A stretch of DNA of 64,000 nucleotides, taken from the NCBI GenBank assembly GCA_964557575.1, contig CAZLBC010000017.1, forward strand, positions 4,227-68,226. The letters run 5' to 3'. This stretch comes from an uncultured Planctomycetaceae bacterium. GTDB lineage: Bacteria > Planctomycetota > Phycisphaerae > SM23-33. Positions 1-64,000 of this stretch are shown here, piece by piece (positions within the stretch are counted from its first letter, which is position 1; every line of letters begins with the position of its first letter). Under the pieces are notes generated by a model. That model was not told the DNA's origin. It searched no databases and saw nothing but the letters and a program-made list of their open reading frames with translations. The translations under genes and the position numbers were made by a program.

Positions 1-1
1 C

Positions 2-382
2 ATGGAGCGGATGCTGAACTTCACCGGCTCGCCGCGCCTGAAGATGAACATGGACACCGGCAACACCTTTATCGCGGGCAGGGATCCCGTCGACTTCCTG
101 AAGCAATTTGTCGGCGCGGTCTCCCACGTCCACCTCAAGGACGTCAGCGAATCGCTGGCCGCCGCGGCGCGGGGCGAAGACACCGGCATCGCCCTCAGCG
201 AATGTGCGGTCGGCGACGGCGTCAACGCCGGCGCCATCAAAACGTGCCTGGAAATCCTCCGGGACGACGGCTATGACGGCGCCGTCAGCGTCGAGTGCGA
301 GGGCGCGGGCGGTCCCCTGCTCGAGCGATCCATCGAGTGGGTCCGCACAACGTTCAAGGAACTCGGGATTCCCGAATCCTGA
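2..382 (+). CDS. Sugar phosphate isomerase/epimerase (AP endonuclease 2 / xylose-isomerase-like TIM barrel), C-terminal part; 5' end lies outside the window
   Basis: Metal-binding motifs DTGN, HVHLKD and SVECEG near the C-terminus. Confidence 0.8.
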   Translation: MERMLNFTGSPRLKMNMDTGNTFIAGRDPVDFLKQFVGAVSHVHLKDVSESLAAAARGEDTGIALSECAVGDGVNAGAIKTCLEILRDDGYDGAVSVECEGAGGPLLERSIEWVRTTFKELGIPES

Positions 383-2102
383 GGGAGAACCGCGTCCCGC
401 CGCCGGGCGCCGGGCGGCAGGAAAGCGTCCCCCCGTTCTTCTTCGCGATCCGGCGACAGAGGGCGAGCCCCAGCCCCGCCCCGCCGCGGGTCCCGGCCTC
501 GTCGCGCCGGGCCTTGCAGAACGGGCGGAAGATCCGCTTGCGGTCGGCGGCGTCTATCCCGGGGCCGTGATCGCGAACCCCGAACTCGATTCCGCCGCCG
601 GTCCGGAAAACGATGAAATGTATGCGTTTGTCGTCGGCGCCGGCGGCGTACTTGCACGCGTTGTCGACGAGGTTCAGGACGACCTGCTCGACGCCCGTAA
701 CGTGCACGTGCATGCGGGCGGACGACGCTTCGCTGTCGACCTCGACCGACAACACCATGCCCGCCCCGGCAACGCGTTCCTCTATGCGCGGCAGGAGCCG
801 CTGAACGAAGTCGCCGACCGTCACGTCTTCCTTTTGTCCCGCGCCGTCTTTCGATTCCATCCGGCCGAACGCCAGGACGTTCTCGACCATGTCGCAGAGG
901 CGGAGGGTCTCGCCGTGCAGCGTCGCGAGGTACGCGCGCCGCTTCTCGTCGTCGACCATGCCCGCGGCCATCATCTCCGTGTACATCCGCATGGACGTCA
1001 GCGGCGTTCGCAGCTCGTGGGGGACGGCCGTCGCGAACGTCGAACGCCGCTCGCCGAGGGCGATGACGCTGCCCAGCAGCACGGCAACCGATACGCCGGC
1101 AACCAGCACGCCGGCCCACGCGATACCGAGCGGAAGAAAGACGGCGCCGGCGTCGAGGCCGACGGTCGGTTCGACGCGGCCGGGCACCAGCCGGACCGGC
1201 AGTGCCGCCAGGCGTCCCGGGACCTCCGCCCCGTCGCCGTCCGCGGCGGGCCGCAGTGCGGCGTCGGGCAGGAGATCGGCGATCATCTTCAGCAGCCACG
1301 ACCGTATCGCCGGCCAGTCGAGCAGGCACCCGGCGACGTACTCGGTATTGTTCTGCACCACCCGCCGCGCGATAAAGAGTTTCCCCGCCGCCCAGAATGC
1401 CCGGGCGTCGCCTTCGCGCGTGGGATTGACCAGGTCCCGGTTGTAGCGACCCAGGCTCTGGAAACGGCTGACCTGGGCGTTCGCCGTCATCCGCGACTGC
1501 AGTTCATTGATGTTCATCCCCTGCTGGCCGCTATCGCGATTCCGCGCCGTGTTGCGGGCTACCAGGAGTTCACCGGACACCGATTCCGCCTCGGCCGGCA
1601 CCGCCGGCAGCCGGGACACCAGGGCGTCGGCCTCGTTGATCCTCGCAATCTCGTCGATCAGCGCACCCCGGTCGTTCACCAGCGGTTTCGCCGGGCGGGA
1701 CCGCGGTTCCGGACGCGGGGCCGGCTTCATGTCGTCGTAGGGAACCGTTATGTCCCCGCCGGGGCCGATGCGGAAGTGCAGCGTGACCAGGGGCACCTCC
1801 TCGTCCCGGAGGGGCGAGGGCAGGTACATGGTCTGCGGCCGCGGGGCCCCCTCCGGCTGCCAGGTCACCAGGTGCTCGGGCTGGTACTGCTCGAAGGGCC
1901 GGGTCGACTCCATCGACACCGGGGGAATGAGGGCGGCGTCCATCCGCCACAGGGCCAGCCGCACCAGTTCCTCCCGCTCGTCGGCCTGCAGGGATGCCCG
2001 GCGGCGCCGGTCCTGTTCCCAGGCCACGTAACTGACGTACGCCACGGCCGCCAGGACCACCCCGAAACTCAGCGCGAAGACTGTCCAGGCCCGGCGTTTC
2101 AC
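354..2102 (-). CDS. Membrane sensor histidine kinase (HisKA + HATPase_c)
   Basis: Two hydrophobic TM segments; H-box HELRTPL, N-box NLVDNACKY, G1 DHGPGI, G2 GAGLGL; 4-nt overlap with the upstream response regulator. Confidence 0.92.
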   Translation of the reverse strand: MKRRAWTVFALSFGVVLAAVAYVSYVAWEQDRRRRASLQADEREELVRLALWRMDAALIPPVSMESTRPFEQYQPEHLVTWQPEGAPRPQTMYLPSPLRDEEVPLVTLHFRIGPGGDITVPYDDMKPAPRPEPRSRPAKPLVNDRGALIDEIARINEADALVSRLPAVPAEAESVSGELLVARNTARNRDSGQQGMNINELQSRMTANAQVSRFQSLGRYNRDLVNPTREGDARAFWAAGKLFIARRVVQNNTEYVAGCLLDWPAIRSWLLKMIADLLPDAALRPAADGDGAEVPGRLAALPVRLVPGRVEPTVGLDAGAVFLPLGIAWAGVLVAGVSVAVLLGSVIALGERRSTFATAVPHELRTPLTSMRMYTEMMAAGMVDDEKRRAYLATLHGETLRLCDMVENVLAFGRMESKDGAGQKEDVTVGDFVQRLLPRIEERVAGAGMVLSVEVDSEASSARMHVHVTGVEQVVLNLVDNACKYAAGADDKRIHFIVFRTGGGIEFGVRDHGPGIDAADRKRIFRPFCKARRDEAGTRGGAGLGLALCRRIAKKNGGTLSCRPAPGGGTRFSLRIRESRVP

Positions 2103-2809
2103 GGCGGTGTCTCCCCGGCCGCGAACAGGTAGCCGGTGCCCCGAACGGTCCTGATCACACCCGTATCGGCCGACGGCGCATTGAGCTTTTCCCGGAGGCG
2201 GGCGACGTGCATATCCACGGTCCGGGTCTCGATACCCTCGGGCCGCGTTCCCCAGACGTGCAGGAGGATCTCGTCCCGGGAAACCGGCCGCCCCGGATTG
2301 GCCGCCAGGTACCGCAGGAGCTGGGTCTCCCGGTCGCCGAGCGCGACGGTGCCGCCGTCGTCGAAACGGATTTCGCCGATCCTGAGGTCGGCCGCGCCGC
2401 CCGGGATCGGGAACACCGGGTTCTCCTCCTGCCGTCCGGGGCTTCGGCGGAGCACCGCCTCGATCCGTGCCAGCAGCTCGCGGACGCTGAACGGCTTGAC
2501 GACGTAGTCGTCGGCGCCGAGCTTCAGTCCCTGCACCCGGTCCGCCTCGCGGCCCCGGGCGGTCAGGATGATCACCGGGAGCACCGGCCGGGAGGGGCGG
2601 AGTTCGCGCAGCACGTCCAGGCCTTCCTTCACCGGCAGCATGAGATCGAGCAGGACCAGGTCGACCGGTTCGGCAAGGGCCGCTTCGAGCCCCGCCCCGC
2701 CGTCGGCGGCCTCGATAGTCCCGCAGCCGTCGGCCGCGAGGGCGTCGCGGATGCCGCGGCGGATCGGCTCGTCGTCTTCGATGACCAGGATGCGCGTCTT
2801 TTTTCTCAT
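2099..2809 (-). CDS. OmpR/PhoB-family response regulator
   Basis: REC domain (IEDD, LLDLMLP, LTA, GADDYVVKPF) plus winged helix (SRDEILLHVWG, RTVDMHVARLREKL, TVRGTGY). Confidence 0.95.
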   Translation of the reverse strand: MRKKTRILVIEDDEPIRRGIRDALAADGCGTIEAADGGAGLEAALAEPVDLVLLDLMLPVKEGLDVLRELRPSRPVLPVIILTARGREADRVQGLKLGADDYVVKPFSVRELLARIEAVLRRSPGRQEENPVFPIPGGAADLRIGEIRFDDGGTVALGDRETQLLRYLAANPGRPVSRDEILLHVWGTRPEGIETRTVDMHVARLREKLNAPSADTGVIRTVRGTGYLFAAGETPP

Positions 2810-2863
2810 GTCTGCCGTGACTCTCTGTATATTATTACGTCCGCACCGGGCCGATCACAAGGA

Positions 2864-4459
2864 TCAGCCCGACGGCACGTACCGCTCGTAGACGTAGGTC
2901 AGCTTCCGTGATGCACCCGGCTCGACCGCTATCGTCCAGGTAATCGTGCCTTCCCGTTTCTGGAGCTGCAGTTTTTCCGTGTTGACGGTGATCTCTCCTT
3001 CCCGGTCCGCCTCCGTCGGTTTTCCCGGGACGGTCGTCGTGACGACCACCGTGATCTTCTCCGTCTCGAAATTGCGGACCTGTATCATCCCCCTGAGCGT
3101 CACCAGGTCGAGGTGGACATCGCGCCGCGGCGAAAAGGCCTTCAGCTTGCGATCGATCTCGGTTTCCCCGACCTTCGTGGCGACGTTGACCGCCGTCGTC
3201 ACCGGCAATTCCCCCGCGCCGCCGCGGGGCACGTATTTCAGGAGGTCCTCGCTCAGCGGCCGGCCGTCGGACAGCGCCAGGCAGGGCCCCGTGGTCCACG
3301 CCGTCGGCGTGGCGTTGTGCAGCACGAGCAGGTGCCGGATGTCGCCGGGCGGGTTCCACCGGTATATGTGGGAATATTTGATCGTGCGCTTGAAGAGCGT
3401 GACGATCGCCTTCTCGCCGCGGCGGATCGTCATGTCCTTTTTCGTGTAGACCGTGTAGTCGGTCCCGCCCGGACCGGCGAGGCTGGGAAGATTGCCCGTG
3501 GCCTCCTTCAGGTCGCCGCCCGCCACCGCGACGGGCTTGTCGACGACGGCCGGGTCCCGGTTCGTGTTCCGGACGACGGCCATCCGGTTGGCGATCTGGC
3601 TCCTGATCTGTTGGGGCGCCGTCGCCGTACCGATCGTCCGGATCACCTGCCCGACGGCGATGGGGGCCATGTACTGCGTGTGCACGAAGTGAGGGACGCC
3701 GACCACGAAATTGACGTCGCAGTGGATCAGGTCCTCCGCCTCGTTGATCAGGGTGCCGCGCAGGGTCAGCTCGGCGGTGTCGTCGTCGAGAATCTTCATC
3801 GTGTACTCCGGTATCCAGGTAATGCCCTTCCGCAGATACGCCATGCCCAGGTCGGCCATCCGGGGCGACTGCCGCTCGTTTTCGACATCGCGCAGGTGAA
3901 TGCGCAGGGGCAGGTCGAGTATTTTCATCCGCGCGATCGCGGCGATCGGCACGGCCATGGTGCCCGTCTTCGCCTTGAGGATCGCGTACCGCGGACCCAC
4001 CGACATGAGCGTGCCGGCCACCGACAGGTCGGAATCGTCCCGCCGGTATGTCAACTCGATGTTGAGATTGACGTTCGTATCGAGTCGGCGGCGGCGGGCC
4101 GCCTCGGTGTCGGGCGCGTCCACGCCGTCGAACGCCGTCACGCTGCCGGTGCCGGATCCGACGACGTCGACCATGTTTTCGTCGTCGCAGGAAAAGATCG
4201 CCAGCGTGCCGAATGCCGCCGGCGGCACCTGCCCCGATACGCACCAGCCGTCATCGAGTCCCGTCGCGCCCCGGCGGATAAAGAACCCCATGCCGTTCTT
4301 GAACACCGACACGCTCCTGACCCGCGGTTTCCAGAGGTGGGGGTTTTCGTTGTTCGCCGCCGGCTTGTCCGCGGCTTCCTCCGCCCCGTAACACCCCGCC
4401 GCGATCCACGCCGCGGCCACTATCGCAATGCCGACCGTCTTGTATGCCGTTCGCATCAT
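2864..4459 (-). CDS. Secreted DUF4139/DUF4140-like protein
   Basis: Signal peptide; N-terminal RSVSVFKNGMGFF strand, YLRKGITWIPEY motif and C-terminal W..AVEPGASRKLTYVY typical of DUF4139. Confidence 0.65.
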   Translation of the reverse strand: MMRTAYKTVGIAIVAAAWIAAGCYGAEEAADKPAANNENPHLWKPRVRSVSVFKNGMGFFIRRGATGLDDGWCVSGQVPPAAFGTLAIFSCDDENMVDVVGSGTGSVTAFDGVDAPDTEAARRRRLDTNVNLNIELTYRRDDSDLSVAGTLMSVGPRYAILKAKTGTMAVPIAAIARMKILDLPLRIHLRDVENERQSPRMADLGMAYLRKGITWIPEYTMKILDDDTAELTLRGTLINEAEDLIHCDVNFVVGVPHFVHTQYMAPIAVGQVIRTIGTATAPQQIRSQIANRMAVVRNTNRDPAVVDKPVAVAGGDLKEATGNLPSLAGPGGTDYTVYTKKDMTIRRGEKAIVTLFKRTIKYSHIYRWNPPGDIRHLLVLHNATPTAWTTGPCLALSDGRPLSEDLLKYVPRGGAGELPVTTAVNVATKVGETEIDRKLKAFSPRRDVHLDLVTLRGMIQVRNFETEKITVVVTTTVPGKPTEADREGEITVNTEKLQLQKREGTITWTIAVEPGASRKLTYVYERYVPSG

Positions 4460-4545
4460 CGTTCGCTCCTTTCGACTCTTCTTTCCCGCGGGAGAGGAGG
4501 CCTTCTCCTCCCCTGTTCATTAGAGGCGAAAACGGCCGCGGGAGA

Positions 4546-4563
4546 TGTAACATCCGTGTAACA
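4546..4563 (-). promoter_or_regulatory. Candidate OmpR/PhoB-type binding site (TGTTACA-N4-TGTTACA, 11-bp period)
   Basis: Perfect 7-bp direct repeat one helical turn apart, about 90 bp upstream of the DUF4139-RR-HK operon. Confidence 0.5.
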
Positions 4564-4682
4564 AACGGGGAAACGCATGAGACGCCGTCGGCCGTTGGTG
4601 CCCACGGAAGTCAAAACGATTGAAACGCCGGCGCCAGGCGATATGATATCGGTGCGGGGGGAGAGGAAACGGTGCGCGGCAC

Positions 4683-7565
4683 ATGAACGATGCAGGTCAC
4701 ATCCGGCCGGGGACGCTCGCCCTGGTATCCCTGTGCCTGGCCGCCCCCCTCACGGCCGGCGTCAGGGGAAAATACGTCCACATCTTCATCCCCGGAAACG
4801 GCAAGACACTCACGCTCGCCGAGGTGGAGGTCTTCAGCAGCGATACAAACGTCGCGAAGGGCTGCCGGACCTCCCAGTCGAGCACGGCACACGGGGGCGC
4901 ACCGCGCAAGGCGGTGGATGGGAACACAAGCGACAACTATGAAAGCGGGTCGCAAACTCACACGAACAAAGAAAAAAATCCCTGGTGGGAGGTCGAGCTG
5001 AAAAAAGAGACGACGATCGATCGCATCGCCGTGTGGAACCGGGGCGAAAACCTCGGCTCGCGGCTCAACGGCTTCCACGTCTGCATCCTCGACGCCGATC
5101 ACCGGGTCGCCTGGGAGGAATCGAAAGACAGACCCGGCCGGACGACGCGGTTCGAAGTCACCGGCGCGGGCCGGGGAGGGCTGGTCGGAAAGATTTTGCC
5201 CCGGGGTACGGGCGGCGTGAAATCCGGCGGTGCGCAGGGTCCGGTGGTCGACGCGGTAACACTGAAAAAGCTCAACGACGACATCGAAAAGGCGATCGCG
5301 GACATCCGGCAATACCTCCTTGCCAAGCAGAATGCCGACGGCAGTTTCGGCGGGACGACGGGATTGCCCCACCTCTACGAACGGGACGAGAAGACCGGGG
5401 CGGTCACGTTCAAGAGCCCCAATTCCAACCGGTGGAAAAACAAGCAGATTCGCGCGAAATTGATGGGCGTCAAGCGGCTGCCCGTCGAACCGCAGCGGGA
5501 CCGGATCTTCGTCACTGCCGCCGTAGTCCACGCCCTGCTCGCCGCCGGAACGGACCTGCGAGATAAGAAAATACAGGCCGCGCTGAAATACCTGCAGCGT
5601 TTCGACACCCACGGCGTGCACGGTATCGCGATGCGCTGTATCGCCCTGTCCGCGGCGGACCGGCGCAGCCGTCCCGCCGGCCGGCACGGCCCCTGGATCA
5701 TCCACGACGCCACGCGCCTGGTGCTCGCCTTCGGCAGCAACGGCCTGGGAACGACGGTATGGCACGAAGACAGGAACAACTGCAGCAACCGGCTCTCCGC
5801 CATGGGCACGACCGCACTGCAGCGGTTCTCGCAGAACCCCGGCGGGTCGCTGCCCGCCGGCGCGTGGAAAACCATCAGGGACTTCTGGGAGCGGGGGCAG
5901 CTCGACTGCGGGGGATGGGGGCGGCGCGTCGGCGTTCCCAAGGACAGGGGCCACGAGCAACGGGGCGTGATAACAACCGCGGCGATAGCCGCCCTGTACA
6001 CCTGTCTCGACGCCGTCTCTCCCCCGGCATACCTCGAGTGCGGCAACGGCACCCTGCCTGAATCCATCAGGAAGGGACACGCCTTCCTCGGCGGAACGTT
6101 CGCCGGAATGGTCCAAAAAAACAACCCGAAGTTCGCCGACCACGGCAAGGATTTCGGCCGCTTCCTGTGGCGCGTCGCGCTGCTGGGGAACACGTCGGGA
6201 TACGGCAGGTTCGCAAAGAGGGACTGGTACCGGTTCTGCGTTGAAAAACTGTTCGAAAAGTATCCCGGCGGCATCAACAGCGAGGGCCTGCCGGCGACTG
6301 CCTTCAGCCTGCTGTTCCTCGTTGAAGGCCGACGGCCCGTTCTGTTCGGCAAGCTCAGGTTCACGGGGGACTGGAACAACCGCCCCCGGGACATCGCCCA
6401 CCTCACCGCGTGGATGGGAAACAACACCGACTGGCGGTGCGCCTGGCGGATCCTGGGCATCGAGGACGGCCCGGTTGCCTGGCGCGACACCCCCGTGCTC
6501 TACCTGTCCGGATCGAAGGACCCCGGCTTCACCGACGCCCACATCAAAAAGATCCGCGCCCATGTCTGCCGGGGCGGCATCATTTTCAGCGTCACGGAAG
6601 GGAAAGACGGCGGCTTCGACGAGGCGATGCGCCGCGTGTACGAGAAGGCCTTCCCGCGATATCCGCTGACAAAAATACCGCCCGGCCACCCGGTCTACGC
6701 CCGGCCCAACAAGATGATGGGCAAACCGCCCCTGGAGACGGCAACCAACGGCGTGCGCCCCCTGGTCGTGCACGCCGCCGAAGACATCGCGAATATCTGG
6801 CAGGAGCGCACACTGCCGGCACAGAAACGCCTCTTCATGTTCGGCGAAAACCTCGCGGCCCTGGCGGCCGGCGCGCCCGGCCGCCTCCTGCCCCGCCCCC
6901 TGCCGTACGGGCCGCCGTCCGCGAACACCGGTAACGCGAAAAAGGTGACCGTCCTGCGAGTCAAGCATAGCGGCAACTACGATCCCGAACCGCTCGCCTG
7001 GACGGCGGCCGCCGACCGCCTCGCGCGGGACGAGAAGATCGACCTGCGGCCCTGCCTGATCCCCATCGAGCGGATGGGCAGCGAGCGGGCGCGGCTGGCC
7101 GTGATGACCGGAACCGGCACGGTCGAGCTGTCCGGGGAGGAATTGAAGGCGCTGAAGAAGTATATTTCAGGCGGCGGAACGCTCCTGGTGGACGCGGCGG
7201 GCGGCTGCGAGGAGTTTTACCAATCCATCTCCGCCGTACTGTCGACCGCCCTCGGGAACCCCGAACCGATCGGCACCGACGCGCCGGTCATCACCCGCCC
7301 GGAAAACCCCATCGACGACGCGGGGTACCGCCCGGCGGCCGAAAAACGACACAAGCTGAAACGAGGCGGCACCGGCGGGTCGAAGGCCGCGGTTCTCATG
7401 CTCGAGGTCATCCGGTCCGGGGACCGGCCGGCCGTCTACCTCAGCCGGGAGGACATCACCTTCGGGCTCCTCGGATTCCCCGGGGGATGGATGATCGACG
7501 GGTACGAAAACGAGACCGCGTACGATATCGTCCGAAACATCGTCATGATCCACGGCGTCGAGTAG
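4683..7565 (+). CDS. Secreted F-type-lectin (discoidin fold) + prenyltransferase-like alpha/alpha barrel + tandem DUF4159 protein
   Basis: AVDGN and HT..PWWEVEL..NR...RL lectin motifs; LLAKQNADGSFG and QLDCGGWG barrel repeats; two DUF4159-like units (DWNNRPRD..PVLYLSG; ELKALKKYISGGGTLLVDAAGG). Confidence 0.7.
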   Translation: MNDAGHIRPGTLALVSLCLAAPLTAGVRGKYVHIFIPGNGKTLTLAEVEVFSSDTNVAKGCRTSQSSTAHGGAPRKAVDGNTSDNYESGSQTHTNKEKNPWWEVELKKETTIDRIAVWNRGENLGSRLNGFHVCILDADHRVAWEESKDRPGRTTRFEVTGAGRGGLVGKILPRGTGGVKSGGAQGPVVDAVTLKKLNDDIEKAIADIRQYLLAKQNADGSFGGTTGLPHLYERDEKTGAVTFKSPNSNRWKNKQIRAKLMGVKRLPVEPQRDRIFVTAAVVHALLAAGTDLRDKKIQAALKYLQRFDTHGVHGIAMRCIALSAADRRSRPAGRHGPWIIHDATRLVLAFGSNGLGTTVWHEDRNNCSNRLSAMGTTALQRFSQNPGGSLPAGAWKTIRDFWERGQLDCGGWGRRVGVPKDRGHEQRGVITTAAIAALYTCLDAVSPPAYLECGNGTLPESIRKGHAFLGGTFAGMVQKNNPKFADHGKDFGRFLWRVALLGNTSGYGRFAKRDWYRFCVEKLFEKYPGGINSEGLPATAFSLLFLVEGRRPVLFGKLRFTGDWNNRPRDIAHLTAWMGNNTDWRCAWRILGIEDGPVAWRDTPVLYLSGSKDPGFTDAHIKKIRAHVCRGGIIFSVTEGKDGGFDEAMRRVYEKAFPRYPLTKIPPGHPVYARPNKMMGKPPLETATNGVRPLVVHAAEDIANIWQERTLPAQKRLFMFGENLAALAAGAPGRLLPRPLPYGPPSANTGNAKKVTVLRVKHSGNYDPEPLAWTAAADRLARDEKIDLRPCLIPIERMGSERARLAVMTGTGTVELSGEELKALKKYISGGGTLLVDAAGGCEEFYQSISAVLSTALGNPEPIGTDAPVITRPENPIDDAGYRPAAEKRHKLKRGGTGGSKAAVLMLEVIRSGDRPAVYLSREDITFGLLGFPGGWMIDGYENETAYDIVRNIVMIHGVE

Positions 7566-7588
7566 AAACAGGTAAAAAGGGCTTTAGC

Positions 7589-8674
7589 CTACCGTCCGAA
7601 CTGCTGCGTCCAGTACTTGCCGGCCCGCCCGAGGCCGATCCGCCTGAATCCCCTGTTCATCATGTTTTTGTGGTGCCCCGGACTGTACCACCACTGCTTG
7701 AGGATCACGTCCGCGCCGCGCGTGCTGCCCATCGCGATATTTTCGCCGGAGACGCCGTCGCCGAGCCTCATATGCTTGAACTCGCCGCTGGTTTTCATCC
7801 GTGCCGACCACCCCCGCGCCCGCGCGTTTATCCGCAGGTCGAGCCGCAGCGGCAGGAGCCCGAAGAGCGTCCGCCTGACGTTCAGCGTGAATATCCCCGC
7901 GTATTCCTCGGGATCGATCTTGTCGCGCCGCTGGAAGTTGTACTGAAACACCTGCTTGGCCACCGGCGGCATGGGTATCGCGGTGGCGGCGCTGATTTCT
8001 TCCATCGCGACCAGTTCCCGCGCCGCCTCGTCCACCGACGACAGCCGCTGGTTCGGCGGTATAGTATCCGCCGGAAGCTTCGCGTGCGCCCGGTTCCAGA
8101 ATGCGACAATAGCGGTGAGCCGCTCGCGCCGCGGGGGGAGTTTCTCGTCGGCCTCCAGGACGGCGGCCCGGTCGATGGTCAGCAGGGATGCCAGTTCGGC
8201 CGCGATGGGATCGAGTTTTTCGGTAATCGTGTTCTTGGTCAGTTCGCCGGCCCCGTACACGTCGCCGGCCTGCTTCCGGAGCTTCCGCACCGTACCGCCG
8301 ACCGTTTGCATGTCGACGCTCTTCCTGAGCTGCCGGGAGGCGGCAGCGGAAAACATCGTCACATACCGCATCCGGACGCCCCGGTGAAGGCCGAACAACG
8401 ACCGCGCCAGTTGCTCGGCCCCGTACACACCCGCATCGACCAGCGCCTCTGCCGCCGCCGTCCACTCATCGCCCGAAATCCCCGGTTTCCTGATCTTCGC
8501 GATCAGCCCCTGGACGCGGCGCTTTTCGGCAATGACGGATTCCCGGTCCGCCGTCGGTTCGTTCCCGTCCCCCGCCGAATCCGCCCCGGCCACCGGCGGC
8601 GGCAGGAACAGCAGTCCGCTCAGCAGCACACCTGTCGTGGAGTAAAGCGCGATATAATGCCGTGGCCGGATCAT
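7589..8674 (-). CDS. CAP (SCP/PR-1) domain protein
   Basis: C-terminal GENIAMG, WWYSPGHHKNM and IGLG..YWTQQF motifs; signal peptide; helical N-terminal half. Confidence 0.85.
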   Translation of the reverse strand: MIRPRHYIALYSTTGVLLSGLLFLPPPVAGADSAGDGNEPTADRESVIAEKRRVQGLIAKIRKPGISGDEWTAAAEALVDAGVYGAEQLARSLFGLHRGVRMRYVTMFSAAASRQLRKSVDMQTVGGTVRKLRKQAGDVYGAGELTKNTITEKLDPIAAELASLLTIDRAAVLEADEKLPPRRERLTAIVAFWNRAHAKLPADTIPPNQRLSSVDEAARELVAMEEISAATAIPMPPVAKQVFQYNFQRRDKIDPEEYAGIFTLNVRRTLFGLLPLRLDLRINARARGWSARMKTSGEFKHMRLGDGVSGENIAMGSTRGADVILKQWWYSPGHHKNMMNRGFRRIGLGRAGKYWTQQFGR

Positions 8675-8748
8675 GGGAAGTGATACTGAGGATAGATGAA
8701 CGGGGGGCGCCGTTTAAAAGAAATAGAAAAAGGGGCTGATTCTCCGTG

Positions 8749-9141
8749 TCACGAGTTATCGGTTTCCGGCTTCAAATAGCTGCCCGACTCCGCTTCCTTC
8801 GTTTGATCGTTACCCGCCGACGGCGGGCTGCTTCCGGTAAAGGGTGAAGGCGGCGGGGGTGGCGTGGTTTCAACAGGGCCGCCGGAGGCCCCCATCTGCC
8901 GGGCATGTTCCTGTTCGTCCACGGCGGTGTAGAGCCTGATGCCCTTGTACAGAAAGTAAATCGCCAGGACCATGAAAAGGGCGACAAAAGTCATGCTCCG
9001 TGGTCCGGCCGCGTTTATCATGCCGATCGTGTAACAGACCGTCGCAACCACGGCCATTATCGCGCATAAAAAGGCCAGGGCCTTCCTTTTTGCGGCGCTC
9101 CTGATATTCCCTCCCTGGTCGGAACCTGCTTCGTCCTGCAT
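8749..9141 (-). CDS. Small membrane protein (2 TM helices, Pro-rich tail)
   Basis: AAGGAG RBS before the ATG at 9141; two hydrophobic segments; the longer upstream extension is AT-rich and not supported. Confidence 0.6.
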   Translation of the reverse strand: MQDEAGSDQGGNIRSAAKRKALAFLCAIMAVVATVCYTIGMINAAGPRSMTFVALFMVLAIYFLYKGIRLYTAVDEQEHARQMGASGGPVETTPPPPPSPFTGSSPPSAGNDQTKEAESGSYLKPETDNS

Positions 9142-9398
9142 TGCCAACTCCTTGATTTGCACTATCTTCCAGACACCCTGCACACACCGGGTATAGAATA
9201 CTGCTGCATATAAACATTTACCGTTATTATAAGCATTTATCGGCAACTTTAACCACACTTCTTTCTTATTTTTACTAAACACAAAACAGCAGAATAATCT
9301 TATATACTGCCGGTATTCACGTCGCAGCAGCACGATACACACCACAAACCCCGGAAAATACCTTGCAATGTGAATCCGTATATGGTTTCATTTCGTAC

Positions 9399-9526
9399 GC
9401 ATCAGGAATTTCCGGCACGCACTGAGGCCGGGATGCCAACCGGGGGCGGAGATCCCACGGTGGCAGGAGCGACGGTGCAGACGCCGCTCGATGTGCGAGG
9501 TAAACGCCTCGAACAAGAATCTCCGC
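9399..9526 (+). ncRNA. SAM riboswitch aptamer, SAM-I/IV-type architecture
   Basis: P1 GCAUC(9399-9403)/GAUGU(9490-9494); J1/2 AGGAA; P2 9410-9433; P3 core GCCAACC(9435-9441)/GGUGGC(9459-9464); P4 9467-9489; P5 9496-9511; 8-bp pseudoknot GCGGAGAU(9446-9453)/AUCUCCGC(9519-9526); lies upstream of a Cys/Met PLP enzyme. Confidence 0.85.
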
Positions 9527-9533
9527 GAACGAT

Positions 9534-9563
9534 CCGTCGCATTCCTGGTGCGGCGGTTTTTTT
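9534..9563 (+). terminator. Intrinsic terminator of the riboswitch expression platform
   Basis: Stem CCGUCGCA/UGCGGCGG followed by 7 U; 9541-9552 is complementary to 9398-9409 (antiterminator). Confidence 0.8.
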
Positions 9564-9623
9564 ATGTCGTCGCCCGGGCCGCGGATACCCGGGCGCGTGT
9601 CGCAACGTACAGGAGAACGGACG

Positions 9624-10772
9624 ATGATGATGAAGCAGCCCGACCCCCTCACCCCCTACGGCAACCGGCCGATGGTCACGCCCATCGTGAACGCGGTCAA
9701 CTACGAGTACCTCGACTTCGACGTGCTCAAGCAGATCACCGACGGGGAGGTGGAGGGGTACACCTACCACCGGGACGACAACCCCACGGTCCGGGCCGTG
9801 GAGCGGGTCCTGGCCGGCATGGAGGACGCCGAGGACTGCGTGCTGTGCACGACGGGCATGGCCGCGTGCACGATGGTCTACCTGACTTATCTCTCGGCCG
9901 GGGACCACGTGGTGCTCTTCCACGACATCTACGGCGCGCACTACAAGGTGTCGCTCATACTCGAGCGGCTGGGCGTGGAGATCACCTGGCTCGACGCCTC
10001 CGCGGCCGACACGCTCGATGAATACGTGAAACCGAACACCCGGATGATATTCATCGAGACGCCGACCAACCCGCTGTGCAAGATGATCGACATCGCCGCG
10101 ACGCGGAAGACGGCCGACAGCGTCGGCGCCATGCTGATCGTGGACAACACCTTCGCGACCCCCCTGCATCAGAAACCGCTGCACCGGGGCGCCGACCTGG
10201 TAGTCCACAGCGCCACCAAGTGCCTCGGCGGCCACAACGACCTCATGGCGGGCGCCGTCGCCGGGTCGAAGGAGGACTACGAGAAGCTCTGGTTTACCCG
10301 CCAGGCGATCGGGACCACCCTCAGCGCGTACTCCGCGTCCCTGCTCGAGCGGGGACTGAAGACCTTCAGGCTGCGGAGCGAGAAGATCTCGCACAACGGG
10401 CAGGCCATGGCCGAATTCCTGGCCGGGCACCCGAAGATATCCAACCTCCGCTACCCCGGCCTCCCGTCCGATCCCGGCCACGAGATCGCGCGGCGGCAGA
10501 TGACCGACGGCTACGGGGGCATGCTGGCCTTCGACGTCGGCGAAACGATAGACGACGCGAAGGAATTCATCGACCGGCTGAAGGTGATCTACCACGCCGT
10601 CAGCCTCGGCGCGACCGAATCGCTGATCTGCATCCCCTACCTGACCACGATGCTCTACCTGCCCGAGGAGATGCGGACCACCTTCGGGGTCAGCCTGAAC
10701 ACCGTGCGGCTCTCGGCGGGCATCGAGGACACCGACGAGCTGATCGATGATCTCCGCCGGGCGCTGGCGTAG
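9624..10772 (+). CDS. PLP-dependent trans-sulfuration enzyme (cystathionine gamma-synthase / methionine gamma-lyase / O-acylhomoserine sulfhydrylase family)
   Basis: Y.R..NPT, ETPTNP, DNTFATP, HSATK.LGGH.D (PLP lysine), SLG..ESL and RLSAGIED motifs; AGGAGA RBS at 9611. Confidence 0.92.
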
Positions 10773-10776
10773 CGCC

Positions 10777-11493
10777 TCATTCGTGAATGGCATCCCAGAG
10801 GGCCGCGTCGAACGGCGCCTTGCGGTCGCGGCAGACCGCCCGGCGGCAGAGACGGCAACTCTCGAAATCCATCGCGGTCGGAAAGCGAATGCCCGAGAGC
10901 GATTTTTTCGGCAGCATCAGGCAGGAATCCGTCAACCGGACCCCGACGAGGCCCGCGACGTCGCCGAGCAGCCCGAACAGTTCCCGCTGCTGCTCGATGG
11001 GCCACAGGGAGACGTCCCCGGAACCGGGGCTCATCGAGGAACTGCCGGCGAGGCCGTATCGGCGCTCGATCAGGGATTTCAGGCCGGCGGCCGCGGATTT
11101 CAGCAGTAATTCCCGCAGCGCGTCGAGCCGGAACTGCGCGAGTATATCGCCGCTCTCCGCCCCGAACGCGTCCGCCGCGGCGCCGCAGGTGACCACGTAG
11201 GGGAAGACGCGGTTGATCCCCTCGATGTTCCGCCGCAGCGCCCGGCTCCTGAAGACCGCGCCGCCGATTTCGACCCGGTCCTCGCCCCTGTCCTCGACGT
11301 AGCAGACGCGGTAGAGGGCCCGCGGCCGGGCCGCCGCCGTGAATGCGGCCAGGACCTTTTCGAACGCCGCCTCGTCGGGAGTGCCGGCCCGTACGCCGGC
11401 CCGCTTCATCGCCGCGCCGCGGTCAAGGGAGAAAGCGATATCGTCGATCACGACAGGGCCGTCATCGTCTTGTTTCGCCTGCGATGTCATCAT
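10777..11493 (-). CDS. Stand-alone B12-dependent methionine synthase activation-domain-like protein
   Basis: SPGSG..W.IEQQRELF, VRLTDSCLMLPKKSLSG and C-terminal C..C...C motifs. Confidence 0.7.
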   Translation of the reverse strand: MMTSQAKQDDDGPVVIDDIAFSLDRGAAMKRAGVRAGTPDEAAFEKVLAAFTAAARPRALYRVCYVEDRGEDRVEIGGAVFRSRALRRNIEGINRVFPYVVTCGAAADAFGAESGDILAQFRLDALRELLLKSAAAGLKSLIERRYGLAGSSSMSPGSGDVSLWPIEQQRELFGLLGDVAGLVGVRLTDSCLMLPKKSLSGIRFPTAMDFESCRLCRRAVCRDRKAPFDAALWDAIHE

Positions 11494-11575
11494 GTCACCC
11501 GGTATTTGTTTTGGCGATCCTGCGCAATACAGCCGTTTATTTATTTGAAGATACCATCACGTCGTTGTAAAATCG

Positions 11576-12496
11576 ATGTTAAAGGCGATCATCCCGTATC
11601 GAGACATCGGCATGGTTACTTCACCATTTGAGAAATGCAGTTTTTTTCAGATCGTCCTCGCCGCTCTTCTTGCGGCCGCGACGGCCACCGCCGCCGAAAC
11701 GGAGAAGCCCGTCCTGGCGGCGGACTTCGAGAACCCGCGGGCCTGCGCCCGCTTTCTGAAGCACCCGCACCTCGAACGCGCCGCGGGCGCGGGCGTCGGC
11801 GGCTCGGCCGCGATGAAGGCCGCGTACGTCGGCTATCCCCGGGGCAGCAAGCGGATCGTCTTCCGCATCGGCCTGCCCGCGCCGCTGGCGGAGGCCACGC
11901 TCAACTACGACGTGAGGTTCGCCGAGGACTTCCAGTTCGTCCGGGGCGGCAAGCTCCACGGGCTCGGGCCGGCCAGGACCATCACCGGCGGCAAACCGAT
12001 GCGGCCGGACGGCTGGAGCGCCCGGCTGATGTTCAAACGCGGCGGCGGGGTCAACACCTACACGTACTGCCAGAACAAGTCCGGAACATACGGCACCGGC
12101 GGTAAAAGAGTGCGGCGATTCGCCTTCCGGAAGGGACGCTACCACGCGGTCTCCCTGCACGTGAAGGTCAACGACCCGGCGAAGGCCGACGGCTTTTCGC
12201 ATCTCTACATCGACGGCGAGCCGGTGGTGATACACAATGGTGTCCGGTTTCGCGCCGTCGGCGGCGACAAAACACTCATCTGCAAATTCATGTTCAGCAC
12301 ATTTCACGGCGGACACTCGCCCGCCTGGGCACCGAAGGACAAGAACGGCGGCTATGCCACGGTCTATGCCTTCTTCGACAACATAACGGTCTACCCCGGC
12401 AAGCACGTGCGAAAGGGGCCCGCAGACCGGCCGCCCCGCCGCAAAAATCCTGCGCCCGTCCTCCCCGGTTTCGCCCGCGGCCGTGGACAGAAATAA
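11576..12496 (+). CDS. Polysaccharide lyase, PL14-like jelly-roll (start may be 11612)
   Basis: L.YDVRF..DFQFVRGGKLHGL, GWSARLMF and FSTFHGG motifs; signal peptide. Confidence 0.7.
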   Translation: MLKAIIPYRDIGMVTSPFEKCSFFQIVLAALLAAATATAAETEKPVLAADFENPRACARFLKHPHLERAAGAGVGGSAAMKAAYVGYPRGSKRIVFRIGLPAPLAEATLNYDVRFAEDFQFVRGGKLHGLGPARTITGGKPMRPDGWSARLMFKRGGGVNTYTYCQNKSGTYGTGGKRVRRFAFRKGRYHAVSLHVKVNDPAKADGFSHLYIDGEPVVIHNGVRFRAVGGDKTLICKFMFSTFHGGHSPAWAPKDKNGGYATVYAFFDNITVYPGKHVRKGPADRPPRRKNPAPVLPGFARGRGQK

Positions 12497-12553
12497 AAAG
12501 TCGTGTATCCTTTTCTGCATGCCCGATCAACACGCGCCCGGAGGACCGCACCG

Positions 12554-13831
12554 ATGAAAACGCACGCGAGACTCGTTTCGTGCATCCTGTTCGTCGCCGC
12601 CGGACCGGCGGCCGCGGCGGGATCGCACGTCGACGGCCTGGTCCGCTCGCAGGAGGCGGGCTGGCCGCAGTGGCGGGGCCCCTGCCGCGACGGCATCAGC
12701 GACGAGGAAGGCCTCCTGCAGTCGTGGCCCGCCGGCGGCCCGAAACGGCTCTGGGTCGCCGGTAACATGGGCCGGGGGTACTCCTCGCCGGTCATCTCCG
12801 GCGGCCGGCTCTACATTACGGGCGATGTCGGCGGCGAACTGCTGATCATGGCCCTCGACCCGGCCGGAAAAGTCATCTGGAAAACCCCCAACGGGAAGTC
12901 CTGGACGAAAAACTTCAAGGGCGCCCGAGCCTGCTGTCTCTACCGCGCCGGCCGCCTCTACCACATGAACGCCCACGGGCGGGTGGCCTGCCTCGACGCA
13001 GCCGACGGCCGCGAAATATGGTCCGTCGAGACCCTGGATCGTTTCGACGGCACGGAGATCAGGTGGGGACACAGCGAGTGCCTGGCGAGCATGAACGACA
13101 CCATCCTGGTCTGTCCCGGCGGCCGCGGCGCCATGGCCGCCGCCCTTGATCCGGCGACCGGGAAGACCGTCCGGCAGACCCGTCCCATACCCGACGACGC
13201 CAGCTACGCCTCGCCGGTCCTCTTCACCTTCGGGGGCATGACGCACCTGGTCACCTGCTCGTCGCGGCATGCCTTCGGCGCCGACGCCGAACAGTGCCGG
13301 TTGCTCTGGACGAGCCCCCGCCCGACCAAGTACCGGGCGATCTGCTCGACCCCCACCTACTGCGGCGGCGGGCGGGTTTTCGTCGCGAGTCCCGACGGCA
13401 GGAAGTCGGAGCTGTTCCGGTTGAAGGTCTCCGGGGCGAATGTCCGGGCGGCCCCCGCCTGGCAGTGCGACCTGAACAACCTCACCGGCGGGACGATATT
13501 CCTCGACGGTTTCCTCTACGGCGCCGGATACGGCGGGAAGGACGGCTGGTTCTGTATCGACGTCGAAACCGGCAGGGCACGCTACCACCATACCGGCCTG
13601 CACGCCGGTTCGGCGGTCTACGCCGACGGACGGCTGTACTGCTTCTCGGAGCGCGGCGAGGCCGCCCTGGTCGAGCCTTCCCCGGAGCAGTTCGCCGAGA
13701 AGGGGCGGTTCCGCCTGGTCGGCGGCGGAAAGCAACGGCTCCGCGATGCCTGGGCCCACCCGGTCGTCTGCGGCGGCCGGCTCTACCTCCGCTACCACGA
13801 CCGGCTCTTCTGCTTCGACGTGAAACGGTGA
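12554..13831 (+). CDS. PQQ/BamB-like beta-propeller repeat protein
   Basis: WPQWRGP.RDG start, GYSSP and YASP repeats, WAHPVVCGGRLYLR end; GGAGGA RBS. Confidence 0.85.
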   Translation: MKTHARLVSCILFVAAGPAAAAGSHVDGLVRSQEAGWPQWRGPCRDGISDEEGLLQSWPAGGPKRLWVAGNMGRGYSSPVISGGRLYITGDVGGELLIMALDPAGKVIWKTPNGKSWTKNFKGARACCLYRAGRLYHMNAHGRVACLDAADGREIWSVETLDRFDGTEIRWGHSECLASMNDTILVCPGGRGAMAAALDPATGKTVRQTRPIPDDASYASPVLFTFGGMTHLVTCSSRHAFGADAEQCRLLWTSPRPTKYRAICSTPTYCGGGRVFVASPDGRKSELFRLKVSGANVRAAPAWQCDLNNLTGGTIFLDGFLYGAGYGGKDGWFCIDVETGRARYHHTGLHAGSAVYADGRLYCFSERGEAALVEPSPEQFAEKGRFRLVGGGKQRLRDAWAHPVVCGGRLYLRYHDRLFCFDVKR

Positions 13832-13875
13832 GGGAGGCGGGATCGAGCAGCCAAAGCGGCAGTCTTGTTCCCCCC

Positions 13876-14487
13876 TCAGAACTTCTCCGCCCAGGCACTG
13901 GCCCCCTGCATGATCATCTCCACGGAGATCGTCCCGACGAACAGCGCCGAGATCCGCCCCGTGATCTCGATGTAGCGATCGATGAGGGGTTCGTGCCGGG
14001 GACGCACGTAGTCGTGCAGGGCCTTGAGGCCGATCATGATCAGGATGGACGTCCCCAGCGCGGTAATCACCGCGGCGCACGCCTCGATGGCAACGAGCCG
14101 CTCCCCGACGATGACGCTGGCGCTGATCGTCCCCGGCCCGATAAGGACGGGCATGGCGATGGCCCCGGCGAGGTGTTGCGACTCCCCCCTGAGGATCTTG
14201 ATGGCCGTCGGCCCCCGAAAGACGAACTGGAGCCCGATGAGCAGGAACACCACGCCCCCGAATATCTGGAACGACGCGAACTCGGCGTGCATCACGCGGG
14301 AGAATATCGTGTCTCCCAGGATGGCGAAGGCCCAGAAGACCACGGTCGCTATCATGCCCGCCCGCACCAGCACGCCCGTGAATTGTTTCCGGTCGAGTTT
14401 CCGCAGCACGTCGATCAGGTACACGATCACCAGGAACGGGTTCAGGAGTACCAGTATCAGCATTACCGATCTGAAGAACTCAGTCAT
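13876..14487 (-). CDS. marC: MarC family integral membrane protein
   Basis: LNPF N-terminal motif, FQIFGGVVFLLIG, P.LIGPGTI; six hydrophobic segments. Confidence 0.85.
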   Translation of the reverse strand: MTEFFRSVMLILVLLNPFLVIVYLIDVLRKLDRKQFTGVLVRAGMIATVVFWAFAILGDTIFSRVMHAEFASFQIFGGVVFLLIGLQFVFRGPTAIKILRGESQHLAGAIAMPVLIGPGTISASVIVGERLVAIEACAAVITALGTSILIMIGLKALHDYVRPRHEPLIDRYIEITGRISALFVGTISVEMIMQGASAWAEKF

Positions 14488-14654
14488 GTTTCCTCTCGCA
14501 CATGTTCGTCATTACCGCCGCAACGGCCGGTATCATATCAGATCAGGCGCCGATGGAAAGGCGGCTACTCACTGCGGCGATGGCGCGTGTTTCGCCGGGG
14601 ACGGCCGTATGGGAGTCGGCGGGGCCGTGCCGACGGATCCCTCATCCGCGTCTC

Positions 14655-14885
14655 TCATCCGCACCGGCGGTTGTAGGCATGAATCGCCACCTCGAATGTG
14701 GCGAGGATCGGATGAGACGTGTTTTTTCGCGGAAATTCTTCCAGGTACAATTCTGTTGCCTCTCGCAGGTTTGCAAGAGCCTGCTCAATCGTTTCACCCT
14801 GGCTTGCAGTGCCGATCTCCGGACACTCGGCTACGTACAGGTCTTCTTCCTGATGTATAATCGCGGTAAAGGTCTGGTTCATCAT
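14655..14885 (-). CDS. hicB: HicB-family antitoxin, orphan, with an aberrant C-terminal tail
   Basis: YVAECPEIG..SQGETIEQALANLREA.ELYLE motif; no hicA ORF on either side. Confidence 0.8.
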   Translation of the reverse strand: MMNQTFTAIIHQEEDLYVAECPEIGTASQGETIEQALANLREATELYLEEFPRKNTSHPILATFEVAIHAYNRRCG

Positions 14886-15034
14886 CTATCTCCACGCGGA
14901 ATAATAACAAAGCCGGTTCCGCATCTACACTGCCATAGAATCGTATATATCATAAGTATTATACGGCCGTGGTGGATTTTTCATACCAATCTCTTTCCCT
15001 GAAATTCGACCACCCGAGTAACGTGACAGCCCCC

Positions 15035-16165
15035 CTACCGCGCGGTCATCTTCCTGATCAAGGCGATCTCGTCCGCCGAGTACGGCGTCCCGTCGATGCG
15101 GTAGATATCGTGGAACCAGACCATCGGCTCGGGGAATTTCTCGCCGGGCCTGACCACCGCCCCTGCCGCGCGGAGGGCGTAGACGTCCTTGCCCTTCCGC
15201 GAGCTCCACGGCCAGATCGTCCCGGTCTTCCCGGAGACGAAGCCCCAGTTGTAGGCGGCGACGCGGTGCTTCTTGAGAATCGGCAGGGACTTTTTGAAGG
15301 TGCTCCGCGGCCGGGCCATGTACTCGGTGCACATCGCCGGCCGCCCGGTCCGCTCGTACGCCTTGATGGTGAGTTCCAGCCGCCGGTCGTCGTAGCAGTG
15401 GAAGGAGATCACGTCGGAGTTGGCCCGGGCGATGTTGACGAACACGCGGCCCTTCGAGCCCTCGGCGCTGGAGCAGATCGGCTGGGAGGGCGCGACCTGC
15501 CGTGCCCACCGCCAGGCGTCCGTCAGCAGCGGGACGGATTTCTGCCCGGCCGACCGGCCGGGTTCGTTGTAGAGTTCCCACGCCAGGACGCGGCCGTCAT
15601 CGGCGAACCGGCGCATGGTTTCCTGCACGTACCCCTGCAGGCGCTTTTTCTCGGCGCCGGTGGCCTTCCCGTCGTGGTAGCGGACGAGCAGTTCGGTGGC
15701 GGGGCTCTTGACCCAGCCGGAGTTGTGGAACTCCCGCACGGGTAGCGGCTGGGTGCCGAGCTTCGGGTCGGGGCGGTGGCAGTCGTCGAAGAAGACAAAA
15801 AGGACGCGTATGCCGCGGGCCGTGCAGATGTCGAGGAAGCGATCCATCCGCCGGTAGAGGCCGTCGGCGTCCTGCCCCCAGAGCAGGTCGTGGAGGTAGA
15901 CGCGGAGAGTGTTGAACCCGAGGCCCTTCGCCCAGTCGAGTTCCTTTTCGATGGTCGCGGGGTCGAAGGTGTCCGCCTGCCACATTTCGAGCTGGTTGAT
16001 GGCGGTGGCGGGGATGTAGTTGCAGCCGACGAGCCAGGGCTGCCTGTCGTACCATGTCCGGGCCTTCTCCACCGGCCACCGGCCGGGGATGCCCTCGACC
16101 TGCGCCGGCGCGCGGGCCATGAGGGCAAGGAGCGCGAGTGGGGTGAAGGTTGTTGTTTTGTTCAT
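15035..16165 (-). CDS. Clan GH-A glycoside hydrolase (GH5-like, often annotated as 1,4-beta-xylanase)
   Basis: GCNYIPATAINQLEMWQ, FNTLRVYLH, acid/base NEP and nucleophile CTEYMAR; signal peptide. Confidence 0.85.
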   Translation of the reverse strand: MNKTTTFTPLALLALMARAPAQVEGIPGRWPVEKARTWYDRQPWLVGCNYIPATAINQLEMWQADTFDPATIEKELDWAKGLGFNTLRVYLHDLLWGQDADGLYRRMDRFLDICTARGIRVLFVFFDDCHRPDPKLGTQPLPVREFHNSGWVKSPATELLVRYHDGKATGAEKKRLQGYVQETMRRFADDGRVLAWELYNEPGRSAGQKSVPLLTDAWRWARQVAPSQPICSSAEGSKGRVFVNIARANSDVISFHCYDDRRLELTIKAYERTGRPAMCTEYMARPRSTFKKSLPILKKHRVAAYNWGFVSGKTGTIWPWSSRKGKDVYALRAAGAVVRPGEKFPEPMVWFHDIYRIDGTPYSADEIALIRKMTAR

Positions 16166-16309
16166 ATCGATTTCCTTGAAAAGGCAAGTGAATGAAAATA
16201 TTCACTTTGAATGACCGGCAAGGCTTTAATCAGTAATACGTCGCGATGTACTTGCACGATCTGCCGCACGTCAGCGCTGAAAGCTCCGAGATTCAATTCA
16301 TCGCACATA

Positions 16310-16534
16310 TCATAGTTCTGTTATTGCGGTTTTGCCCAACAGCACCACCAAGCATTTTTTGCCAAGAGCCGACAGCTCGCGTGGACTCGTTGCGACGGAG
16401 GGTGAGAAGATTGCCACCCTAGTTTCCACCCCAGCATCTGGCCCTGTTCCTCCCGGCGTTTTCACCGACATTCTCACCGATGTCCATGGGGCGCCAACAG
16501 GCGTTGCACTGAGGGTCACTGTACGCCAGTTCAT
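16310..16534 (-). pseudogene. Possible remnant of a gene start (HsdS-like MNWRTVTL...), degenerate after the first few codons
   Basis: ATGA overlap with the stop of the upstream gene; position after hsdM and an ATPase gene fits hsdS; the rest of the ORF is not recognisable. Confidence 0.3.
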
Positions 16535-17955
16535 GACGACCTTTCATGCTTTTCGTCCAAAAAAGCGCGGCCCTTGGGTGTTAGCCGGTACTTCTGTTTA
16601 CTGCTACGGGGCTTATCGGGAATTGTCATCTCGATGAATCCCGCATCGAGGGCAGGAACTAGGTATGCCGCGCGGAAGTGATCTTCATGCTTGAGTCCGA
16701 GAGCGTCCTGGATAGCCTGTCGTTTCATAGCTCCTTGCAGCACATCCAGAAGCCGAGCAACTTCCCCGGTGACTTCCCCGGTGACTTCCCCGGTAACTTG
16801 TGCGGTAACTTGTCCGGTCGCCTCACGATTTCCGGAGACGGTCTTCAGGTACTCCTCTGGAAACGCGAATTCGAGCCAAATCCCCTCCGCTTCACAGCGC
16901 ACTTTCGGCTTCGCATTTCCGGCCGCTTCGCAGGCCTCCACGATCCGCTCGTAACCGTCTCCCCAGGCCTCGATCATCCCGGCGCGGAAAAAGGCGTTGG
17001 CCACGTCCGGGTTGGCGGGGAGAGAGGGGTGCTTCCTGAACAGCCGGGCGGGGCTCAGTTCGGGCGGCAACTGTCCGGGATTCCAGAGCATGATCCTGTC
17101 GCGGTAGACGCTGATCTGGATCGGGGTGCCGGAAGCGTAGTCCTTGTGCACCGCCGCATTGTGGACCGCTTCGCGCAGCGCGACTTCGGGAACGGGGTAC
17201 GTCTCGACCCGCTGCCTTCCCCGGAAGTCGATCGCGGCGGCGGTGTACTTGGTGAGCAGCAGGTCCATGGTACCGTCCACCTGTGTGAACAGGTCCCCGT
17301 GGACTTCGTCCTGGTAGCGGATATCGCCGGGGCCGGCGAAAAAGCCGATCTTGATGTACGCGCCGGTGACGAACTCTTCCGGGTCGGAATGGAAAAGCAG
17401 CGCAGCGGCGCGCTTGAGCAAGCGCCCCTCCCGAAGCTTCAGCTTGTCGATCAACGCGGTATCACCGACCTTCAGATCCGCGGAGCGCATCCGCTTGCTG
17501 TCGGCTGCGCGTTTACGGAAGTCGGCAAGGGTCCGTCGGTTCAGTCCGCTGACCTTCAAGTGTGGAACCGGCACGCCATCCCAGTGCTTGCCCTGCTTTC
17601 CGAGGAGGAACCGGTCAAGTGCCGCGCCCTTGAGTTCCTGTGTGGTGCTGCCGCTGCGCTGGTAGTAGCGGCCGTGGTAACTGACGGGGTGTGGATACGC
17701 ATCGACCACGATCTCCACCGTCTTCCTGCCGGCCGACTTCCTGAGCCTCACCGCCGGCATGATCCCCAGCAGGTCGCGAATCTTGTTGGGCAGTTCCTGC
17801 ATGAGGCGGTCGGCATTCGACACGCCAACTACCAGCCCCTTGTCATCCTTGCCGATAACAAGGCGTCCGCCTTCAGCGTTGGCGAATCCGCACAGCACCT
17901 TAAGGTATTCGTCCCGCCAGGTTTCTTTCCACTCTATGTTCTGGTCTTCCGCCAT
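16531..17955 (-). CDS. AlbA_2 (Schlafen-like) + RecG-C/HATPase_c_4 + C-terminal winged-helix protein
   Basis: EDQNIEWK and LCGFANAEGG.LVIG, ALREAVHNAAVHKDY, P.NP..AN.FFRAG.IE.WG.G, MTIPDKPRSSKQKYRLT; AAAGGA RBS. Confidence 0.85.
   Translation of the reverse strand: MAEDQNIEWKETWRDEYLKVLCGFANAEGGRLVIGKDDKGLVVGVSNADRLMQELPNKIRDLLGIMPAVRLRKSAGRKTVEIVVDAYPHPVSYHGRYYQRSGSTTQELKGAALDRFLLGKQGKHWDGVPVPHLKVSGLNRRTLADFRKRAADSKRMRSADLKVGDTALIDKLKLREGRLLKRAAALLFHSDPEEFVTGAYIKIGFFAGPGDIRYQDEVHGDLFTQVDGTMDLLLTKYTAAAIDFRGRQRVETYPVPEVALREAVHNAAVHKDYASGTPIQISVYRDRIMLWNPGQLPPELSPARLFRKHPSLPANPDVANAFFRAGMIEAWGDGYERIVEACEAAGNAKPKVRCEAEGIWLEFAFPEEYLKTVSGNREATGQVTAQVTGEVTGEVTGEVARLLDVLQGAMKRQAIQDALGLKHEDHFRAAYLVPALDAGFIEMTIPDKPRSSKQKYRLTPKGRAFLDEKHERSS
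16760..16819. repeat. Five 12-bp tandem units inside the CDS, encoding T(G/A)(Q/E)V repeats
   Basis: acttccccggtg x2, acttccccggta, acttgtgcggta, acttgtccggtc. Confidence 0.9.
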
Positions 17956-17959
17956 TAAC

Positions 17960-18316
17960 TCAGTTTCCTTTGGCAACCACCCCGTCGAGCATTTCCACGA
18001 GCGCATCCATCTCGGTCCGGAAGTCGCCGCCGTCCGCCTCGAACTCGGCCCACAACTCCTTCAGTTCCATTGCGTCGCCGTCGCCGCCGGGCCGCCCGTT
18101 CCGCTTCACCTACCGCGGGATCGAGAGATTCGCGTCGTTTTTCAATACATCCTCCACCGCGTCGGCGGTCTCCTCGTCCCACACGTCACAGATGCGATTG
18201 AGGAACAAAAGCGGGAGGATGTACCCCTTCCAGTCGGTCCGATCCACGGCCGAACCGCGCAGGATATTGGCGGCTTCCCAGAGAGTCGATTTTAGGTCCT
18301 TGTTACTCGTCGTCAT
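17960..18316 (-). pseudogene. hsdM: Type I RM HsdM pseudogene: N-terminal helices fused in frame to the C-terminal tail, catalytic domain deleted, internal TAG
   Basis: LKSTLWEAANILRGSAVDRTDWKGYILPLLFL.RICDVWDEE joined directly to VEDVLKNDANLSIPR*VK...EMDALVEMLDGVVAKGN*; TAG at 18110-18112 where Tyr is expected. Confidence 0.8.
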
Positions 18317-18405
18317 TCGGCTATAGACTACCCGCGATAATCAGAATGAGCTCAATAATACCGGCAGCAATTTTACATATCAAAAGCCTTTTCCGGATTT
18401 TACCC

Positions 18406-19103
18406 TCACCCCACCGCCAGAATCTCCTCGGCGGCCCGCGCGGCGCCGTCCTCCCCGGCGATCGCTTCGCGCACCGCCGCGGCGCGGGTCTCCGCCTCCC
18501 CCGCCAGGACCCCCGCCAGTGCCCGCGTCATCGCGCCCCGCCGCGCCCGCAGCCGCGGAACCACCCGCGCGACCCCGAGGACCCGCAGGCGGGGCGGAGC
18601 AGGCCGTCGGCCAGGCGGGACAACAGGGGAAACACCGCCCGATACAGCAGCCGGAGCGGGCGGGGGTGAAAGGAGAGGTCCCGGCGGGAGAACAACGACG
18701 TCGGGGACAGGTGGATCACCGCCGCGGGCACCCCGGCGCGGGCCGCCGCCCAGGCGCTGCCCGGGCAGAGGGGGTGGGAGACCACGACCGACGGCCGCTC
18801 TTCCGCGATCGCCCGGCGGGTCTCCTCGCAGAGCAGCGGGATCAGGGGGATAAACAGCTCCCGGAGTACCAGGGCCGGGCCGCGGACCGACATGTACTGC
18901 GGCCGGCGGCGGAGGACGTCGGGGATCTCCATCGGGTCGCCGAGGCTGCGTGCCGCGAGGCCCGCCGCCGCGACCTGCCCGGCGACGGCGGCATTGACGA
19001 TCAGGACCGGGCGGGCGCCGCGGGCGGCCAGGGCCCTGCCGACGGCGATGAAGGGGTTGATGTCCCCGGCGGAACCGAACGTGGCCATGAGGATCGTCTG
19101 CAT
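18406..19103 (-). pseudogene. GT-B glycosyltransferase (GT1/GT28-N type) pseudogene with internal deletion and frameshift
   Basis: N-terminal TFGSAGDINPFIAVGRAL motif; C-terminal REAIAGEDGAARAAEEI helix in another frame; sugar-nucleotide-binding region missing. Confidence 0.7.
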
Positions 19104-19160
19104 ACGTTCTGGGGGGCGACGGGCTATGCGGCTTACGTCCCTGGATGTGCTATACCATGG

Positions 19161-19391
19161 TTACGCTACACCAATCAATGCGTCTTCTGTTTTCTTCGGT
19201 AATTCTACCGGAACAAAATACTCCTGCGGGTACAAGTAGTCCTCTCCGGACTCATCTATTACTCTTAATTGGTTATGCTTCACGGCATCCGCATCCGGCA
19301 GTGCCTCGTAGATTTTTCGTCTCTCCAGTGAAGCAGGATAATCGTCATTGCGAATGCATATGACGAATTGATGTTCGCTCGAACGTCCCAT
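19161..19391 (-). CDS. Small conserved hypothetical protein (76 aa)
   Basis: FVICIRNDDYPASLERRKIY...LRVIDESGEDYLYP, recognised as a widespread small-protein pattern; GGAG RBS; lower GC than its neighbours. Confidence 0.65.
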   Translation of the reverse strand: MGRSSEHQFVICIRNDDYPASLERRKIYEALPDADAVKHNQLRVIDESGEDYLYPQEYFVPVELPKKTEDALIGVA

Positions 19392-19623
19392 AAACACTAC
19401 TCCAAATATCGGCTGAAGCCGTGTGTTATAGCAAATTGTCACGTTCAATCCCACGAAGTGAACGCACCAACGATCTGATGTTCTTTCCTGTTTCAATTGC
19501 CGATTCTTCTACAGCCCATTTCAGACATGGATTTACACCACATTGTTGTAACTGGAAAAACCGCCGGCGGGGCGGTATCATCTGTGCAACGAACCCGATT
19601 ATACGCGAAAAAGGCGGAATGAC

Positions 19624-22062
19624 ATGAACGGTATCGCGCAGGTCACGATCGTGCTCGCGGCCCTCGGGGCGGGCGGGGAGAATCTCCTGGACAACGGCGG
19701 CTTCGAGAAGGGGCTGGCGGGCTGGCACGACGTCTGGTCCCGGAAGAAAGGTGCCGCCGCGGCCGCCGTCGTCACCGCGGACCCCGCCGAGGGCAAGAAG
19801 GCCGTCCGCATCGAGCACACCGGGCGGGAAGACTGGAGCCTCGGGCACGGCACCCGCGTTCCCGTGAAGCCGGGGGACATCCTCGAGCTGACCGCCCGGG
19901 TCCGGGCGGCGGGCGAGGGCCGGGTCACCCTCTGCGTGGCCACGATCGGCGCCGACAAGAAAACCGCCGACTGGTCGTTCGGGGCCGCCGCGGCGAGCCG
20001 CACCGGGGGCTGGCGGACGCTGCGGTCGCGGTTCGTCGTCCCGCCCGGTATCGCGACCGTCTGGCCCCGCCTGATCGGCCGGGGGCCGGCGACGATTCAT
20101 GCCGACGCGGTCACACTCGTACGGGCCGGGACGCTGGACGACCTGCGGGCCGCGGACCTGCCGGCAACCGTCACGGCGCAAAACGAGCACCTGGCGGTCA
20201 CGTTCCACGCCGCCGACCCCGCCCTCACGGTCACCGACCGCCGGGCGAAACAGACCTGGAAACAACGGCAGGACGGCGGGCCGATCATCGCCCTCGGGGC
20301 GCAGAAGACCGCCGGCGGCCTCGCTGTCCGCCTGCTGGACCCGGGCTCGATGCTGGAGATCGCGGCGACGGTGCAGTTGGATAAGAAGACGCCGGAATGC
20401 GTCCTGACCCTGTCGGCGGAGGGCGAGATAAAGAACCCGATCCGGTTTCCGCCGCCGCTGGCCTCCCGGCGGGAGGACTTCCTGATCGCCCCGGTCAACG
20501 AGGGGATCGCCTACCCCGCCGCCGACGAGACGCTCAGGCCCATGCGGTACCACCTCTACGGCGGACACGGGTTGTGCATGCCGTGGTACGGCGCGACCGC
20601 GGGCGGCGACGGCTGGATGGCCATCGTGGAGACCGCCGACGACGCCGTCGTGGAGATCCCCCGCCGGGAGGGTCTGCTCTGCCTGGCCCCGGCGTGGCGG
20701 CCGCAGAAGGGGCGGTTCGGGCCGGCGCGGAAGATACGGTATGCCTTTTTTACGGCGGGCGGCTACACGGCCATGGCGAAGCGCTACCGCCGCTACGCGC
20801 AGGAAACCGGCCTGTTCCGGACGCTTGCCGAGAAGCGGAAGGCCAACCCGCACGTGGACCGGCTGGTGGGGGCGGTGAACGCCTGGTGCTGGGACCGGGA
20901 GGCCGTCTCGCTGTGCAGGGAGATGCGGGCGGCGGGGATCCGGCGAATCCTCTGGAGCAACCGCCTGCCGCCGGGCCAGTTGAAGGCCCTCAACGATATG
21001 GGTGTCCTCACCAGCCGCTACGACATCTACCAGGACGCGATGAACCCGAAGCACTTTCCCCGCCTGCGGTGGAAGCACGGCGACTGGACCAGCGACGCCT
21101 GGGCGAACGACGACATCGCCGTCGACGCGCAGGGCCGCCGGCTGCGGGGCTGGCGGGTCGAGGCGAAGGACGGGGAGATGATCCCCTGCGGCGTGCTCTG
21201 CGACAGCCGTGCGGTCGAGTACGCGCGGAAACGGATCCCGCCGGAACTGGAAACCCACCCCTACCGGTGCCGGTTTATCGACACCACCACCGCCTCACCG
21301 TGGCGGGAGTGCTACCACCCCGACCACCCGATGACCCGCACCGACAGCAAGCGCCACAAGATGCGGCTCCTGGCATACATCAGCAAAGACTGCGGGCTGG
21401 TGTGCGGCAGCGAGACCGGCCACGACGCGGCCGTCCCGCATGTCCACTACTTCGAGGGCATGCTGAGCCTCGGGCCCTACCGCGTCCCCGACGCCGGCCG
21501 GCAAATGCAGCGGACCTGGGACGAGGTGCCCGAGCGGGTGGCCACATTCCAGACCGGCCACTACTACCGGCTGCCGCTGTGGGAGCTGGTCTACCACGAC
21601 TGCGTGGTGGCCCAGTGGTACTGGGGCGACTACAACAACAAGCTCCCGGACCTCTGGGACCGCCGCGACCTCTGGAACGCCCTCTACGGCACCCCGCCGA
21701 TGTTCATGTTCGACCGGAAGAAGTGGCACCGGCTGAAGGACCGCTTCGTCCGCAGCTACCGGACGGCGACGCCCGTCGCCCGCGCGACCGGTTACCGCGA
21801 GATGCTCTCCCACGAGTGGCTGACCGCCGACCACGCCGTCCAGCAAACCCGGTTTGCCGGCGGCATCACCGTTACCGTCAACTTCGGCGACGAGCCCTTC
21901 ACGCTGCCCGACGGCCGGCTGATCGCGGCGCTCGGCTATTGCGTCGAGGGCGTCGATATGAACGTGAAACAGGCCCGGGGACTGTCCCGATTTTTCGCAG
22001 AAAAACGGGACCGTCCCCCCCGGTCGCCTGAAAACGGCGGCACTTTTCGGTATAATAATTGA
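19624..22062 (+). CDS. Putative glycoside hydrolase (GH129/GH101-like) with N-terminal CBM4/9-like domain
   Basis: NLL.NGGFE start of the CBM; FIDTTTA, GSETG.D and LPLWELVYHDC motifs; the tail runs through a palindromic repeat. Confidence 0.6.
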   Translation: MNGIAQVTIVLAALGAGGENLLDNGGFEKGLAGWHDVWSRKKGAAAAAVVTADPAEGKKAVRIEHTGREDWSLGHGTRVPVKPGDILELTARVRAAGEGRVTLCVATIGADKKTADWSFGAAAASRTGGWRTLRSRFVVPPGIATVWPRLIGRGPATIHADAVTLVRAGTLDDLRAADLPATVTAQNEHLAVTFHAADPALTVTDRRAKQTWKQRQDGGPIIALGAQKTAGGLAVRLLDPGSMLEIAATVQLDKKTPECVLTLSAEGEIKNPIRFPPPLASRREDFLIAPVNEGIAYPAADETLRPMRYHLYGGHGLCMPWYGATAGGDGWMAIVETADDAVVEIPRREGLLCLAPAWRPQKGRFGPARKIRYAFFTAGGYTAMAKRYRRYAQETGLFRTLAEKRKANPHVDRLVGAVNAWCWDREAVSLCREMRAAGIRRILWSNRLPPGQLKALNDMGVLTSRYDIYQDAMNPKHFPRLRWKHGDWTSDAWANDDIAVDAQGRRLRGWRVEAKDGEMIPCGVLCDSRAVEYARKRIPPELETHPYRCRFIDTTTASPWRECYHPDHPMTRTDSKRHKMRLLAYISKDCGLVCGSETGHDAAVPHVHYFEGMLSLGPYRVPDAGRQMQRTWDEVPERVATFQTGHYYRLPLWELVYHDCVVAQWYWGDYNNKLPDLWDRRDLWNALYGTPPMFMFDRKKWHRLKDRFVRSYRTATPVARATGYREMLSHEWLTADHAVQQTRFAGGITVTVNFGDEPFTLPDGRLIAALGYCVEGVDMNVKQARGLSRFFAEKRDRPPRSPENGGTFRYNN
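21978..22017. repeat. REP-like palindromic element, copy 1
   Basis: GGGACTGTCCC-gatttttcgcagaaaaac-GGGACCGTCCC. Confidence 0.7.
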
Positions 22063-22092
22063 AACGAATTCTTCCCCGGGAGGTACCACGAC

Positions 22093-23058
22093 ATGAGCGA
22101 AAAGAACAACATCAACCGGCGCGGTTTCGTGAAGGGATCGATCCTCACCCCGGCGACCGCGGCGGCGGCGCTGACCCTGGAGGAGCGGATCCTCGACGCG
22201 GCGCAAAAGAAGGGCGCCGCGGCCCCGAAGAACAAGGGCCCGGCCGGCGACATGCCGATGGGAACAATCGCCGGCGTCGCGTTCAGCCGGATGATCTGCG
22301 GGGGCAACATCCTCGCCGGGTATGCCCATGCCCGGGACCTGGTATACGTTTCCTCCCTCATGAAAAAATACAACACCGAGGAGCGGGTGATGGACACCCT
22401 GCAACTCTGCGAGGAGCACGGCATCAACTCGTTTTTGATCAACCCCACCCAGCGGACGCGGAAGATCGCGAAGCGGTACTGGAAGGAACGGGGCGGGAAG
22501 ATCAAGTGGATCGTCGACAGCCGCCCGGAACTCAAGGACATCAAGCCCCGCCTGGAGATGGCGATGGAGGCCGGCGCGGCGGCCATCTACGTCAACGGCG
22601 GCTGGGCCGAGCGGTGGGTCCGCGAGGGGAAGACGGAGATGCTCGGGAAGGTGGTGGAATTCATCCGGAAGGCCGGGATGCCGGCGGGCATCGGCGGCCA
22701 CCTGCTGGACGTGCCCGTGGCCTGCCACAAGGCGGGGATCAAGCCCGACTTCTACATGAAGACGCTCCACAGCAGGAAGTACTGGTCGGCGCAGGCCGAG
22801 CGGGAGCACGACAACATCTGGTGCCGGAAACCCGCGGAGACCATCGCGTTCATGAAGAAGATCGACGTGCCCTGGATCGCCTACAAGACGCTCGCGGCCG
22901 GCGCGATCAACCCCACGGTCGGCTTCAAGTATGCCCTCCGGAACGGGGCCGACTTCCTGTGCGTCGGCATGTTCGACTTCCAGGTCGCCGACGACGTACA
23001 GATCTTCAAGGGGCTGATGAAGCGCACCATCAAGCGGGACCGCCCCTGGTACGGCTAA
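22093..23058 (+). CDS. TAT-exported aldo/keto-reductase-like TIM-barrel protein
   Basis: NRRGFVK twin-arginine signal; SRMICGGN and WIAYKTLAAGAI motifs; GGAGG RBS. Confidence 0.6.
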   Translation: MSEKNNINRRGFVKGSILTPATAAAALTLEERILDAAQKKGAAAPKNKGPAGDMPMGTIAGVAFSRMICGGNILAGYAHARDLVYVSSLMKKYNTEERVMDTLQLCEEHGINSFLINPTQRTRKIAKRYWKERGGKIKWIVDSRPELKDIKPRLEMAMEAGAAAIYVNGGWAERWVREGKTEMLGKVVEFIRKAGMPAGIGGHLLDVPVACHKAGIKPDFYMKTLHSRKYWSAQAEREHDNIWCRKPAETIAFMKKIDVPWIAYKTLAAGAINPTVGFKYALRNGADFLCVGMFDFQVADDVQIFKGLMKRTIKRDRPWYG

Positions 23059-23059
23059 G

Positions 23060-23100
23060 GGGACTGCCCCGATTTTTTAACAGAATAACGGCACTGTCCC
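23060..23100. repeat. REP-like palindromic element, copy 2
   Basis: GGGACTGCCCC-gattttttaacagaataac-GGCACTGTCCC, alignable with 21978-22017. Confidence 0.7.
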
Positions 23101-23134
23101 CCGCGGTCCCGCGGACAGCAACCGGAGACATTCC

Positions 23135-26100
23135 ATGAAGCACATCGCGGCCGCGGTCGTTTTCTGCTCACTGATTCCCTGCCGGGCGCAGGACGCCCCG
23201 GCGGAAAAGATACTCGACGCCAGCGGCGTCCGCGGCGGCCTGGTCGTGTATATCGGCCCCGACGCCGAACGGGCGGCCGGCCTGCGGGGCGGCGGACGGT
23301 GCCTGGTCCAGATGCTCTGCACCGACGCTACCGCTGTCGAAGCGGCCCGGCGGCAATTGCGGGACCGGGGGATCTGCGGACCGGTGTCCGCGACCGCCTT
23401 CGACGGGGCCGCGCTGCCCTACGTCGACAACCTGGTGAACCTGGCGGTCGTCGGCGCGCGGTGCGCCGTCACGGCCGCCGAACTGAACCGGGTCCTGGCG
23501 CCCGGCGGGACGGCCATGGTCGCCCCGGGAGTCGACATCGCGGGCCTGCCGGCGGGCGGCGGAAACCGGCTGCCCGGCTGGAAGGGGCTGCGGAAGCCCG
23601 TCGACGACGAGCGCGACGAGTGGACTCACTACTACTACGACGCCGGCGGGAATCCCGTCTCCCGGGACACGATCGTCGGGCCGCCCCACCGCCTCCAGTG
23701 GGTCGGGAGCCCGCGGTGGGCCCGCCACCACGACCACCTGTCCAGCTTCAACGCGATGGTCTCCGCCGGCGGCAGGATCTTCTACATCTTCGACGAGGGC
23801 CCCACGTCGGCGATCCAGCTTCCCCCGGACTGGCGACTGACGGCCCGGGACGCCTACAACGGGACGGTCCTGTGGCGGCGGCGGATCGAGAACTGGAACA
23901 CCCACGTCTGGCAGCTCAAGAGCGGGCCCGCCCAGTTGCCCCGGCGCCTGGTCGCCGCCGGTGAGCGGGTCTACGTCACCCCGGGGCTCGGGAAGCCGGT
24001 GGTCGCGCTGGACGCGGCCACCGGTGAAACGGTGCGGACCTACGCGGGAACGGCCGGGACCGAGGAGATCATTTTCTCGCGGGGCGTCCTGCTGGCGGTG
24101 ATCGACCCGGCGGCCCCGGCCCGCCCCTGGTCGACGCAAGAGGCGTACGCATCCATTCGCGATGTCCGCCGGGAATCCGAACGCTGGCAGTGGCGGCCCG
24201 ACGACCGCCGCGTCACGGCGATCGACGCCGAAACGGGCACGCGGCGGTGGCAGGTGGCGACCCCCGTCGCGCCGATGACGCTCGCGGCGGACGCCGAACG
24301 GGTGTTTCTCCACGACGGGACGCGCGTCGTCTGCCTCGGCCGCAGCGACGGCGAGACGCGCTGGCAATCGAAGCCCCTGCCCCGCGCCGAGCCGATCCGC
24401 TCCTGGTTCGGCCCGCGGCTCCTGGTCGGCGGTGGGGTGGTGGTCTTCGCCGGCGGGGAGAAGATCGTCCGGCACCGGGGCGGGAAAGACACGATGACCG
24501 CCCTCGACGCGAAGACCGGGAAGGCGCTCTGGACGGCGCCGCATCCGCCCTCCGGATACGATTCGCCGGAGGACGTCTTCGTCGTCGACGGCCTGGTGTG
24601 GACCGCGCCCACCACCAACCGGCGGGACAGCGGCCGGTTCACCGCCCGGAAGCTGCAAACCGGGAAGGTCGTGCGGTCGTTTCCGGCCGACGACGGGAAC
24701 CACATGCCCCACCACCGCTGCCACAGCGCGCGGGCGACGGAACAATACATCCTCGCCTCGCGGACCGGGATCGAGTACGTGGACCTCGCCGCCGGACACT
24801 GGAACCGCAACGACTGGGTGCGGGGCGCGTGCCTCTACGGGATCATGCCGGCCAACGGGCTGACCTACGCCCCCTACCACAGTTGCGCCTGCTACATCCT
24901 CGCCAAGCTCAACGGCTTCAACGCCCTGGCAACCCGCCGGGGAGCTCAGCGGATGCCGGTGGAGGTCTCCGACGCCGGCCGCCTGGAGCGGGGCCCCGCC
25001 GGCGATGCCATCACGGCCGAAGTCCCCGCCGGGAAGGACGACTGGCCGACGTACCGCCGCGACCCGTCGCGCAGCGGCAGTACGCCCGCCGCGGTGCCCG
25101 CCCAACTCGCGCCGGCCTGGAAAAGCGAGATCGGCGGCCGGCTCAGCGCCCTGACCGTCGCCCGGGGGCGGGTCTACGCGGCCGCGGTCGACGTTCACAC
25201 CCTGCACGCGATCGACGCCGCGTCCGGCGAGACGGCCTGGACCTTCACCGCCGGCGCCCGGATCGACTCACCGCCGACCGTGTGGCGGGGGCGGGTGCTG
25301 TTCGGCGCTGCCGACGGCCGGGTCTACTGCCTGCGGGCCGCCGACGGCCGCCCGGCGTGGCGGTTCCGCGCGGCCCCCCGCGATCGGCGCATGACGGCGT
25401 GGGAGCAGGTCGAGAGCGCGTGGCCGGTCCACGGCGGCGTCCTGGTCCTGGAAGAGGACGGCGGCGGCACGCCCCGCGGCATCGTGTATGCCGTCGCCGG
25501 GCGGTCGCTGTTCCTCGACGGCGGCCTCCGCCTGCTCCGGCTCGACGCCCGCAGCGGCGCGAAGATATCCGAGAACGTCATGACCGACCGCCACCCGGAG
25601 ACGGGAAAACCGCTGGACGCGAAAATCGCCTGGCCGGACCTGCCGACCGCCCTGCCCGACATCCTCTCCTGCGACGGGACGAACATCTACATGCGGGCCC
25701 AGCGGTTCGACCGGGCGGGCAACCGGGTCGCCGTCGCGCCGCCGGGCGACTTCAAAAAGCAGGCCGGCGCGGGGGCCCACCTGTTCTGCCCGACCGGGTT
25801 TCTCGACGACGCCTGGTGGCACCGGTCCTACTGGCTATGGGGCAAAAACCCCGGGTCCGCCGCCGGCCGATGGTACGCCGCGGCCTACCACGCCCCCGTC
25901 GGCCGGATCATGTCGGTCAGCGGGGACTGCGTCTACGCCTTCGGGCGCACACCGCAGCACTTCCGGCAGACGACCTCCCTGGAGTATCACCTCTTCAGGG
26001 CGAAGAAGGAACCGAAGGTCGTGCAGACCGGGAAGCGGCGCAAGCGGTGGCACCCCGACCCCCACCGGCCGGTCTGCGACTGGTCGATCGAGATCCCCCT

Positions 26101-26407
26101 CCTCGGCCGCGCCCTCCTGGTCGCCGGCGGCCGGGTATTCGTCGCCGGCCCCCCGGACCTGGTCGACACGCGGGTGACGCAACGGAACTGGGGCGACGCC
26201 GAAAGCCAAAAACGGCTTGCCGCCCAGGCCGCGGCCCTGGCCGGCAAGAAGGGCGGGCTCCTGAATGTCTACGCCGCCGCGGACGGGACGGCGGTATCGT
26301 CGCTGCAACTCGCGTCGCCGCCGGTCTTCGACGGCCTCGCCGCCGCGGGCGGCCGGCTGTACCTCGCCGCCGTGGACGGCAGCGTCGTCTGCCTGCAGAA
26401 AAGGTAA
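23135..26407 (+). CDS. Large secreted protein: degenerate class I SAM-methyltransferase-like domain + two PQQ-like beta-propellers (paralog A)
   Basis: GGLVVYIG...LPYVDNLVNL...RVLAPGG; propeller repeats; DWPTYR.D..RSG; HHRC...RGAC...PANG...HSCAC cluster. Confidence 0.8.
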   Translation: MKHIAAAVVFCSLIPCRAQDAPAEKILDASGVRGGLVVYIGPDAERAAGLRGGGRCLVQMLCTDATAVEAARRQLRDRGICGPVSATAFDGAALPYVDNLVNLAVVGARCAVTAAELNRVLAPGGTAMVAPGVDIAGLPAGGGNRLPGWKGLRKPVDDERDEWTHYYYDAGGNPVSRDTIVGPPHRLQWVGSPRWARHHDHLSSFNAMVSAGGRIFYIFDEGPTSAIQLPPDWRLTARDAYNGTVLWRRRIENWNTHVWQLKSGPAQLPRRLVAAGERVYVTPGLGKPVVALDAATGETVRTYAGTAGTEEIIFSRGVLLAVIDPAAPARPWSTQEAYASIRDVRRESERWQWRPDDRRVTAIDAETGTRRWQVATPVAPMTLAADAERVFLHDGTRVVCLGRSDGETRWQSKPLPRAEPIRSWFGPRLLVGGGVVVFAGGEKIVRHRGGKDTMTALDAKTGKALWTAPHPPSGYDSPEDVFVVDGLVWTAPTTNRRDSGRFTARKLQTGKVVRSFPADDGNHMPHHRCHSARATEQYILASRTGIEYVDLAAGHWNRNDWVRGACLYGIMPANGLTYAPYHSCACYILAKLNGFNALATRRGAQRMPVEVSDAGRLERGPAGDAITAEVPAGKDDWPTYRRDPSRSGSTPAAVPAQLAPAWKSEIGGRLSALTVARGRVYAAAVDVHTLHAIDAASGETAWTFTAGARIDSPPTVWRGRVLFGAADGRVYCLRAADGRPAWRFRAAPRDRRMTAWEQVESAWPVHGGVLVLEEDGGGTPRGIVYAVAGRSLFLDGGLRLLRLDARSGAKISENVMTDRHPETGKPLDAKIAWPDLPTALPDILSCDGTNIYMRAQRFDRAGNRVAVAPPGDFKKQAGAGAHLFCPTGFLDDAWWHRSYWLWGKNPGSAAGRWYAAAYHAPVGRIMSVSGDCVYAFGRTPQHFRQTTSLEYHLFRAKKEPKVVQTGKRRKRWHPDPHRPVCDWSIEIPLLGRALLVAGGRVFVAGPPDLVDTRVTQRNWGDAESQKRLAAQAAALAGKKGGLLNVYAAADGTAVSSLQLASPPVFDGLAAAGGRLYLAAVDGSVVCLQKR

Positions 26408-26580
26408 CAGGCGTCCTGTTTTTTTGCCGACGGCGAGAAACAACAACGGATGGCACCTCTTACGACGCGATTCCATCCCCCGCTTATGCCAGGAAGAACT
26501 ACGAGCGATGGGGTTGATTGAAACTATGACACAGTGTGACATGATGTATAATCACGCTATAGCAAAAGAAAGGCAGGCTC

Positions 26581-29500
26581 ATGAAAACAGTGCATGGTTT
26601 TATTGTGATGCTGTCGGTTGCGGGCACCGCCTCTGCGGCTGCGGGGGCAGAGGCATGTGGCGTTGACGGCGGCATATACGTGCAGATCGGGTGTGATGAT
26701 CCCGACGCACTGACGGCATTGAAGGCCGACAACTGTATCGTCCAGGGACTGGCGACGGATCAAGTGAAGGTGCTCACGGCACGAAGGGCAATAGCGGCAA
26801 AAGGTATGTACGGGCCCGTTTCGGCCGAAGTCTATGACGGCACGGCGCTGCCCTATATATCCGATACCGTAAATCTTCTCGTGGTTGCCTGCGATAAATG
26901 CGCTGTCCCGGTGGAAGAGATTCAACGCGTTCTCTGCCCCGGCGGCGTTGCCCTGGTAAAGGGAAAAAAGATCGTCAAACCCGTCCCCGGCAACACGTCC
27001 GACTGGGGGCATTTTCTCTACGACGCTTCGGGCAATGCCGTTTCGCCCGATACTGCCGTCGACGTGCCCTACAACATCCAGTGGAAAGGCGGCCCGAAAT
27101 GGGCACGAAGCCACGATCGCCTGTCATCTCTCTGTTCGCTGGTTTCAAGTGACGGCAAGATCTTCTACATCTTCGACGAAGGCATGACTGAAGATTTCTA
27201 CTATCCGCCCAGGTGGAACATGATCTGCCGGGACGCGTACAACGGCATAGTCCTGTGGAAACGGGACGTCGGCAAATGGGAAGACCACTGGCGCGCGTTC
27301 AGATCCGGCCCGACACAGTTGAACCGGCGCGTCGTCTCTGCCGGCGACAAGGTGTACGCATCGCTCGGTCTCGGTCAGCCGATACAGGTTATAGATGCGG
27401 CAAACGGGAAGACCATTCGCACTCTTAAGGGAACCGAGGGTGCCGAGGACATCATAGAAAAAGACGGCGTCCTCTATCTCATCGCCCTTCCCTTCGACGG
27501 CGAGCCAGCGGATTACCAGTCGATGTTCAAAGGTCGTTCGCGGCCCGGGCTGCAGAAAAAGATCATGGCGGTCGATACTTCAACGGGCACAATCCTCTGG
27601 GCGAAGAACGACAAGGACACCCTCGGCATTCTGCCGGTTACGCTGATAGTGGATAAGAACAATGTCTATTTCCAGTCACGGAACACGGTCATCGCCCTGG
27701 ACAAGAAGACGGGCAAGCAGAAGTGGAAGACACTGAGGCGTTCGGCCGAGAGCAGACCGTCGAATTTTACGCCGGCACTTCTCGTCTACAAGGATGTCGT
27801 TATATCCGTTGACAATCTGCCGGGGTCGGGCAAGGTTAAAAAGAAGGGGAACATGCCCGCTGAAGGCGAACTCAGGGAACAGGAAAATATCCTCTGGTCT
27901 TTCAGCGCCGGGGCGACATCGATCAAGGGCGAGCTGGTGGCGATGGACGCGGAAACGGGAAAGAAACTGTGGACGACGGACGCCATGGCCGCCTACGGCG
28001 CGCAGATGGACTGCTTCGTAGTGAACGATCTTGTTTACGTAGGCAAAAAGGCCAGGAGACACACGGCGGACTTTGAGCAGGCGCACGATTACCGCACGGG
28101 TGAAGTCAGGAACGAGATACAGACGGCCTCTGCTTTCACCAGAACGCATCATCACCGCTGCTGGCGCAACAAGGCCACGTGCAGGTACATCATCATGGGA
28201 CGGACGGGTATCGAGTTGATCGGTTTCGACGGCACGCTCGCCATGCAGAATGCTTATATAAGGGGCAACTGCGAATACGGTATCATGCCGGCCAACGGCA
28301 TGATATATGCGCCGCCCCATTCCTGCGGGTGTTATATACAGGTCAAACTGAGCGGCTTCTTTGCGTTCTCGCCAAAGGACAAGAACCCCCTGGCCGGCCA
28401 GAAACCGGAGAACAAGCTCGCCAAGGGTCCGGCGTTTGCCCGGGTCTCGGGTCCCGGCAAGAATGCCGCGTCGGACTGGCCGACGTACAGGTGTGACGCC
28501 GCAAGGAGCGGAGGGACGGCATCACCGGTCGGTTCCGATCTCAAGCTCATCTGGAAGAAGAAACTGCCGGGAAGGATCACGGCTTCCGTTGTCGCCGGCA
28601 ATTCGGTCTTTGTGGCGGCGAGAGACAGCCACGTTCTCCATGCCCTGGACCGGGCGAGGGGGAAGACGGAATGGGAGTTCCGTGCCGGGGCGAGGATAGA
28701 TTCTCCTCCGACGATTATCGGCAATACGCTCTATTTCGGTTCCCGTGACGGCTGGGTCTACGCGCTCATCAAGGACTCGGGCGAACTGGCGTGGAAGTTC
28801 AGGGCCGCGAAATCTGATAGAAAAAACAGCGTGTACGGCCAGCTCGAATCCGTCTGGCCGGTTCACGGATCCGTGCTTTTCCTGGACGGTGCGATCTACT
28901 TCGCGGCCGGCAGATCGAGCTATCTTGATGACGGCCTGTATATCTACACGCTCGACTGTAAAACAGGCGGGATACTCATGGAAAAAAAGATGTGGTCCAG
29001 AAACCCGAAGACGGGCGACCAGGAGCCGAACAAGGGTCACAATCTGCCGGGCGGACTGAACGATATCCTCGCAAGCGACGGAGAGACAATCTTCATGCGC
29101 GATTTCCAGATGCACCTCGACAGCATTCCCGAAGGGTACACGATCAAGGGCGTACTGCCTTCGAATCTGAAGCCGCGCATCCACAATACTGCCGGATACC
29201 TCGACGACACCTGGGCCCATCGCACGTACTGGCAGTACGGGACGAAGCAGGGATCGGCCTACGGCGGATGGAAGAGACCCGGCACGTCCACCTACTCGGG
29301 GCGCATCATGGTGCGCGACGGAGACGATGTCTACGGCTACGGCAGAAGGGGTCTGGACAATGACTTCAGGTCGTCCCCGAAGCTCGGTTTTTACGGAAAA
29401 CGCGATATCCATCTGTACAGAGCATCCGTAGCGATTCAATCCAAATCGACTCCGACACCGGCACCGGCAAAGAAACCCGCGAAGAAATCAAAGAATAGAA

Positions 29501-29853
29501 ATAAGCGGTCTGGAAAGAAGCGGAACAAACGCATGGACAACTACGCCTGGCAGAACGACTGCCGCCTGCACGTCAGGTCCATGGTGCTGTCGAAAGACAA
29601 GGTGCTTGTGGCCGGTACGAAGGACATACTCCGCACGGAAGATATGTCGCGTGAGACCATAGCGAAACAGGAGAAGCTGCTGGGGGGCAACGAGGAGCAG
29701 TATTTTGAGATATACTCCAAGGAGGACGGAAAAAAGATCGCCGGTTACACGCTTCCCGGAAAGCCGATTTACGACGGCATGTCGATAGCGCGGGGGTACG
29801 TGTTTATTTCCACGGAAGACGATGAAATCCTGTGTTTCGGACCCGGCAAGTGA
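26581..29853 (+). CDS. Large secreted methyltransferase-like + PQQ-like beta-propeller protein (paralog B, visibly lower GC)
   Basis: Same architecture and motifs as paralog A (GGIYVQIGC, LPYISDTVNL, HHHRC...RGNC...PANG...HSCGC). Confidence 0.8.
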   Translation: MKTVHGFIVMLSVAGTASAAAGAEACGVDGGIYVQIGCDDPDALTALKADNCIVQGLATDQVKVLTARRAIAAKGMYGPVSAEVYDGTALPYISDTVNLLVVACDKCAVPVEEIQRVLCPGGVALVKGKKIVKPVPGNTSDWGHFLYDASGNAVSPDTAVDVPYNIQWKGGPKWARSHDRLSSLCSLVSSDGKIFYIFDEGMTEDFYYPPRWNMICRDAYNGIVLWKRDVGKWEDHWRAFRSGPTQLNRRVVSAGDKVYASLGLGQPIQVIDAANGKTIRTLKGTEGAEDIIEKDGVLYLIALPFDGEPADYQSMFKGRSRPGLQKKIMAVDTSTGTILWAKNDKDTLGILPVTLIVDKNNVYFQSRNTVIALDKKTGKQKWKTLRRSAESRPSNFTPALLVYKDVVISVDNLPGSGKVKKKGNMPAEGELREQENILWSFSAGATSIKGELVAMDAETGKKLWTTDAMAAYGAQMDCFVVNDLVYVGKKARRHTADFEQAHDYRTGEVRNEIQTASAFTRTHHHRCWRNKATCRYIIMGRTGIELIGFDGTLAMQNAYIRGNCEYGIMPANGMIYAPPHSCGCYIQVKLSGFFAFSPKDKNPLAGQKPENKLAKGPAFARVSGPGKNAASDWPTYRCDAARSGGTASPVGSDLKLIWKKKLPGRITASVVAGNSVFVAARDSHVLHALDRARGKTEWEFRAGARIDSPPTIIGNTLYFGSRDGWVYALIKDSGELAWKFRAAKSDRKNSVYGQLESVWPVHGSVLFLDGAIYFAAGRSSYLDDGLYIYTLDCKTGGILMEKKMWSRNPKTGDQEPNKGHNLPGGLNDILASDGETIFMRDFQMHLDSIPEGYTIKGVLPSNLKPRIHNTAGYLDDTWAHRTYWQYGTKQGSAYGGWKRPGTSTYSGRIMVRDGDDVYGYGRRGLDNDFRSSPKLGFYGKRDIHLYRASVAIQSKSTPTPAPAKKPAKKSKNRNKRSGKKRNKRMDNYAWQNDCRLHVRSMVLSKDKVLVAGTKDILRTEDMSRETIAKQEKLLGGNEEQYFEIYSKEDGKKIAGYTLPGKPIYDGMSIARGYVFISTEDDEILCFGPGK

Positions 29854-29885
29854 ATGTGAAGCAGCAGGATGGCTGAACAGACCGC

Positions 29886-30047
29886 AACTTACTCAAACTG
29901 ACCGATAGAAGATTGCAACTGCAGATGAATAAAGAGGTAAGCCGAAAAAAAAGGAACGGTCCATTCAGGGACCGTCCCTGCTTTTCGGCGCTGCATATAC
30001 AGTAGCAATATCATAGGTGAGGCCGAATCGGTCAGTTTGGGTAACTT
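29886..30047. mobile_element. MITE-like element (162 bp) bounded by ~21-bp imperfect terminal inverted repeats
   Basis: aacttactcaaactgaccgat (29886-29906) vs atcggtcagtttgggtaactt (30027-30047), 2 mismatches; internal hairpin 29941-29989 carries the GGGACCGTCCC motif; no transposase nearby. Confidence 0.5.
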
Positions 30048-30106
30048 ATAGGCGCGAGGTGCAACAGTCATTTTGAGCCTCCGGTGAGGTATGGACGGAT
30101 GAGAGG

Positions 30107-33100
30107 ATGACAATGAATCGAGTACTGCTGATGTTGCTTGTCGCCGTCATGGCGGTGTCGCCCTGCACACCGGCTGAATCAACAGACCCGGCATCCGGGT
30201 TCAAAAACCCGCCGCGCGAGGCGGGCGTGCGCTGCTGGTGGTGGTGGCTCAACAGCAACGTGACGAAGGAAGCCATCACGCGCGACCTCGAGGCGATGCA
30301 CGATAAGGGCTTCAGCGGCGCGATGATTTTCGACGCCGGCACTGAGCTTCGCTGGGGGCCCGACAGGAACGTTCCCAACGGGCCACGGTACGCGAGTCCG
30401 GCATGGACGAAGTTGTATCTGCATGCGTTGAAAGAAGCCAGGCGCCTGGGGCTGAAACTGGGGCTTTCCATCCAGAGCGGCTGGAATCTCGGCGGGCCGA
30501 TGGTGACCCTCGACGACACGGCGAAGCAGTTGACGTGGTCGGAGATCACGATCACCGGGCCCGCCGCGATCACGCGAAAGCTCCCCGTTCCAAAGCACAA
30601 TTACAAGTATTACCGCGATATCTGCGTGCTGGCCTATCCGAATAAGCGCGAGGCCCCCCATCAGCCTTTCAAAATACGCGCGAGTTCGTCACAGCGGAAT
30701 TTCCCCGCGTCCAGGGCGGCGGACGGAGACGGCGACACGTTCTGGGTAAGTGCCGGGAAGAAACCCGGAGAAGGCCCGACCCCCGCATCGCCGGAATGGA
30801 TCGAGTTTACTCTCGACAAGCCCGCGGTCGTATCCGGGCTGCACCTGGCGGGTCGAAAAGGCTACGGCCCGAAGGCGTGCCGGGTGACGGTGGACGGCGC
30901 GCGGAACGGCACGAAGGTGTTTGCCCTCAAGGACGGGGCAAACAGGATTTCCTTCGATCCGGTCGAAGGACAATCATTCCGGGTGCTGTTTGAAGGTGCC
31001 TATGATTCCAACTCCCCGGACGCGCCGCGCAACGTGCAACTGGTGACCGTTGGACTGCTGGACACGGACGGAAACAACCTCGTATCGAGAGGGGGCAAAG
31101 CCCGAAAGCCGATCAGCCACCTGGCCGCCAAATCCGGGGCGCGTGAACTGGGCGGGTCGGCGCCCGATTGCCGCTTTCTCCTCAACGATCATCCCGCCGT
31201 TCCCGGCGAAGAAGACACGCTGCCCAACGACATCGTCGCTATCACGGACACGCTGAGCGAAGACGGCACGCTCACGTGGGACGCGCCGGCGGGACGCTGG
31301 ACGGTCCTGCGCATCGGTTACACGCCGACACGCGCGCACGTAAAGACCTCGAGCGACAACTGGAAGGGCCACGTGCTCGACTATCTCAGCAAGGACGCCT
31401 TCGACCGCTACTGGTATGACGTGGTCGATCCGCTGTTGAAGAAGGCCGGGCCGATGGCCGGGACGGTCCTGACGCAACTGGAGACCGACAGTTGGGAATG
31501 CGGCGGCATGAACTGGAGTGCCAATTTCGCGCGGGACTTCACGGCATACTGCGGGTACGACATCCTCAAGTATCTGCCGGTCGTCGCCGGCAAGATCGTC
31601 GAGAGCCGCGCCGTCAGCAACGCGTTCCTCGCCGACCTCAGGAAGACGATCGGACACCTGGTATCGGAAAAACATTACCGGACGTTCGCCGAACACGCGG
31701 CACGCTACAACATGGGGATTCAGCCGGAGTGTTCCGGCCCGCATGCCGCGCCGCTCGACGGTATCAAGAACTACGCGCACAACGATATCGTCATGAGCGA
31801 GTTCTGGATACCGTCTCCGCACCGGCCCGATCCCGAAAACCGCTTCTTTGTCAAGCAGGCGTCGTCGGCCGCGCACATCTACGGCAAGAAGATTGTCGGT
31901 GCGGAGTCTTTCACGTCACTGAAAAAACCGCACTGGGCCGTCACGCTGTGGTCCGACCTCAAGCCGGCCATGGATTTCGAATACTGCGAAGGTCTGAACA
32001 TGATCTTCTTCCATACCTTCACCTGCTCGCCGAAGGAGATGGGCGTGCCGGGCCAGGAATACTTTGCCGGCACCCACGTCAACCCGCAGGTTACCTGGTG
32101 GGACTATTCGGACACCTTCATGGATTACATGAACCGTATCCAGCGTGTGGTTCAGCAGGGCACGTTCGTGGCCGACGTGCTGTATTACTACGGCGATCAC
32201 GTGCCGAACATCGCGGTAAACAAGGGATTCAACCGGGCGGGGGCACTGCCCGGGTATGATTACGACGTCACCAACGAAGATGTCCTCCTGCAGTTGGCGG
32301 TCGTCGACGGCGCGGTCGTGGTTCCCGGGGGGATCCACTACCGCGTTCTGGTGCTTCCCGACCACAAGGTGCTTTCCCTGGCGGCACTGGAAAAGGTCCA
32401 GGAACTGCTTGAGAAAGGGGCAACGGTCATCGGGCCGAAACCCGCGCGGCTGGTCAGCCTGGTCGGCGGCGCGGCGGCACAGCGAACGTTCCACGCACTG
32501 GCCGACGAACTCTGGGGCGAGAACCCCGCCGCAACGGGAACACAAGCAGCGGGCGAAGGGACCCTTGTCTGGGGGCGGACATCACGCGCATTCCTGCAGA
32601 GCGACGGTGTCGCCCCCGATTTCGCGGTGGTCGGCGCGAAGAAACAACTGGACTATCAGTACATCCATTACACGGTAGACGGCGCGGACGTGTATTTCGT
32701 GTGCAACCAGACCGCGCAGCCAAAACAGGTCACGTGCGCGTTCCGGGTATCCGGCAGGCAGCCGGAACGGTGGGATCCCGTGACCGGGGATATCACCGCG
32801 GCGCGAGCCTTCGAGCAGGCGGACGGCAGGACGTTTGTCCCGTTGGCGTTTGATCCCTTCGGCTCCTGCCTGGTGGTGTTCAAGAACGCCGTCCCCGTCA
32901 CGAAGAACGGCACGGAACGTTCGAACCATCCCGTCCGCGAAACCGCCTGCGCGATCACGGGACCGTGGCAGGTCGGGTTCGACCCTGCATGGGGCGGCCC
33001 GGCGTCGGTTGTATTCAAAGAACTGACGGATTGGACACGCCATACCGACACGGGAATCAAATACTACTCCGGCGCGGCAACGTATGCCACCGCGTTTGAC

Positions 33101-33427
33101 ATAACGCCGGATACCGGGAAGCGTTACTGGCTGCAACTGAACCGGGTAGCGGATGTCGGCATTGCCGCCGTTACACTCAACGGCAAGGATGCCGGCATCA
33201 CCTGGACCAGTCCGTTCCGCGTGGACATCACCGATGAACTCACGGCCGGGAAGAACAGGCTCGATGTAACCGTGGTCAATTCCTGGCAGAACCGCCTGAT
33301 CGGCGACCGCGGCGCGCCGCGGGAGAAGCGTTACACGCAGACGAATATCAAGATCCGCAGCGACTGGAAGCTGCGGCCTTCGGGGCTCCTGGGACCGGTA
33401 GTGGTGCTTGCGGAAAAAGCACGGTGA
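30107..33427 (+). CDS. GH106 alpha-L-rhamnosidase-like glycoside hydrolase with an inserted discoidin (F5/8) domain
   Basis: F..PPREA..RCWWWWLN.NVTKEAITRDLE.M, DSWE, GAESFT, C-terminal L.PSGLLGPV. Confidence 0.88.
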   Translation: MTMNRVLLMLLVAVMAVSPCTPAESTDPASGFKNPPREAGVRCWWWWLNSNVTKEAITRDLEAMHDKGFSGAMIFDAGTELRWGPDRNVPNGPRYASPAWTKLYLHALKEARRLGLKLGLSIQSGWNLGGPMVTLDDTAKQLTWSEITITGPAAITRKLPVPKHNYKYYRDICVLAYPNKREAPHQPFKIRASSSQRNFPASRAADGDGDTFWVSAGKKPGEGPTPASPEWIEFTLDKPAVVSGLHLAGRKGYGPKACRVTVDGARNGTKVFALKDGANRISFDPVEGQSFRVLFEGAYDSNSPDAPRNVQLVTVGLLDTDGNNLVSRGGKARKPISHLAAKSGARELGGSAPDCRFLLNDHPAVPGEEDTLPNDIVAITDTLSEDGTLTWDAPAGRWTVLRIGYTPTRAHVKTSSDNWKGHVLDYLSKDAFDRYWYDVVDPLLKKAGPMAGTVLTQLETDSWECGGMNWSANFARDFTAYCGYDILKYLPVVAGKIVESRAVSNAFLADLRKTIGHLVSEKHYRTFAEHAARYNMGIQPECSGPHAAPLDGIKNYAHNDIVMSEFWIPSPHRPDPENRFFVKQASSAAHIYGKKIVGAESFTSLKKPHWAVTLWSDLKPAMDFEYCEGLNMIFFHTFTCSPKEMGVPGQEYFAGTHVNPQVTWWDYSDTFMDYMNRIQRVVQQGTFVADVLYYYGDHVPNIAVNKGFNRAGALPGYDYDVTNEDVLLQLAVVDGAVVVPGGIHYRVLVLPDHKVLSLAALEKVQELLEKGATVIGPKPARLVSLVGGAAAQRTFHALADELWGENPAATGTQAAGEGTLVWGRTSRAFLQSDGVAPDFAVVGAKKQLDYQYIHYTVDGADVYFVCNQTAQPKQVTCAFRVSGRQPERWDPVTGDITAARAFEQADGRTFVPLAFDPFGSCLVVFKNAVPVTKNGTERSNHPVRETACAITGPWQVGFDPAWGGPASVVFKELTDWTRHTDTGIKYYSGAATYATAFDITPDTGKRYWLQLNRVADVGIAAVTLNGKDAGITWTSPFRVDITDELTAGKNRLDVTVVNSWQNRLIGDRGAPREKRYTQTNIKIRSDWKLRPSGLLGPVVVLAEKAR

Positions 33428-34671
33428 TGCGGGTGAGAATGAAGATGAAACGTCCTGCGGTCATGGTGCTCACGCTCGCCGCGATCAGCGGGTTTGCGGA
33501 GAGCGACGACGGCGCGGCGCTGGAGACGGCATTCGCCGCCCCGCCGGACGCGGCGCGCCCGTGGGTCTACTGGACCTGCCAGGACGGACACTATTCCATC
33601 GAGGGAACCACCGCGGACCTTGAATCGATGAAGAAAGCCGGCATCGGCGGGGTGCTGCGGATGGATTGCGATGTCAACATCCCGTTCGGCGGCACGCCCT
33701 ACCTCAGCGAGATATGGCGCAGGCAGTTTGTCCACGCCGTTCACGAATGCCGCCCTGGCGACTGCGCGCAGACCGTCCGTCCGGGCCGGTCACCACCACG
33801 CTGTACCCCGGGTACGAGACGACCGCGGCCATACTGGCGGAGAGGGGTATTCCCGCGGACTTCCAATCCGACGGGCCGGTGCGCTACAGCCACCGCCGGA
33901 CCGGCCGCCGGGATATCTATTTCGTGGCCAACACCACGGGCGAAACGGTGAAGGCACGCTGCGATTTCCGCGCGCCCCGGGGCGATCCGCAGCTCTGGGA
34001 TCCCGTGACGGCCGCGATCAGGGCCCTGCCGCAGTTCGAGCGCCGGGAAAAGGTCACGGCCGTGCCGCTGACTTTCGAGCCGTACCAGAGTTTCTTCGTT
34101 GTGTTCCCCCCGCACGGACCCGTCAAGGGAGCCGGCATCCGCGGGTGGCGTGAATTTCCCCGGAACGGTGCCCGTTGCAACGCTGGAAGGCGCCTGGGAA
34201 GTCGCTTTTGATCCCGCATGGGGCGGCCCCGAACACCTCACGTTCCCCCGGCTCCAGGACTGGACGAAGCGCGCGGAACCCGGCATCAGGTATTATTCGG
34301 GCATGGCCACATACCGCAAGACGTTTGAAGCCCCGAACATACCGGACGGGAGGGCTTACCTCGACCTGGGCACCGTCCATGAGATGGCAGCGGTCTCGCT
34401 GAACGGGAAGAAGCTGGGCGTGGTATGGTGTGCCCCCTGGCGGGTCGACATCACGGACGCCCTGAAGGCTAAAGACAACCGGCTGGAGATCACGGTGGCC
34501 AACCTCTGGAGAAACCGGCTGCTCGGCGACCGGAAACTGCCCGAAACGAAGCGCTTGACACGAACGGCGTTGCGGTACCGCGCCCGCGGTGAGTTGTTAC
34601 CCTCCGGTCTCATCGGCCCGGTAGTCATTGAAGCCGGTACGGCAACCGGGCATTCAAGCCGAGGTCCTTGA
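33427..34671 (+). pseudogene. Second GH106 gene, with a large internal deletion and frameshifts
   Basis: N-terminus (F.APPDAARPWVYW...TADLESMKKAGIGG) in one frame; middle (DIYFVAN, PQLWDPVT) and C-terminus (YYSGMATY, LLPSGLIGPV) in two other frames; about 1.2 kb in total versus 3.3 kb for the neighbour. Confidence 0.85.
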
Positions 34672-34759
34672 AAACGATCGGGGAGATCGGAAAATCGTAC
34701 AGTCATTTCGACCGTGAAATGATCACAAATGTAACACTGACATTAATGGGAGACTATCG

Positions 34760-35932
34760 ATGAGACATTCGACAGCATTCGCTACAATCACACTCGCCCT
34801 ATCCGTATTCACGTGTGCCGCCGGCGCTGAGCCGTTCAGCCCCACCGCCAAGCTTGAGGGGGCAGGACCTGCTCTGGCGTTCTCGCCTGACGGTTCGCTC
34901 CTCGCACGCGCTGGTAACAAGATGATCCGGTTCCTTGACACGAAGACGTGGTCGGTTATTCGAGAGATCGATACAGCTGAGAAAATTGGCGGTTTTGCAC
35001 ATCCGACCCGCCACCGCGACAACCTTGCCTTCTCTCCCGACGGCAAGCTCCTGGCCGCAGTGACGGAGGTCGGCAACCGCACGCGGATATCCAGCGTGAA
35101 CATCGTGGGTTTCTGGGACATCAAGTCGGGACGGCGAGTTAACGAGGTGTTGGACCAGGAGTTGATCCGTTTGAATAAGGAAAAGAAACTTCCTGAGTAC
35201 AATCTCTCGTGGGTGGCATTCCATCCAAGCGGCAAGCTGGTCTATGCCGCTAACAGCAGCGGAATGCCGGTCATCGCCTGGAAGACAGGACAGCCCGTAA
35301 AATCGGGCAAATTGAAGGACCATACATGGGGAGGCGGTCCCGTCCAGCGAATCGTCATGTCGACCAAGGGTAGCGCCATCGCGTTTGGCTGTACTATGAA
35401 GACAATGCTTGTGCGCGTTTCTGGAGGTCGATTGTTGACACCATCGCCCATCCCGGCGACTGGCTCTATCGGCTTCTCCGCAAACGGTAACGTATTGGCA
35501 GTAGCTGGTTTTTGCGGCGAATTCAGAAGTCCGTCACCCGGCCGACCGAAGAAAAGACCACCAGGCATGAGACGCAATCCTAAGGTCCCTCCAGCGAGTC
35601 GTCATTCACCACCGTCAAGTGCCAAGGATACCGCGACCCTCACGGTGTGGAACGTGAACCCCGGCAAGCTCATTGAAAAATGTGAGCAGTCCATGCCCAT
35701 GACTGCAGTGGCGGTTTCACCAAAGGGCGATTATGTCGCCGTCGGCGATAAGTCAGGACGCATCAGGCTCTGGTGCGTGTCGGCAAAGCGTGTAGTCGCG
35801 GAATCGGACAGCTTCCGTGGCAGTAACGTCCACATTCACACACTCCAGTTCCATCCAAAAGGAAAGTGGCTCGTGTCGTCCGGCTCTCCGAGGATGGCAT
35901 GCCGCTGGGACGTGTCCCAATGGGTACCATAG
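34760..35932 (+). CDS. Secreted WD40-repeat protein
   Basis: LAFSPDG x2, VAFHPSG, VAVSPKG, IRLW, LQFHPKG...WDV; signal peptide. Confidence 0.85.
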   Translation: MRHSTAFATITLALSVFTCAAGAEPFSPTAKLEGAGPALAFSPDGSLLARAGNKMIRFLDTKTWSVIREIDTAEKIGGFAHPTRHRDNLAFSPDGKLLAAVTEVGNRTRISSVNIVGFWDIKSGRRVNEVLDQELIRLNKEKKLPEYNLSWVAFHPSGKLVYAANSSGMPVIAWKTGQPVKSGKLKDHTWGGGPVQRIVMSTKGSAIAFGCTMKTMLVRVSGGRLLTPSPIPATGSIGFSANGNVLAVAGFCGEFRSPSPGRPKKRPPGMRRNPKVPPASRHSPPSSAKDTATLTVWNVNPGKLIEKCEQSMPMTAVAVSPKGDYVAVGDKSGRIRLWCVSAKRVVAESDSFRGSNVHIHTLQFHPKGKWLVSSGSPRMACRWDVSQWVP

Positions 35933-35994
35933 AGGTAGGCTTGCTACCGTTCCGCAGCCCGGGGAAGTTCACCATTAAAGCCCCCACCGGAAAT

Positions 35995-36093
35995 AAAAAA
36001 CGCCGGGAGCAGGCCCGGGCGGACACGAATTGCGAATCCCTCCAGTCTTTTCGCAACTCGTTTTACCGTCCGGCCCGGCCTGCCTGCCCGGCG
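35995..36093 (-). terminator. Long GC-rich hairpin followed by a U6 tract (minus strand)
   Basis: Arms 36001-36036 and 36050-36093; A-run on the plus strand at 35995-36000. Confidence 0.65.
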
Positions 36094-36139
36094 CCAGAAC
36101 CCTCCTCTTCTGCATCTTCGTCTGCGTCTCCCTCGTATA
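35995..36139 (-). ncRNA. Candidate sigma54-dependent small RNA (~145 nt)
   Basis: Predicted start about 12 nt downstream of a -24/-12 promoter; purine-rich 5' segment; long hairpin 36001-36093 with loop AAGACUGGAGGGA; ends in U6; no convincing ORF. Confidence 0.5.
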
Positions 36140-36149
36140 CTATATGTTG

Positions 36150-36166
36150 AGCAAACGGTGTGCCAA
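36150..36166 (-). promoter_or_regulatory. sigma54 (-24/-12) promoter
   Basis: TTGGCAC-ACCGT-TTGCT, with GG and GC exactly 10 nt apart. Confidence 0.7.
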
Positions 36167-36284
36167 AACTAACTTAAAACACGTTCGTCGATCGTATAAT
36201 TTCATATCTAACTGTAATATAAAGTTTTATATTTTATTTCCAACTGCATTTTTCGCCCGATCATTTCGCCGAACCTTGAAAAGT

Positions 36285-36328
36285 GGGGAAATGTACCCGG
36301 TTTTTTTACCCACCTGGGTACATTTCCC
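36285..36328. promoter_or_regulatory. Palindromic candidate upstream activator sequence (bEBP site) 1
   Basis: ggggaaatgtaccc-N17-gggtacatttccc; 120-165 bp upstream of the sigma54 site with an AT-rich tract between; overlaps the region just after the PPC gene stop. Confidence 0.55.
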
Positions 36329-36366
36329 ACCCCATACCATCGTCGTCATCGTTCAGGCGTTCGATC

Positions 36367-37605
36367 TTACCTTCCCGCGAATGCGAGTATCCGGGCGGCC
36401 GATTCGCAGCCGCCCCGGTCGCTGATCCTGAGGATGACGTTCCCCGACGCCGCCTGGTCGAGGGGAACCCGCCAACTGACGCTTCCACTGCTTGCCGGAA
36501 GCACGGCCAGCCGGTTCCAGGTCCGGCCGGTATCCCACGAGACCTCGATAACGACCGTGCGAATATCGGCCGCGGCGTCCCAGCGAACCAGGTAGGTCCC
36601 GCCCGGAGCGACCGTCGCGTCCGCGGCCGGCCCGATGATACGGATCCGGTCGGCCGCCGCGGTCGGCGGATCAGGTTCGAGCCGGTCGGGAGCGGGGCGC
36701 AGACGCCGGTTGGTATCCTCGATCACCGCGGCCAGCGAGACATCTTCGAATGCCGGATCGCCGACGAGCCGGGCGTAATACGTACCGCTCACCGGCCGTG
36801 AAATCGTGACCGCCTGGACGGTGCCGTCGCGGCTCGATGCGTGGTCGTTATCCGCGACGGTCGGCAGGGCCTCGCGGCTGACCAGCAGCCGGCAGTTACC
36901 CCTGCCGCCGCGGGTCAGGAAGGCGACCCCGCGGGCGTTGCGGGGAACCTCCACGCGAAAAAAGTCGGTGCACCGGCGGCCGCCGCAGAGGTCGTCGACC
37001 CGCCGCCCCGACCGCAGCGTCGTGAGCCTGATACCCCGCGCGTCGAGGCGATCGTCGCGATCGCGGTAACGGTCACGGTAGCGATCATCGTCATCGTCAT
37101 CATCATCGCCGCCGCCCCGGGAGGCAGCCAGTTCGCAGAGCCCGCCGATAATGGCCGGCGCCGCACGGGCTATCATGTCACCCGCACCGGGACCGCGTGG
37201 GACGTTGTACCGGGCGACCAGCCGCGCGCCGGCCCCGTACGCCGTGACCCCCTGGACGAGGATCTGCCAGCGGCCGGGCGCGGGGTTGTGAACACATACC
37301 GTCTCGTTGTTTCCCGGGTTCATGCTGGCCGGCCGCCACGGGTGGCCGGCGTGCCTGACGCGCAGGGTCAGGTTGCCGGCGCCGCCGTGCGTCTGGACCT
37401 CGAAGTAGTCCGCGCCGCGGGGGACGTCGATGTGTGCCCACCGCGAGCTGCCGGCCGGGCCGTGTATGGCGATCGGCCGATCGTGTCTCAGCCGCACGCC
37501 CTGGGACCGGGCGGTTTCAGGGAACAGGGAAACGACGGCTATCGATGCGGCCGCCGCAACGAGAAACAACCCTTTACGCGCTGCAAACATCATTTCCGCA
37601 CTCAT
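36367..37605 (-). CDS. Secreted protein with two PPC (pre-peptidase C-terminal) domains, an Asp/Arg-rich linker and a C-terminal Ig-like domain; no protease domain
   Basis: THGGAGNLTL...GNNETV...P.PGRW.I.V.G and TRGGRGN..L...G..QAVTI..P.SGTYY.RL.G repeats; AAAGGAG RBS; signal-like N-terminus. Confidence 0.7.
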   Translation of the reverse strand: MSAEMMFAARKGLFLVAAAASIAVVSLFPETARSQGVRLRHDRPIAIHGPAGSSRWAHIDVPRGADYFEVQTHGGAGNLTLRVRHAGHPWRPASMNPGNNETVCVHNPAPGRWQILVQGVTAYGAGARLVARYNVPRGPGAGDMIARAAPAIIGGLCELAASRGGGDDDDDDDDRYRDRYRDRDDRLDARGIRLTTLRSGRRVDDLCGGRRCTDFFRVEVPRNARGVAFLTRGGRGNCRLLVSREALPTVADNDHASSRDGTVQAVTISRPVSGTYYARLVGDPAFEDVSLAAVIEDTNRRLRPAPDRLEPDPPTAAADRIRIIGPAADATVAPGGTYLVRWDAAADIRTVVIEVSWDTGRTWNRLAVLPASSGSVSWRVPLDQAASGNVILRISDRGGCESAARILAFAGR

Positions 37606-37658
37606 CACACATCTCCTTTCACGTACACACTGCAAATGCCCCCACCTGTTATAAGATT

Positions 37659-37675
37659 CGCAACGTCCGTGCCAA
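37659..37675 (-). promoter_or_regulatory. sigma54 (-24/-12) promoter of the PPC gene
   Basis: TTGGCAC-GGACG-TTGCG, near-consensus; predicted start about 43 nt before the ATG. Confidence 0.8.
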
Positions 37676-37796
37676 ACGAGCGAGCCCTGCCCAAAATAAC
37701 TGCGATGCGATAATTAAGTGTATTTATTTAAAGCAATTAAACGATTTCCCCTTTCCCGTTGCGTGATACGATTCCCCCGCAAGAGCGACGTAAAAC

Positions 37797-37840
37797 GGGG
37801 TATGTTACCCGCGCGGATTTCCCACCTGGATATTCACCCC
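37797..37840. promoter_or_regulatory. Palindromic candidate upstream activator sequence 2, homologous to 36285-36328
   Basis: ggggtatgttaccc-N17-ggatattcacccc; shares CCCACCTGG and the 17-nt spacer with copy 1. Confidence 0.55.
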
Positions 37841-37890
37841 CGATTTCTGTACCATAGACAATCCACCCGTACATCGAGGAGATACCAGCA

Positions 37891-39834
37891 ATGAATCGCA
37901 GAAAGATATCCGCCGTTGTGCCCCTCTCATACCTGTTTCTCGCTGCCGCGCTGCTGACCGCTCCCCCCGCCGCTCGGGGTGCGGAAAAGGCGACGGTGGC
38001 CTCACCCGGCGGGGACGTGACGATCATCTGCGAACTCGCCGACGGCCGTCCCGCGTATTCCGTCAGATACCGCGGCCGCACCGTCGTCGACTCCTCGCCC
38101 CTCGGCCTGGCGTTCGGCACGGACGCCCCGGCGTGGACGATGGCGGGACGGGAACCCGGTGACGTCGATTCGCGGTGGGAACCGGTGTTCGGGAAGCGGA
38201 GCACGGTCCGCAACCGCTACCGCAGCCTGCGGGTTTCCCTGGCGCGGGCGGCCGGCGAGCCGGCCGCGATGGACATCGTCTTTCGGGCCTACGACGACGG
38301 CGCCGCCTTCCGGTATGTCGTCGGACCGCGGGACACCGAACCGGCAACGGTCACCATTGCCGGCGACCGATCGGCGTTCAACCTCCCGGCCGGTTCGACC
38401 GGCTGGTGCTACAACCGCGAGCACCGCCCGAAGGGTCCGTTTTCCCTGAAGGACACCGGCGGCGGGCTGCAACTGCCGGTACTCGTCGACGCCGGCGACG
38501 GGGCCTGGCTGGCCGTCGCCGAGGCGGCCCTGTACGGCTTTCCCCCCTTCCGGCCGACGACCGCAAAGGGTTCCGCTGCCGTCGGCGTGGAGATAGACAC
38601 GGCCGCGGTCCAAACCCCCTTCGCCACCCCGTGGCGGGTGGTGATGCTCGGGGACCATCCCGGGCGGCTCGTGGACTCGGACCTCATGGCCAACCTCAAT
38701 CCCCCCTGCAAAAACGAGGAATTCACCTGGCTGAAATCCGGCGTCTCGTTCTGGGACTGGCGGGCGATCGGCTACAGGGCAGACGACGGCTTCGTGTACG
38801 GCCAGGATTTCGAGACCTGGAAGCGGTTCATCGACCTCGGCGCCGAGACCGGGGTACCCTTCCTCCTGATCGACGCCAACTGGTACGGACCGGAGTTCTC
38901 CGGTGAATCCGACCCATTCACCGGCGGCAAGTCCGGCCAGGTCCGCCGGGCGATCGACTACGGGAAGAAAAAAGGCGTCGGGCTCGTGCTGTACCTGAAC
39001 CACGTGGCCGGAAAGAAGTTCGGGACCGAAAAAATCGTCGCCGCCTACGCAAAATGGGGTGCCGCGGGGATCAAGTACGGCTTCATGCGGGGCCTCCGCG
39101 GCCGGGACAAGGTCAATTACACCCGGAAGATCATCACCGCCTGCGCGAAGAACCGGCTGTCGGTCAACTTCCACGACGGGCCGGTTCCGCCCAGCGGGGA
39201 CGAGCGAACCTGGCCGAATTGCCAGACCCGCGAGTACTGCCACGCCCAGTCGGACGCCAAGCGGTCCTTCTCGCCCGGGACCTTCATCCTCCAGGCCTAC
39301 GTCAACAACCTGATGGGCCCGATCGACATGGACAACGGGATGTTCGACCTGAACAACGCCATGGCCCCGCGGCCCAGGGTCTTCGCGCAGGTGTACTCGA
39401 CGATCGTCGCCGAGGCCGCCCGCACCCTGATCATCTACTCGGGCCTGACCGTGATTCCCGACGCCGCCGGCTTCTATCGGAAACACGGGGAGCTGTTCGG
39501 GTTCATCGCCGCCCAGAAGCAGCCCTGGCGTGAGAGCCGGACGCTCGCCGGGGAAATGGGCGAATACATCGTCACGATGCGGCGGACCGGGGATACGTTC
39601 CTGGTCGCCGCGGCCACGGACGAGGAGGCGCGGACGGTCGGGATCCCGCTGGATTTCCTGCCGGACGGGGAGTACGCGACGGTCATCCACCGGGACGCCG
39701 CCGACGCCCATTACAAGACCAATCGCGAGGCGTACGAGACCGAGAAGCGCGCGGCCACCGCGAAGGACACGATCGAGGCGGCCATGGCACCGGGCGGCGG
39801 CTTCTGCATGACGATCCGGCCGAAGGGGAAATAG
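37891..39834 (+). CDS. GH97 glycoside hydrolase (alpha-glucosidase/alpha-galactosidase family)
   Basis: VASPGG, FRAYDDGAAFRY, TPWRV, FIDLGAE...LIDANW, VNFHDG, PIDMDNG, C-terminal MAPGGGF. Confidence 0.9.
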   Translation: MNRRKISAVVPLSYLFLAAALLTAPPAARGAEKATVASPGGDVTIICELADGRPAYSVRYRGRTVVDSSPLGLAFGTDAPAWTMAGREPGDVDSRWEPVFGKRSTVRNRYRSLRVSLARAAGEPAAMDIVFRAYDDGAAFRYVVGPRDTEPATVTIAGDRSAFNLPAGSTGWCYNREHRPKGPFSLKDTGGGLQLPVLVDAGDGAWLAVAEAALYGFPPFRPTTAKGSAAVGVEIDTAAVQTPFATPWRVVMLGDHPGRLVDSDLMANLNPPCKNEEFTWLKSGVSFWDWRAIGYRADDGFVYGQDFETWKRFIDLGAETGVPFLLIDANWYGPEFSGESDPFTGGKSGQVRRAIDYGKKKGVGLVLYLNHVAGKKFGTEKIVAAYAKWGAAGIKYGFMRGLRGRDKVNYTRKIITACAKNRLSVNFHDGPVPPSGDERTWPNCQTREYCHAQSDAKRSFSPGTFILQAYVNNLMGPIDMDNGMFDLNNAMAPRPRVFAQVYSTIVAEAARTLIIYSGLTVIPDAAGFYRKHGELFGFIAAQKQPWRESRTLAGEMGEYIVTMRRTGDTFLVAAATDEEARTVGIPLDFLPDGEYATVIHRDAADAHYKTNREAYETEKRAATAKDTIEAAMAPGGGFCMTIRPKGK

Positions 39835-39928
39835 GAACAAAAGGGGTACATCGCTCAAATCAATCCACCGAGAGTTGTAGGTTATCTTTTTTTCAACACG
39901 GCTACGTAGACGCACATCCCATCGGTAC

Positions 39929-40582
39929 ATGGTTCAAAAGCAACCGCATCACGAAAGACACATCCCTGAAAAATCGCTTCCTTCCGGGAACAATACCCTG
40001 AGCGCTTCGTCCGGGAAGAATTTCCATTGGGCCGTCGTGAAGCTTGATCTACACAAAGATCCGGGAAAAATCATCGCCAGGTACGATTTCGATACCGACC
40101 GGGGTGGCGTGGGAATGTACGGCAAACACGTACTGGCCTGGTCTGAAGGTAAAACCGTGCGCCTTGGACCGGATGGCTTGAAGGTGACTGCCGAACTGAA
40201 TGGTGTCCCGGCGAGTTCCCGGTCAGCACCTCATGAAGTTGACATAATGGACGATGAAGAATTATTAATGGTGGATTATTCTCAGCGGGAGAAGTACCGG
40301 GTCGGATGCGCAAGCGCAGCTACCGGCAAATGTGATTTCGTGGAAATGCCGAAAGGACATCGATTTGTCTGTGCCAGTCATTCTCGGAACCTTGCCGTGT
40401 TCCAGGGCGCTGATGACCTCCTCGAAATATGGAAACTGGAGTATGGCAGGAGCAGGATTGTATTTTCGATGGAAATAATGAAGAGCCGTACAGGTCATGC
40501 CGAGTTCGGGTTCGGCGGCGACCTGCTGCTGTACGACGGCCGGAATTATTCGATTGTCAGGTACGACCCCTGGGCGAATTGA
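39929..40582 (+). CDS. Hypothetical protein, low GC, possibly a beta-propeller fragment lacking its true N-terminus
   Basis: 217-codon ORF with beta-strand-like repeats; no clear RBS. Confidence 0.35.
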   Translation: MVQKQPHHERHIPEKSLPSGNNTLSASSGKNFHWAVVKLDLHKDPGKIIARYDFDTDRGGVGMYGKHVLAWSEGKTVRLGPDGLKVTAELNGVPASSRSAPHEVDIMDDEELLMVDYSQREKYRVGCASAATGKCDFVEMPKGHRFVCASHSRNLAVFQGADDLLEIWKLEYGRSRIVFSMEIMKSRTGHAEFGFGGDLLLYDGRNYSIVRYDPWAN

Positions 40583-40647
40583 ATTGCGGGCAGTGAAGTA
40601 CAGCGGTTTTTACCAAGAGTAATCCGCATCCCAAAGCATTACGGCAC

Positions 40648-40661
40648 CGTATTCGGCACCG
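40648..40661. repeat. 14-bp direct repeat CGTATTCGGCACCG, left copy flanking the AbiE cassette
   Basis: Identical to 42349-42362. Confidence 0.8.
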
Positions 40662-40812
40662 CAAACTGTTTTATTCTCATAACTACTTTATTAACAATGC
40701 ACTATAACTTTCCTTTGCCCTTTTGCCAACGAGAATGTCACGAGTTGGGATCTTGGGCAGACATTCAAGTGTTGAAGAAGGCCAGATAATCCAAAAAATG
40801 TTTATTTGATGC

Positions 40813-40841
40813 TTGATAGTTGCAATAAATACAACTATCAT
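40813..40841 (+). promoter_or_regulatory. sigma70-type promoter with an overlapping inverted-repeat operator (AbiEi autoregulation candidate)
   Basis: TTGATA(40813-18)-17 bp-TATCAT(40836-41); TGATAGTTG-N9-CAACTATCA at 40814-40840; ATG at 40849, probably leaderless. Confidence 0.65.
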
Positions 40842-40848
40842 GCTTAGT

Positions 40849-41454
40849 ATGAACAACATAGAGTACACGTCTGAGCCGATTGTTGACACACTCCGGATGA
40901 AGCAATGGCTGGGGGATATCGGCGACAAGCGCGGGAAGATTGCCCGAATGATACACACCGGGCAGTTGCTTCAACTCCGGCGAGGGCTGTACGCAACGCG
41001 GCGCGATATCAATCCCTATTGTCTCGCCGCGAGCATCTACGGCCCTTCGTATATCAGCTTCGAAACCGCCCTTTCTTATCACGGGTTGATTCCCGATGCG
41101 GTCTATGAAATTACGTCGGCAACCCTGAAACGGTCGCGCGAGTTTGAAAATGACTTCGGGCGCTATCGATACCGTGCAATCCCGCGAAAGGTGTATCCCC
41201 TTGGAATTGAACGCTCAACAGAGGCAAGTATTCCATTCCTGATCGCATCGCCGACCAAGGCGTTGTGCGACCGTATTGCACTTGAGCCCGGAATGCGGTC
41301 TATGTCGGATGTGCGACAATGGGCCGAATTGATGCGACTGAATGATGAACACCGGTTCGATCCTGCGGTCCTGAACGCCTGCGCTGAGAACTACAGGCGC
41401 CCCGCTGTGCGACTCCTCGGGCGCACCATCGAAAAGTATGGAGGATTGTCATGA
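40849..41454 (+). CDS. abiEi: Type IV TA antitoxin AbiEi-like transcriptional regulator
   Basis: LLQLRRGLY, PSYISFETALSYHGLIP, ASPTKALCD motifs. Confidence 0.85.
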   Translation: MNNIEYTSEPIVDTLRMKQWLGDIGDKRGKIARMIHTGQLLQLRRGLYATRRDINPYCLAASIYGPSYISFETALSYHGLIPDAVYEITSATLKRSREFENDFGRYRYRAIPRKVYPLGIERSTEASIPFLIASPTKALCDRIALEPGMRSMSDVRQWAELMRLNDEHRFDPAVLNACAENYRRPAVRLLGRTIEKYGGLS

Positions 41455-42320
41455 ACAAGGCGATTGAAGACATGTTGCGTCCTTACGCCCCGGTTACGCC
41501 ACTGGATTGGATGTATGCTATTCGCGAAATAGTCCAGGAAATCGCCCTTCTCGGTTTCTGGCGCAGCGGGTTCTTCGAGCAAGCCGCCTTCTGCGGCGGA
41601 ACCGCGTTGAGGATTTTCCACGGGCTGAACCGCTTCTCGGAAGACCTCGATTTCTCACTGGGCAGCGAAGAGGACGAGGCGCGTCTTGAATCCGCCCTTT
41701 CGGCACTGGAGGACGAACTGGCGGCCTGGGGCTTTTCATTCGAAGCCGAGCCGAAGTCTTCCGGCGAACGAACCGGAATCGAGTCGGCTTTCTTGAAGGG
41801 AAACACCCGTATTAACCTGTTGAACATCGGAGTGCCCGAGGAACTGTGGCGACACTTCCCTCGCAACCGGAAGATCTCGATCAAACTCGAACTGGACACC
41901 GCACCACCGCCTTGTGCGTTGACCGAGGTCAAAACCCACCTGTTGCCGACCCCGTTTCAGGTGCGATTGTACGACCTTCCCAGTCTCTTTGCCGGAAAGC
42001 TGCACGCCCTGCTCTTTCGAGACTGGAAGAGCCGGGTAAAGGGCCGTGACTTCTTTGATTTTGTCTGGTTTATCGGACGAGGCGTGCCGGTCAACCTGCC
42101 GCATCTGGAGGCGAGGATACTGCAGAGCGGAAACCTGAAAACCAAAACACTGGACCTTTCGGGCCTGCAGTCGCTGCTGATCGAGCGATTTGAGAAGGTC
42201 GATCTTGCCGCGGCGGCCGGCGAAGTCCGCCCCTATCTTCGTGACGCACGCGAACTTACGCTGTGGTCCGAGAAATTCTTCAGGGACCTGGTCCCCGGGT
42301 TGACTGAGGCCCGCCCATAA
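41451..42320 (+). CDS. abiEii: Type IV TA toxin AbiEii-like nucleotidyltransferase
   Basis: FCGGTALRIFHGLNRFSEDLDFS, LFAGKLHALL, KGRDFFD; ATGA overlap with the antitoxin. Confidence 0.9.
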   Translation: MNKAIEDMLRPYAPVTPLDWMYAIREIVQEIALLGFWRSGFFEQAAFCGGTALRIFHGLNRFSEDLDFSLGSEEDEARLESALSALEDELAAWGFSFEAEPKSSGERTGIESAFLKGNTRINLLNIGVPEELWRHFPRNRKISIKLELDTAPPPCALTEVKTHLLPTPFQVRLYDLPSLFAGKLHALLFRDWKSRVKGRDFFDFVWFIGRGVPVNLPHLEARILQSGNLKTKTLDLSGLQSLLIERFEKVDLAAAAGEVRPYLRDARELTLWSEKFFRDLVPGLTEARP

Positions 42321-42348
42321 TAGGGTTTGATGACCGGACGCCCGGGAG

Positions 42349-42362
42349 CGTATTCGGCACCG
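42349..42362. repeat. 14-bp direct repeat, right copy
   Basis: CGTATTCGGCACCG. Confidence 0.8.
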
Positions 42363-42434
42363 GTTTGGATCACCGAAACGATCACAAACGCCGTAGGGAA
42401 GGCCGGGGAAATGGAGGGGGCACCAGGCTGTCAT

Positions 42435-42593
42435 TCAGTGATTGAAGAAGGGCCACCTGCCGGGCCTGCTCCGGAGTGTTGAGCGAATAGAAATGTCTTT
42501 TGCCAGCCGGTACTGGCTGATTGCCATGGGCTTCAGGAAGTCTTCCAGCAGCATTTCTCCAGGATGTATTGGTGTCATTTTTGACAGGTGCAC
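42435..42593 (-). pseudogene. higA: Truncated HigA-family antitoxin (not in the ORF track)
   Basis: GTG start with GAGGAG RBS; reads MHLSKMTPIHPGEMLLEDFLKPMAISQYRLAKDIS and then diverges before the recognition helix. Confidence 0.8.
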
Positions 42594-42617
42594 TGCTCCT
42601 CAATGGTAATCCCTCCC

Positions 42618-43535
42618 CTACTTCCATTTTACTTCCGACGGTTCCTTTATGCTGACCTTCTCCGCGTCGGGGAAAGACGGGGGAACCGGAAGGGTGACCG
42701 TGCCGGTGGCGACGAACTCGGTGCCGCGGGCGAGGAGGGTCTGGAAACCGACGCACTTGAGGGGGTCGGTGCCGCCGGCGTGGCCGAGGGTGATGTGGCA
42801 GACTGTTCCCTTGCCGTACGCGATGACCATCACCATCGGCTCGTCGACCTTCGTCCGCTTGGAATGGGCCGAGGCGAGGACGGTCACGTTCTTGCAGGGA
42901 CCGCGGAGTGAGTTGTAGAGTTCCTCCTTTGCGTGCATCCAGACGGGGGGCAGGCCCTTCATGATCGGGTGGTCGGGCGCCTCGGTCTTGATCGGAAAGG
43001 CCCACTGGGACCCGTGGCTGCCGCTGCGCCCCTTCGGCGCCGGGTCCGGGGTCCACTTCCCGTCCTTTTTCCGCAGGAGGCAGCCGTCCTTGGGCTTTCG
43101 GCCGCCCCACCCGCCGACGGCGATCATCTCGTTGTAGGCCGGCCAGTCGGCCGAGGAATTGTCGGCGGCGTGGATGGGCACGAAGCCGCCGCCGCCGGCG
43201 ACGTACTCCTCGAACTCCTTGCGCCGCGCCGCCGGCCAGCGACATTTACCCTTGTCGTTGTAGTTGCTGACCACGGCCGCGTACCGGGAGAACGCGGGCT
43301 TCCACTCGTCCCACTTCTCTTTGGGGTCCTTGTTGGAAGGAAGCTGCGAGACGTCGACGGAAAACCGGCCGGTCGACTCGAGAATCGCCACCGTGACCGG
43401 CCGCATCGCCTTCCAGTTGTGGTTGTTCTCCCCGTCGATCAGCAGGATCTTGATCTTGTCGGCGGCCGGTGCGGGGCCCACGATACCAACGAGGACGACG
43501 GCGGCTGTCAGCAGCAACAGAATGCGTTTGAACAT
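42618..43535 (-). CDS. Secreted ThuA-like (type 1 glutamine-amidotransferase-like fold) protein
   Basis: LLIDGENNHNW, YVAGGGGFV.IHAA, HPIMKGLP, EELY, YGKG.V...LGH; AAAGGAG RBS. Confidence 0.85.
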   Translation of the reverse strand: MFKRILLLLTAAVVLVGIVGPAPAADKIKILLIDGENNHNWKAMRPVTVAILESTGRFSVDVSQLPSNKDPKEKWDEWKPAFSRYAAVVSNYNDKGKCRWPAARRKEFEEYVAGGGGFVPIHAADNSSADWPAYNEMIAVGGWGGRKPKDGCLLRKKDGKWTPDPAPKGRSGSHGSQWAFPIKTEAPDHPIMKGLPPVWMHAKEELYNSLRGPCKNVTVLASAHSKRTKVDEPMVMVIAYGKGTVCHITLGHAGGTDPLKCVGFQTLLARGTEFVATGTVTLPVPPSFPDAEKVSIKEPSEVKWK

Positions 43536-43685
43536 GATTTTCTCCTTTGTATTACGCGCTTTGGTACTCACGACGTGATACGATTGTACCGTCGCCGGTG
43601 AAACAATTCCTTAACGATACCACAACTTACTAGCACTATAGCACATTGGCTTCTTTCACTCCCGAAAACAAAATAAAAAAGGGGC

Positions 43686-43714
43686 TTGCAATGAACCATA
43701 CCGGCTGGTATGGT
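43686..43714 (+). promoter_or_regulatory. tetR promoter with overlapping palindromic operator
   Basis: TTGCAA(43686-91)-17 bp-TATGGT(43709-14); CATACC-GGCT-GGTATG at 43697-43712. Confidence 0.7.
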
Positions 43715-43722
43715 AAACGATC

Positions 43723-44325
43723 ATGCCGACACTCGCGCCCCACATGCCAGAAAAGCTCGCCGAAAGCGCCTTTGCGCTGTTTTCCGAAAAGGGAATCAAC
43801 AACGTCAACCTCGACGCCGTCGCGGCCAGGGCGGGCGTGACCAAGGGCAGCCTGTATCACCACTACGGCTGCAAGAAAGAACTGGTGATCGCCGCCTGCA
43901 ACCACTACTACCGCCGGTGGCGGGAGAACATAGACGCCGAGCTGGCCCCCCTTGCCGACCCGCTTGAGCGGCTTGAAAAGGTCGTCGAATCATCCGTGCG
44001 ATCCTGCATCATGGATCCCCGGAACCGCATTTTCACCACGGAAGTCTGGGCGCTGTCCATCAGCGATGAGGATATCCGCGCCGGGTGGGCGCGGTTTTAC
44101 GACGCGGTGCGTGAACTCTACATCGGCCTCCTCGAGGCGGTCGCCGACGCCGGCCTGGTCGGCGCCGGCGATCCGCGCCGGGCGGTCAACCTGATGCTCA
44201 CCGCCCTCGAGGGCGTCAAGCAACGGGCGCTGTTCGAACCGGCGATCTGCAATCCCGCCGACCAGCGGGCGATCATCGAGGACCTGATGCGGATCCTCGG
44301 TGCCCCGCCGCCGAAAGGGGTATAG
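43723..44325 (+). CDS. TetR/AcrR family transcriptional regulator
   Basis: A.ALFSEKG...VAARAGVTKGSLYHHY..KKEL helix-turn-helix. Confidence 0.93.
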   Translation: MPTLAPHMPEKLAESAFALFSEKGINNVNLDAVAARAGVTKGSLYHHYGCKKELVIAACNHYYRRWRENIDAELAPLADPLERLEKVVESSVRSCIMDPRNRIFTTEVWALSISDEDIRAGWARFYDAVRELYIGLLEAVADAGLVGAGDPRRAVNLMLTALEGVKQRALFEPAICNPADQRAIIEDLMRILGAPPPKGV

Positions 44326-44363
44326 GGACATACCCGTCGGGGAAACGCGAAAATGATGTTTTT

Positions 44364-44392
44364 TTGAAACGGAACATACCGGTCGGTATGAC
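44364..44392 (+). promoter_or_regulatory. Promoter of the oxidoreductase operon with a second copy of the TetR operator
   Basis: TTGAAA(44364-69)-17 bp-TATGAC(44387-92); CATACCG-GT-CGGTATG at 44375-44390. Confidence 0.7.
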
Positions 44393-44422
44393 ACGCTGAC
44401 AACAGCGAACAAGGAGCTGATC

Positions 44423-45721
44423 ATGGCTGAACACGGCGAATCGCGGGCCGGGACAGTAACCCGGCGAACATTCCTGGCGGGGGTCGGCGTCGCCGCCCTC
44501 CCCGGTTTCGTCCCTTCCGCGGTCCTGGGCGCGGGCGGCGGAACGCCCCCCAGCGACCGTATCACGATGGGGATCATCGGCGCCGGCAACCGCGGCACCG
44601 CCCACGCCCGGGCCTTCATGAACCAGGCCGAAGCGAAGATCGTCGCGGTCTGCGACGCCAACCGGCCCAAGGCCGACCGGATCAAGGCGAAGCTCGACAA
44701 GCATTACACGGACACCGCGTGCACGATCCACAGCGACTTCCGCGAGATCATCGACCGGGAGGACATCGACGCGGTGACGATCGCCTCCCCGGAAAACTGG
44801 CACGCCCTCCAGGCGTCGATGGCCGCGGCGGCGGGCAAGGACATCTACTGCGAGAAGGCCCTGAGCCTGACCGTCGAGGAAGGACGAAAACTCTGCGACG
44901 CCGTCCGCCGCTACGGGGCCGTGCTCCAGGTCGGCACCCAGCAGCGATCGGGGCGGAATTTCCGGTACGCCTGCGAACTGGCCCGCAACGGCTACCTCGG
45001 CGCGCTGAAGCGGGTCGAGGTCGGCGTCCCCGGCGGCCGGGCCCTCGGCAACGCCCCCGTCGCCCCCGTTCCCCCGGGACTCGACTACGACCTGTGGCTC
45101 GGCCCGGCCCCGCGGACGCCCTACAACACGCTGAAGTGCTCGTTCAACTGGTACTTCATCTACGACTACTGCGCGGGGTGGATCCAGTCCTGGGGCGTCC
45201 ACCACTGCGACATCGCCCTCTGGGGGGCGCCCGCGCTGCGGGCATCGACGCTCGCGGTCGCGGGCACCGCCACCTTCCCCGCCGACGGGATCGCCAACAC
45301 CTCCATCACCTGGAACGTCGATTTCACCACCCCCGGCGGGCTGGTCTACAACTTTACGGACAACCGAAAAAACGGGCAGGGCTGCCGGTTCATCGGCGAG
45401 AAGGGATGGGTCCACGTCAGGCGGGGCGGCATCACGGCCGATCCGCCGGGCCTGCTGCGTACGCCGATCAGGCCCGGCGACGAGCACCTCTACGAGTCCG
45501 GCAGCCACTGGGGCAATTTCCTGGCGTGCGTCCGCAGCCGGCGCGACCCGGTCGCCCCCGTCGAGGCCGGCCACCGCGCCACCACCCTATCCCTGGTGGG
45601 CGACATCGCCACCCGCCTGAAACGGAAGCTCGTATGGGACTGGAAGACGGAACGCTTCGTGGACGACGAGGCGGCCAACCGGATGCTGGGGCGCCCGATG
45701 CGGTCCCCCTGGACCATGTAA
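44423..45721 (+). CDS. TAT-exported Gfo/Idh/MocA oxidoreductase
   Basis: TRRTFL signal; GIIGAGNRG, YCEKAL, QVGTQQRS, DYDLWLGPAP, WGVHH.DI. Confidence 0.93.
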   Translation: MAEHGESRAGTVTRRTFLAGVGVAALPGFVPSAVLGAGGGTPPSDRITMGIIGAGNRGTAHARAFMNQAEAKIVAVCDANRPKADRIKAKLDKHYTDTACTIHSDFREIIDREDIDAVTIASPENWHALQASMAAAAGKDIYCEKALSLTVEEGRKLCDAVRRYGAVLQVGTQQRSGRNFRYACELARNGYLGALKRVEVGVPGGRALGNAPVAPVPPGLDYDLWLGPAPRTPYNTLKCSFNWYFIYDYCAGWIQSWGVHHCDIALWGAPALRASTLAVAGTATFPADGIANTSITWNVDFTTPGGLVYNFTDNRKNGQGCRFIGEKGWVHVRRGGITADPPGLLRTPIRPGDEHLYESGSHWGNFLACVRSRRDPVAPVEAGHRATTLSLVGDIATRLKRKLVWDWKTERFVDDEAANRMLGRPMRSPWTM

Positions 45722-45742
45722 TCCCGCGAAGGAGATCGATCG

Positions 45743-48700
45743 ATGAAACACGGCATCATCATTTCATTCCTGTGCGTTATACTGCCGGCCGGGACCCCCG
45801 TCCGGGGCGAAGAAAGTAACGATCCGTTCGCGAAGCTCGCCGGGTACGAGTACGGCGAACCCCGGGCGATCCTCAGAATGATCGAGCACGCGGTCGCCCG
45901 CAGCACCAACAGCGACACCGAGCGACGGGAGGCCGCAAACAAACTGGCGGCACTGCTCGAATCGCCGGACGCGACGCTCGCCGCCAGGCGGTTCGCCTGC
46001 CGCCTGCTCCCGCTGGTGGCGACGGATAAACAGGTTCCCCTTCTCGCGAAGATGCTCCGCGACGACAAGACGGCGGAACCGGCCCGGCGGGCCCTCGAGG
46101 CGATCCCCGGCCCGGCTTCCGGGGCGGCCCTCCGCAAGAGCCTGGCATTCCTGAAGGGCCGCGATCGTATCGGCGCGATCAACGCGGCAGGCGTTCGCCG
46201 GGACGCGGCGGCAGCCGAAACCCTGGCGAAGCTGGCCGCCGCCGACGACGAGGCCGTGGCCGCCGCCGCAATCCGCGCGCTGGGCAAGATCGGCACGGTT
46301 CAGACCGCCGGCATGCTCTCGGGCCTGAAGGTCCCCGCGTCGCTGAAAACCACCCTTCACGACGCCCGTCTCCGGTGCGCCGGCGCGCTGGTCGCCGCCG
46401 GCAAAAAGGAAGAAGCCGAAACAATATACATGGCGGTCTTCCCCATCGCAGAATCTCTTCACATCAAACGTGCCTGCCTGGCCGGCCTCGCCGAAACCGG
46501 CAGCCCGGCGGCGGTCGAGGCCGTCATGCGGGGTATCGAATCGGACGATCCGCGGCTCGGTACCGCGGCGATGCGGCTCGCCGCCCGCATCCCCGGAAAA
46601 GAAACAACCGCCGCACTGGCCGGAAAGCTGGCCGACCTGCCCGACGACCGGCGGGCTATTCTCGCCGGCATCCTGGCCGAGCGGGGAGACCGGTCCGCCG
46701 CCCCCGCGGTGGCACAGCTCCTCGAAGACGACGCCGCAACCGTGCGGGTCGCGGCGGCGGCCGCCCTCGGGCGGATCGGCACCGCCGCACACGTCATGCC
46801 GCTGGCGGCATGCGCCGCCGGGAACGGCGGCGCGGCGACCGCGGCGCAAAAGGCCCTCGCCCGGCTGTCGGCCGGCGGGACGACGGAGAAGCTGTTCGCG
46901 GCCGCGTCCGACGATACGGCGGAGGTGCGCGTCGCGGCGATCAATGCCGTCGCCGCCCGCCGCAGCCCGGGAGCGGAGAACCTCCTCCGCGAACTCGCCG
47001 GGTGCGCGGAAGAACCGGTGCGGCTGGCCGCGATCGACGGCCTGAAGAAACTGGGTGGACCGGCGTCGTACGATACACTCATCGCCATGGTGGTTGATCC
47101 ACCCTCGAAGGCGACGGCCACGGCCGCCCGCCGGGCGGTACAGGTGATCGGGGCACGGATGAAGGACCCCGCCCGGCGGGCCGAGCCGCTGGTAGCCGCG
47201 CTGAAAAACGCCGGCCCCGCGGCGCGCCCCCCGCTGCTGGGGCTCCTGGGCGACTGCGGGGGCGAAAAGGCCCTCGATGCGGTCCGCGGCGCCGTGAAAT
47301 CGAACGACGAGGCGACGACCACCGCGGCGGTCAGGGCCCTCGCCGGGTGGCCCGATCTGTCGGCGGCGGAACCGCTCCTGGAGATCGCTGAAAACAGCAC
47401 CAACACGGTTCAGAAGACACTCGCCCTTCGCGGCTACATCCGCCTCGCCGGGACGGCGGGCGGAAACCGGGCCATGGAGATGATCGACCGGGCCGAGAAA
47501 CTGGCGACCACGACCGAGACCCGGCGGGCGCTGCTCGGCGGCCTCTCGGCCGCCCCGTCCGTCGGGGCGATGCGCAAGACCCTCTCCCTGATCGAGGACG
47601 ATGCCATCGGCACGGAGGCCGCCCTCGCGGCCGTCGATATCGGCGAGCGGATTCTCAAGCAGCACGGCCCGGCAGTCGCGGCCGCCATGGACACCGTCGC
47701 CGAAACGATCGACGATGCGAAGATCAAAAAGCGGGCCGCGGCGATGAAGGCACGGGCGACAAAATCGCACAAAAGCCGCGGCGGCTCGAATGCCGGCCTC
47801 AAACCCGACCCCGCGCGCAGCGCGGCCAGGAAAAAACAACTGGCCGCCGACGCCCCGGACGGCTTCCGCGTGGCCTGCTACCTCGACTGCGGCCCCGACC
47901 GGTCCGACGGCACGAAGCCGTCGCTGAAGGTCGTCAACGGAAAGCCGTATTCGTGGGGCGGCCCCGCGGAAACGATCCGTTTCGCGACGGTGCAGTTCGC
48001 CGGCGACGCCGTGTCGTTTGAGGCCGCCGGCCTCGATCCGGAAAAAGCCTACCGGTTCGGCTTTTCCTGGTGGGACTACGACCACAACGACCGCGCCCAG
48101 TCGGTCTGGGCGTCGGGGGGAACCCCCTCCCGGCGGATCCGGATACTCGACGCCGCGAAGCTCCCCGCGCGGACCGCGGGCACGGACCCCGAATCCCGGG
48201 TCGTCCCGCTGCCGCGGTCCGTCACCGGCGACGGGACGTGCACGATCACGTTCCGCCGGGAGGGCAAGACCAACGTGGTCGTCTCCGAGATGTGGCTGCT
48301 GGAGAGCGAAAAGGCCGTTCCGGCCGGCGAGACGGGGCAGGAGAAAACACAAGCGATCCTGCCGAAACCCGGCGACACGGACAAGACCAACGTCCTGATC
48401 GTCACGGGGGTCGACTACCCCGGCCACAAGTGGAAGAAGACCGCGCCGGTCCTGGCCGCGGGGATCGCCGAAGACGCGCGTCTCGCGGTCCGCATGGCCC
48501 GGGAGCCGGCGGCGCTCCGCGAAGACGGGCTGGACGCCTACGACACGATCGTCATCCACTTCATGGACTGGAAGTGCCCGGACCCGGGGCCGGCGGCCCG
48601 AAAGAATCTCAAGGAATTCGTCGCCGGCGGCGGGGGCATGGTCATGGTCCACTTCGCCTGCGGGGCGTTCCAGGAATGGGAAGAATTCGTCACGCTGGCG

Positions 48701-49042
48701 GGCCGGGTCTGGAACCCGAAGATGCGGGGCCACGATCCCCGCGGCGCGTTCACCGTTACTATCACCGACGAGGATCACCCGATAACGCGGGGGATACCAT
48801 CATTCACCACCACCGACGAGCTGTACACCTGCCTCGACGGAGAGACGCCGATCACCGTCCTGGCCGCCGCGACGTCGAAGGTCGACAAGAAAGTCTATCC
48901 CATCGCCTTCGTCCTCAACTACGGCCGCGGGCGTGTCTTCCACTGTTCGCTGGGACACGACGTGCAGGCCTTTGAAATCCCGGCGGTCCTGCAGCTCTTC
49001 CGCCGCGGCGCCGCCTGGACCGCGGGGCTGGAACCGCGGTAG
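45743..49042 (+). CDS. HEAT/PBS-lyase repeat protein with a beta-rich internal domain and a C-terminal ThuA domain
   Basis: Many VR.AA..ALG repeats; C-terminal LIVTGVDYPGH.W, FV.GGGGMV..H.AC, DELY, RVF...LGHD; AAGGAG RBS. Confidence 0.8.
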   Translation: MKHGIIISFLCVILPAGTPVRGEESNDPFAKLAGYEYGEPRAILRMIEHAVARSTNSDTERREAANKLAALLESPDATLAARRFACRLLPLVATDKQVPLLAKMLRDDKTAEPARRALEAIPGPASGAALRKSLAFLKGRDRIGAINAAGVRRDAAAAETLAKLAAADDEAVAAAAIRALGKIGTVQTAGMLSGLKVPASLKTTLHDARLRCAGALVAAGKKEEAETIYMAVFPIAESLHIKRACLAGLAETGSPAAVEAVMRGIESDDPRLGTAAMRLAARIPGKETTAALAGKLADLPDDRRAILAGILAERGDRSAAPAVAQLLEDDAATVRVAAAAALGRIGTAAHVMPLAACAAGNGGAATAAQKALARLSAGGTTEKLFAAASDDTAEVRVAAINAVAARRSPGAENLLRELAGCAEEPVRLAAIDGLKKLGGPASYDTLIAMVVDPPSKATATAARRAVQVIGARMKDPARRAEPLVAALKNAGPAARPPLLGLLGDCGGEKALDAVRGAVKSNDEATTTAAVRALAGWPDLSAAEPLLEIAENSTNTVQKTLALRGYIRLAGTAGGNRAMEMIDRAEKLATTTETRRALLGGLSAAPSVGAMRKTLSLIEDDAIGTEAALAAVDIGERILKQHGPAVAAAMDTVAETIDDAKIKKRAAAMKARATKSHKSRGGSNAGLKPDPARSAARKKQLAADAPDGFRVACYLDCGPDRSDGTKPSLKVVNGKPYSWGGPAETIRFATVQFAGDAVSFEAAGLDPEKAYRFGFSWWDYDHNDRAQSVWASGGTPSRRIRILDAAKLPARTAGTDPESRVVPLPRSVTGDGTCTITFRREGKTNVVVSEMWLLESEKAVPAGETGQEKTQAILPKPGDTDKTNVLIVTGVDYPGHKWKKTAPVLAAGIAEDARLAVRMAREPAALREDGLDAYDTIVIHFMDWKCPDPGPAARKNLKEFVAGGGGMVMVHFACGAFQEWEEFVTLAGRVWNPKMRGHDPRGAFTVTITDEDHPITRGIPSFTTTDELYTCLDGETPITVLAAATSKVDKKVYPIAFVLNYGRGRVFHCSLGHDVQAFEIPAVLQLFRRGAAWTAGLEPR

Positions 49043-49142
49043 CCGGAAGACCATGTCATCCGCCGAATTTTCCATGCCCCGCTGATGGTCGTCACCGGTA
49101 TAATGGCCGTTCCGCAACACCTTTTTTACGAAAGAAACGACC

Positions 49143-50588
49143 ATGACAAACAGGCGCGGTTTTATAAAGACATTGGGAACGGGGGCGCTGGCGGCACTCG
49201 CGCCGGGCATGCGGGGGGCGGAAAACGGGAAAAAGCCCAACATCCTCTTTATCTTCGCCGACGACCAGTGCTTCGAGACCATCCGGGCACTGGGGTTCGA
49301 CCAGATCCACACCCCGAACCTCGACCGGCTCGTGAAAAGCGGGACCACCTTTACCCACGCCTACAACCAGGGGTCCTGGAGCGGGGCCGTGTGCATCGCC
49401 AGCCGCTGCATGCTGAACACGGGCCGTTTCCTGTGGCACGCACAGAAGGTGTACCGCTCGGCCGAAAAAGAGCGGAAAGCCGGTCGGTTCTGGTCGGAGT
49501 ACATGAAGGGCGCCGGCTACGAGACCTACATGACGGGCAAGTGGCACGTCAGGGCGGATGCCAAAAAGGCCTTCGACGTGGCGGCCCACGTCCGGGGCGG
49601 CATGCCGAACCAGACGAAGGAAGGATACAACCGGCCCATAGAGGGCAAAGAGGACCCGTGGAAGCCCTGGGACAGGAAATTCGGCGGCTACTGGAAAGGC
49701 GGCACGCACTGGAGCGAAGTCGTGGGCGACGATGCCGAGGATTTTCTCGGGAAAGCGGCAACAAGCGACGCGCCGTTCTTCATGTACATCGCGTTCAACG
49801 CCCCCCACGACCCGCGCCAGTCGCCGAAGAAATACGTCGACCGGTACCCGCCCGAGAAGGTCAGGGTCCCGAAAAACTTTCTTCCGGAGTACCCGTTCAA
49901 GGACAAGATCGGGTGCGGCAAAGGTCTCCGCGACGAACGGCTGGCCCCCTTCCCCCGCACGAAATACGCGGTCAAAATAAACCGGCGGGAATACTACGCG
50001 ATCATCACGCACATGGACGCCCAGATCGGGCGGATACTGGCGGCGCTGGAGAAGTCGGGAAAGGCCGACAACACGTATATCTTCTTTTCGGCGGACCACG
50101 GCCTCGCGGTCGGCCACCACGGCCTGATAGGCAAGCAGAACCTCTTCGACCACAGCGTCAGGGTTCCCCTGATGGTATCGGGGCCCGGCGTCGCGCAGGG
50201 CAGAAAGATCGCTACGCCGGTGTACCTCCAGGACATCATGCCGTCCACCCTTGAGCTGGCGGGCGTCCGGAAACCCGATCACGTCCAGTTCAGGAGCCTG
50301 CTGCCGCTGATGGACGGGCGCAGGGACACCTCCTACGACGCCGTCTACGGGGGGTACTTCAGCTTCCAGCGGATGGTGACGAAGGGCAACTGGAAGCTGC
50401 TGCTCTATCCCAGGATCAAGAAAGTGCTGCTGTTCGACCTCGCAAAAGATCCGGCGGAGATGAACGACCGCTCGGGCGACCCCGCCGTGAAACCCGTGAT
50501 AAAAAAACTATTCGCCGAACTGCTGAAGCTCCAGAAAGAAACCGGCGACACGCTCGATCTCCGGGCCGTCTATCCCGGGCTCTCGTAA
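49143..50588 (+). CDS. TAT-exported formylglycine-dependent sulfatase (S1)
   Basis: NRRGFIK; PNILFIFADDQ; AVCIASR active-site motif; TGKWH; ADHG. Confidence 0.92.
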   Translation: MTNRRGFIKTLGTGALAALAPGMRGAENGKKPNILFIFADDQCFETIRALGFDQIHTPNLDRLVKSGTTFTHAYNQGSWSGAVCIASRCMLNTGRFLWHAQKVYRSAEKERKAGRFWSEYMKGAGYETYMTGKWHVRADAKKAFDVAAHVRGGMPNQTKEGYNRPIEGKEDPWKPWDRKFGGYWKGGTHWSEVVGDDAEDFLGKAATSDAPFFMYIAFNAPHDPRQSPKKYVDRYPPEKVRVPKNFLPEYPFKDKIGCGKGLRDERLAPFPRTKYAVKINRREYYAIITHMDAQIGRILAALEKSGKADNTYIFFSADHGLAVGHHGLIGKQNLFDHSVRVPLMVSGPGVAQGRKIATPVYLQDIMPSTLELAGVRKPDHVQFRSLLPLMDGRRDTSYDAVYGGYFSFQRMVTKGNWKLLLYPRIKKVLLFDLAKDPAEMNDRSGDPAVKPVIKKLFAELLKLQKETGDTLDLRAVYPGLS

Positions 50589-50608
50589 TCACCAGGAGGC
50601 ACTGCATC

Positions 50609-52018
50609 ATGAACAGAAGAACCTTCCTCGGATCCATCGCGGTCGTCGCCGGCGGCGCCCGCCTCCCGTTATCGGGCGCCGGCGCACCGAAACAACCGTC
50701 CAACATCCTCCTGATAAACGTCGACGACCTCGGCTGGACCGACCTGGGGTGTTTCGGGAGCCGCTACTACGAAACACCCAATATCGACCGGCTCCGCGCG
50801 GAAGGGATGAAGTTCACGAATGCCTATGCCGCCTGCGCCGTCTGTTCGCCGACGCGGGCCGCAATCATGACGGGCCGCTACCCCGCGCGCATCGGCATCA
50901 CCGACTGGGTCCGGGCCCGTTTCCAGGGCGGCCACGTCAAGAACGGGAAAAACCCGTCGGGCACGGTCACGCGGAAGGGACTGGTGCTGCCGAAAAACCA
51001 CCTCTTCATGGAACACGCGGAAGTCACCATCGCCGAGATGCTCAAGCCGCTCGGGTACGTCTCGTGCCATATCGGCAAGTGGCACCTCGGCCCGGACAAC
51101 TGGTATCCCGACACGCAGGGCTTCGATTGCAACATCGGCGGGTGCGACCTCGGCCAGCCCCTGAATTACTTCGATCCCTATACCGCCCGGAAACTGAAAA
51201 ACGGCATCCCCACCCTCAAACCCCGGAAAAAGGGCGAGTACCTGACCGACCGCGAAGCCGACGAGGCGGCGCGGTTCATCAGGGACAACCGGGAGCGACC
51301 CTTCTTTCTCCACATGTGCCACTACGCCGTCCATACCCCGATCCAGGCAAAGAAGGACCTGGTCGCCCGGTACACGGCCAAAAAAAAGACCAACCAGAAG
51401 AACCCCGTCTACGCGGCCATGGTCCACAGCGTCGACGAGGCGGTCGGCACAATGATGAAGGCCCTCGACGACAGCGGACAGGCGGACAATACCCTCGTGA
51501 TATTCACCTCAGACAACGGCGGGCTGCTCGGGCCGACGCACAACGCCCCGCTCCGCGCGGGAAAGGGGTATCCCTACGAGGGCGGGATCAGGATCCCGCA
51601 GATCGTGCGCTGGCCGGGGAAGGTCGCGGCCGGTTCCGCCTGCGACACCCCCGTCATCAGCGTTGACTTTCTTCCCACGATCGCCGCGGCGGCCGGCGCC
51701 CCCCTGCCCGACCGGGACATCGACGGCGAGAGCCTCATGCCCCTGCTTCGCGGCACGGGCGACCTGCAACGGGAATGCATCTTCTGGCACTTCCCTCACT
51801 TCCGCGGGAAGATCGCGCCCTACTCGATCGTCCGCTGCGGGCCGTGGAAGCTCCTGAAGCGATACCACGGCACCCCGTTCGAACTCTACAACCTCGCGGA
51901 GGATATTTCCGAGACCACCGACCTGGCCGACAAGATGCCGGCGCGGGTAAAGAAACTGAACCGCCGGCTCGAAACATGGCTCAAGGAGGTCGGCGCAACG
52001 GTCCCGCGGAAGGCGTGA
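50609..52018 (+). CDS. TAT-exported sulfatase (S1, arylsulfatase-like)
   Basis: NRRTFL; NILLINVDDLG; CSPTRAAIMTG; GKWHLG; SDNGG. Confidence 0.95.
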   Translation: MNRRTFLGSIAVVAGGARLPLSGAGAPKQPSNILLINVDDLGWTDLGCFGSRYYETPNIDRLRAEGMKFTNAYAACAVCSPTRAAIMTGRYPARIGITDWVRARFQGGHVKNGKNPSGTVTRKGLVLPKNHLFMEHAEVTIAEMLKPLGYVSCHIGKWHLGPDNWYPDTQGFDCNIGGCDLGQPLNYFDPYTARKLKNGIPTLKPRKKGEYLTDREADEAARFIRDNRERPFFLHMCHYAVHTPIQAKKDLVARYTAKKKTNQKNPVYAAMVHSVDEAVGTMMKALDDSGQADNTLVIFTSDNGGLLGPTHNAPLRAGKGYPYEGGIRIPQIVRWPGKVAAGSACDTPVISVDFLPTIAAAAGAPLPDRDIDGESLMPLLRGTGDLQRECIFWHFPHFRGKIAPYSIVRCGPWKLLKRYHGTPFELYNLAEDISETTDLADKMPARVKKLNRRLETWLKEVGATVPRKA

Positions 52019-52206
52019 ACCTGCCACATATTGCGCGTGTAATTTTCGCCCTTTATAAAACGGGAAAAACGATACATTTTACACATTTTCTCTTGTGTGC
52101 CGGCGGATTGGGCTTCAGGATATCTTATAGTTATGAAGACACTGAGACCGAACCCATTCATTAATTCGACCCCGAACCGCCTACCGAACGGCTGGAACGG
52201 CTGACC

Positions 52207-53394
52207 ATGGCTGACACACTCCTGATCGTTGACGACAACCCGGTCGACAGGAAGATCCTGGGGGGCGTGCTCAAAAAGGAGGGATATGACCTGGTCGTCG
52301 CCGGGGACGGCGAGGCCGCCCTGGCCGCCGTGGGGAAACAGCGACCCGACCTGATTCTCCTCGACGTCATCATGCCCGGCCTGAGCGGGTACGAGGTGTG
52401 CGGCCGGCTCAAGGCGGATGCCGCAACGGCCGACATACCCGTGCTGTTCCTCTCCGGCCTGTCGGAGGCAAAGGACAAGGTAAAGGGACTGAACGCGGGC
52501 GGGCTGGACTACATATCCAAGCCGTTCGACACGGAAGAGGTGCTGGCCCGCGTCCGCGCGCACCTGGAACTGCTCCACCTGAATCGCGACCTGCAGCGCG
52601 CCAACCGGGAACTGGAGGCCCGGCAAAAGCAGGTGGACAAGGACCTGGCGGCCGCCGCCGAAATTCAGCGGACCCTGCTGCCCCGGCGGAAGGCGTCGAT
52701 CAGCACTATCGACATGGCCTGGAAATTCCTGCCGTGTGAAACGGTCGGCGGAGACCTGTTCAACGTCCTTCGCCTGGACGAAAATCACTGGGCCGTATAC
52801 ATGATAGACGTTACCGGCCACGGCGTTCCCGCCGCCATGGTTTCCGTGTCGGTCTCCCACCTGATGGACCCGAACAACGGCCAACTGGTCAAAACCGCGA
52901 TCCACGAGCCCCCCTACTACCGGCTCGCCTCACCCGCGGAAGTGATTACCGGGCTGGACGAAGCCTATTCCCCCGGTCGGCTCGACAAGCTTTTCTCCGT
53001 CAGCTACATGGTCCTCAACGTGCGGACCGGAGCACTGCAGTACAGCAACGCCGCGCATCCCTATCCCCTGCTGGTTCGCGCGACGGGAAAGACGGAACTG
53101 CTCAGGATCGGCGGCACCATGGTCGGCATGGGAGGCGTCATGGCATTCGAGGAAGGAACGGTTGCGCTGGAACCGGGGGACAAGCTGTTTGTGTACACGG
53201 ACGGGATAACGGAGCACCGAAACGAAGAAAAGGATTTTTTCGGAGAACAGCGGCTGTACGACGAAATCACCGGGTTGCGGACCAGGCCGGTCGAAAAAAT
53301 CGTCGAGCGGGTCATGGATGCCGTCATGACATTTTCCCGCCGGAAACCGCGCGACGATGTCAGTCTGCTGGGATTCGAGTATCTCGGCGGGTAA
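52207..53394 (+). CDS. Response regulator with PP2C/SpoIIE (RsbU-like) phosphatase output
   Basis: REC (VDD, LLDVIMP, YISKPF); coiled coil; GGDLF, DVTGHG, YTDGITE, DDVSL. Confidence 0.92.
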
Positions 53395-53453
53395 CGAAAA
53401 CATCGGGTGCGGATTTCGATCGTTGCGACGGGTGTTGCCGCCGAGGTGAAGCC

Positions 53454-56414
53454 GTGAGAATCAAGATCGGTGACAAACTGCTGCTGGTCGCCGCCATAGG
53501 AACGGCCGTCACCGCCGTCCTCGGCGCGGGGTCGGTTTATGTCATCGGCGGCTCGTTGCGCAGAGACCGCATCAATGCCCGCCTCTCTTCAATCGCGCAA
53601 TCAAAGGCCGGCCGCGTCCGGTCGCTGCTCCAGGAATACGCCAACCGCGTCCGCCTCTTCGCCGCATCGGAACTTCTCCGCGCCGACCCGGTCGACGACA
53701 CGCTCGGCGGGCGGCTGGAATCACTCGCCGCGCCGTTCCCGGATATCGCCGCGCTGACACTCGTCGGCCCGGACGGGACGATCACCGCCTCCACCGAACG
53801 CGGGGAGCGGGGAACCGACCGGTCCCGCGATCCCGTCTTCCGCAACGGGCTGACAGCGATCTTCGTCAACGGTATCCACCGGTCGCAAACGACGGGGCAC
53901 AGGGTCATAACCATAGCGGCGCCGCTGCGCGATCCCGTCACCAAACAAGGGCGGGGTGTACTCACGGCGACGATCCGGACAACGCGGCTCGACGAGATCA
54001 TGACCGAACACACGGGGCTCCAGGAGACGGGTGAATCCTACCTGGTCAACCGGGACGGCCTGATCCTCACCCCCACGCGGCACGCGGCGAAACCGCCCCT
54101 GTCCCTGCACGTCGATTCGAAAAATGTCCGGGAGTGGACAGGACGATCCGGAACGGCGGCGGCCGGCGGAGAGATTCCCGAATACCGGGATTACCGGGGC
54201 GTGACCGTCATCGGCACGCATGCGCCCCTTCCCGACAGGGGGTGGTGCGCCTGCGTAAAAATAGATTCGACAGAGGTGTACGAACCGATTGTGCGGCTGA
54301 CCCGGGCCGTATTTATTCTCACCCTTCTTCTGAGCACGGTGGTCACGTCGTTTGTCAGGTCATTTATGCGCCACATACTCAAACCCATACGCCAGTTGCG
54401 GCACGGTTCCCGCCAGATCGGCTCGGGCGACCTGGCGTACCGGCTCGACATACAGACCGGGGACGAGATCGAGGAGCTTGCCCAGGAATTCAACCGCATG
54501 GCGGCGCGCCTGTCCGAAGCACGGGAAGGCCTGGAGCGAAAGGTGGCGGAACGAACCAGGGAACTCGAACAGGCCAAGGGCCTGGCCGAGGAGGCGGCAC
54601 AATCAAAGGCCGATTTCCTCGCGAACATGAGCCACGAAATCCGTACCCCCATGAACGGCGTCATCGGCATGGCGAACCTGCTGCTGTCCGCCGACCTGAC
54701 CGGAGAGCAGTGCGATTACGTCAAGACGATAAAAAACAGCGCCGAATCCCTCCTGGACATCATCAACGATATCCTCGACATCTCGAAGATCGAGGCCGGA
54801 CGGCTGGTCCTGGAGTCGGCGGTCTTCGACCCCCGGTCGGTAATCGAGGACATCAACGACCTGCTCGCCCTGCGAGCCCAGGACAAGGGTCTCGAGTACG
54901 CCTGCCGGATCGCCCCGGACGTCCCCGCGCAGGTCAGGGGCGACCCCTTTCGGCTGCGACAGGTCCTGATCAACCTCCTCGGCAACGCGATCAAGTTCAC
55001 CGAGCACGGTGAGGTGGCCCTGCTGGTCTTCCGGGAAAGGGCGCGGGACGGAACGGTCCTGCTGCGATTCGACGTCAGGGATACCGGCATCGGTATCGAC
55101 GCCGATAAAATAGATTCGCTGTTCGATACCTTCAGCCAGGAAGACGCCTCCACGACGCGCAGGCACGGCGGCACGGGCCTGGGGCTGAGCATAGCAAAAA
55201 ATATTACGGAGATGATGGGCGGGAGACTCTCCGTCACCAGCAGCAAGGGCGACGGATCGACGTTCTCGTTTACGGCCGCATTCGAGAGCGTGCCCGCCGT
55301 TGAGACGGGCCGGCGGCCGCCCGCCTGTCTTCGGGATCTCTGCGTCGCCGTCGTCGAGGAAAACGAGACCAACCGCCTGATGATCCGCGATATGCTTCTG
55401 TCCTGGGGCTGTCGCGTCATCGACGTGCCGGACATCGAATCGCTGCTGTCGGACCGCGACAATGCACAAGACCCGATCGGCGTCACGCTTCTCGGCCCTC
55501 CCCTGCACGGTGACGAACATCCCGACTGCGGCCGAATCGTACCGATGACGACCATGCGCCGGCGCACCGGCGGCTCCCTCGCCAAGCCGATCAAGCGGGC
55601 CGCGCTCCGGGACCTGCTGGTTTCCATCATGAAAGGCGGAGACGCACAACCGACACGGGACGCGCCCGCCGTTTCCGACATTTCATTCGTCGGCAATCGC
55701 GTACTGCTGGTCGAAGACAACCCCGTCAACCAGAAGGTCGCGTGTTCCCTGCTGGAACAATTCGGCTGCACCGCCACGCTCGCCGCCACCGGGCGCGAGG
55801 CACTGGAAGCCCTCGAATCGGCATCATTCGATTGTGTCCTGATGGACGTGCAGATGCCCGGCATGGACGGCTTCGAAGCGACGCGGCGCATACGCGCATC
55901 GGGACAGGCGTACGACGGTGTCCCCATCATCGCCATGACCGCGCACGCCCTGGAGGGCGACCGGGAACGGTGCGCGGCGGCGGGAATGGACGATTACGTC
56001 TCGAAACCCGTGAACCCCGCGGTCCTCGCGAAGGTTATGGACAAGTACCTCGATCGGACACCGGGGGGGCTTGACCGGCATGCGATTCTGCAGCGCGTCG
56101 GCGGGGACGAGGACCTGATGCGGGAGGTCATCGGCATTTTCCTCGACGACATACCGGGGCGTATCCGAGCGATCGAAAAGGCGGTCGAACGGGGCGACCC
56201 GGACACCGTGCAAGCGGAGGCGCATGCCGTAAAGGGATCGGCGGGGAATATCGGCGCGTCCGGTCTTTACGATGCGGCGGGGCGACTGGAAACCGCCGCA
56301 AAAGCGGGGGGGGAAACCGCGGCTGCCTTTCTCGCGGTGCGGCAGCAGTTCGAACTGCTGCGGCCGTCGCTCGGGAACATGGTGGAGCCCGCCGGCGAGC
56401 GGGAAAACGAATAA
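53454..56414 (+). CDS. Hybrid sensor kinase: Cache - HAMP - HisKA - HATPase - pseudo-REC - REC - Hpt
   Basis: GTG start; GESYLVN Cache motif; [17 protein letters not shown]; [11 protein letters not shown]; GGTGLGL; [11 protein letters not shown]; [10 protein letters not shown] Hpt. Confidence 0.93.
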
Positions 56415-56476
56415 TCCTGGAGACAGGCGCGGTCGCGCCGTTGTATACTGTTGTCTCTGATAAAAGGAACGCCACT

Positions 56477-58348
56477 ATGAAAACGAATCTCGACCGACGG
56501 ACATTTCTGAAGGCATCGGCCGCCGTCTCCGCGGCGGCATCATGCCGCATCACCCCGACCCGCGCGGCCGCGCCGGACGCGAAGCCGAACATCCTCTGGA
56601 TCACGAGCGAGGACAACGGCGTCTCCTGGATCAGTTGCTACGGCGGCGCGAACGCGAAGACCCCGACTATCGACGCCCTGGCCGCAGAGGGCTTCCGCTA
56701 CCGCTACTGCTTCGACAACGCCGCCGTCTGCGCGCCGACCCGCTCCTGCTGGATCACCGGCATGTACGCCGTCTCCAACGGCACCCAGCCGATGCGGAGC
56801 CGCAACCGTATCCCCCACGACAAAATCCCGTACTATCCCGACCTGCTGAAGAAGGCGGGCTACTACACCTCGAATCCCGGCAAGACCGATTACAACATCG
56901 GCGGCCGCCCCGACAAGGAATGCTGGGACCACAAGGGCGGCAAGGGATGGGGCTGGCAGAAACGCGCTAAGGGACAGCCCTTTTTCGCCGTGGTCAACAT
57001 CGGCGACAGCCACGAGAGCCGTGCGCACGGCAGCGTCGAAAAGACGCGGAACGACCCGGCGAAGATGAAACTCTTTTCCTACCATCCCGACCTCCCTGCA
57101 ATCCGGAAAAATTACGCCAAGTACGCCGATGCCGTGGAAAACATGGACCGCAAGGTCAAGCGCACCATAGACGCCCTGAAGGAGGACGGGCTCTACGAGG
57201 ACACCGTCATCGTCTACTGCTCGGACCACGGCGGCGTGATGCCCCGCAGCAAGCGCTTCGTCTACGCCAGCGGCATCCACTGCCCGCTGGTGGTCCGCAT
57301 CCCCGAAAAGTACAAGCACCTCTACCCGGCCGCTAAACCGGGAACGACCGTCGACCGGCTGGTCGGTTTCGTCGACATGCCCAAGACGTGGCTGAGCCTG
57401 GCCGGCGCGCCGATCCCCGACACGCTCCAGGGCACCGTCTTCCTCGGCCCGGGCACCGAACCGGAACCGACATACCACTTCGCCTTCCGTGAACGGGCCG
57501 ACGAGCGGCTCGACTGCGTGCGGGTGATCCGCGACAAGCGATTCGCCTACCACAAGAACTACATGCCGTACGCGCCGGCCGGGCAGTACCTCGCCTACCT
57601 CTGGCGGGCCGCCGCGGCCCGGGCGTGGGAAAAGCACCACCGGGAGGGCAAGACCGATGCGATCACGGGCCGGTTCTTCCGCCCGCGGGTCTCCGAGGAG
57701 TTCTACGACAACGAGAATGACTTCGACAACGTCCGCAACCTGATCGACAGCGCGGAACACGCCGAGAAGATCGCCGAGCTGAAGAAGGCCCTGCGGGCCA
57801 AGCAGCTCGAGCTGCGCGACTCCGGACTGATGCCGGAGAAGATGCGGGTCCGCCGCGCCGCGGAAAACAAGGTCACGATCTACGAGATGGTGCGCGACGA
57901 GAAGCTCTACCCGCTTCAGAAGTACCTCGACGCCGCCGACGCGGCCCTCGCCCGGGACCCGGGCAACCGGGCCGCGTTCGTCGCGCAGATGGCGGACGCC
58001 GACGAGTGCCTGCGGTGGTGGGCGGTCGTCGGCCTCCACCTGCTCGAAAAGGACGCGGCCCCGGCCGCGGCGGCGCTGGAAAAGGCGCTGGCCGACGACG
58101 CGCACGAGGTGCGGATGATGGCGGCGTGGACGCTGGTGACGGTGGGAAAGGCCGAGAAGGGCCTCGCCTGCCTCGACGCGCTGCTGAACGCAAAAACGAC
58201 CAACAAGAGCATGCTGCACAACATCCTGGACTGGATGGGCGAACCGGCCTTTCCGCTGATCAAGGCGTACGTCAAGAAACAGAGCAAGAAGAAAGGCCGC
58301 TACGGCACCAGCATCCTCGGCCACGTCGCGGAACTGCAGGGCTGGTAG
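56477..58348 (+). CDS. TAT-exported sulfatase (S1) with a C-terminal HEAT-like helical extension
   Basis: DRRTFLK; PNILWITSED; CAPTRS; SDHGG; C-terminal VR..AAW.L repeats. Confidence 0.92.
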   Translation: MKTNLDRRTFLKASAAVSAAASCRITPTRAAAPDAKPNILWITSEDNGVSWISCYGGANAKTPTIDALAAEGFRYRYCFDNAAVCAPTRSCWITGMYAVSNGTQPMRSRNRIPHDKIPYYPDLLKKAGYYTSNPGKTDYNIGGRPDKECWDHKGGKGWGWQKRAKGQPFFAVVNIGDSHESRAHGSVEKTRNDPAKMKLFSYHPDLPAIRKNYAKYADAVENMDRKVKRTIDALKEDGLYEDTVIVYCSDHGGVMPRSKRFVYASGIHCPLVVRIPEKYKHLYPAAKPGTTVDRLVGFVDMPKTWLSLAGAPIPDTLQGTVFLGPGTEPEPTYHFAFRERADERLDCVRVIRDKRFAYHKNYMPYAPAGQYLAYLWRAAAARAWEKHHREGKTDAITGRFFRPRVSEEFYDNENDFDNVRNLIDSAEHAEKIAELKKALRAKQLELRDSGLMPEKMRVRRAAENKVTIYEMVRDEKLYPLQKYLDAADAALARDPGNRAAFVAQMADADECLRWWAVVGLHLLEKDAAPAAAALEKALADDAHEVRMMAAWTLVTVGKAEKGLACLDALLNAKTTNKSMLHNILDWMGEPAFPLIKAYVKKQSKKKGRYGTSILGHVAELQGW

Positions 58349-58448
58349 GCAAGGGCGACCGCGCGGGCCCCGGCGGTAACGATAAAGTTATACGTTGCAA
58401 TCCGTTGGTATTAAACGTACTATCGTTGTCTATCGTGACGCATGATCC

Positions 58449-58466
58449 TGAAACCGTTACGTTTCA
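58449..58466. promoter_or_regulatory. Possible LacI-type operator palindrome
   Basis: TGAAAC-CGTTAC-GTTTCA in an AT-rich region upstream of the oxidoreductase. Confidence 0.3.
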
Positions 58467-58521
58467 CCGCCATCTGCAGAAAACTATTTCAATCAATCAA
58501 TAATAACAAAGGAGCCACAGC

Positions 58522-59877
58522 ATGAAGCAGACACTGAAGAGACGCACGTTCCTGAAAACCGCCGGCGCGGCGTCCGCCGCGGCGACGTTCCATATCGTCC
58601 CCTCCTTCGCGGCGCCCCCGAGCGACACGCTCCGCCTCGCGGTAATCGGTGCATCGCACCGGGGCGGCTCGATCGCCCAGTGGTGCGCCCGGGAGAAAGA
58701 AACCAGCCTCGTCGCCCTCTGCGACGTTCTTCCCAGCCGCGCCGACCGCGTCAAGAACAAGTACAACAAGAAGGCGCCCGTCTTCGACGACTTCCGGAAG
58801 ATGTTCGACACGATGGCCGACGACATCGACGCCTGCACCGTCGGCACCCCCGACCACGCCCACTTCCCGATCTGCATGCTCGCGATGTCTCATGGGAAAC
58901 ACATCTACGTGGAGAAACCCCTCGCCCACACCTTCGAAGAGTGCGAGCTGCTGATGAAGGCCGAGGCGAAGTACAAGGTCGCCTGCCAGATGGGCAACCA
59001 GGGGCATTCCGGCAACCAGCGCCGCCAGTTCCAGCAGTGGGTCGAGCGGGGCGTCATCAAGAACGTCACGAAAGTCGACGCCTGCATGAACAAGGGCCGC
59101 CGCTGGCATCCCTGGGGGAACGTGAAGGGCTACCCCAAGGCTGATCCGATGCCCGAGGGCATGAACTGGGACGTCTGGGCGGGAACCGCGGAGAAGCACG
59201 ACTACAGCAAGAAGTTCGATCACGGCAACTGGCGCGGCTGGCACATCTACGGCAACGGCGCGTTCGGCGACTGGGGGCCGCACACGCTCGACAGCATTCA
59301 CCGCTTCCTGAAACTCGGCCTGCCGTTCGAGGTCAGGGCCGACAAGCTCGAGGGCAAAAACGACTACATCTACCCGATGGCCTCCACCATCGCCTTCGAG
59401 TTCGCCGCCCGCGGCGACATGCCGGCGATGACGGTCTTCTGGTACGACGGCACCAGGAACAAGCCGCCGAAACCGGAGGGCATCGACACGAAGATACCCG
59501 GCTGCGGCAAGTTCATCTACTGCGAGGACCTGGTCATCAAGGGCGGCACGCACTCCGCGACGCACCAGATCATCGGCGGCAAGCGGGCGAAGGACATCGA
59601 CAAGCAGACCCTGAAACTCACCGGCAAGGCCGAGACCTCGACCGATCACATGAAGAACTTCATCAACGGGGCCCTGGGCAAGGAAGAGTGCAACTCGAAG
59701 TTCGCGGTCTCCGCGCCGCTGTGCCAGATGTTCGCGCTCGGCTGTATCGCCCAGCGCCTCGGCGGCACCCTGAAGTTCGATCCCAAGGCCAAGCGGATCA
59801 CCAACAACAAGCGGGCCGACGAGCTGCTGAGGGTCCCCCCGCGGAAGGGCTGGGAGGAGTTCTACAAGCTGGCGTAG
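58522..59877 (+). CDS. TAT-exported Gfo/Idh/MocA oxidoreductase
   Basis: KRRTFLK; AVIGASHRG; GTPDHAH; YVEKPLAH; QMGNQG; GDWGPH; AAAGGAG RBS. Confidence 0.93.
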   Translation: MKQTLKRRTFLKTAGAASAAATFHIVPSFAAPPSDTLRLAVIGASHRGGSIAQWCAREKETSLVALCDVLPSRADRVKNKYNKKAPVFDDFRKMFDTMADDIDACTVGTPDHAHFPICMLAMSHGKHIYVEKPLAHTFEECELLMKAEAKYKVACQMGNQGHSGNQRRQFQQWVERGVIKNVTKVDACMNKGRRWHPWGNVKGYPKADPMPEGMNWDVWAGTAEKHDYSKKFDHGNWRGWHIYGNGAFGDWGPHTLDSIHRFLKLGLPFEVRADKLEGKNDYIYPMASTIAFEFAARGDMPAMTVFWYDGTRNKPPKPEGIDTKIPGCGKFIYCEDLVIKGGTHSATHQIIGGKRAKDIDKQTLKLTGKAETSTDHMKNFINGALGKEECNSKFAVSAPLCQMFALGCIAQRLGGTLKFDPKAKRITNNKRADELLRVPPRKGWEEFYKLA

Positions 59878-60207
59878 GGCGGGATGAAACAAAAAGTCGG
59901 CTTCGCGACGATCGGCGCCCGCCGGCCCCGGATCATCGAGACGGCTACCCGGCATAAGGAGGGCCGGCCGATCGCATGCCGGAACGGCGGCCGCAACCGC
60001 CACGACATTGACAACAACCACCCCATGTCCGGCGACACGGTCCGGATTGAGAATTGCACGGATACGACGCGAGAGCATAACACCCGGCCACCGCCGGGGG
60101 AATAAGGTGAGCAAGGACGGCGCCCCGGGTACGCGGCAGCCGCTGCCAAGTATGTCGCCGACCTATACAGTACTTTTACGCATACACAACCCCGAAGGAG
60201 AGAACGC

Positions 60208-61662
60208 ATGCGAAGACGCGAGTTTCTCCGTGCCGCCGGTGCGGCAGCCGCGGCGGCGACCGTCCCGGCAACGGCCGCGACGACTGAAACACCCAATATC
60301 GTCCTGATCATGACCGACGACCAGGGCTGGGGGCAGACCGGCTACTACGACCATCCGCAGCTCAAGACGCCCAACCTCAACGCGATGGCCGCCGCGGGCC
60401 TGCGCTGCGATCGCTTCTACGCCGGCGGCCCCGTCTGCTCGCCGACCCGCGCGACCGTCCTGACGGGGCGGTCGCACTGCCGGACCGGCGTCATGGAACA
60501 CGGCTACGCACTCCGCACACAGGAGAAGACGCTGCCCGCGGCCCTGAAGGCGGCCGGGTACGCCACCGGCCACTTCGGGAAGTGGCACCTCAACGGCCTC
60601 CGCGGGCCCGGCGTACCCATCCTCAAAGACGACGATCACGGCCCCGGCGGCTTCGGCTTCGACCGCTGGCTGTCGGTCACCAACTTCTTCGACATGAACC
60701 CCGTCATGGGCCGCAGCGACGGCACCGTCGAGGAATTCACCGGCGACTCATCCTCCATCATCGTCTCGGCGGCCCTGACCTTCATCCGGGCGGCGCTGGA
60801 CAAAAAGAAACCCTTCTTCGCCGTGATCTGGGACGGCTCGCCGCACCGGCCGTTCGTCGCGAGCGCGGCGGACCGGAAACCCTTCAAAAAGTGTCCCGAA
60901 CACCTCGGCGAAATCCGGGCGTTCGACCGCAGCGTCGGCGTCCTGCGGCGGTCCCTGCGGGAGCTGGGGGTCGCCGACAACACGATCGTATGGTTCTGCA
61001 GCGACAACGGCGGGCTGCCCGACGACCCCGCCGCGGTCGGCAACCTGCGGGGCCGCAAGGGCTCGGTCTGGGAAGGCGGTCTCCGCGTCCCGGGGATCAT
61101 CGAGTGGCCCGCGGTCGTCGCGCCCCGCGTCACGAAGTATCCGGCGGCGACGATGGATATCTTCCCGACGCTGGCCGACATCGTCGGCCTGCCCGCGTCG
61201 TTCATGACCGCCCCCGTCGACGGGATCAGCCTCCTGCCGCTGCTGAAAGAGAGCATCGCCGCCCGAAAGAAACCGATCCCCTTCCGGTACCGCGACCGCG
61301 GGGCGCTGGTCGACAACCATCACAAGCTGGTCGCGACCGGCATCAAGAAGGAAACATACGCGCTCTACGACCTGGCGGCCGATCCCGGCGAGACGAAGGA
61401 CATCGCCGGTGAGAAGCCGGCGGTCTTCGCCCGGCTGAAAAAGACGTTCCGGGAGTGGAACGCCGCGGTCGAGGCCAGTATCCGGGGCGAGGATTACCCG
61501 GCGGGCAGGGTGCGTGACGGCGAGCCGAAACCCCACTTCTGGTGGGCGGACGAGCGGTACCGGCCCTACCTCGATGAGTGGATCAAACGCCCGGAATACC
61601 GCAACCGGCTCAAGAAGCATCTGAAGAAATCGCGGAAACATCGCGCCGATACACAGAAGTAG
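60208..61662 (+). CDS. TAT-exported sulfatase (S1)
   Basis: RRREFL; PNIVLIMTDDQG; CSPTRATVLTG; GKWHL; SDNGG. Confidence 0.95.
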   Translation: MRRREFLRAAGAAAAAATVPATAATTETPNIVLIMTDDQGWGQTGYYDHPQLKTPNLNAMAAAGLRCDRFYAGGPVCSPTRATVLTGRSHCRTGVMEHGYALRTQEKTLPAALKAAGYATGHFGKWHLNGLRGPGVPILKDDDHGPGGFGFDRWLSVTNFFDMNPVMGRSDGTVEEFTGDSSSIIVSAALTFIRAALDKKKPFFAVIWDGSPHRPFVASAADRKPFKKCPEHLGEIRAFDRSVGVLRRSLRELGVADNTIVWFCSDNGGLPDDPAAVGNLRGRKGSVWEGGLRVPGIIEWPAVVAPRVTKYPAATMDIFPTLADIVGLPASFMTAPVDGISLLPLLKESIAARKKPIPFRYRDRGALVDNHHKLVATGIKKETYALYDLAADPGETKDIAGEKPAVFARLKKTFREWNAAVEASIRGEDYPAGRVRDGEPKPHFWWADERYRPYLDEWIKRPEYRNRLKKHLKKSRKHRADTQK

Positions 61663-61726
61663 AACCGGACCGTCCGCACCCCCATTCGATGCGCCGGAAC
61701 GATGACCCCGAAGCAGGAGTACCACG

Positions 61727-63766
61727 ATGAAATCAGCCGCAAACCGGATACTGCTCGCAAGCCTGGTTACCGCCGCATTCCCCGCCGCGCTTCGCGCCGC
61801 GGGCGACCCGTACGACCGCCACGGCCTGGACATCCCCGTCGCCGGTGAGGTCAAACCGGTCCGCGTCGGCGACGTGGGCTGGCCGGAGAATTTCAGACCC
61901 GTGGACGACGAGGGCTGGTCGACATTCACCGCAACGCCGGACACCCGCATCCTGTACGTCGCCGCCAAGGGCGACGACGCGACCGCCGTCGTGTACGAAC
62001 CGGGCGACGACGCCGTGGGATCCGACCCCTTCAACCCCGCCGGGGACATCAAGCCGTTCGCCGATATCAACACCGCCCTCAAGAAGCAGCGGCCCGGAAA
62101 GCCGGACTGGATCCTGCTGCGGCGCGGTGATACCTGGCGGGGGCCGATCGCCGAGCAGTCCCTGCCCCCCGGCGCATCCGGGGACGAGCCGCGCCTGATC
62201 GGGGCCTGGGGCCCGCTTTCGACGCCCCGCCCGCAGATCACCGGCCGGGGCGCCGGCTTCCGGCTGGGCGGCCCCCACGCGGGGACTCAGCACGTCGCGA
62301 TCGTGGGCATCGAATTCTACAACAGTTGGAAGGACCCGCAGCACCCGGACTGGAAGGTCGACCTCGAGAAGGTGCACGGTAAGAGCGGCCACGAATACAT
62401 CAAGGAGCTGCGGGGCAAAAACCGGTCGGGCATTTCCTGGGGAAACGCCGACCGGCGGGGCGACCCCATGGAAAACGTCCTCGTCGAGGACTGCTGCCTG
62501 CGGTTCTGCCCGATCTCCGGGACCAACTTCGGGGCGGATATGAAGAACTTCGTGGTCCGCCGCACCGTGGTCGTCGACCACTACCCGCTCCGCGGCCACA
62601 CCATGGGCTTCTGGAACTCCGGGGGAAGCCTGCGGCTGGAGGAGAACATCGTCGACCACTGCGGGTGGTACAACCAGCGGGGGAAGGAGCCGAATATCGG
62701 CTGGGCAAACCCCCTCAGCCACAACCTCTACTACTCGAAGTGCTGGAACACGGCGCTGGTCCGGAACCTGTGGCTGCGCAGCGCGTCGATCGGCAACAAG
62801 TTCCGTGGCGACTGCCTGCGGTCCATCGGAAACCTGCTCCTCGACGACAACCTGTTCGTCGACGGCGAGCTGGGCCCCGGCATCAGCGGCAACTACCCCG
62901 GCCCCTTCCGCAACGTCAACGTCAACCTGGTCAACAACGTCCTCACGGACATCGGCCGGTCGCGGCCCACGAACCGCCACCTGGCGTGGTACTTTCCCCT
63001 CGCCGACTGGGACGGCGGAAACATCGCCAACAACCTCCTGGTCCGCCAGCACCACCCGGACATCACGAACGCCTACGGCATCAAGATGCGGGCGTCCGAG
63101 CGGCAGCGCGACAAGAAGACCGGGAAGCCGGTCACCGCGGGCCGGGGCAGCCTTCGGGGCAGGACCCGGAACGTGAACATCTTCGGCAACGTGGTGTACG
63201 GCATCAGGATGAACGAGCGGAACGCCGCACTGGTCCTGCTCGGCAACGGCGCGGGGGGATTCGAAAACATCCGGGTCTACGACAACCGGTTCCAGTGCCA
63301 GGTGTACCCCTGCACACTGGCCGTGGTGGCGGACCCGGCGGGCCTGTCGTTCGAAAACAACACCTGGTACTCCGCCGCGGAGAGAAAGCCGTTTCGGCTC
63401 GGGACCGGAAAAACGGCCCGCGAACTGTCGTTCGCGGAGTGGACGTCCGCCGTCGGCGAAAAGGGCGGGAGATACGAGAAGGTCGACTTTCCCGACCCGC
63501 GGCGCAGTATCGAGAACTACCTGCGGACACTCGGTTACGAGGGGACCGACGAGGAACTCTACGCGCGATTCTTCGCGGAGGCCCGCACGATGCGCCGCGG
63601 GGCCTGGCGGCGGGAATTCACCGCCCGCGCGATCAACGACTATTTCCGCGCGGGATTCGGCGTGCAGCGCGTGCCGCCGGATACACTGCCCCCCGTCCGG
63701 TGCGGGCCGTTTCGGCGGGAGTTCAGCTACCGCAAATTCCTCGACCGCGAAGAAAAGAAAAAGTAA
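61727..63766 (+). CDS. Secreted right-handed parallel beta-helix protein (putative polysaccharide lyase or binding protein)
   Basis: YVAAKGDD and WILLRRGDTW N-terminal cap; Asn/Gly-rich repeats (EENIVDHCG, DDNLFVDG, VNNVL, FENNTW); AGGAG RBS. Confidence 0.65.
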   Translation: MKSAANRILLASLVTAAFPAALRAAGDPYDRHGLDIPVAGEVKPVRVGDVGWPENFRPVDDEGWSTFTATPDTRILYVAAKGDDATAVVYEPGDDAVGSDPFNPAGDIKPFADINTALKKQRPGKPDWILLRRGDTWRGPIAEQSLPPGASGDEPRLIGAWGPLSTPRPQITGRGAGFRLGGPHAGTQHVAIVGIEFYNSWKDPQHPDWKVDLEKVHGKSGHEYIKELRGKNRSGISWGNADRRGDPMENVLVEDCCLRFCPISGTNFGADMKNFVVRRTVVVDHYPLRGHTMGFWNSGGSLRLEENIVDHCGWYNQRGKEPNIGWANPLSHNLYYSKCWNTALVRNLWLRSASIGNKFRGDCLRSIGNLLLDDNLFVDGELGPGISGNYPGPFRNVNVNLVNNVLTDIGRSRPTNRHLAWYFPLADWDGGNIANNLLVRQHHPDITNAYGIKMRASERQRDKKTGKPVTAGRGSLRGRTRNVNIFGNVVYGIRMNERNAALVLLGNGAGGFENIRVYDNRFQCQVYPCTLAVVADPAGLSFENNTWYSAAERKPFRLGTGKTARELSFAEWTSAVGEKGGRYEKVDFPDPRRSIENYLRTLGYEGTDEELYARFFAEARTMRRGAWRREFTARAINDYFRAGFGVQRVPPDTLPPVRCGPFRREFSYRKFLDREEKKK

Positions 63767-63907
63767 CGCGCCGCAGAAACCGGGTACGTTGCGAAACACA
63801 TGCCCTGTTTCAGCCCCGCGGTGCTTGTCAACACGCCCGGCACGCCCGCGGGCGGCGCGAGTATCACGCTTCGCTGCCGTATCATCATCCACACCGGCCC
63901 TGATTCT

Positions 63908-64000
63908 TTACCATATCACTTCGACGTCATACTGCTGAATAATATCATCCGGCGTCAGCAGCGGAACACCCTCCGCCCGGGCTGTCGCGATAAGCAAGCG
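63908..64000 (-). CDS. vapC: PIN-domain (VapC-like) toxin, C-terminal 30 aa; the gene continues beyond the window
   Basis: RLLIATARAEGVPLLTPDDIIQQYDVEVIW*, matching the PIN C-terminal pattern (R.LIA.A..EG..LLT.D...Y.V..IW). Confidence 0.7.
   Translation of the reverse strand, partial: RLLIATARAEGVPLLTPDDIIQQYDVEVIW

Follow-up and report, generated by a model that had tools for sequence, protein, structure and literature searches.

The family RF01725 reportedly corresponds to the SAM-I-IV variant of Weinberg et al. 2010, and the SAM-I/IV crystal structure 4L81 is said to be that of Trausch et al. 2014. The classic S-box builds its antiterminator from the 3′ strand of helix 1. SAM-I riboswitches possess P4 and the pseudoknot PK-1, and SAM-IV riboswitches possess PK-1, PK-2, and P5 without P4 (PMC6890682). 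SAM-I/IV is characterized by an undivided P2, P4, and PK-2, with no PK-1 (PMC6890682, PMC2864571). The RNA in 4L81 has the order P1-J1/2-P2(GAGA)-P3(L3)-P4(GAGA)-P1′-P5(GAGA)-AACGAA-PK2 and carries C at the second J1/2 position (PMC5393176).

The window, by which we mean the whole 64-kb stretch of DNA that was analysed, contains at 9394-9563 (+ strand) what we take, with a probability of roughly 85%, to be a canonical SAM-I/IV-class riboswitch within the 5′ leader of a gene of the cystathionine gamma-synthase family. The initial annotation of this locus summarized the distribution of P4, PK-1, and PK-2 over the three families in agreement with PMC6890682, but considered the riboswitch a possible hybrid, with an additional pseudoknot formed by L2. 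The hybrid label was not retained, because P4 together with PK-2 is the defining architecture of SAM-I/IV, and the extra pseudoknot is without support. Our confidence in the identity as a SAM-I/IV member is high; that in an OFF mechanism of the termination type, which we infer, is good.

Identity and parts of the riboswitch

At gathering thresholds, a search of the 64-kb window against Rfam gave no match. A sensitive Rfam scan of 9250-9700 returned SAM-I-IV (RF01725) as the best match within the clan, covering 9394-9527 and model positions 1-99 of 99 with 35.8 bits (E = 3e-4), so that the family proposed in the initial annotation ranks first and yet falls short of the gathering cut-off of 41.1 bits. 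The alignment leaves L2 and 25 nt between P3 and the 3′ strand of P1 as unaligned inserts, and the sub-threshold score is explained by these L2 and P4 inserts. Matches of the same scan to RAGATH-5, mir-9461, and sR43 (E 0.9-6) were dismissed as chance.

A covariance model of the clade (R1) was built from 29 homologues, mostly Verrucomicrobiota, Lentisphaerae, and Planctomycetota (PVC group), with the window left out; a hand-written structure was followed by a covariance model and re-alignment. RNAalifold on a MAFFT-only alignment did not recover P4, which was misaligned there. R1 matches 9394-9528 over its full length (model positions 1-134) with 99.8 bits (E = 3.8e-23), and this is its sole match in the 64 kb. 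All of the clade-invariant columns are found in the window, as is the SAM-clan core: AUC...GAU in P1, the purines of J1/2, and CCAACC/GGUGG in P3. The "compensatory C-G swap" reported at the base of P3 is real but is the SAM-I/IV consensus of the Rfam model (gcCAACC...GGUGgc). The RF01725 alignment and the R1 score thus bear out the assignment to the SAM clan, of SAM-I/IV type with P4, P5, and PK-2, and every feature that the initial annotation had listed (core, P4, P5, PK-2, terminator, antiterminator, and L2/L4 match) lies where it had been placed. SAM binding by the aptamer would follow from its family membership.

In the aptamer (9398-9526), P1-P4 meet in a four-way junction; P5 comes next, and L3 pairs with the 3′ tail to give the pseudoknot PK-2. 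The parts of the aptamer are as follows.

9398-9403 (+): 5′ strand of P1 (CGCAUC), from the Rfam and R1 alignments; doubles as the 5′ portion of the antiterminator strand
9404-9409 (+): J1/2 (AGGAAU), SAM-clan core, in the conserved ATCARGA; pairs with 9541-9546
9410-9433 (+): P2 hairpin, uninterrupted 7-bp stem 9410-9416/9427-9433, from the R1 alignment and family covariation
9417-9426 (+): L2, 10-nt loop ACGCACUGAG
9435-9464 (+): P3, GCCAACCGGGG.../...CCCACGGUGGC (GCCAACC.../...GGUGGC), 9435-9445 with 9454-9464, from the Rfam and R1 alignments
9446-9453 (+): L3, GCGGAGAU, the 5′ strand of PK-2
9467-9489 (+): P4 hairpin, 5 + 2 bp with an A9472/C9484 mismatch, 9467-9471 and 9473-9474 with 9482-9483 and 9485-9489, from the R1 alignment and family covariation
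9475-9481 (+): L4, 7-nt loop GUGCAGA
9490-9495 (+): 3′ strand of P1 (GAUGUG), from the Rfam and R1 alignments
9496-9511 (+): P5 hairpin, 6 bp (9496-9501/9506-9511), loop AAAC, from alignments and covariation
9511-9516 (+): conserved GAACAA linker, 5′ of the 3′ strand of PK-2
9519-9526 (+): 3′ strand of PK-2, AUCUCCGC, 8 Watson-Crick pairs with L3

P1 is formed by 9398/9399-9403 with 9490-9494/9495. The seven contiguous base pairs of P2 contain neither an internal loop nor a K-turn, and the PK-2 duplex has a calculated energy of -14.2 kcal/mol.

Pattern scans of DNA, restricted to one genome per species, revealed a large clade of homologous riboswitches with the layout of the window: GCAUCARGA, P2, UGCCAACCG, L3, CACGGUGGC, a P4 hairpin, GAUGYGC, a P5 hairpin, GAACAA, and the complement of L3. 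Most of the records carry a Verrucomicrobiota, Lentisphaerae, or Planctomycetota label. Only four of 18 clear members (loci L029-L232) pass the RF01725 cut-off, with 42-46 bits, and 14 fail it, from which we conclude that the clade is systematically under-annotated. The curated Rfam threshold misses the window riboswitch together with these 14 relatives; a model specific to the clade would pick up many SAM-I/IV riboswitches that now lack annotation.

Covariation was computed on 80 distinct sequences of the alignment A3, which holds the 81 matches of R1 over 100 sources; the controls were partners slid by 1-3 columns and 500 shuffles. Standard pairs occupy 95.1% of cells, versus 36-45% with slid partners; 25 of the 37 pairs vary on both sides, and none of the shuffles reaches the observed measures. 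P2 (8/8 pairs), P4 (8/8 modelled pairs), and P5 (every pair) covary, and P1 and P3 hardly vary. PK-2 was scored by a helix search in each sequence, because its register differs by one between subgroups; at least five contiguous base pairs were found in 68 of 80 homologues, with 40 distinct helix sequences, the window having eight.

Downstream of the riboswitch lie the following features.

9611-9616 (+): Shine-Dalgarno-like AGGAGA, read from the sequence, 7 nt 5′ of the ATG at 9624
9624-10772 (+): Cys/Met-metabolism PLP enzyme of the cystathionine gamma-synthase family, 382 aa (PF01053, E = 5e-115)

The best NCBIfam matches of this protein are likewise to the cystathionine gamma-synthase family, below the equivalog cut-offs, and the regulated gene is predicted to encode a PLP enzyme of the methionine pathway. 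Its closest homologue (86% identity; L241, JGI 3300018080) has a 72-nt upstream gap and no riboswitch, and no SAM-clan match was found at six genome loci with enzymes of 70-73% identity. The association of riboswitch and gene is therefore lineage-specific. A convergent ORF of 238 aa (10777-11493, - strand), without an NCBIfam match, scores 19.7 bits against PF02965, the activation domain of B12-dependent methionine synthase, versus a cut-off of 25.

Most members of the clade are followed by a different, small ORF in place of a methionine gene; at least 28 of the 80 clade riboswitches precede this conserved ORF of 70-95 aa (for example L142:6160-6378, L163, L195, L133, and L018), an undercount since the ORF finder often chose the wrong frame. 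The motif of this ORF is (I/L)R..x..NPxHHLW(N/W)NNGTWWxHxTxH..PDxTKxRxRxSLxT...AR..RD. It belongs to no Pfam family, with a faint match to DUF6538 only, and is a putative SAM-controlled, uncharacterised small protein.

Loops L2 and L4

The only close relative found is a contig from another microbial-mat run (X3), which is about 89-90% identical over 9347-9640; no close relatives of the window riboswitch emerged from two pattern scans of metagenomes or from one of genomes. Relative to the window, X3 has one change in 108 paired nucleotides and 10 in 62 unpaired ones (Fisher P = 2e-4). Terminator and antiterminator are identical in the two sequences.

The kissing contact proposed in the initial annotation joins GCACUG of L2 (9419-9424) to CGGUGC of P4/L4 (9473-9478). 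The complementarity itself exists and comprises 6 bp including one G-U. Its loop-loop part consists of four Watson-Crick pairs (GCAC/GUGC, -6.3 kcal/mol), and the full 6-bp pairing (-9.7 kcal/mol) needs the two inner base pairs of P4 to be opened. That the window encodes a hybrid aptamer, whose fold is stabilized by such a kissing or PK-1-like helix, is the alternative that survives best, although we consider it unlikely. Against mononucleotide shuffles the L2/L4 match has P = 0.018-0.042, uncorrected for multiple loop pairs. Both loops reach at least 6 nt in only two of 54 sequences, the window being one of them, and both segments are kept in X3 while the neighbouring positions 9426 and 9481 differ.

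The homologues, however, lend the contact no support. Complementarity between L2 and L4 is 1-3 nt in 53 non-redundant homologues, and 5 in one Gemmatimonadetes sequence. Tetraloops occupy L2 in 34 and L4 in 27 of the 54 sequences (window included), 16 and 13 of these, respectively, being GNRA. For 78 unique sequences, the complementarity of a sequence's own segments is equal to that of mismatched ones (2.91 versus 2.84 for L2-L4, and 3.52 versus 3.46 for L2-P4), and the L2 of the window pairs equally well with 17% of foreign P4 sequences. Nor did the family as a whole show any signal for L2 pairing in PK-1 fashion with the J3/4/P4 5′ region. An L2 complement of 4-6 bp in L4/P4 occurs in the window sequence only.

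The X3 relative weakens it further. The window has a GCAC GCAC tandem at 9415-9422, one copy of which is missing from X3, where G9426A is also found; the L2 of X3 is therefore ACUGAA, 4 nt shorter, with the G and C of GCAC inside the P2 stem and two loop-loop pairs left. The single copy in X3 and the two in the window point to a recent 4-nt slippage polymorphism in L2. CGGUGC in the P4/L4 of X3 is unchanged and the adjoining position carries A9481G, which gives no L2/L4 covariation. Most likely, L2 and L4 are complementary by coincidence. A broader version, in which a hypersaline-mat lineage would have replaced the tetraloops with large L2 and L4 loops and tied P2 to P4 by a 4-6 bp helix, alongside the P1-5′-strand antiterminator, strikes us as equally doubtful. 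If true, the L2-L4 helix would be a tertiary brace undescribed for SAM-clan riboswitches; the interest of this locus would have lain in such a new contact, which is without support here.

Terminator and antiterminator

Between PK-2 and the gene there is a terminator with an embedded complement of the P1 5′ strand, which we refer to as anti-P1.

9534-9563 (+): intrinsic terminator, 10-bp stem 9534-9543/9547-9556, loop CCU, U7 at 9557-9563, from a terminator-site scan
9541-9552 (+): anti-P1 element AUUCCUGGUGCG, part of the terminator and complementary to 9398-9409 over 12 bp

The terminator (9534-9556 plus U7) is the only terminator-like site in the region. The long-range antiterminator that the initial annotation had described, 9398-9409 with 9541-9552, holds up as a helix of 11 Watson-Crick pairs and one G-U. 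When the 76 nt downstream were shuffled 20,000 times, its score was reached only 10 times, and the helix is present in the unconstrained minimum-energy fold of 9390-9570. Without ligand, the OFF fold (P1-P5 plus terminator) is calculated at -66.6 and the ON fold (antiterminator plus P2-P5) at -65.5 kcal/mol; the individual elements contribute -3.3 (P1), -14.3 (terminator), and -15.1 kcal/mol (antiterminator helix). On these calculated energies the two folds appear poised, and a ligand-stabilized P1 could decide the outcome.

Because of the terminator and the 12-bp antiterminator, the natural reading is the transcriptional OFF switch suggested initially. With SAM bound, the aptamer would retain P1 and J1/2, leaving the terminator (9534-9556 plus U7) to form and to halt transcription ahead of the gene. 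When SAM is absent, the weak P1 would open and 9398-9409 would pair with 9541-9552, a segment that runs from the end of the terminator 5′ strand over the loop and into the 3′ strand by 6 nt, and so block formation of the terminator (ON). J1/2 (9404-9409) is the likely toehold. Since anti-P1 spans the end of the 5′ strand and the loop of the terminator, J1/2 could nucleate on this loop before the 3′ strand emerges, although this kinetic step is surmised, and a local hairpin competing with a helix of 140-nt range could win kinetically.

A conventional antiterminator, made from the P1 3′ strand and the terminator 5′ strand, was rejected as the main switch because only a 5-bp match, UGCGA/UCGCA (9494-9498 with 9537-9541), was seen by eye. 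A search for a sigma-70 promoter gave no convincing site, and X3 does not conserve the candidate -10 positions. No RNA-seq run was found to contain the locus.

The anti-P1 element is conserved beyond the window. Of 78 loci, 70 have a stretch complementary to the P1 5′ strand and J1/2 over 7 bp or more in the following 70 nt, versus 22% for a shuffled P1 segment, and elements equivalent to that of the window occur in about 88% of homologues. Compensatory variants are found, such as AUCAAGA with CUUGGUG (Chthoniobacterales group), ACAUCAGGAA with UUCCUGGUGU, and UACAUCAG with CUGAUGUA. Of 77 loci, 41 resemble the window in having a T-run directly after anti-P1, 27 have anti-P1 without a T-run, which suggests translational platforms, and no anti-P1 was found in nine.

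Those 27 loci bear on the possibility that control in the window is mainly or additionally translational, with read-through transcripts regulated at the ribosome-binding site. Also, 29 of the 77 homologues have a second, post-terminator anti-P1 that is able to pair with a P1-like start region. The single anti-P1 of the window, in contrast, sits inside a strong U7 terminator, the start region (GGACGAUGAUG) is unlike P1, and the fold of 9557-9650 is not more stable than shuffles (z = +0.89), from which we regard translational control of this gene as quite improbable and retain the termination switch.

The second anti-P1 copy (UUCCUGRUGCG) is found just past the terminator T-run in those clade members (for example L183, L145, L171, L142, L097, and L206) and is longer on average than the first (9.1 versus 8.1 bp). 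At many loci (L183, L145, and L171 among them, by eye) the start-codon region, ACGCAUCAUG, resembles the P1 5′ strand and can therefore pair with the second copy. This suggests a two-tier relay at second-copy loci, antitermination being followed by unmasking of the start codon with one sensor strand. The window has no second copy.

A Chthoniobacterales subgroup has no terminator (L048, L133, L148, L154, L165, L192, L203, L211, L214, and L224). Here CUUGGUGCG is located directly 3′ of PK-2, the next hairpin, GUGCGUUU-AAGG-AAACGCAC, encloses the ribosome-binding site, and AAGA in J1/2 covaries with CUU. Judged by its sequence, this arrangement is presumably the translational version of the P1-5′-strand logic.

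An unrelated, abundant X3 contig (1640 nt, depth ~384) matches the window at 9557-9589 over 33 nt with three differences. The segment spans the U-tract and the start of a GC-rich hairpin, CGCCCGGG...CCCGGGCG, at 9571-9596; the match may be due to chance or to a shared short element.

That the locus is a decayed or ligand-switched relic, its structure kept and its SAM sensing lost, is very improbable: the sub-threshold RF01725 score and a G in place of the Rfam consensus A at the second J1/2 position would fit such decay, but the P4 and L2 insertions explain the score, this position is normally G in the clade (AUCARGA) and is C in 4L81, the window retains every clade-invariant column, and the substitutions relative to X3 avoid paired positions.

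Comparison with known SAM riboswitches

The window riboswitch belongs to the already known SAM-I/IV class, and the extra pseudoknot is probably chance. No description of a terminator-embedded anti-P1 platform for SAM-I/IV was found in the literature searched. As this platform is conserved and covarying in the clade, and the 5′ strand of the sensor would itself invade the terminator, it offers a clean system for studies of toehold-type antitermination.

SAM-IV (RF00634) shares P5, PK-2, and a SAM-I-like core with the window. It is without P4 and has P2a/P2b with PK-1, whereas the window possesses a covarying P4 and a straight P2; the traits that set SAM-IV apart, the lack of P4 and a P2a/P2b taking part in PK-1, are thus not those of the window.

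With SAM-I (S-box, RF00162) the window shares the ligand-binding core, the four-way junction with P4, and OFF logic combined with an intrinsic terminator. It differs in that P2 is without a K-turn or internal loop, PK-1 is not conserved, and P5 and PK-2 are present; of the two SAM-I hallmarks, a K-turn in P2 is missing, and for a PK-1 joining L2 to J3/4 there is no conserved complementarity between L2 and the J3/4-P4 region. The design of the antiterminator is reversed as well, with the P1 5′ strand and J1/2 used in the window and the 3′ strand of helix 1 in the S-box model.

The closest likeness is to SAM-I/IV. The order of modules is identical to that of 4L81, and the SAM-clan core, the uninterrupted P2, P4 at the junction, P5 following P1, the AAC-rich linker, and PK-2 are all held in common. 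Unlike the tetraloops of SAM-I/IV, the P2 and P4 loops of the window are 10 and 7 nt, respectively, and P4 is longer, which accounts for the RF01725 score below threshold; the clade of the window is only marginally detected by Rfam (4/18 above the cut-off), and in the window the expression platform consists of a terminator that contains anti-P1.

Follow-up and report, generated by a model that had tools for sequence, protein, structure and literature searches.

A predicted non-coding RNA of about 140 nt, plausibly dependent on sigma-54, downstream of a PPC-domain gene in a probable uncultured planctomycete

What is transcribed from a -24/-12 promoter that points at no protein gene? Such a promoter lies in the 434-bp gap that separates a PPC-domain gene from a converging WD40 gene, in a 64-kb stretch of DNA that was analysed at its full length (the window). 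The host is probably an uncultured planctomycete bacterium, and the nearest named GH97 relatives of the contig belong to Planctomycetota. We asked whether the unit behind this promoter could be the gene of a small RNA. This reading is credible because a perfect sigma-54 promoter leads, without an intervening gene, to the window's strongest terminator hairpin about 140 bases on. The predicted product, a non-coding RNA about 140 nt long that depends on sigma-54, is plausible, and the candidate would be a new sequence family, unconserved so far, of an already known kind, the small regulatory RNAs. The features of the locus are listed in Table 1.

Table 1. Features of the candidate RNA locus and of the related PPC regulatory region, in window coordinates
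Feature	Position	Strand	Basis or description
Upstream dyad, candidate enhancer (bEBP) site	36282-36333	minus	complementary arms, fold
Two direct GGTGGG(A/T)AA repeats	36331-36323 and 36314-36306	minus	motif count in window
AT-rich spacer with several A/T tracts	36167-36281	minus	GC content
Sigma-54 -24/-12 promoter core TTGGCACACCGTTTGC	36151-36166	minus	exact TGGCAC-N5-TTGC
Sigma-70-like reading TTGGCA-16 nt-TATAGT	36139-36166	minus	promoter scan, 10/12 matches
Predicted transcript 5' end	36132-36140	minus	predicted from canonical promoter geometry
Purine-rich 5' tail	36094-36139	minus	about 45 nt, unstructured
Long imperfect hairpin, terminator stem	36001-36093	minus	93 nt, 35 pairs, -59.3 kcal/mol
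U6 tract completing the intrinsic terminator	35995-36000	minus only	terminator scan
Paralogous PPC regulatory region	37660-37860	minus	core 37674-37660, TATAAC six nt downstream

The promoter core, TGGCACACCGTTTGC (36165-36151, minus strand), has the GG and GC elements at the exact spacing. Exact TGGCAC-N5-TTGC occurs twice in the 64-kb window versus 0.07 expected, and two or more matches were found in none of 100 shuffled sequences. Both matches are intergenic minus-strand sites separated by 1.5 kb. The second stands 25 nt before the long ORF of the PPC gene and about 55 nt before the called ATG of that gene, whose leader is 43 nt long and whose Shine-Dalgarno (SD) sequence is AAGGAG. Behind the first, the minus strand is free of genes for more than 2 kb, which agrees with the original prediction of an orphan promoter aimed at no protein gene. 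The ORFs of the 64-kb window include no rpoN, bEBP or csrA gene; sigma-54 promoters, bEBP genes and csrA have been reported in Planctomycetota (PMC12316311). In Logan, only a contig of 6.5 kb with 100% identity was found.

The DNA that follows the promoter has the make-up of a stand-alone sRNA gene, with its own promoter and an intrinsic terminator 50-300 nt apart (here about 140 nt) and no coding potential. The unit of about 145 nt that had been proposed behind the promoter, consisting of a purine segment, a hairpin and a U6 tract, was found on the minus strand in all its parts. The 161-nt fold has a z score of -3.85, with 0 of 200 shuffles as stable, and the hairpin ranks first for stability among the 74 hairpin-before-T-run sites of the window. 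Inverted repeats I1, I3 and I4 were detected within it, its 13-nt apical loop is AAGACUGGAGGGA (36049-36037), and the terminator scan called a stem at 36018-36003 followed by CGTTTTTTAT. The tail that precedes the hairpin is 78% purine over 37 nt, a richness reached by only 93 of 127,928 segments on both strands, and carries the SD-like boxes GAGGGAGA (36134-36127) and AGAGGAGGG (36108-36100). A 51-nt piece containing the tail folds to -4 kcal/mol (z = +0.18), and the GGA motifs in the tail have unpaired probabilities of 0.82-0.89.

The region upstream of the promoter is AT-rich, as had been noted originally (GC 0.40 at 36100-36299 versus 0.64 for the window), with A-tracts at -143, -89, -71 and -64 as counted from the -24 GG. 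The IHF consensus WATCARNNNNTTR, with up to one mismatch, is absent from both this region and the one upstream of the PPC promoter. The GGTGGG(A/T)AA repeats precede the TGGCAC element by 140 and 157 nt, and the same 9-mer lies 143 nt upstream of the PPC promoter (37826-37818). GGTGGGWAA occurs four times in the window versus 0.82 expected, three of the four within these two upstream regions. When a 70-bp block centred about 145 bp upstream was used in a permissive search of the whole window, the best match was the PPC upstream region at equal distance (about 37795-37845), which scored 17 where the background scores 7.3 +/- 1.4. Aligned locally under stringent settings, the two whole upstream regions showed no significant similarity. 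The arms of the dyad (36286-36298 and 36316-36328) are 13 nt each and 100% complementary, and as RNA the dyad reaches -31.5 kcal/mol (z = -3.56). Thus, the palindrome predicted at the RNA locus is present; of the homologous palindrome predicted upstream of the PPC promoter, the similarity held but the palindromy did not (z = -0.85), and a true palindrome exists at the sRNA locus only. The repeated GGTGGGWAA and the dyad, 117-168 bp upstream, are candidate activator (bEBP) sites that the PPC promoter shares at a matching distance; two instances are too few to define a binding motif, and the dyad may be a terminator. Because the same upstream block stands at equal distance from both promoters, the RNA and the PPC gene, which encodes a secreted protein, are most likely co-regulated, presumably through the upstream GGTGGGAAAT blocks, and a single activator would switch both on together.

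The best explanation of the locus, which we hold tentatively, is a self-contained sigma-54 unit that yields a trans-acting non-coding RNA, likely co-induced with PPC. Transcription would start near 36132-36140 on the minus strand, at a sigma-54 promoter that depends on an enhancer and that a basal promoter of the sigma-70 type may overlap, and would end at about 35995 at the very strong intrinsic terminator, giving an ncRNA of about 138-146 nt. That the unit is transcribed at all is something we infer, and several other explanations have to be weighed.

The hairpin could merely be a shared terminator for the converging genes. An alternative of this kind, which we consider unlikely though deserving of attention, holds that there is no independent RNA: the hairpin would serve only as terminator or 3'-end stabiliser for PPC, perhaps also for WD40, and the promoter would be a silent relic of a duplicated PPC region. 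Both regulatory regions look paralogous (the upstream block and TTTGGCAC-N5-TTGC-N6-TATA), so a duplication without necessary function would fit, and conservation of the locus could not be shown. In addition, the upstream dyad, which begins 34 nt past the stop codon of the PPC gene and has CUUUUC behind it, might just as well be a (weak) terminator of that gene. Since this palindrome has a tail of only U4 and was not called by the terminator scan, PPC transcripts may run on to 35995. However, all 10 core positions are kept with exact spacing, which is unexpected of a relic, and the AT-rich spacer and the repeated GGTGGGWAA are kept at an enhancer-like distance. The U tract and the two G-U pairs that are possible in the minus-strand RNA alone also favour that strand, but they do not decide the matter because read-through from PPC is also compatible with them.

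If the RNA is real, it may overlap the 3' end of the mRNA of the converging WD40 gene, or of read-through transcripts from this gene, and act in cis by antisense pairing or transcriptional interference and not on distant targets. Just 63 nt separate the WD40 stop codon (35932) from the 3' end of the candidate RNA. On the plus strand the sequence after the hairpin (32 pairs, -55.5 kcal/mol) is CCAGAACCCTCC, which lacks a U run, and WD40 transcripts probably enter or cross the hairpin, where they would be perfectly complementary to the RNA. Nonetheless, the strong minus-strand terminator would halt the RNA short of the WD40 coding sequence, there is no functional link between the WD40 and PPC genes, and the motifs exposed in tail and loop would be needless for a pure antisense role. 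An action in cis is improbable in our judgement.

Which sigma factor would drive the RNA is a further question. When the two promoters were set side by side, the PPC promoter showed TTGGCA-16 nt-TATAAC in the same register as the sigma-70-like reading at the RNA locus; this overlap at both loci had been missed in the original prediction. Its presence at both loci weakens an exclusive sigma-54 claim. For the sigma-54 promoter the predicted 5' end lies at about 36138-36140, 12 nt after the GC, and for the sigma-70-like reading at about 36132-36133. A basal promoter of this type may overlap the sigma-54 promoter here, as is the case for E. coli glmY. We give little credence to a housekeeping sigma-70-type promoter (TTGGCA-16-TATAGT) as the sole driver, which would make the RNA constitutive and not enhancer-controlled. 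It has the promoter scan and the like arrangement of the PPC promoter in its favour, but it leaves unexplained the C after TTGGCA and the TTGC in the spacer, which are identical at both loci, as well as the common block about 145 bp upstream and the AT-rich spacer, and TTGGCA arises automatically from the -24 element. In the reading that we prefer, sigma-54 rather than sigma-70 would drive the RNA.

The original prediction had also raised the possibility of a CsrA sponge. The unit contains five GGA motifs versus 5.58 +/- 1.58 expected from dinucleotide shuffles (P = 0.76) and one AGGA versus 1.32 expected, with one loop-displayed site only. Because GGA motifs are not enriched, the sponge idea is unsupported, and we regard an RNA that titrates CsrA/RsmA by displaying GGA motifs as very improbable. 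Like CsrB/RsmY/RsmZ, the candidate is non-coding and has unpaired GGA motifs, four of the five being predicted unpaired and two of these lying in the apical loop; csrA has moreover been reported in Planctomycetota (PMC12316311). Unlike those RNAs, which display many GGA motifs in short loops, it has one long hairpin with a single 13-nt loop, it matches no Rfam family and hence no model of the CsrB/RsmY/RsmZ type, and its promoter is of the sigma-54 type, whereas theirs are activated by UvrY/GacA. Furthermore, FliW and not sRNAs is thought to control CsrA outside the gamma-proteobacteria, Planctomycetes included (PMC4682653).

The only ORF of the unit, 46 aa from an ATG at 36115 to a TAA at 35975, runs through the hairpin and the U6 tract and stops 20 nt beyond the latter, so it lacks the combination of start, SD, stop before the terminator and homologues that marks a small-protein gene. 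A comparison with 1.84 billion representative proteins gave two weak, low-complexity-like, multi-stretch matches only, both inside larger proteins of 297 and 899 aa. A 46-aa protein translated from the GAGGGAG box as Shine-Dalgarno is scarcely credible: the ATG does lie 12 nt after GGGAG, and SD-type motifs precede 18 of the 39 called ORFs in the window, but the frame passes through a -59 kcal/mol hairpin, its GC3 is only about 65%, three of its five Arg codons are the rare AGG, and the two matches are all that it has. A reading of the purine tail in frame 2 (E-G-D-A-D-E-D-A-E-E-E...) is codon-like and was rejected as coding because no start codon follows the predicted 5' end.

How might a trans-acting RNA of this kind work? 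The single-stranded purine-rich 5' tail and the unpaired 13-nt loop would expose three SD-like GGAG(G) boxes. The mechanism that we prefer, an inferred one, is base-pairing in trans, in which target RNAs would offer pyrimidine-rich, anti-SD-like segments for these boxes to pair with. For example, the RNA may open self-inhibited 5' leaders. Activation by the opening of such leaders is of the 'anti-antisense' kind. A protein sponge is less likely than a trans-acting base-pairing RNA. Duplex energies of the RNA with the window's 39 translation-initiation regions were no better than genomic background, the best duplex reaching only the 1st percentile of background, and pyrimidine-rich anti-SD-like leaders are almost absent from the window. 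A bolder version, to which we attach only a small chance, would make the locus the first enhancer-dependent (sigma-54/bEBP) riboregulator of Planctomycetota, co-induced with an orphan secreted PPC-domain protein and acting as an SD mimic that titrates a pyrimidine-rich partner. The partner would be an anti-SD-like leader segment, a C-rich sRNA or an RNA-binding protein.

The original prediction spoke of an unrecognised sRNA, and searches for relatives found no homologue. In the whole window no Rfam family reached its gathering threshold, and at the locus a search with E up to 10 returned noise only (miRNA, snoRNA and ybhL-type models at 11-18 bits versus cut-offs of 38-83). None of the Rfam models of Qrr, GlmY/GlmZ and CsrB/RsmY/RsmZ matched, whether at the gathering threshold or with E up to 10. 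GTDB genomes, a collection from which the source genome is absent, were scanned for the enhancer plus the promoter (CCAGGTGGGWAA-N130-155-TGGCAC-N5-TTGC), which gave seven matches, near a rough estimate of chance; the two that were inspected lay within apparent coding sequence. In metagenomes, the promoter plus the loop (TTGGCAC-N5-TTGC-N95-125-CTGGAGGGA) gave 79 matches, none of which aligned outside the pattern (scores <=29). Some of the inspected metagenome matches resemble promoters of the sigma-54 type with a gene's Shine-Dalgarno behind them. An nhmmer search of the locus against all fetched loci gave nothing at E up to 10, and no match was found in plasmids and phages by blastn or in viral contigs by an exact 23-mer scan. 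The flanking genes are themselves isolated: a search of 5.8 billion proteins gave a single remote homologue (23% identity) for the PPC protein, and no homologue of the WD40 protein exceeds about 25-27% over the greater part of its length. The closest GH97 neighbour has 63% identity, and neither synteny nor a PPC gene nor a sigma-54 promoter is found on its contigs. Because the flanking genes have no close homologues and the nearest GH97 contigs no synteny, the lack of homologues of the RNA is uninformative.

Sigma-54-driven sRNAs are known mainly from proteobacteria (GlmY/GlmZ, Qrr), and the top matches in the literature on sigma-54-dependent sRNAs all came from phyla other than Planctomycetota. 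In Enterobacteriaceae, the sigma-54-driven sRNA genes of GlmY and GlmZ combine GlrR sites and IHF with overlapping sigma-70 promoters (PMC3045617). Like them, the candidate appears as an sRNA gene on its own, preceded by a sigma-54 promoter that has candidate activator sites more than 100 bp upstream and an overlapping sigma-70-like promoter whose start may lie at about the same site. The two systems also have in common two loci per genome with a common promoter architecture (PMC3045617) and a terminator hairpin that ends the RNA. The likeness is one of promoter architecture only, since there is no similarity of sequence or structure and no Rfam match. Unlike the glm loci, the candidate locus has no TGTC-N10-GACA sites and no IHF consensus, its second locus is a protein gene and not a paralogous sRNA, and it belongs to another phylum, with no RapZ/glmS context.

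The Qrr RNAs of Vibrio are sRNAs that depend on LuxO-P and sigma-54 (PMC13501541). The candidate would resemble them in being short (about 100-nt class), dependent on sigma-54 and a bEBP, trans-acting and terminator-ended, with a single-stranded 5' region, which in Qrr is conserved (PMC13501541). It differs from them in that it has no Rfam Qrr match, is single-copy in the available sequence and offers no evidence for Hfq. Its purine-rich, SD-like seed composition presumably differs from that of Qrr as well.

MicL and DapZ are sRNAs located in 3'UTRs that have their own promoter and a terminator common with the upstream mRNA. GlnZ is a sigma-54-linked 3'UTR sRNA (PMC13501541). Like these RNAs, the candidate lies directly downstream of a gene, here PPC, in the same orientation; the only strong terminator after the PPC gene is the candidate's own hairpin; and the same alternative sigma factor is predicted for the RNA and the upstream mRNA. 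Unlike MicL and DapZ, it has its promoter 200 nt past the stop codon and not within the coding sequence, and it departs from this type in that a separate PPC terminator possibly lies in between and no processing is needed.

Taken together, the locus is a well-formed single-genome prediction, whose value is that of a candidate for metatranscriptomes or a complete genome. To our knowledge, almost nothing is established about the small regulatory RNAs of Planctomycetota and related polysaccharide-degrading PVC bacteria. If the SD-mimic reading were true, an extracellular signal would be coupled to translation. If the unit is transcribed, it would provide a clean and minimal handle on three things: a regulon of an uncultured lineage that is enhancer-dependent and comprises one RNA and one orphan secreted protein; a candidate motif for binding of the activator; and an RNA whose exposed SD-like motifs are unusual.

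The PPC-domain gene and the WD40-repeat gene converge on a 434-bp intergenic gap. Read on the minus strand, this gap contained, at the positions given, every element named in the original prediction, which had placed there a candidate small RNA driven by sigma-54 and an enhancer. The candidate RNA would run from the sigma-54-type promoter to the U6 tract.

Features of the PPC/WD40 intergenic gap and its flanking genes
Feature	Position	Strand	Remark
PPC promoter, sigma-54 core	37674-37660	-	
PPC-domain gene, long ORF	37635-36367	-	product called: 412 aa, start ATG 37605
Strong dyad	36333-36282	-	first element of the gap; arms 36286-36298 / 36316-36328
AT-rich tract	between dyad and promoter	-	GC 0.40 (window 0.64)
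Sigma-54 promoter sequence	36166-36151	-	TTGGCACACCGTTTGC
TATAGT	36144-36139	-	
Boxes in the purine-rich stretch	36134-36127; 36108-36100	-	GAGGGAGA; AGAGGAGGG
46-aa ORF	36115 (ATG) to 35975 (TAA)	-	sole ORF inside the unit
Hairpin, 93 nt	36093-36001	-	loop AAGACUGGAGGGA at 36049-36037
TTTTTT (U6)	36000-35995	-	
WD40-repeat gene	34760-35932	+	converges with PPC gene

The exact core TGGCAC-N5-TTGC occurred twice in the window, both strands combined, against 0.07 expected, a count that was reached in 0 of 100 shuffles; a one-mismatch search of the whole window added no site. One core precedes the PPC gene with a 43-nt leader and the Shine-Dalgarno sequence AAGGAG, so the motif marks at least one correctly placed real-gene site in this organism. 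The other, as had been claimed, has no protein gene behind it: downstream, the minus strand is free of genes for over 2 kb, and its ORFs there are antisense to plus-strand ORFs, including the Pfam-supported WD40 gene. Both loci share the extended form TTTGGCAC-N5-TTGC-N6-TATA (37660-37684 and 36139-36166, minus strand), indicating that sigma-70-like promoters overlap the sigma-54 core at each, TTGGCA-16-TATAGT at the candidate RNA (10/12 matches in a promoter scan) and TTGGCA-16-TATAAC at the PPC gene. The candidate RNA may be driven by both sigma factors, or even by sigma-70 alone; either reading puts the predicted 5' end within 36132-36140 and the length within 138-146 nt. Neither rpoN nor a sigma-54 activator domain was found among the genes of the 64-kb window.

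We then compared the two upstream regions, which had been said to carry homologous palindromes. When the 71-nt block upstream of the candidate RNA's promoter was slid along both strands of the entire window, the stretch that matched it best lay upstream of the PPC promoter (score 17 versus a background of 7.3 +/- 1.4). The resemblance thus held up, but the PPC-side copy is not significantly palindromic (z = -0.85). A stringent local alignment of both entire upstream regions was not significant, and neither region contains an IHF consensus. The window contains four copies of GGTGGG(A/T)AA (0.82 expected), three of them in the two regions, 140 and 157 nt (candidate RNA) and 143 nt (PPC) upstream of TGGCAC. 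The case that one putative activator serves both promoters is good but not conclusive. The dyad has perfectly complementary 13-nt arms and would fold as RNA at -31.5 kcal/mol (z = -3.56). Because it begins 34 nt past the PPC stop and is followed by CUUUUC, it could be the PPC terminator, albeit a weak one; a terminator scan of the window did not call it. No co-oriented gene ends upstream of the PPC promoter, so no terminator is needed there.

Folded as 161 nt, the candidate RNA gave -70.9 kcal/mol (z = -3.85). We folded the 100 nt upstream of each run of five or more T in the window (n = 74), and the 93-nt hairpin ranked first, being the most stable and the longest unbranched (-59.3 kcal/mol, 35 pairs); the terminator scan likewise called it. 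The predicted hairpin favours the minus strand, with 35 pairs including two G-U versus 32 on the plus strand, and with a U run on the minus strand only. Folding predicts a single-stranded 5' segment of 45-50 nt (-4 kcal/mol, z = +0.18), which is unusually purine-rich, equalled by just 93 of 127,928 windows. The main rival explanation, a silent duplicated promoter beside a shared terminator, seems to us unlikely. PPC transcripts might also end at this hairpin, in a 3'UTR-type arrangement, and the candidate RNA might act in cis as an antisense to read-through WD40 transcripts.

The 46-aa ORF crosses the entire hairpin and stops 20 nt past the U6 tract, has a GC3 of about 65% and uses AGG at three of five Arg codons. 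Among 1.84 billion representative proteins, scanned in full with HMMER, it found just two weak, multi-stretch matches, inside proteins of 297 and 899 aa. Because of this overrun, composition, codon use and near-absence of homologues, we read the unit as non-coding.

A CsrA sponge, as originally proposed, finds no backing in the GGA count (5 versus 5.58 expected in dinucleotide shuffles, P = 0.76), and AGGA occurs just once; GGAGGG alone is mildly over-represented (2 versus 0.29, P = 0.02). Also against a sponge, control of CsrA in Planctomycetes is ascribed to FliW and not to sRNAs (PMC4682653). Planctomycetota do possess csrA, as well as sigma-54 promoters and bEBPs (PMC12316311).

The window (64% GC) encodes many sulfatases and glycoside hydrolases, along with DUF4159, ThuA and PQQ-propeller proteins. 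Two tandem 1090-aa ORFs (23135-26407 and 26581-29853, plus) with the same PQQ/BamB-like beta-propeller Pfam matches, probably paralogues, lie in polysaccharide-utilisation-type surroundings with GH129, GH106, GH97 and several sulfatases. Elsewhere, one protein (16531-18006, minus) joins Schlafen AlbA_2, HATPase_c_4 and Fic-like C-terminal domains in a defence- or regulator-like architecture. An AbiEii-family nucleotidyltransferase toxin gene (41451-42320, within 40813-42320, plus) is overlapped by 4 nt by an upstream 213-aa ORF lacking a Pfam match, probably its AbiEi-type partner, and a REC-SpoIIE (PP2C) response regulator precedes a hybrid Cache-HAMP histidine kinase that carries REC and Hpt domains (52207-56414, plus). 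The PPC-domain protein (36367-37605, minus) combines a signal peptide with two PPC-like regions, a C-terminal domain and a D8 run followed by RYRDRYRDRDDR.

The nearest named relatives of the adjacent GH97 are Planctomycetota MAGs (55% identity), with Anaerohalosphaera, Lacipirellulaceae and Verrucomicrobia lower in the list; its top relative (63% identity) showed neither synteny nor a sigma-54 core. Close homologues of the PPC and WD40 proteins were absent among 5.8 billion proteins, the former being an orphan with a single remote homologue (23% identity). The locus was seen elsewhere once only, 100% identical, on a 6.5-kb Logan contig (SRR7048227). No homologue of the candidate RNA was found in Rfam, by nhmmer over all fetched loci, or in plasmid, phage and viral collections. 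An exact GTDB-wide scan for enhancer plus promoter gave seven matches, at chance level and without a homologue, and an exact metagenome-wide scan for promoter plus loop gave 79, none alike outside the pattern. This lack of homologues says little, because the nearest relatives are distant and the pattern scans need exact matches.

Two metagenome contigs, Ga0307378_10042839 (3700-4200, minus) and Ga0307379_10113618 (820-1010, minus), carry the core TTTGGCACGGGATTTGC below a palindrome, GGGGCGTTTTG...CAAAACGCCCC. About 250 nt of GGAG-rich, apparently non-coding sequence follows, and after it a 26-bp perfect inverted repeat with CCAGGTG; the internal hairpin differs between the two and the flanks shown are identical. 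This may be another sigma-54-driven non-coding RNA, from a 70% GC organism, and it does not align to the candidate RNA. A third contig, Ga0209913_1000021 (2258-2400, plus), has TTGGCACGCTCTTTGC, about 110 nt and a clean terminator, AAAGGCGTC...GACGCCTTTTTT, directly followed by a Shine-Dalgarno sequence and ATG; it resembles a leader, attenuator or sRNA under sigma-54 control in an unrelated organism.

Taken together, these data lead us to propose, tentatively and for one genome, a real, independently transcribed non-coding RNA. It would expose Shine-Dalgarno-like boxes (GGAGG twice, GAGGGAG once); SD-type motifs also precede 18 of the window's 39 called ORFs. Our best inference is a trans-acting base-pairing role, in which the purine boxes would pair with pyrimidine-rich, anti-SD-like segments. 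In a target search of the 39 window genes, a small set and hence a weak test, duplex energies stayed within background, and almost none of these genes has a pyrimidine-rich leader. In architecture the candidate is closest to glmY/glmZ, and more loosely to qrr: like the enterobacterial glmY/glmZ, it would be a stand-alone sRNA gene with putative activator sites far upstream and a sigma-54 promoter overlapped by a sigma-70-like one, an overlap present at both window loci. It belongs to neither family, because Rfam models and activator motifs both fail to match. Sigma-54-driven sRNA genes are already known, and judged by its sequence the candidate RNA is a new family among them.

Follow-up and report, generated by a model that had tools for sequence, protein, structure and literature searches.

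The window, the whole 64-kb stretch of DNA analysed here, contains two exact matches to the sigma-54 promoter core TGGCAC-N5-TTGC, against 0.07 expected, and none of 100 shuffled versions reached two. Both lie on the minus strand, about 1.5 kb apart and in intergenic DNA, and each is aimed at a sensible transcription unit. P1 (TGGCACACCGTTTGC, TGGCAC-ACCGT-TTGC; 36151-36165) stands directly upstream of a conserved, terminated hairpin RNA, and its transcription start is predicted near 36139-36136. P2 (TGGCACGGACGTTGC, TGGCAC-GGACG-TTGC; 37660-37674) is located 55-69 nt upstream of an ATG at 37605 that has an AGGAG ribosome site; its predicted start near 37648 would give a leader of about 43 nt. 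In both promoters the GG and GC dinucleotides are exactly ten bases apart. Tandem sigma-54 promoters had been proposed at these positions from an earlier, sequence-only reading, and both cores were found there as described.

The gene driven by P2 (36367-37605, minus strand) encodes a 412-aa secreted orphan protein, in which two PPC domains (Pfam PF04151, found in two stretches) are accompanied by an Asp/Arg-rich linker. A search for homologues among 5.8 billion protein clusters returned only the protein itself. The divergent neighbour on the other side of P2 (37891-39834, plus strand) encodes a GH97 glycoside hydrolase with the Pfam domains GH97_N, Glyco_hydro_97 and GH97_C. When this gene was used as a synteny anchor, the best non-self homologue was 63% identical and the contigs were not syntenic.

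Conservation was assessed in one relative, an organism from another microbial-mat run (X3) that is about 92% identical in coding DNA; the P2-driven gene is about 7-8% diverged at the DNA level. All 18 visible letters of the -24/-12 elements are kept in this relative, compared with 6 of the 10 N5 letters (Fisher p=0.01; one relative), and the flanks of the promoters are 24-36% changed or unalignable. At P1, 10/10 core letters are kept, whereas two of the five spacer letters and 5 of the 14 letters between the -12 element and the start are changed. At the position corresponding to P2, within an otherwise unalignable 124-nt stretch, the relative has GCAA-CATCG-GTGC. Based on exact consensus, correct orientation and conservation in the relative, P1 and P2 are very probably real sigma-54 promoters, and we infer that they depend on this sigma factor. 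A second copy of CCCACCTG, at 37641-37648 and adjoining P2, was treated as chance because the relative does not keep it.

The same DNA can be read as sigma-70-type promoters, TTGGCA-N16-TATAGT overlapping P1 and TTGGCA-N16-TATAAC at P2, with an incidental -24/-12 match, and a promoter scan does score P1 at 10/12. However, the hexamer at P2 is without the final T and reads TAACAG or AACAGC in the relative. A sigma-70 reading would make the TTGC part of a mere spacer, but it is retained 8/8 although letters next to it have changed, and chance is not expected to yield two exact 10-letter sigma-54 cores. A sigma-70 origin of both signals thus appears very improbable.

The output of P1 is a predicted small RNA and no protein gene. 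This candidate sigma-54-driven RNA of about 145 nt (35995-36139, minus strand) is marked out by a predicted fold, a terminator and conservation. From its 5' end it comprises a purine-rich part, a small and then a long hairpin, and a terminator-like site (stem at 36003-36018, then a U run), with a folding energy of -66.5 kcal/mol (z -3.97). No RNA-sequencing run containing this stretch was found. Nothing else in the locus is conserved as well: positions 36073-36136 are unchanged in the relative (0/64, where coding DNA differs at about 7.5%; p about 0.007), and the likeness to the relative ends at 35993, the end of the terminator. The five changes within the hairpin are either unpaired or convert C-G to U-G, a structure-neutral pattern (p=0.03 for the hairpin, 0.16 for all of the visible RNA). 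A 47-codon ORF inside the RNA was considered as coding and rejected, its changes being three non-synonymous and two synonymous. Judged by these substitutions, the RNA evolves like a structure and not like an ORF, and the locus combines a sigma-54 promoter, its own terminator and conserved structure without a conserved ORF, as in a sigma-54 small-RNA gene. Rfam gave no gathering-level match to the RNA, only a chance miRNA match (E=0.42), and a 19-mer from the invariant part had only unrelated matches in genomes and metagenomes. Of 31 window genes whose translation start regions were examined for pairing with the RNA, no neighbour stood out. Any function assigned to the RNA here is one that we infer.

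Upstream of the promoters, the 9-mer CCCACCTGG occurs only twice in the 64 kb, starting at 36309 and 37821. The two copies have the same orientation and lie 145 nt (P1) and 148 nt (P2) from the -24 GG, so that both the shared 9-mer and the near-identical spacing pointed out in the sequence-only reading are borne out. Each copy is part of a larger element. Upstream site 1, a candidate enhancer for P1 (36285-36329), has the form GGGGAAATGTACCC-N17-GGGTACATTTCCC and can be divided as GGGGAAATGTACCC-GGTTTTT-TTACCCACCTGG-GTACATTTCCC; upstream site 2, a candidate enhancer for P2 (37797-37841), has the form GGGGTATGTTACCC-N17-GGATATTCACCCC, divided as GGGGTATGTTACCC-GCGCGGA-TTTCCCACCTGG-ATATTCACCCC. 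Relative to the predicted starts the sites reach from about -147 to -191, inside the enhancer range of about 80-200 bp. The palindrome that the two sites were said to share holds for site 1, a perfect 13-bp inverted repeat (13/13) with a 17-nt spacer, but not for site 2, where self-complementarity is only 8/13 (11/13 and 6/13, respectively, in the relative). The common, conserved feature is instead asymmetric, a composite of the form GGGG-N5-TACCC-N7-TT-N-CCCACCYGG: the direct similarity of the sites extends through the spacer, and conservation of the shared element is lowest in the right arm. A possible promoter for the GH97 gene, TGGATA-17-TACCAT by our own reading, overlaps the right arm of site 2; its TACCAT (37850-37855) is unchanged in the relative.

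Aligned without gaps at an offset of 3, the two upstream regions, from only two promoters, agree in 28/46 letters, the 9-mer included, a likeness that was reached by 82 of 19,724 random pairs of places in the window (p about 0.004). In the relative, site 1 has six changes, at 36293, 36302, 36303, 36305, 36315 and 36322. Site 2 has no listed change in the left arm (the first 1-2 letters are hidden in the alignment) and its TTTCCCACCTGGA is unchanged; there are four changes in its N7 spacer and three in its right arm. When the sites are split post hoc, 2 of 52 letters are changed in GGGG-N5-TACCC and TT-N-CCCACCYGG, as against 11 of 38 elsewhere (p=0.0014). Conservation of the whole sites is moderate, with 13% changed in site 1 against 24% in its flanks (one-sided p=0.09), and site 2 is conserved no better than its own right flank. 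The definition of the motif is weak, because it comes from only two sites and one close relative.

Real sigma-54 promoters might be accompanied by a likeness of sites that is due to chance or to a promoter cassette duplicated locally long ago, with the true activator sites elsewhere or specific to P1 and to P2. The identity test alone yields only the p of about 0.004, whole-site conservation is modest, the 9-mer is altered at site 1 of the relative (36315 T>C), and there are two instances only, with none in the other genomes scanned. On the other hand, the matching orientation and distances, the latter each kept exactly in the relative, and the tendency of changes to avoid the shared blocks speak against it, and no better candidate repeat was found upstream of P1 or P2. 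We consider this explanation unlikely.

The palindrome of site 1 has a second possible meaning, as it begins 37 nt past the stop codon of the double-PPC gene that lies upstream and, as minus-strand RNA, forms a hairpin of -33 kcal/mol followed by CACUUUUC. Site 1 might thus be primarily the 3' hairpin or terminator of that gene, the likeness to site 2 being secondary, or, in a milder form, both terminator and enhancer. The relative keeps the hairpin, since 36315 T>C adds a G-C pair. However, the U run counts no more than 4 residues in the window and 3 in the relative, the loop measures 17 nt, and the two arm changes in the relative are non-compensatory and give a 2x2 mismatch. Site 2, furthermore, has no upstream minus-strand gene to end, yet carries the spacer 9-mer and the left arm. 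A primary role as terminator is accordingly rated as quite unlikely.

The palindromic nature of site 1 would also suit a dispersed repeat of the REP or MITE type, unrelated to promoters. Such an origin of the 45-bp element is hardly credible: only two copies are present in the 64 kb, a weight matrix built from both sites found nothing else above 12 bits in the window, and no other contig of the whole source metagenome assembly (X1) matches either site at >=80%. Moreover, the two copies are only 61% alike, yet they lie at a fixed distance from sigma-54 cores.

The DNA between sites and promoters differs in composition from the rest of the window. The tract from P1 to site 1 (36166-36284) is 31% GC overall and 24.7% GC in 36166-36250, and that from P2 to site 2 (37675-37796) is 28.6% GC in 37690-37745, whereas the window as a whole is 64.1% GC; the AT-rich stretches of the sequence-only reading are thus present at both promoters. 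The distance from promoter to site is identical in the relative at P1 and P2 despite a divergence of 26% or more and indels. The P1 tract has accumulated 29 substitutions, one deletion and one insertion, and because deletion and insertion cancel, its length has been kept while its sequence drifts. At P2, positions 37675-37767 are unalignable yet of the same length, with 93 letters between GTGCCA and 37768, from where the relative can be aligned again. The P1 tract is presumed to be bendable or HU/IHF-bound loop DNA; no match to the IHF consensus within one mismatch was found in the AT-rich tracts.

An activator gene would be expected outside the window, as the sequence-only reading had it: Pfam scans of about 33 long ORFs revealed none in the 64 kb, and a six-frame search of the window detected no GAFTGA, ESELFG or Walker A motif of the bEBP type. 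Sigma-54 promoters and NtrC/ZraR-type activators have been predicted in Planctomycetota, including Phycisphaerae (PMC12316311). Among GTDB representatives, a search for the promoter with the 9-mer at 130-160 nt gave at least 119 matches against an estimated 130 or so by chance, and none of the 119 resembles the site. The string GGGG-N5-TACCC-N10-CCCACCTGG had 11 matches in public genomes (about 17 expected), none of which extends the motif; none is in Planctomycetota, and the collection was therefore without the window's own genome. The promoter combined with TACCC-N10-CCCACC was matched 13 times in public genomes against about 8 expected, all by chance. The lineage of the window is absent from the public collections scanned.

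The reading that we regard as probable is that of two sigma-54 promoters with one shared NtrC-family activator acting from the upstream sites by looping. P1 and P2 would be real sigma-54 (RpoN) promoters, and one NtrC-family enhancer-binding protein, encoded outside the window, would probably activate both. This protein would bind a site of about 45 bp with its midpoint about 170 bp upstream from each start. The site may be read as two 13-bp GGR-N7-CCC units, a half-site definition of our own derived from four sequences, with the conserved TT-N-CCCACCYGG between them; since the units are 30 bp apart, they would lie on one face of the helix. Assembled into an active ring, the activator would contact the closed complex of sigma-54 polymerase through a loop of the AT-rich, length-constrained DNA, and promoter opening would follow upon ATP hydrolysis. 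P2 would thereby yield the orphan secreted double-PPC protein and P1 the structured small RNA, which may extend the response post-transcriptionally. That the same activator serves both sites, and does so by looping, is suggested by related sites at a near-identical, conserved distance, whereas the moderate whole-site conservation weighs against it. The mini-regulon of one activator that had been proposed earlier is thus supported in part, with a shared element that is not a simple palindrome.

NtrC at glnAp2, like other NtrC-family tandem sites, provides a precedent, with two dyad-like sites about three helical turns apart and roughly 110-190 bp upstream of the -24/-12 element. In activation by looping, as carried out by the NtrC family, spacing matters more than the intervening sequence. 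The two units read within each upstream site of P1 and P2 would have a comparable separation and position, and the spacing to the promoter is kept while the intervening sequence drifts, but the site sequence is unrelated to the NtrC site at glnAp2, TGCACC-N5-GGTGCA.

A counterpart in layout is the established QseF/GlrR system of Enterobacteriaceae, which drives the small-RNA gene glmY and the protein gene rpoE from similar upstream sites (PMC6075780, PMC3045617). That system (glmY, glmZ, rpoE) also combines a very small sigma-54 set with small-RNA and protein genes, similar sites more than 100 bp from the start and DNA-bending sequence in between (PMC3045617, PMC6075780). [quoted passage not shown] By contrast, GlrR has three TGTC-N10-GACA sites in place of the different, asymmetric composite motif at P1 and P2, and defined IHF sites where P1 and P2 have no IHF consensus. 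Its activator gene adjoins glmY, whereas no activator gene is nearby here, and the RNAs are unrelated. The GlrR system is, moreover, established, while P1 and P2 are known from sequence alone. Sigma-54-dependent small RNAs are also reported to include Qrr of Vibrio (LuxO and sigma-54) and, in Pseudomonas, CrcZ (CbrB) and NrsZ (NtrC) (PMC10162802, PMC6296734, PMC4253122). P1 and its RNA resemble them as a free-standing small-RNA gene equipped with a terminator of its own, a sigma-54 promoter and a candidate activator site upstream, and differ from them in that the P1 RNA has no sequence or Rfam relationship to them and belongs to another phylum.

All of these features might be joined into one lineage-restricted sigma-54 mini-circuit of a Phycisphaerae-like mat planctomycete, although we consider so extended a reading doubtful. 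One activator would control an orphan secreted protein and a small RNA with GGA/GGAGG motifs, possibly a CsrA-type sponge or a mimic of ribosome-binding sites. Site 1 would serve the RNA gene as enhancer and the co-regulated gene upstream as 3' hairpin or terminator, and site 2 would lie on the -35 element of the divergent GH97 gene, so that one bound protein would coordinate three units.

The arrangement of P1 and P2 is a neat but unexceptional instance of a familiar control scheme and leaves the understanding of sigma-54 control unchanged. The motif is of value as an entry point to binding tests and to a scan of the whole genome. If the reading is true, it would offer a handle on regulation (a motif, two promoters and a new small RNA) in a lineage that is known from few microbial-mat metagenomes, and it would add to the picture of a wide use of sigma-54 by planctomycetes, small RNAs included.

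Two minus-strand sequences in the window, P1 (36151-36165, TGGCACACCGTTTGC) and P2 (37660-37674, TGGCACGGACGTTGC), match the sigma-54 (-24/-12) promoter core TGGCAC-N5-TTGC exactly, as the sequence-only reading had claimed. Shuffled sequences contained 0.07 such matches on average and never two, and relaxed scans found no further convincing sigma-54 promoter in the window. Both promoters could be compared with those of a relative from another microbial-mat metagenome (run X3), whose contigs are syntenic with 35993-38500 and are ~7-8% diverged in coding DNA. The differences were compared piecewise, leaving roughly the last 30 letters of aligned pieces uncovered (35993-36022, the terminator of the RNA downstream of P1, and 37768-37797). 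At P1, all 10 core letters are kept in the relative; 2 of the 5 spacer letters and 5 of the 14 letters between the -12 element and the predicted start are changed. Around P2, a stretch of 124 nt (37644-37767) is unalignable, yet at this place the relative reads ...TTTCGCAACATCGGTGC, i.e. GCAA-N5-GTGC. When P1 and P2 are pooled, 18/18 visible -24/-12 letters are kept, compared with 6/10 spacer letters (Fisher p = 0.01). We consider it very probable that P1 and P2 are real sigma-54 promoters. P1 might possibly also be read as a sigma-70 promoter, since a sigma-70-like sequence, TTGGCA-16-TATAGT (36139-36166, minus strand), overlaps its core in a manner resembling glmY (PMC3045617). This reading, however, fits P2 poorly, where a neighbouring sigma-70-like hexamer (TATAAC) is lost in the relative. 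The -10-like hexamer at P1 is TACAGT in that organism.

Upstream of each promoter is a candidate activator site. The palindrome that the two promoters were said to share is borne out at site 1 (36285-36329, GGGGAAATGTACCC-N17-GGGTACATTTCCC), a perfect 13-bp inverted repeat, but not at site 2 (37797-37841, GGGGTATGTTACCC-N17-GGATATTCACCCC), where the arms are complementary at just 8 of 13 positions. Both sites contain the 9-mer CCCACCTGG, found in the window at positions 36309 and 37821 only. The distance from its start to the -24 GG is 145 nt at P1 and 148 nt at P2, and the DNA from site to promoter has 25-29% GC at both, against 64% for the window. Promoters, 9-mer, sites, and AT-rich tracts are all present as first described, and the original observation is thus confirmed. 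The two upstream regions have 28 of 46 letters in common, ungapped, at a 3-nt offset, a likeness reached in 82 of 19,724 random pairs of places within the window (p about 0.004). A weight matrix built from both sites scores each at about 60 bits and has no other match above 12 bits in the 64 kb. It is unlikely that the sites represent a dispersed repeat, as the window has only this pair and the source metagenome contains no further contig matching either of them. On balance, P1 and P2 probably share an activator site.

At both promoters, the relative has exactly the same promoter-to-site spacing. At P1, the AT-rich tract (36166-36284) carries 29 substitutions, one deletion and one insertion, the two indels cancelling out; at P2, GTGCCA is 93 letters from 37768 in both organisms. 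A length that is kept while the sequence drifts matches the prediction for a looping enhancer. Site 1 is changed at 6/45 letters (13%, versus 24% in the AT-rich tract; weak, one-sided p = 0.09) and site 2 at 7/45, which is no better than the conservation of its right flank. Three changes are in the T run of the site 1 spacer, 4 in the site 2 spacer, and 4 in the right arms. With a post hoc split, the blocks GGGG-N5-TACCC and TT-N-CCCACCTGG are changed at 2 of 52 positions, compared with 11 of 38 elsewhere in the sites (p = 0.0014). One of these two block changes converts the site 1 9-mer to CCCACCCGG, and the site 1 arm changes at 36293 and 36322 are non-compensatory. Judged by where the changes fall, the conserved element is an asymmetric composite, GGGG-N5-TACCC-N7-TT-N-CCCACCYGG, and not a palindrome; the right arm appears as the softest part of the site. 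Based on four sequences, the site can also be read as two GGR-N7-CCC 13-mers placed 30 bp (three helical turns) apart.

Site 1 may double as a 3' hairpin or weak terminator of the P2-driven gene. It is located 37 nt past the stop codon of that gene, its RNA would form a hairpin of -33 kcal/mol with CACUUUUC after it, and a hairpin is retained in the relative. However, this leaves site 2 unexplained, there being no gene upstream on that strand. For sites serving an activator, we suggest that an NtrC-family protein (bEBP), encoded elsewhere, would bind each site and assemble into a ring, loop the AT-rich tract to contact the closed sigma-54 polymerase complex, and use ATP to open the promoter. 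The anatomy and its conservation are seen directly, and for the remaining steps we rely on what is established about promoters of this type. The activator had been placed outside the window, in line with Pfam scans of the window (about 33 long ORFs), which revealed no activator gene, and with its six frames, which contain no GAFTGA, ESELFG or bEBP Walker A motif. The AT-rich tracts lack an IHF consensus, and bending may therefore be intrinsic or occur through an HU-like protein.

P1 points at no protein gene. Downstream of it is a candidate small RNA of ~145 nt (36139 to 35995, minus strand) that folds to a long hairpin (-66.5 kcal/mol, z = -3.97), has a terminator-like stem and U run at its 3' end, and matches no Rfam family. 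Between 36073 and 36136 the relative shows 0 changes in 64 positions, whereas coding DNA is changed at about 7.5% of positions (p about 0.007). Unbroken identity starts at 36136, the place predicted for a transcription start lying 12-15 nt past TTGC, and this supports P1 as a working promoter of a non-coding RNA; likeness between the two organisms stops at 35993, the terminator end. Of 5 changes in the long hairpin, 4 are at a bulge, internal loop or apical loop and 1 turns C-G into U-G, a structure-neutral pattern with p = 0.03 within the hairpin and p = 0.16 over the whole visible RNA. A 47-codon ORF starting inside the RNA has 3 non-synonymous and 2 synonymous changes and extends through the terminator. 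GGA/GGAGG motifs are present in the 5' single strand, the loop of a small hairpin, and the apical loop. Screening the RNA for pairing with the start regions of genes in the window yielded nothing informative, and a 19-mer from the invariant part retrieved only unrelated sequences from genomes and metagenomes.

The gene downstream of P2 (36367-37605, minus strand) has an AGGAG ribosome site 7 nt ahead of its ATG and encodes a secreted protein of 412 aa that combines two PPC domains with a linker rich in Asp and Arg; it has no homologues among 5.8 billion protein clusters. The linker DDDDDDDDRYRDRYRDRDDR (37051-37110) is coded by short repeats of the GAT/CGT type, at which the relative's assembly breaks and has a 12-nt insertion. 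The gene flanking site 2 on the right is divergent and codes for a GH97 glycosidase; most of the named homologues belong to Planctomycetota, Anaerohalosphaera among them, and some to Verrucomicrobiota. A possible sigma-70-type promoter of this gene, TGGATA-17-TACCAT (37827-37855, plus strand; TACCAT unchanged in the relative), has its -35 within site 2, in the right arm, and binding of a protein at that position could therefore influence GH97 as well. Elsewhere, the window encodes sulfatases, glycoside hydrolases, PQQ-type propellers, and a hybrid histidine kinase. Tandem plus-strand genes of exactly 1090 codons each (23135-26407 and 26581-29853), both for PQQ_2 beta-propeller proteins, are probably paralogues. 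Amongst the sulfatase genes, 52207-56414 (plus strand) encodes a fusion of a response regulator with a SpoIIE-type phosphatase and, after it, a dCache-HAMP hybrid histidine kinase that carries receiver and Hpt domains; these have no link to the sigma-54 sites.

The shared motif had been proposed as a possible marker of a genome-wide regulon. Three pattern scans were carried out over 185,579 GTDB species genomes, a collection from which the window's own genome is absent, given that its two sites were not returned. Among the matches listed, numbers were near our chance estimates, Planctomycetota contributed none with the arrangement, and the motif was extended in none. Near a chance 9-mer match, a Syntrophaceae UBA5764 MAG has a neat palindrome, GGGGATATTTTCCCCACCTGGGGAAATATTCC, ~150 nt from a GCAA-N5-GTGCCA match; unrelated in sequence to sites 1 and 2, it may serve as an activator site in that organism. 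The DNA comes from a microbial-mat metagenome, and sampling of the lineage seems limited to mat runs X1-X5.

Small RNAs driven by sigma-54 include Qrr, CrcZ, and NrsZ. The nearest described case to the P1/P2 locus is QseF/GlrR of Enterobacteriaceae: together with IHF, this one activator turns on two small-RNA genes, glmY and glmZ, as well as rpoE, which codes for a protein. The sigma-54 promoters of these genes have similar sites upstream and are overlapped by sigma-70 promoters in some species (PMC3045617; PMC6075780). In Planctomycetota, including Phycisphaerae, sigma-54 regulons and ZraR/NtrC-type activators have been predicted (PMC12316311). The locus would work like these systems, with a motif, an RNA, and a protein that bear no relation to theirs. 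Its control scheme is a known one and its overall significance modest, with the small RNA the more noteworthy feature.
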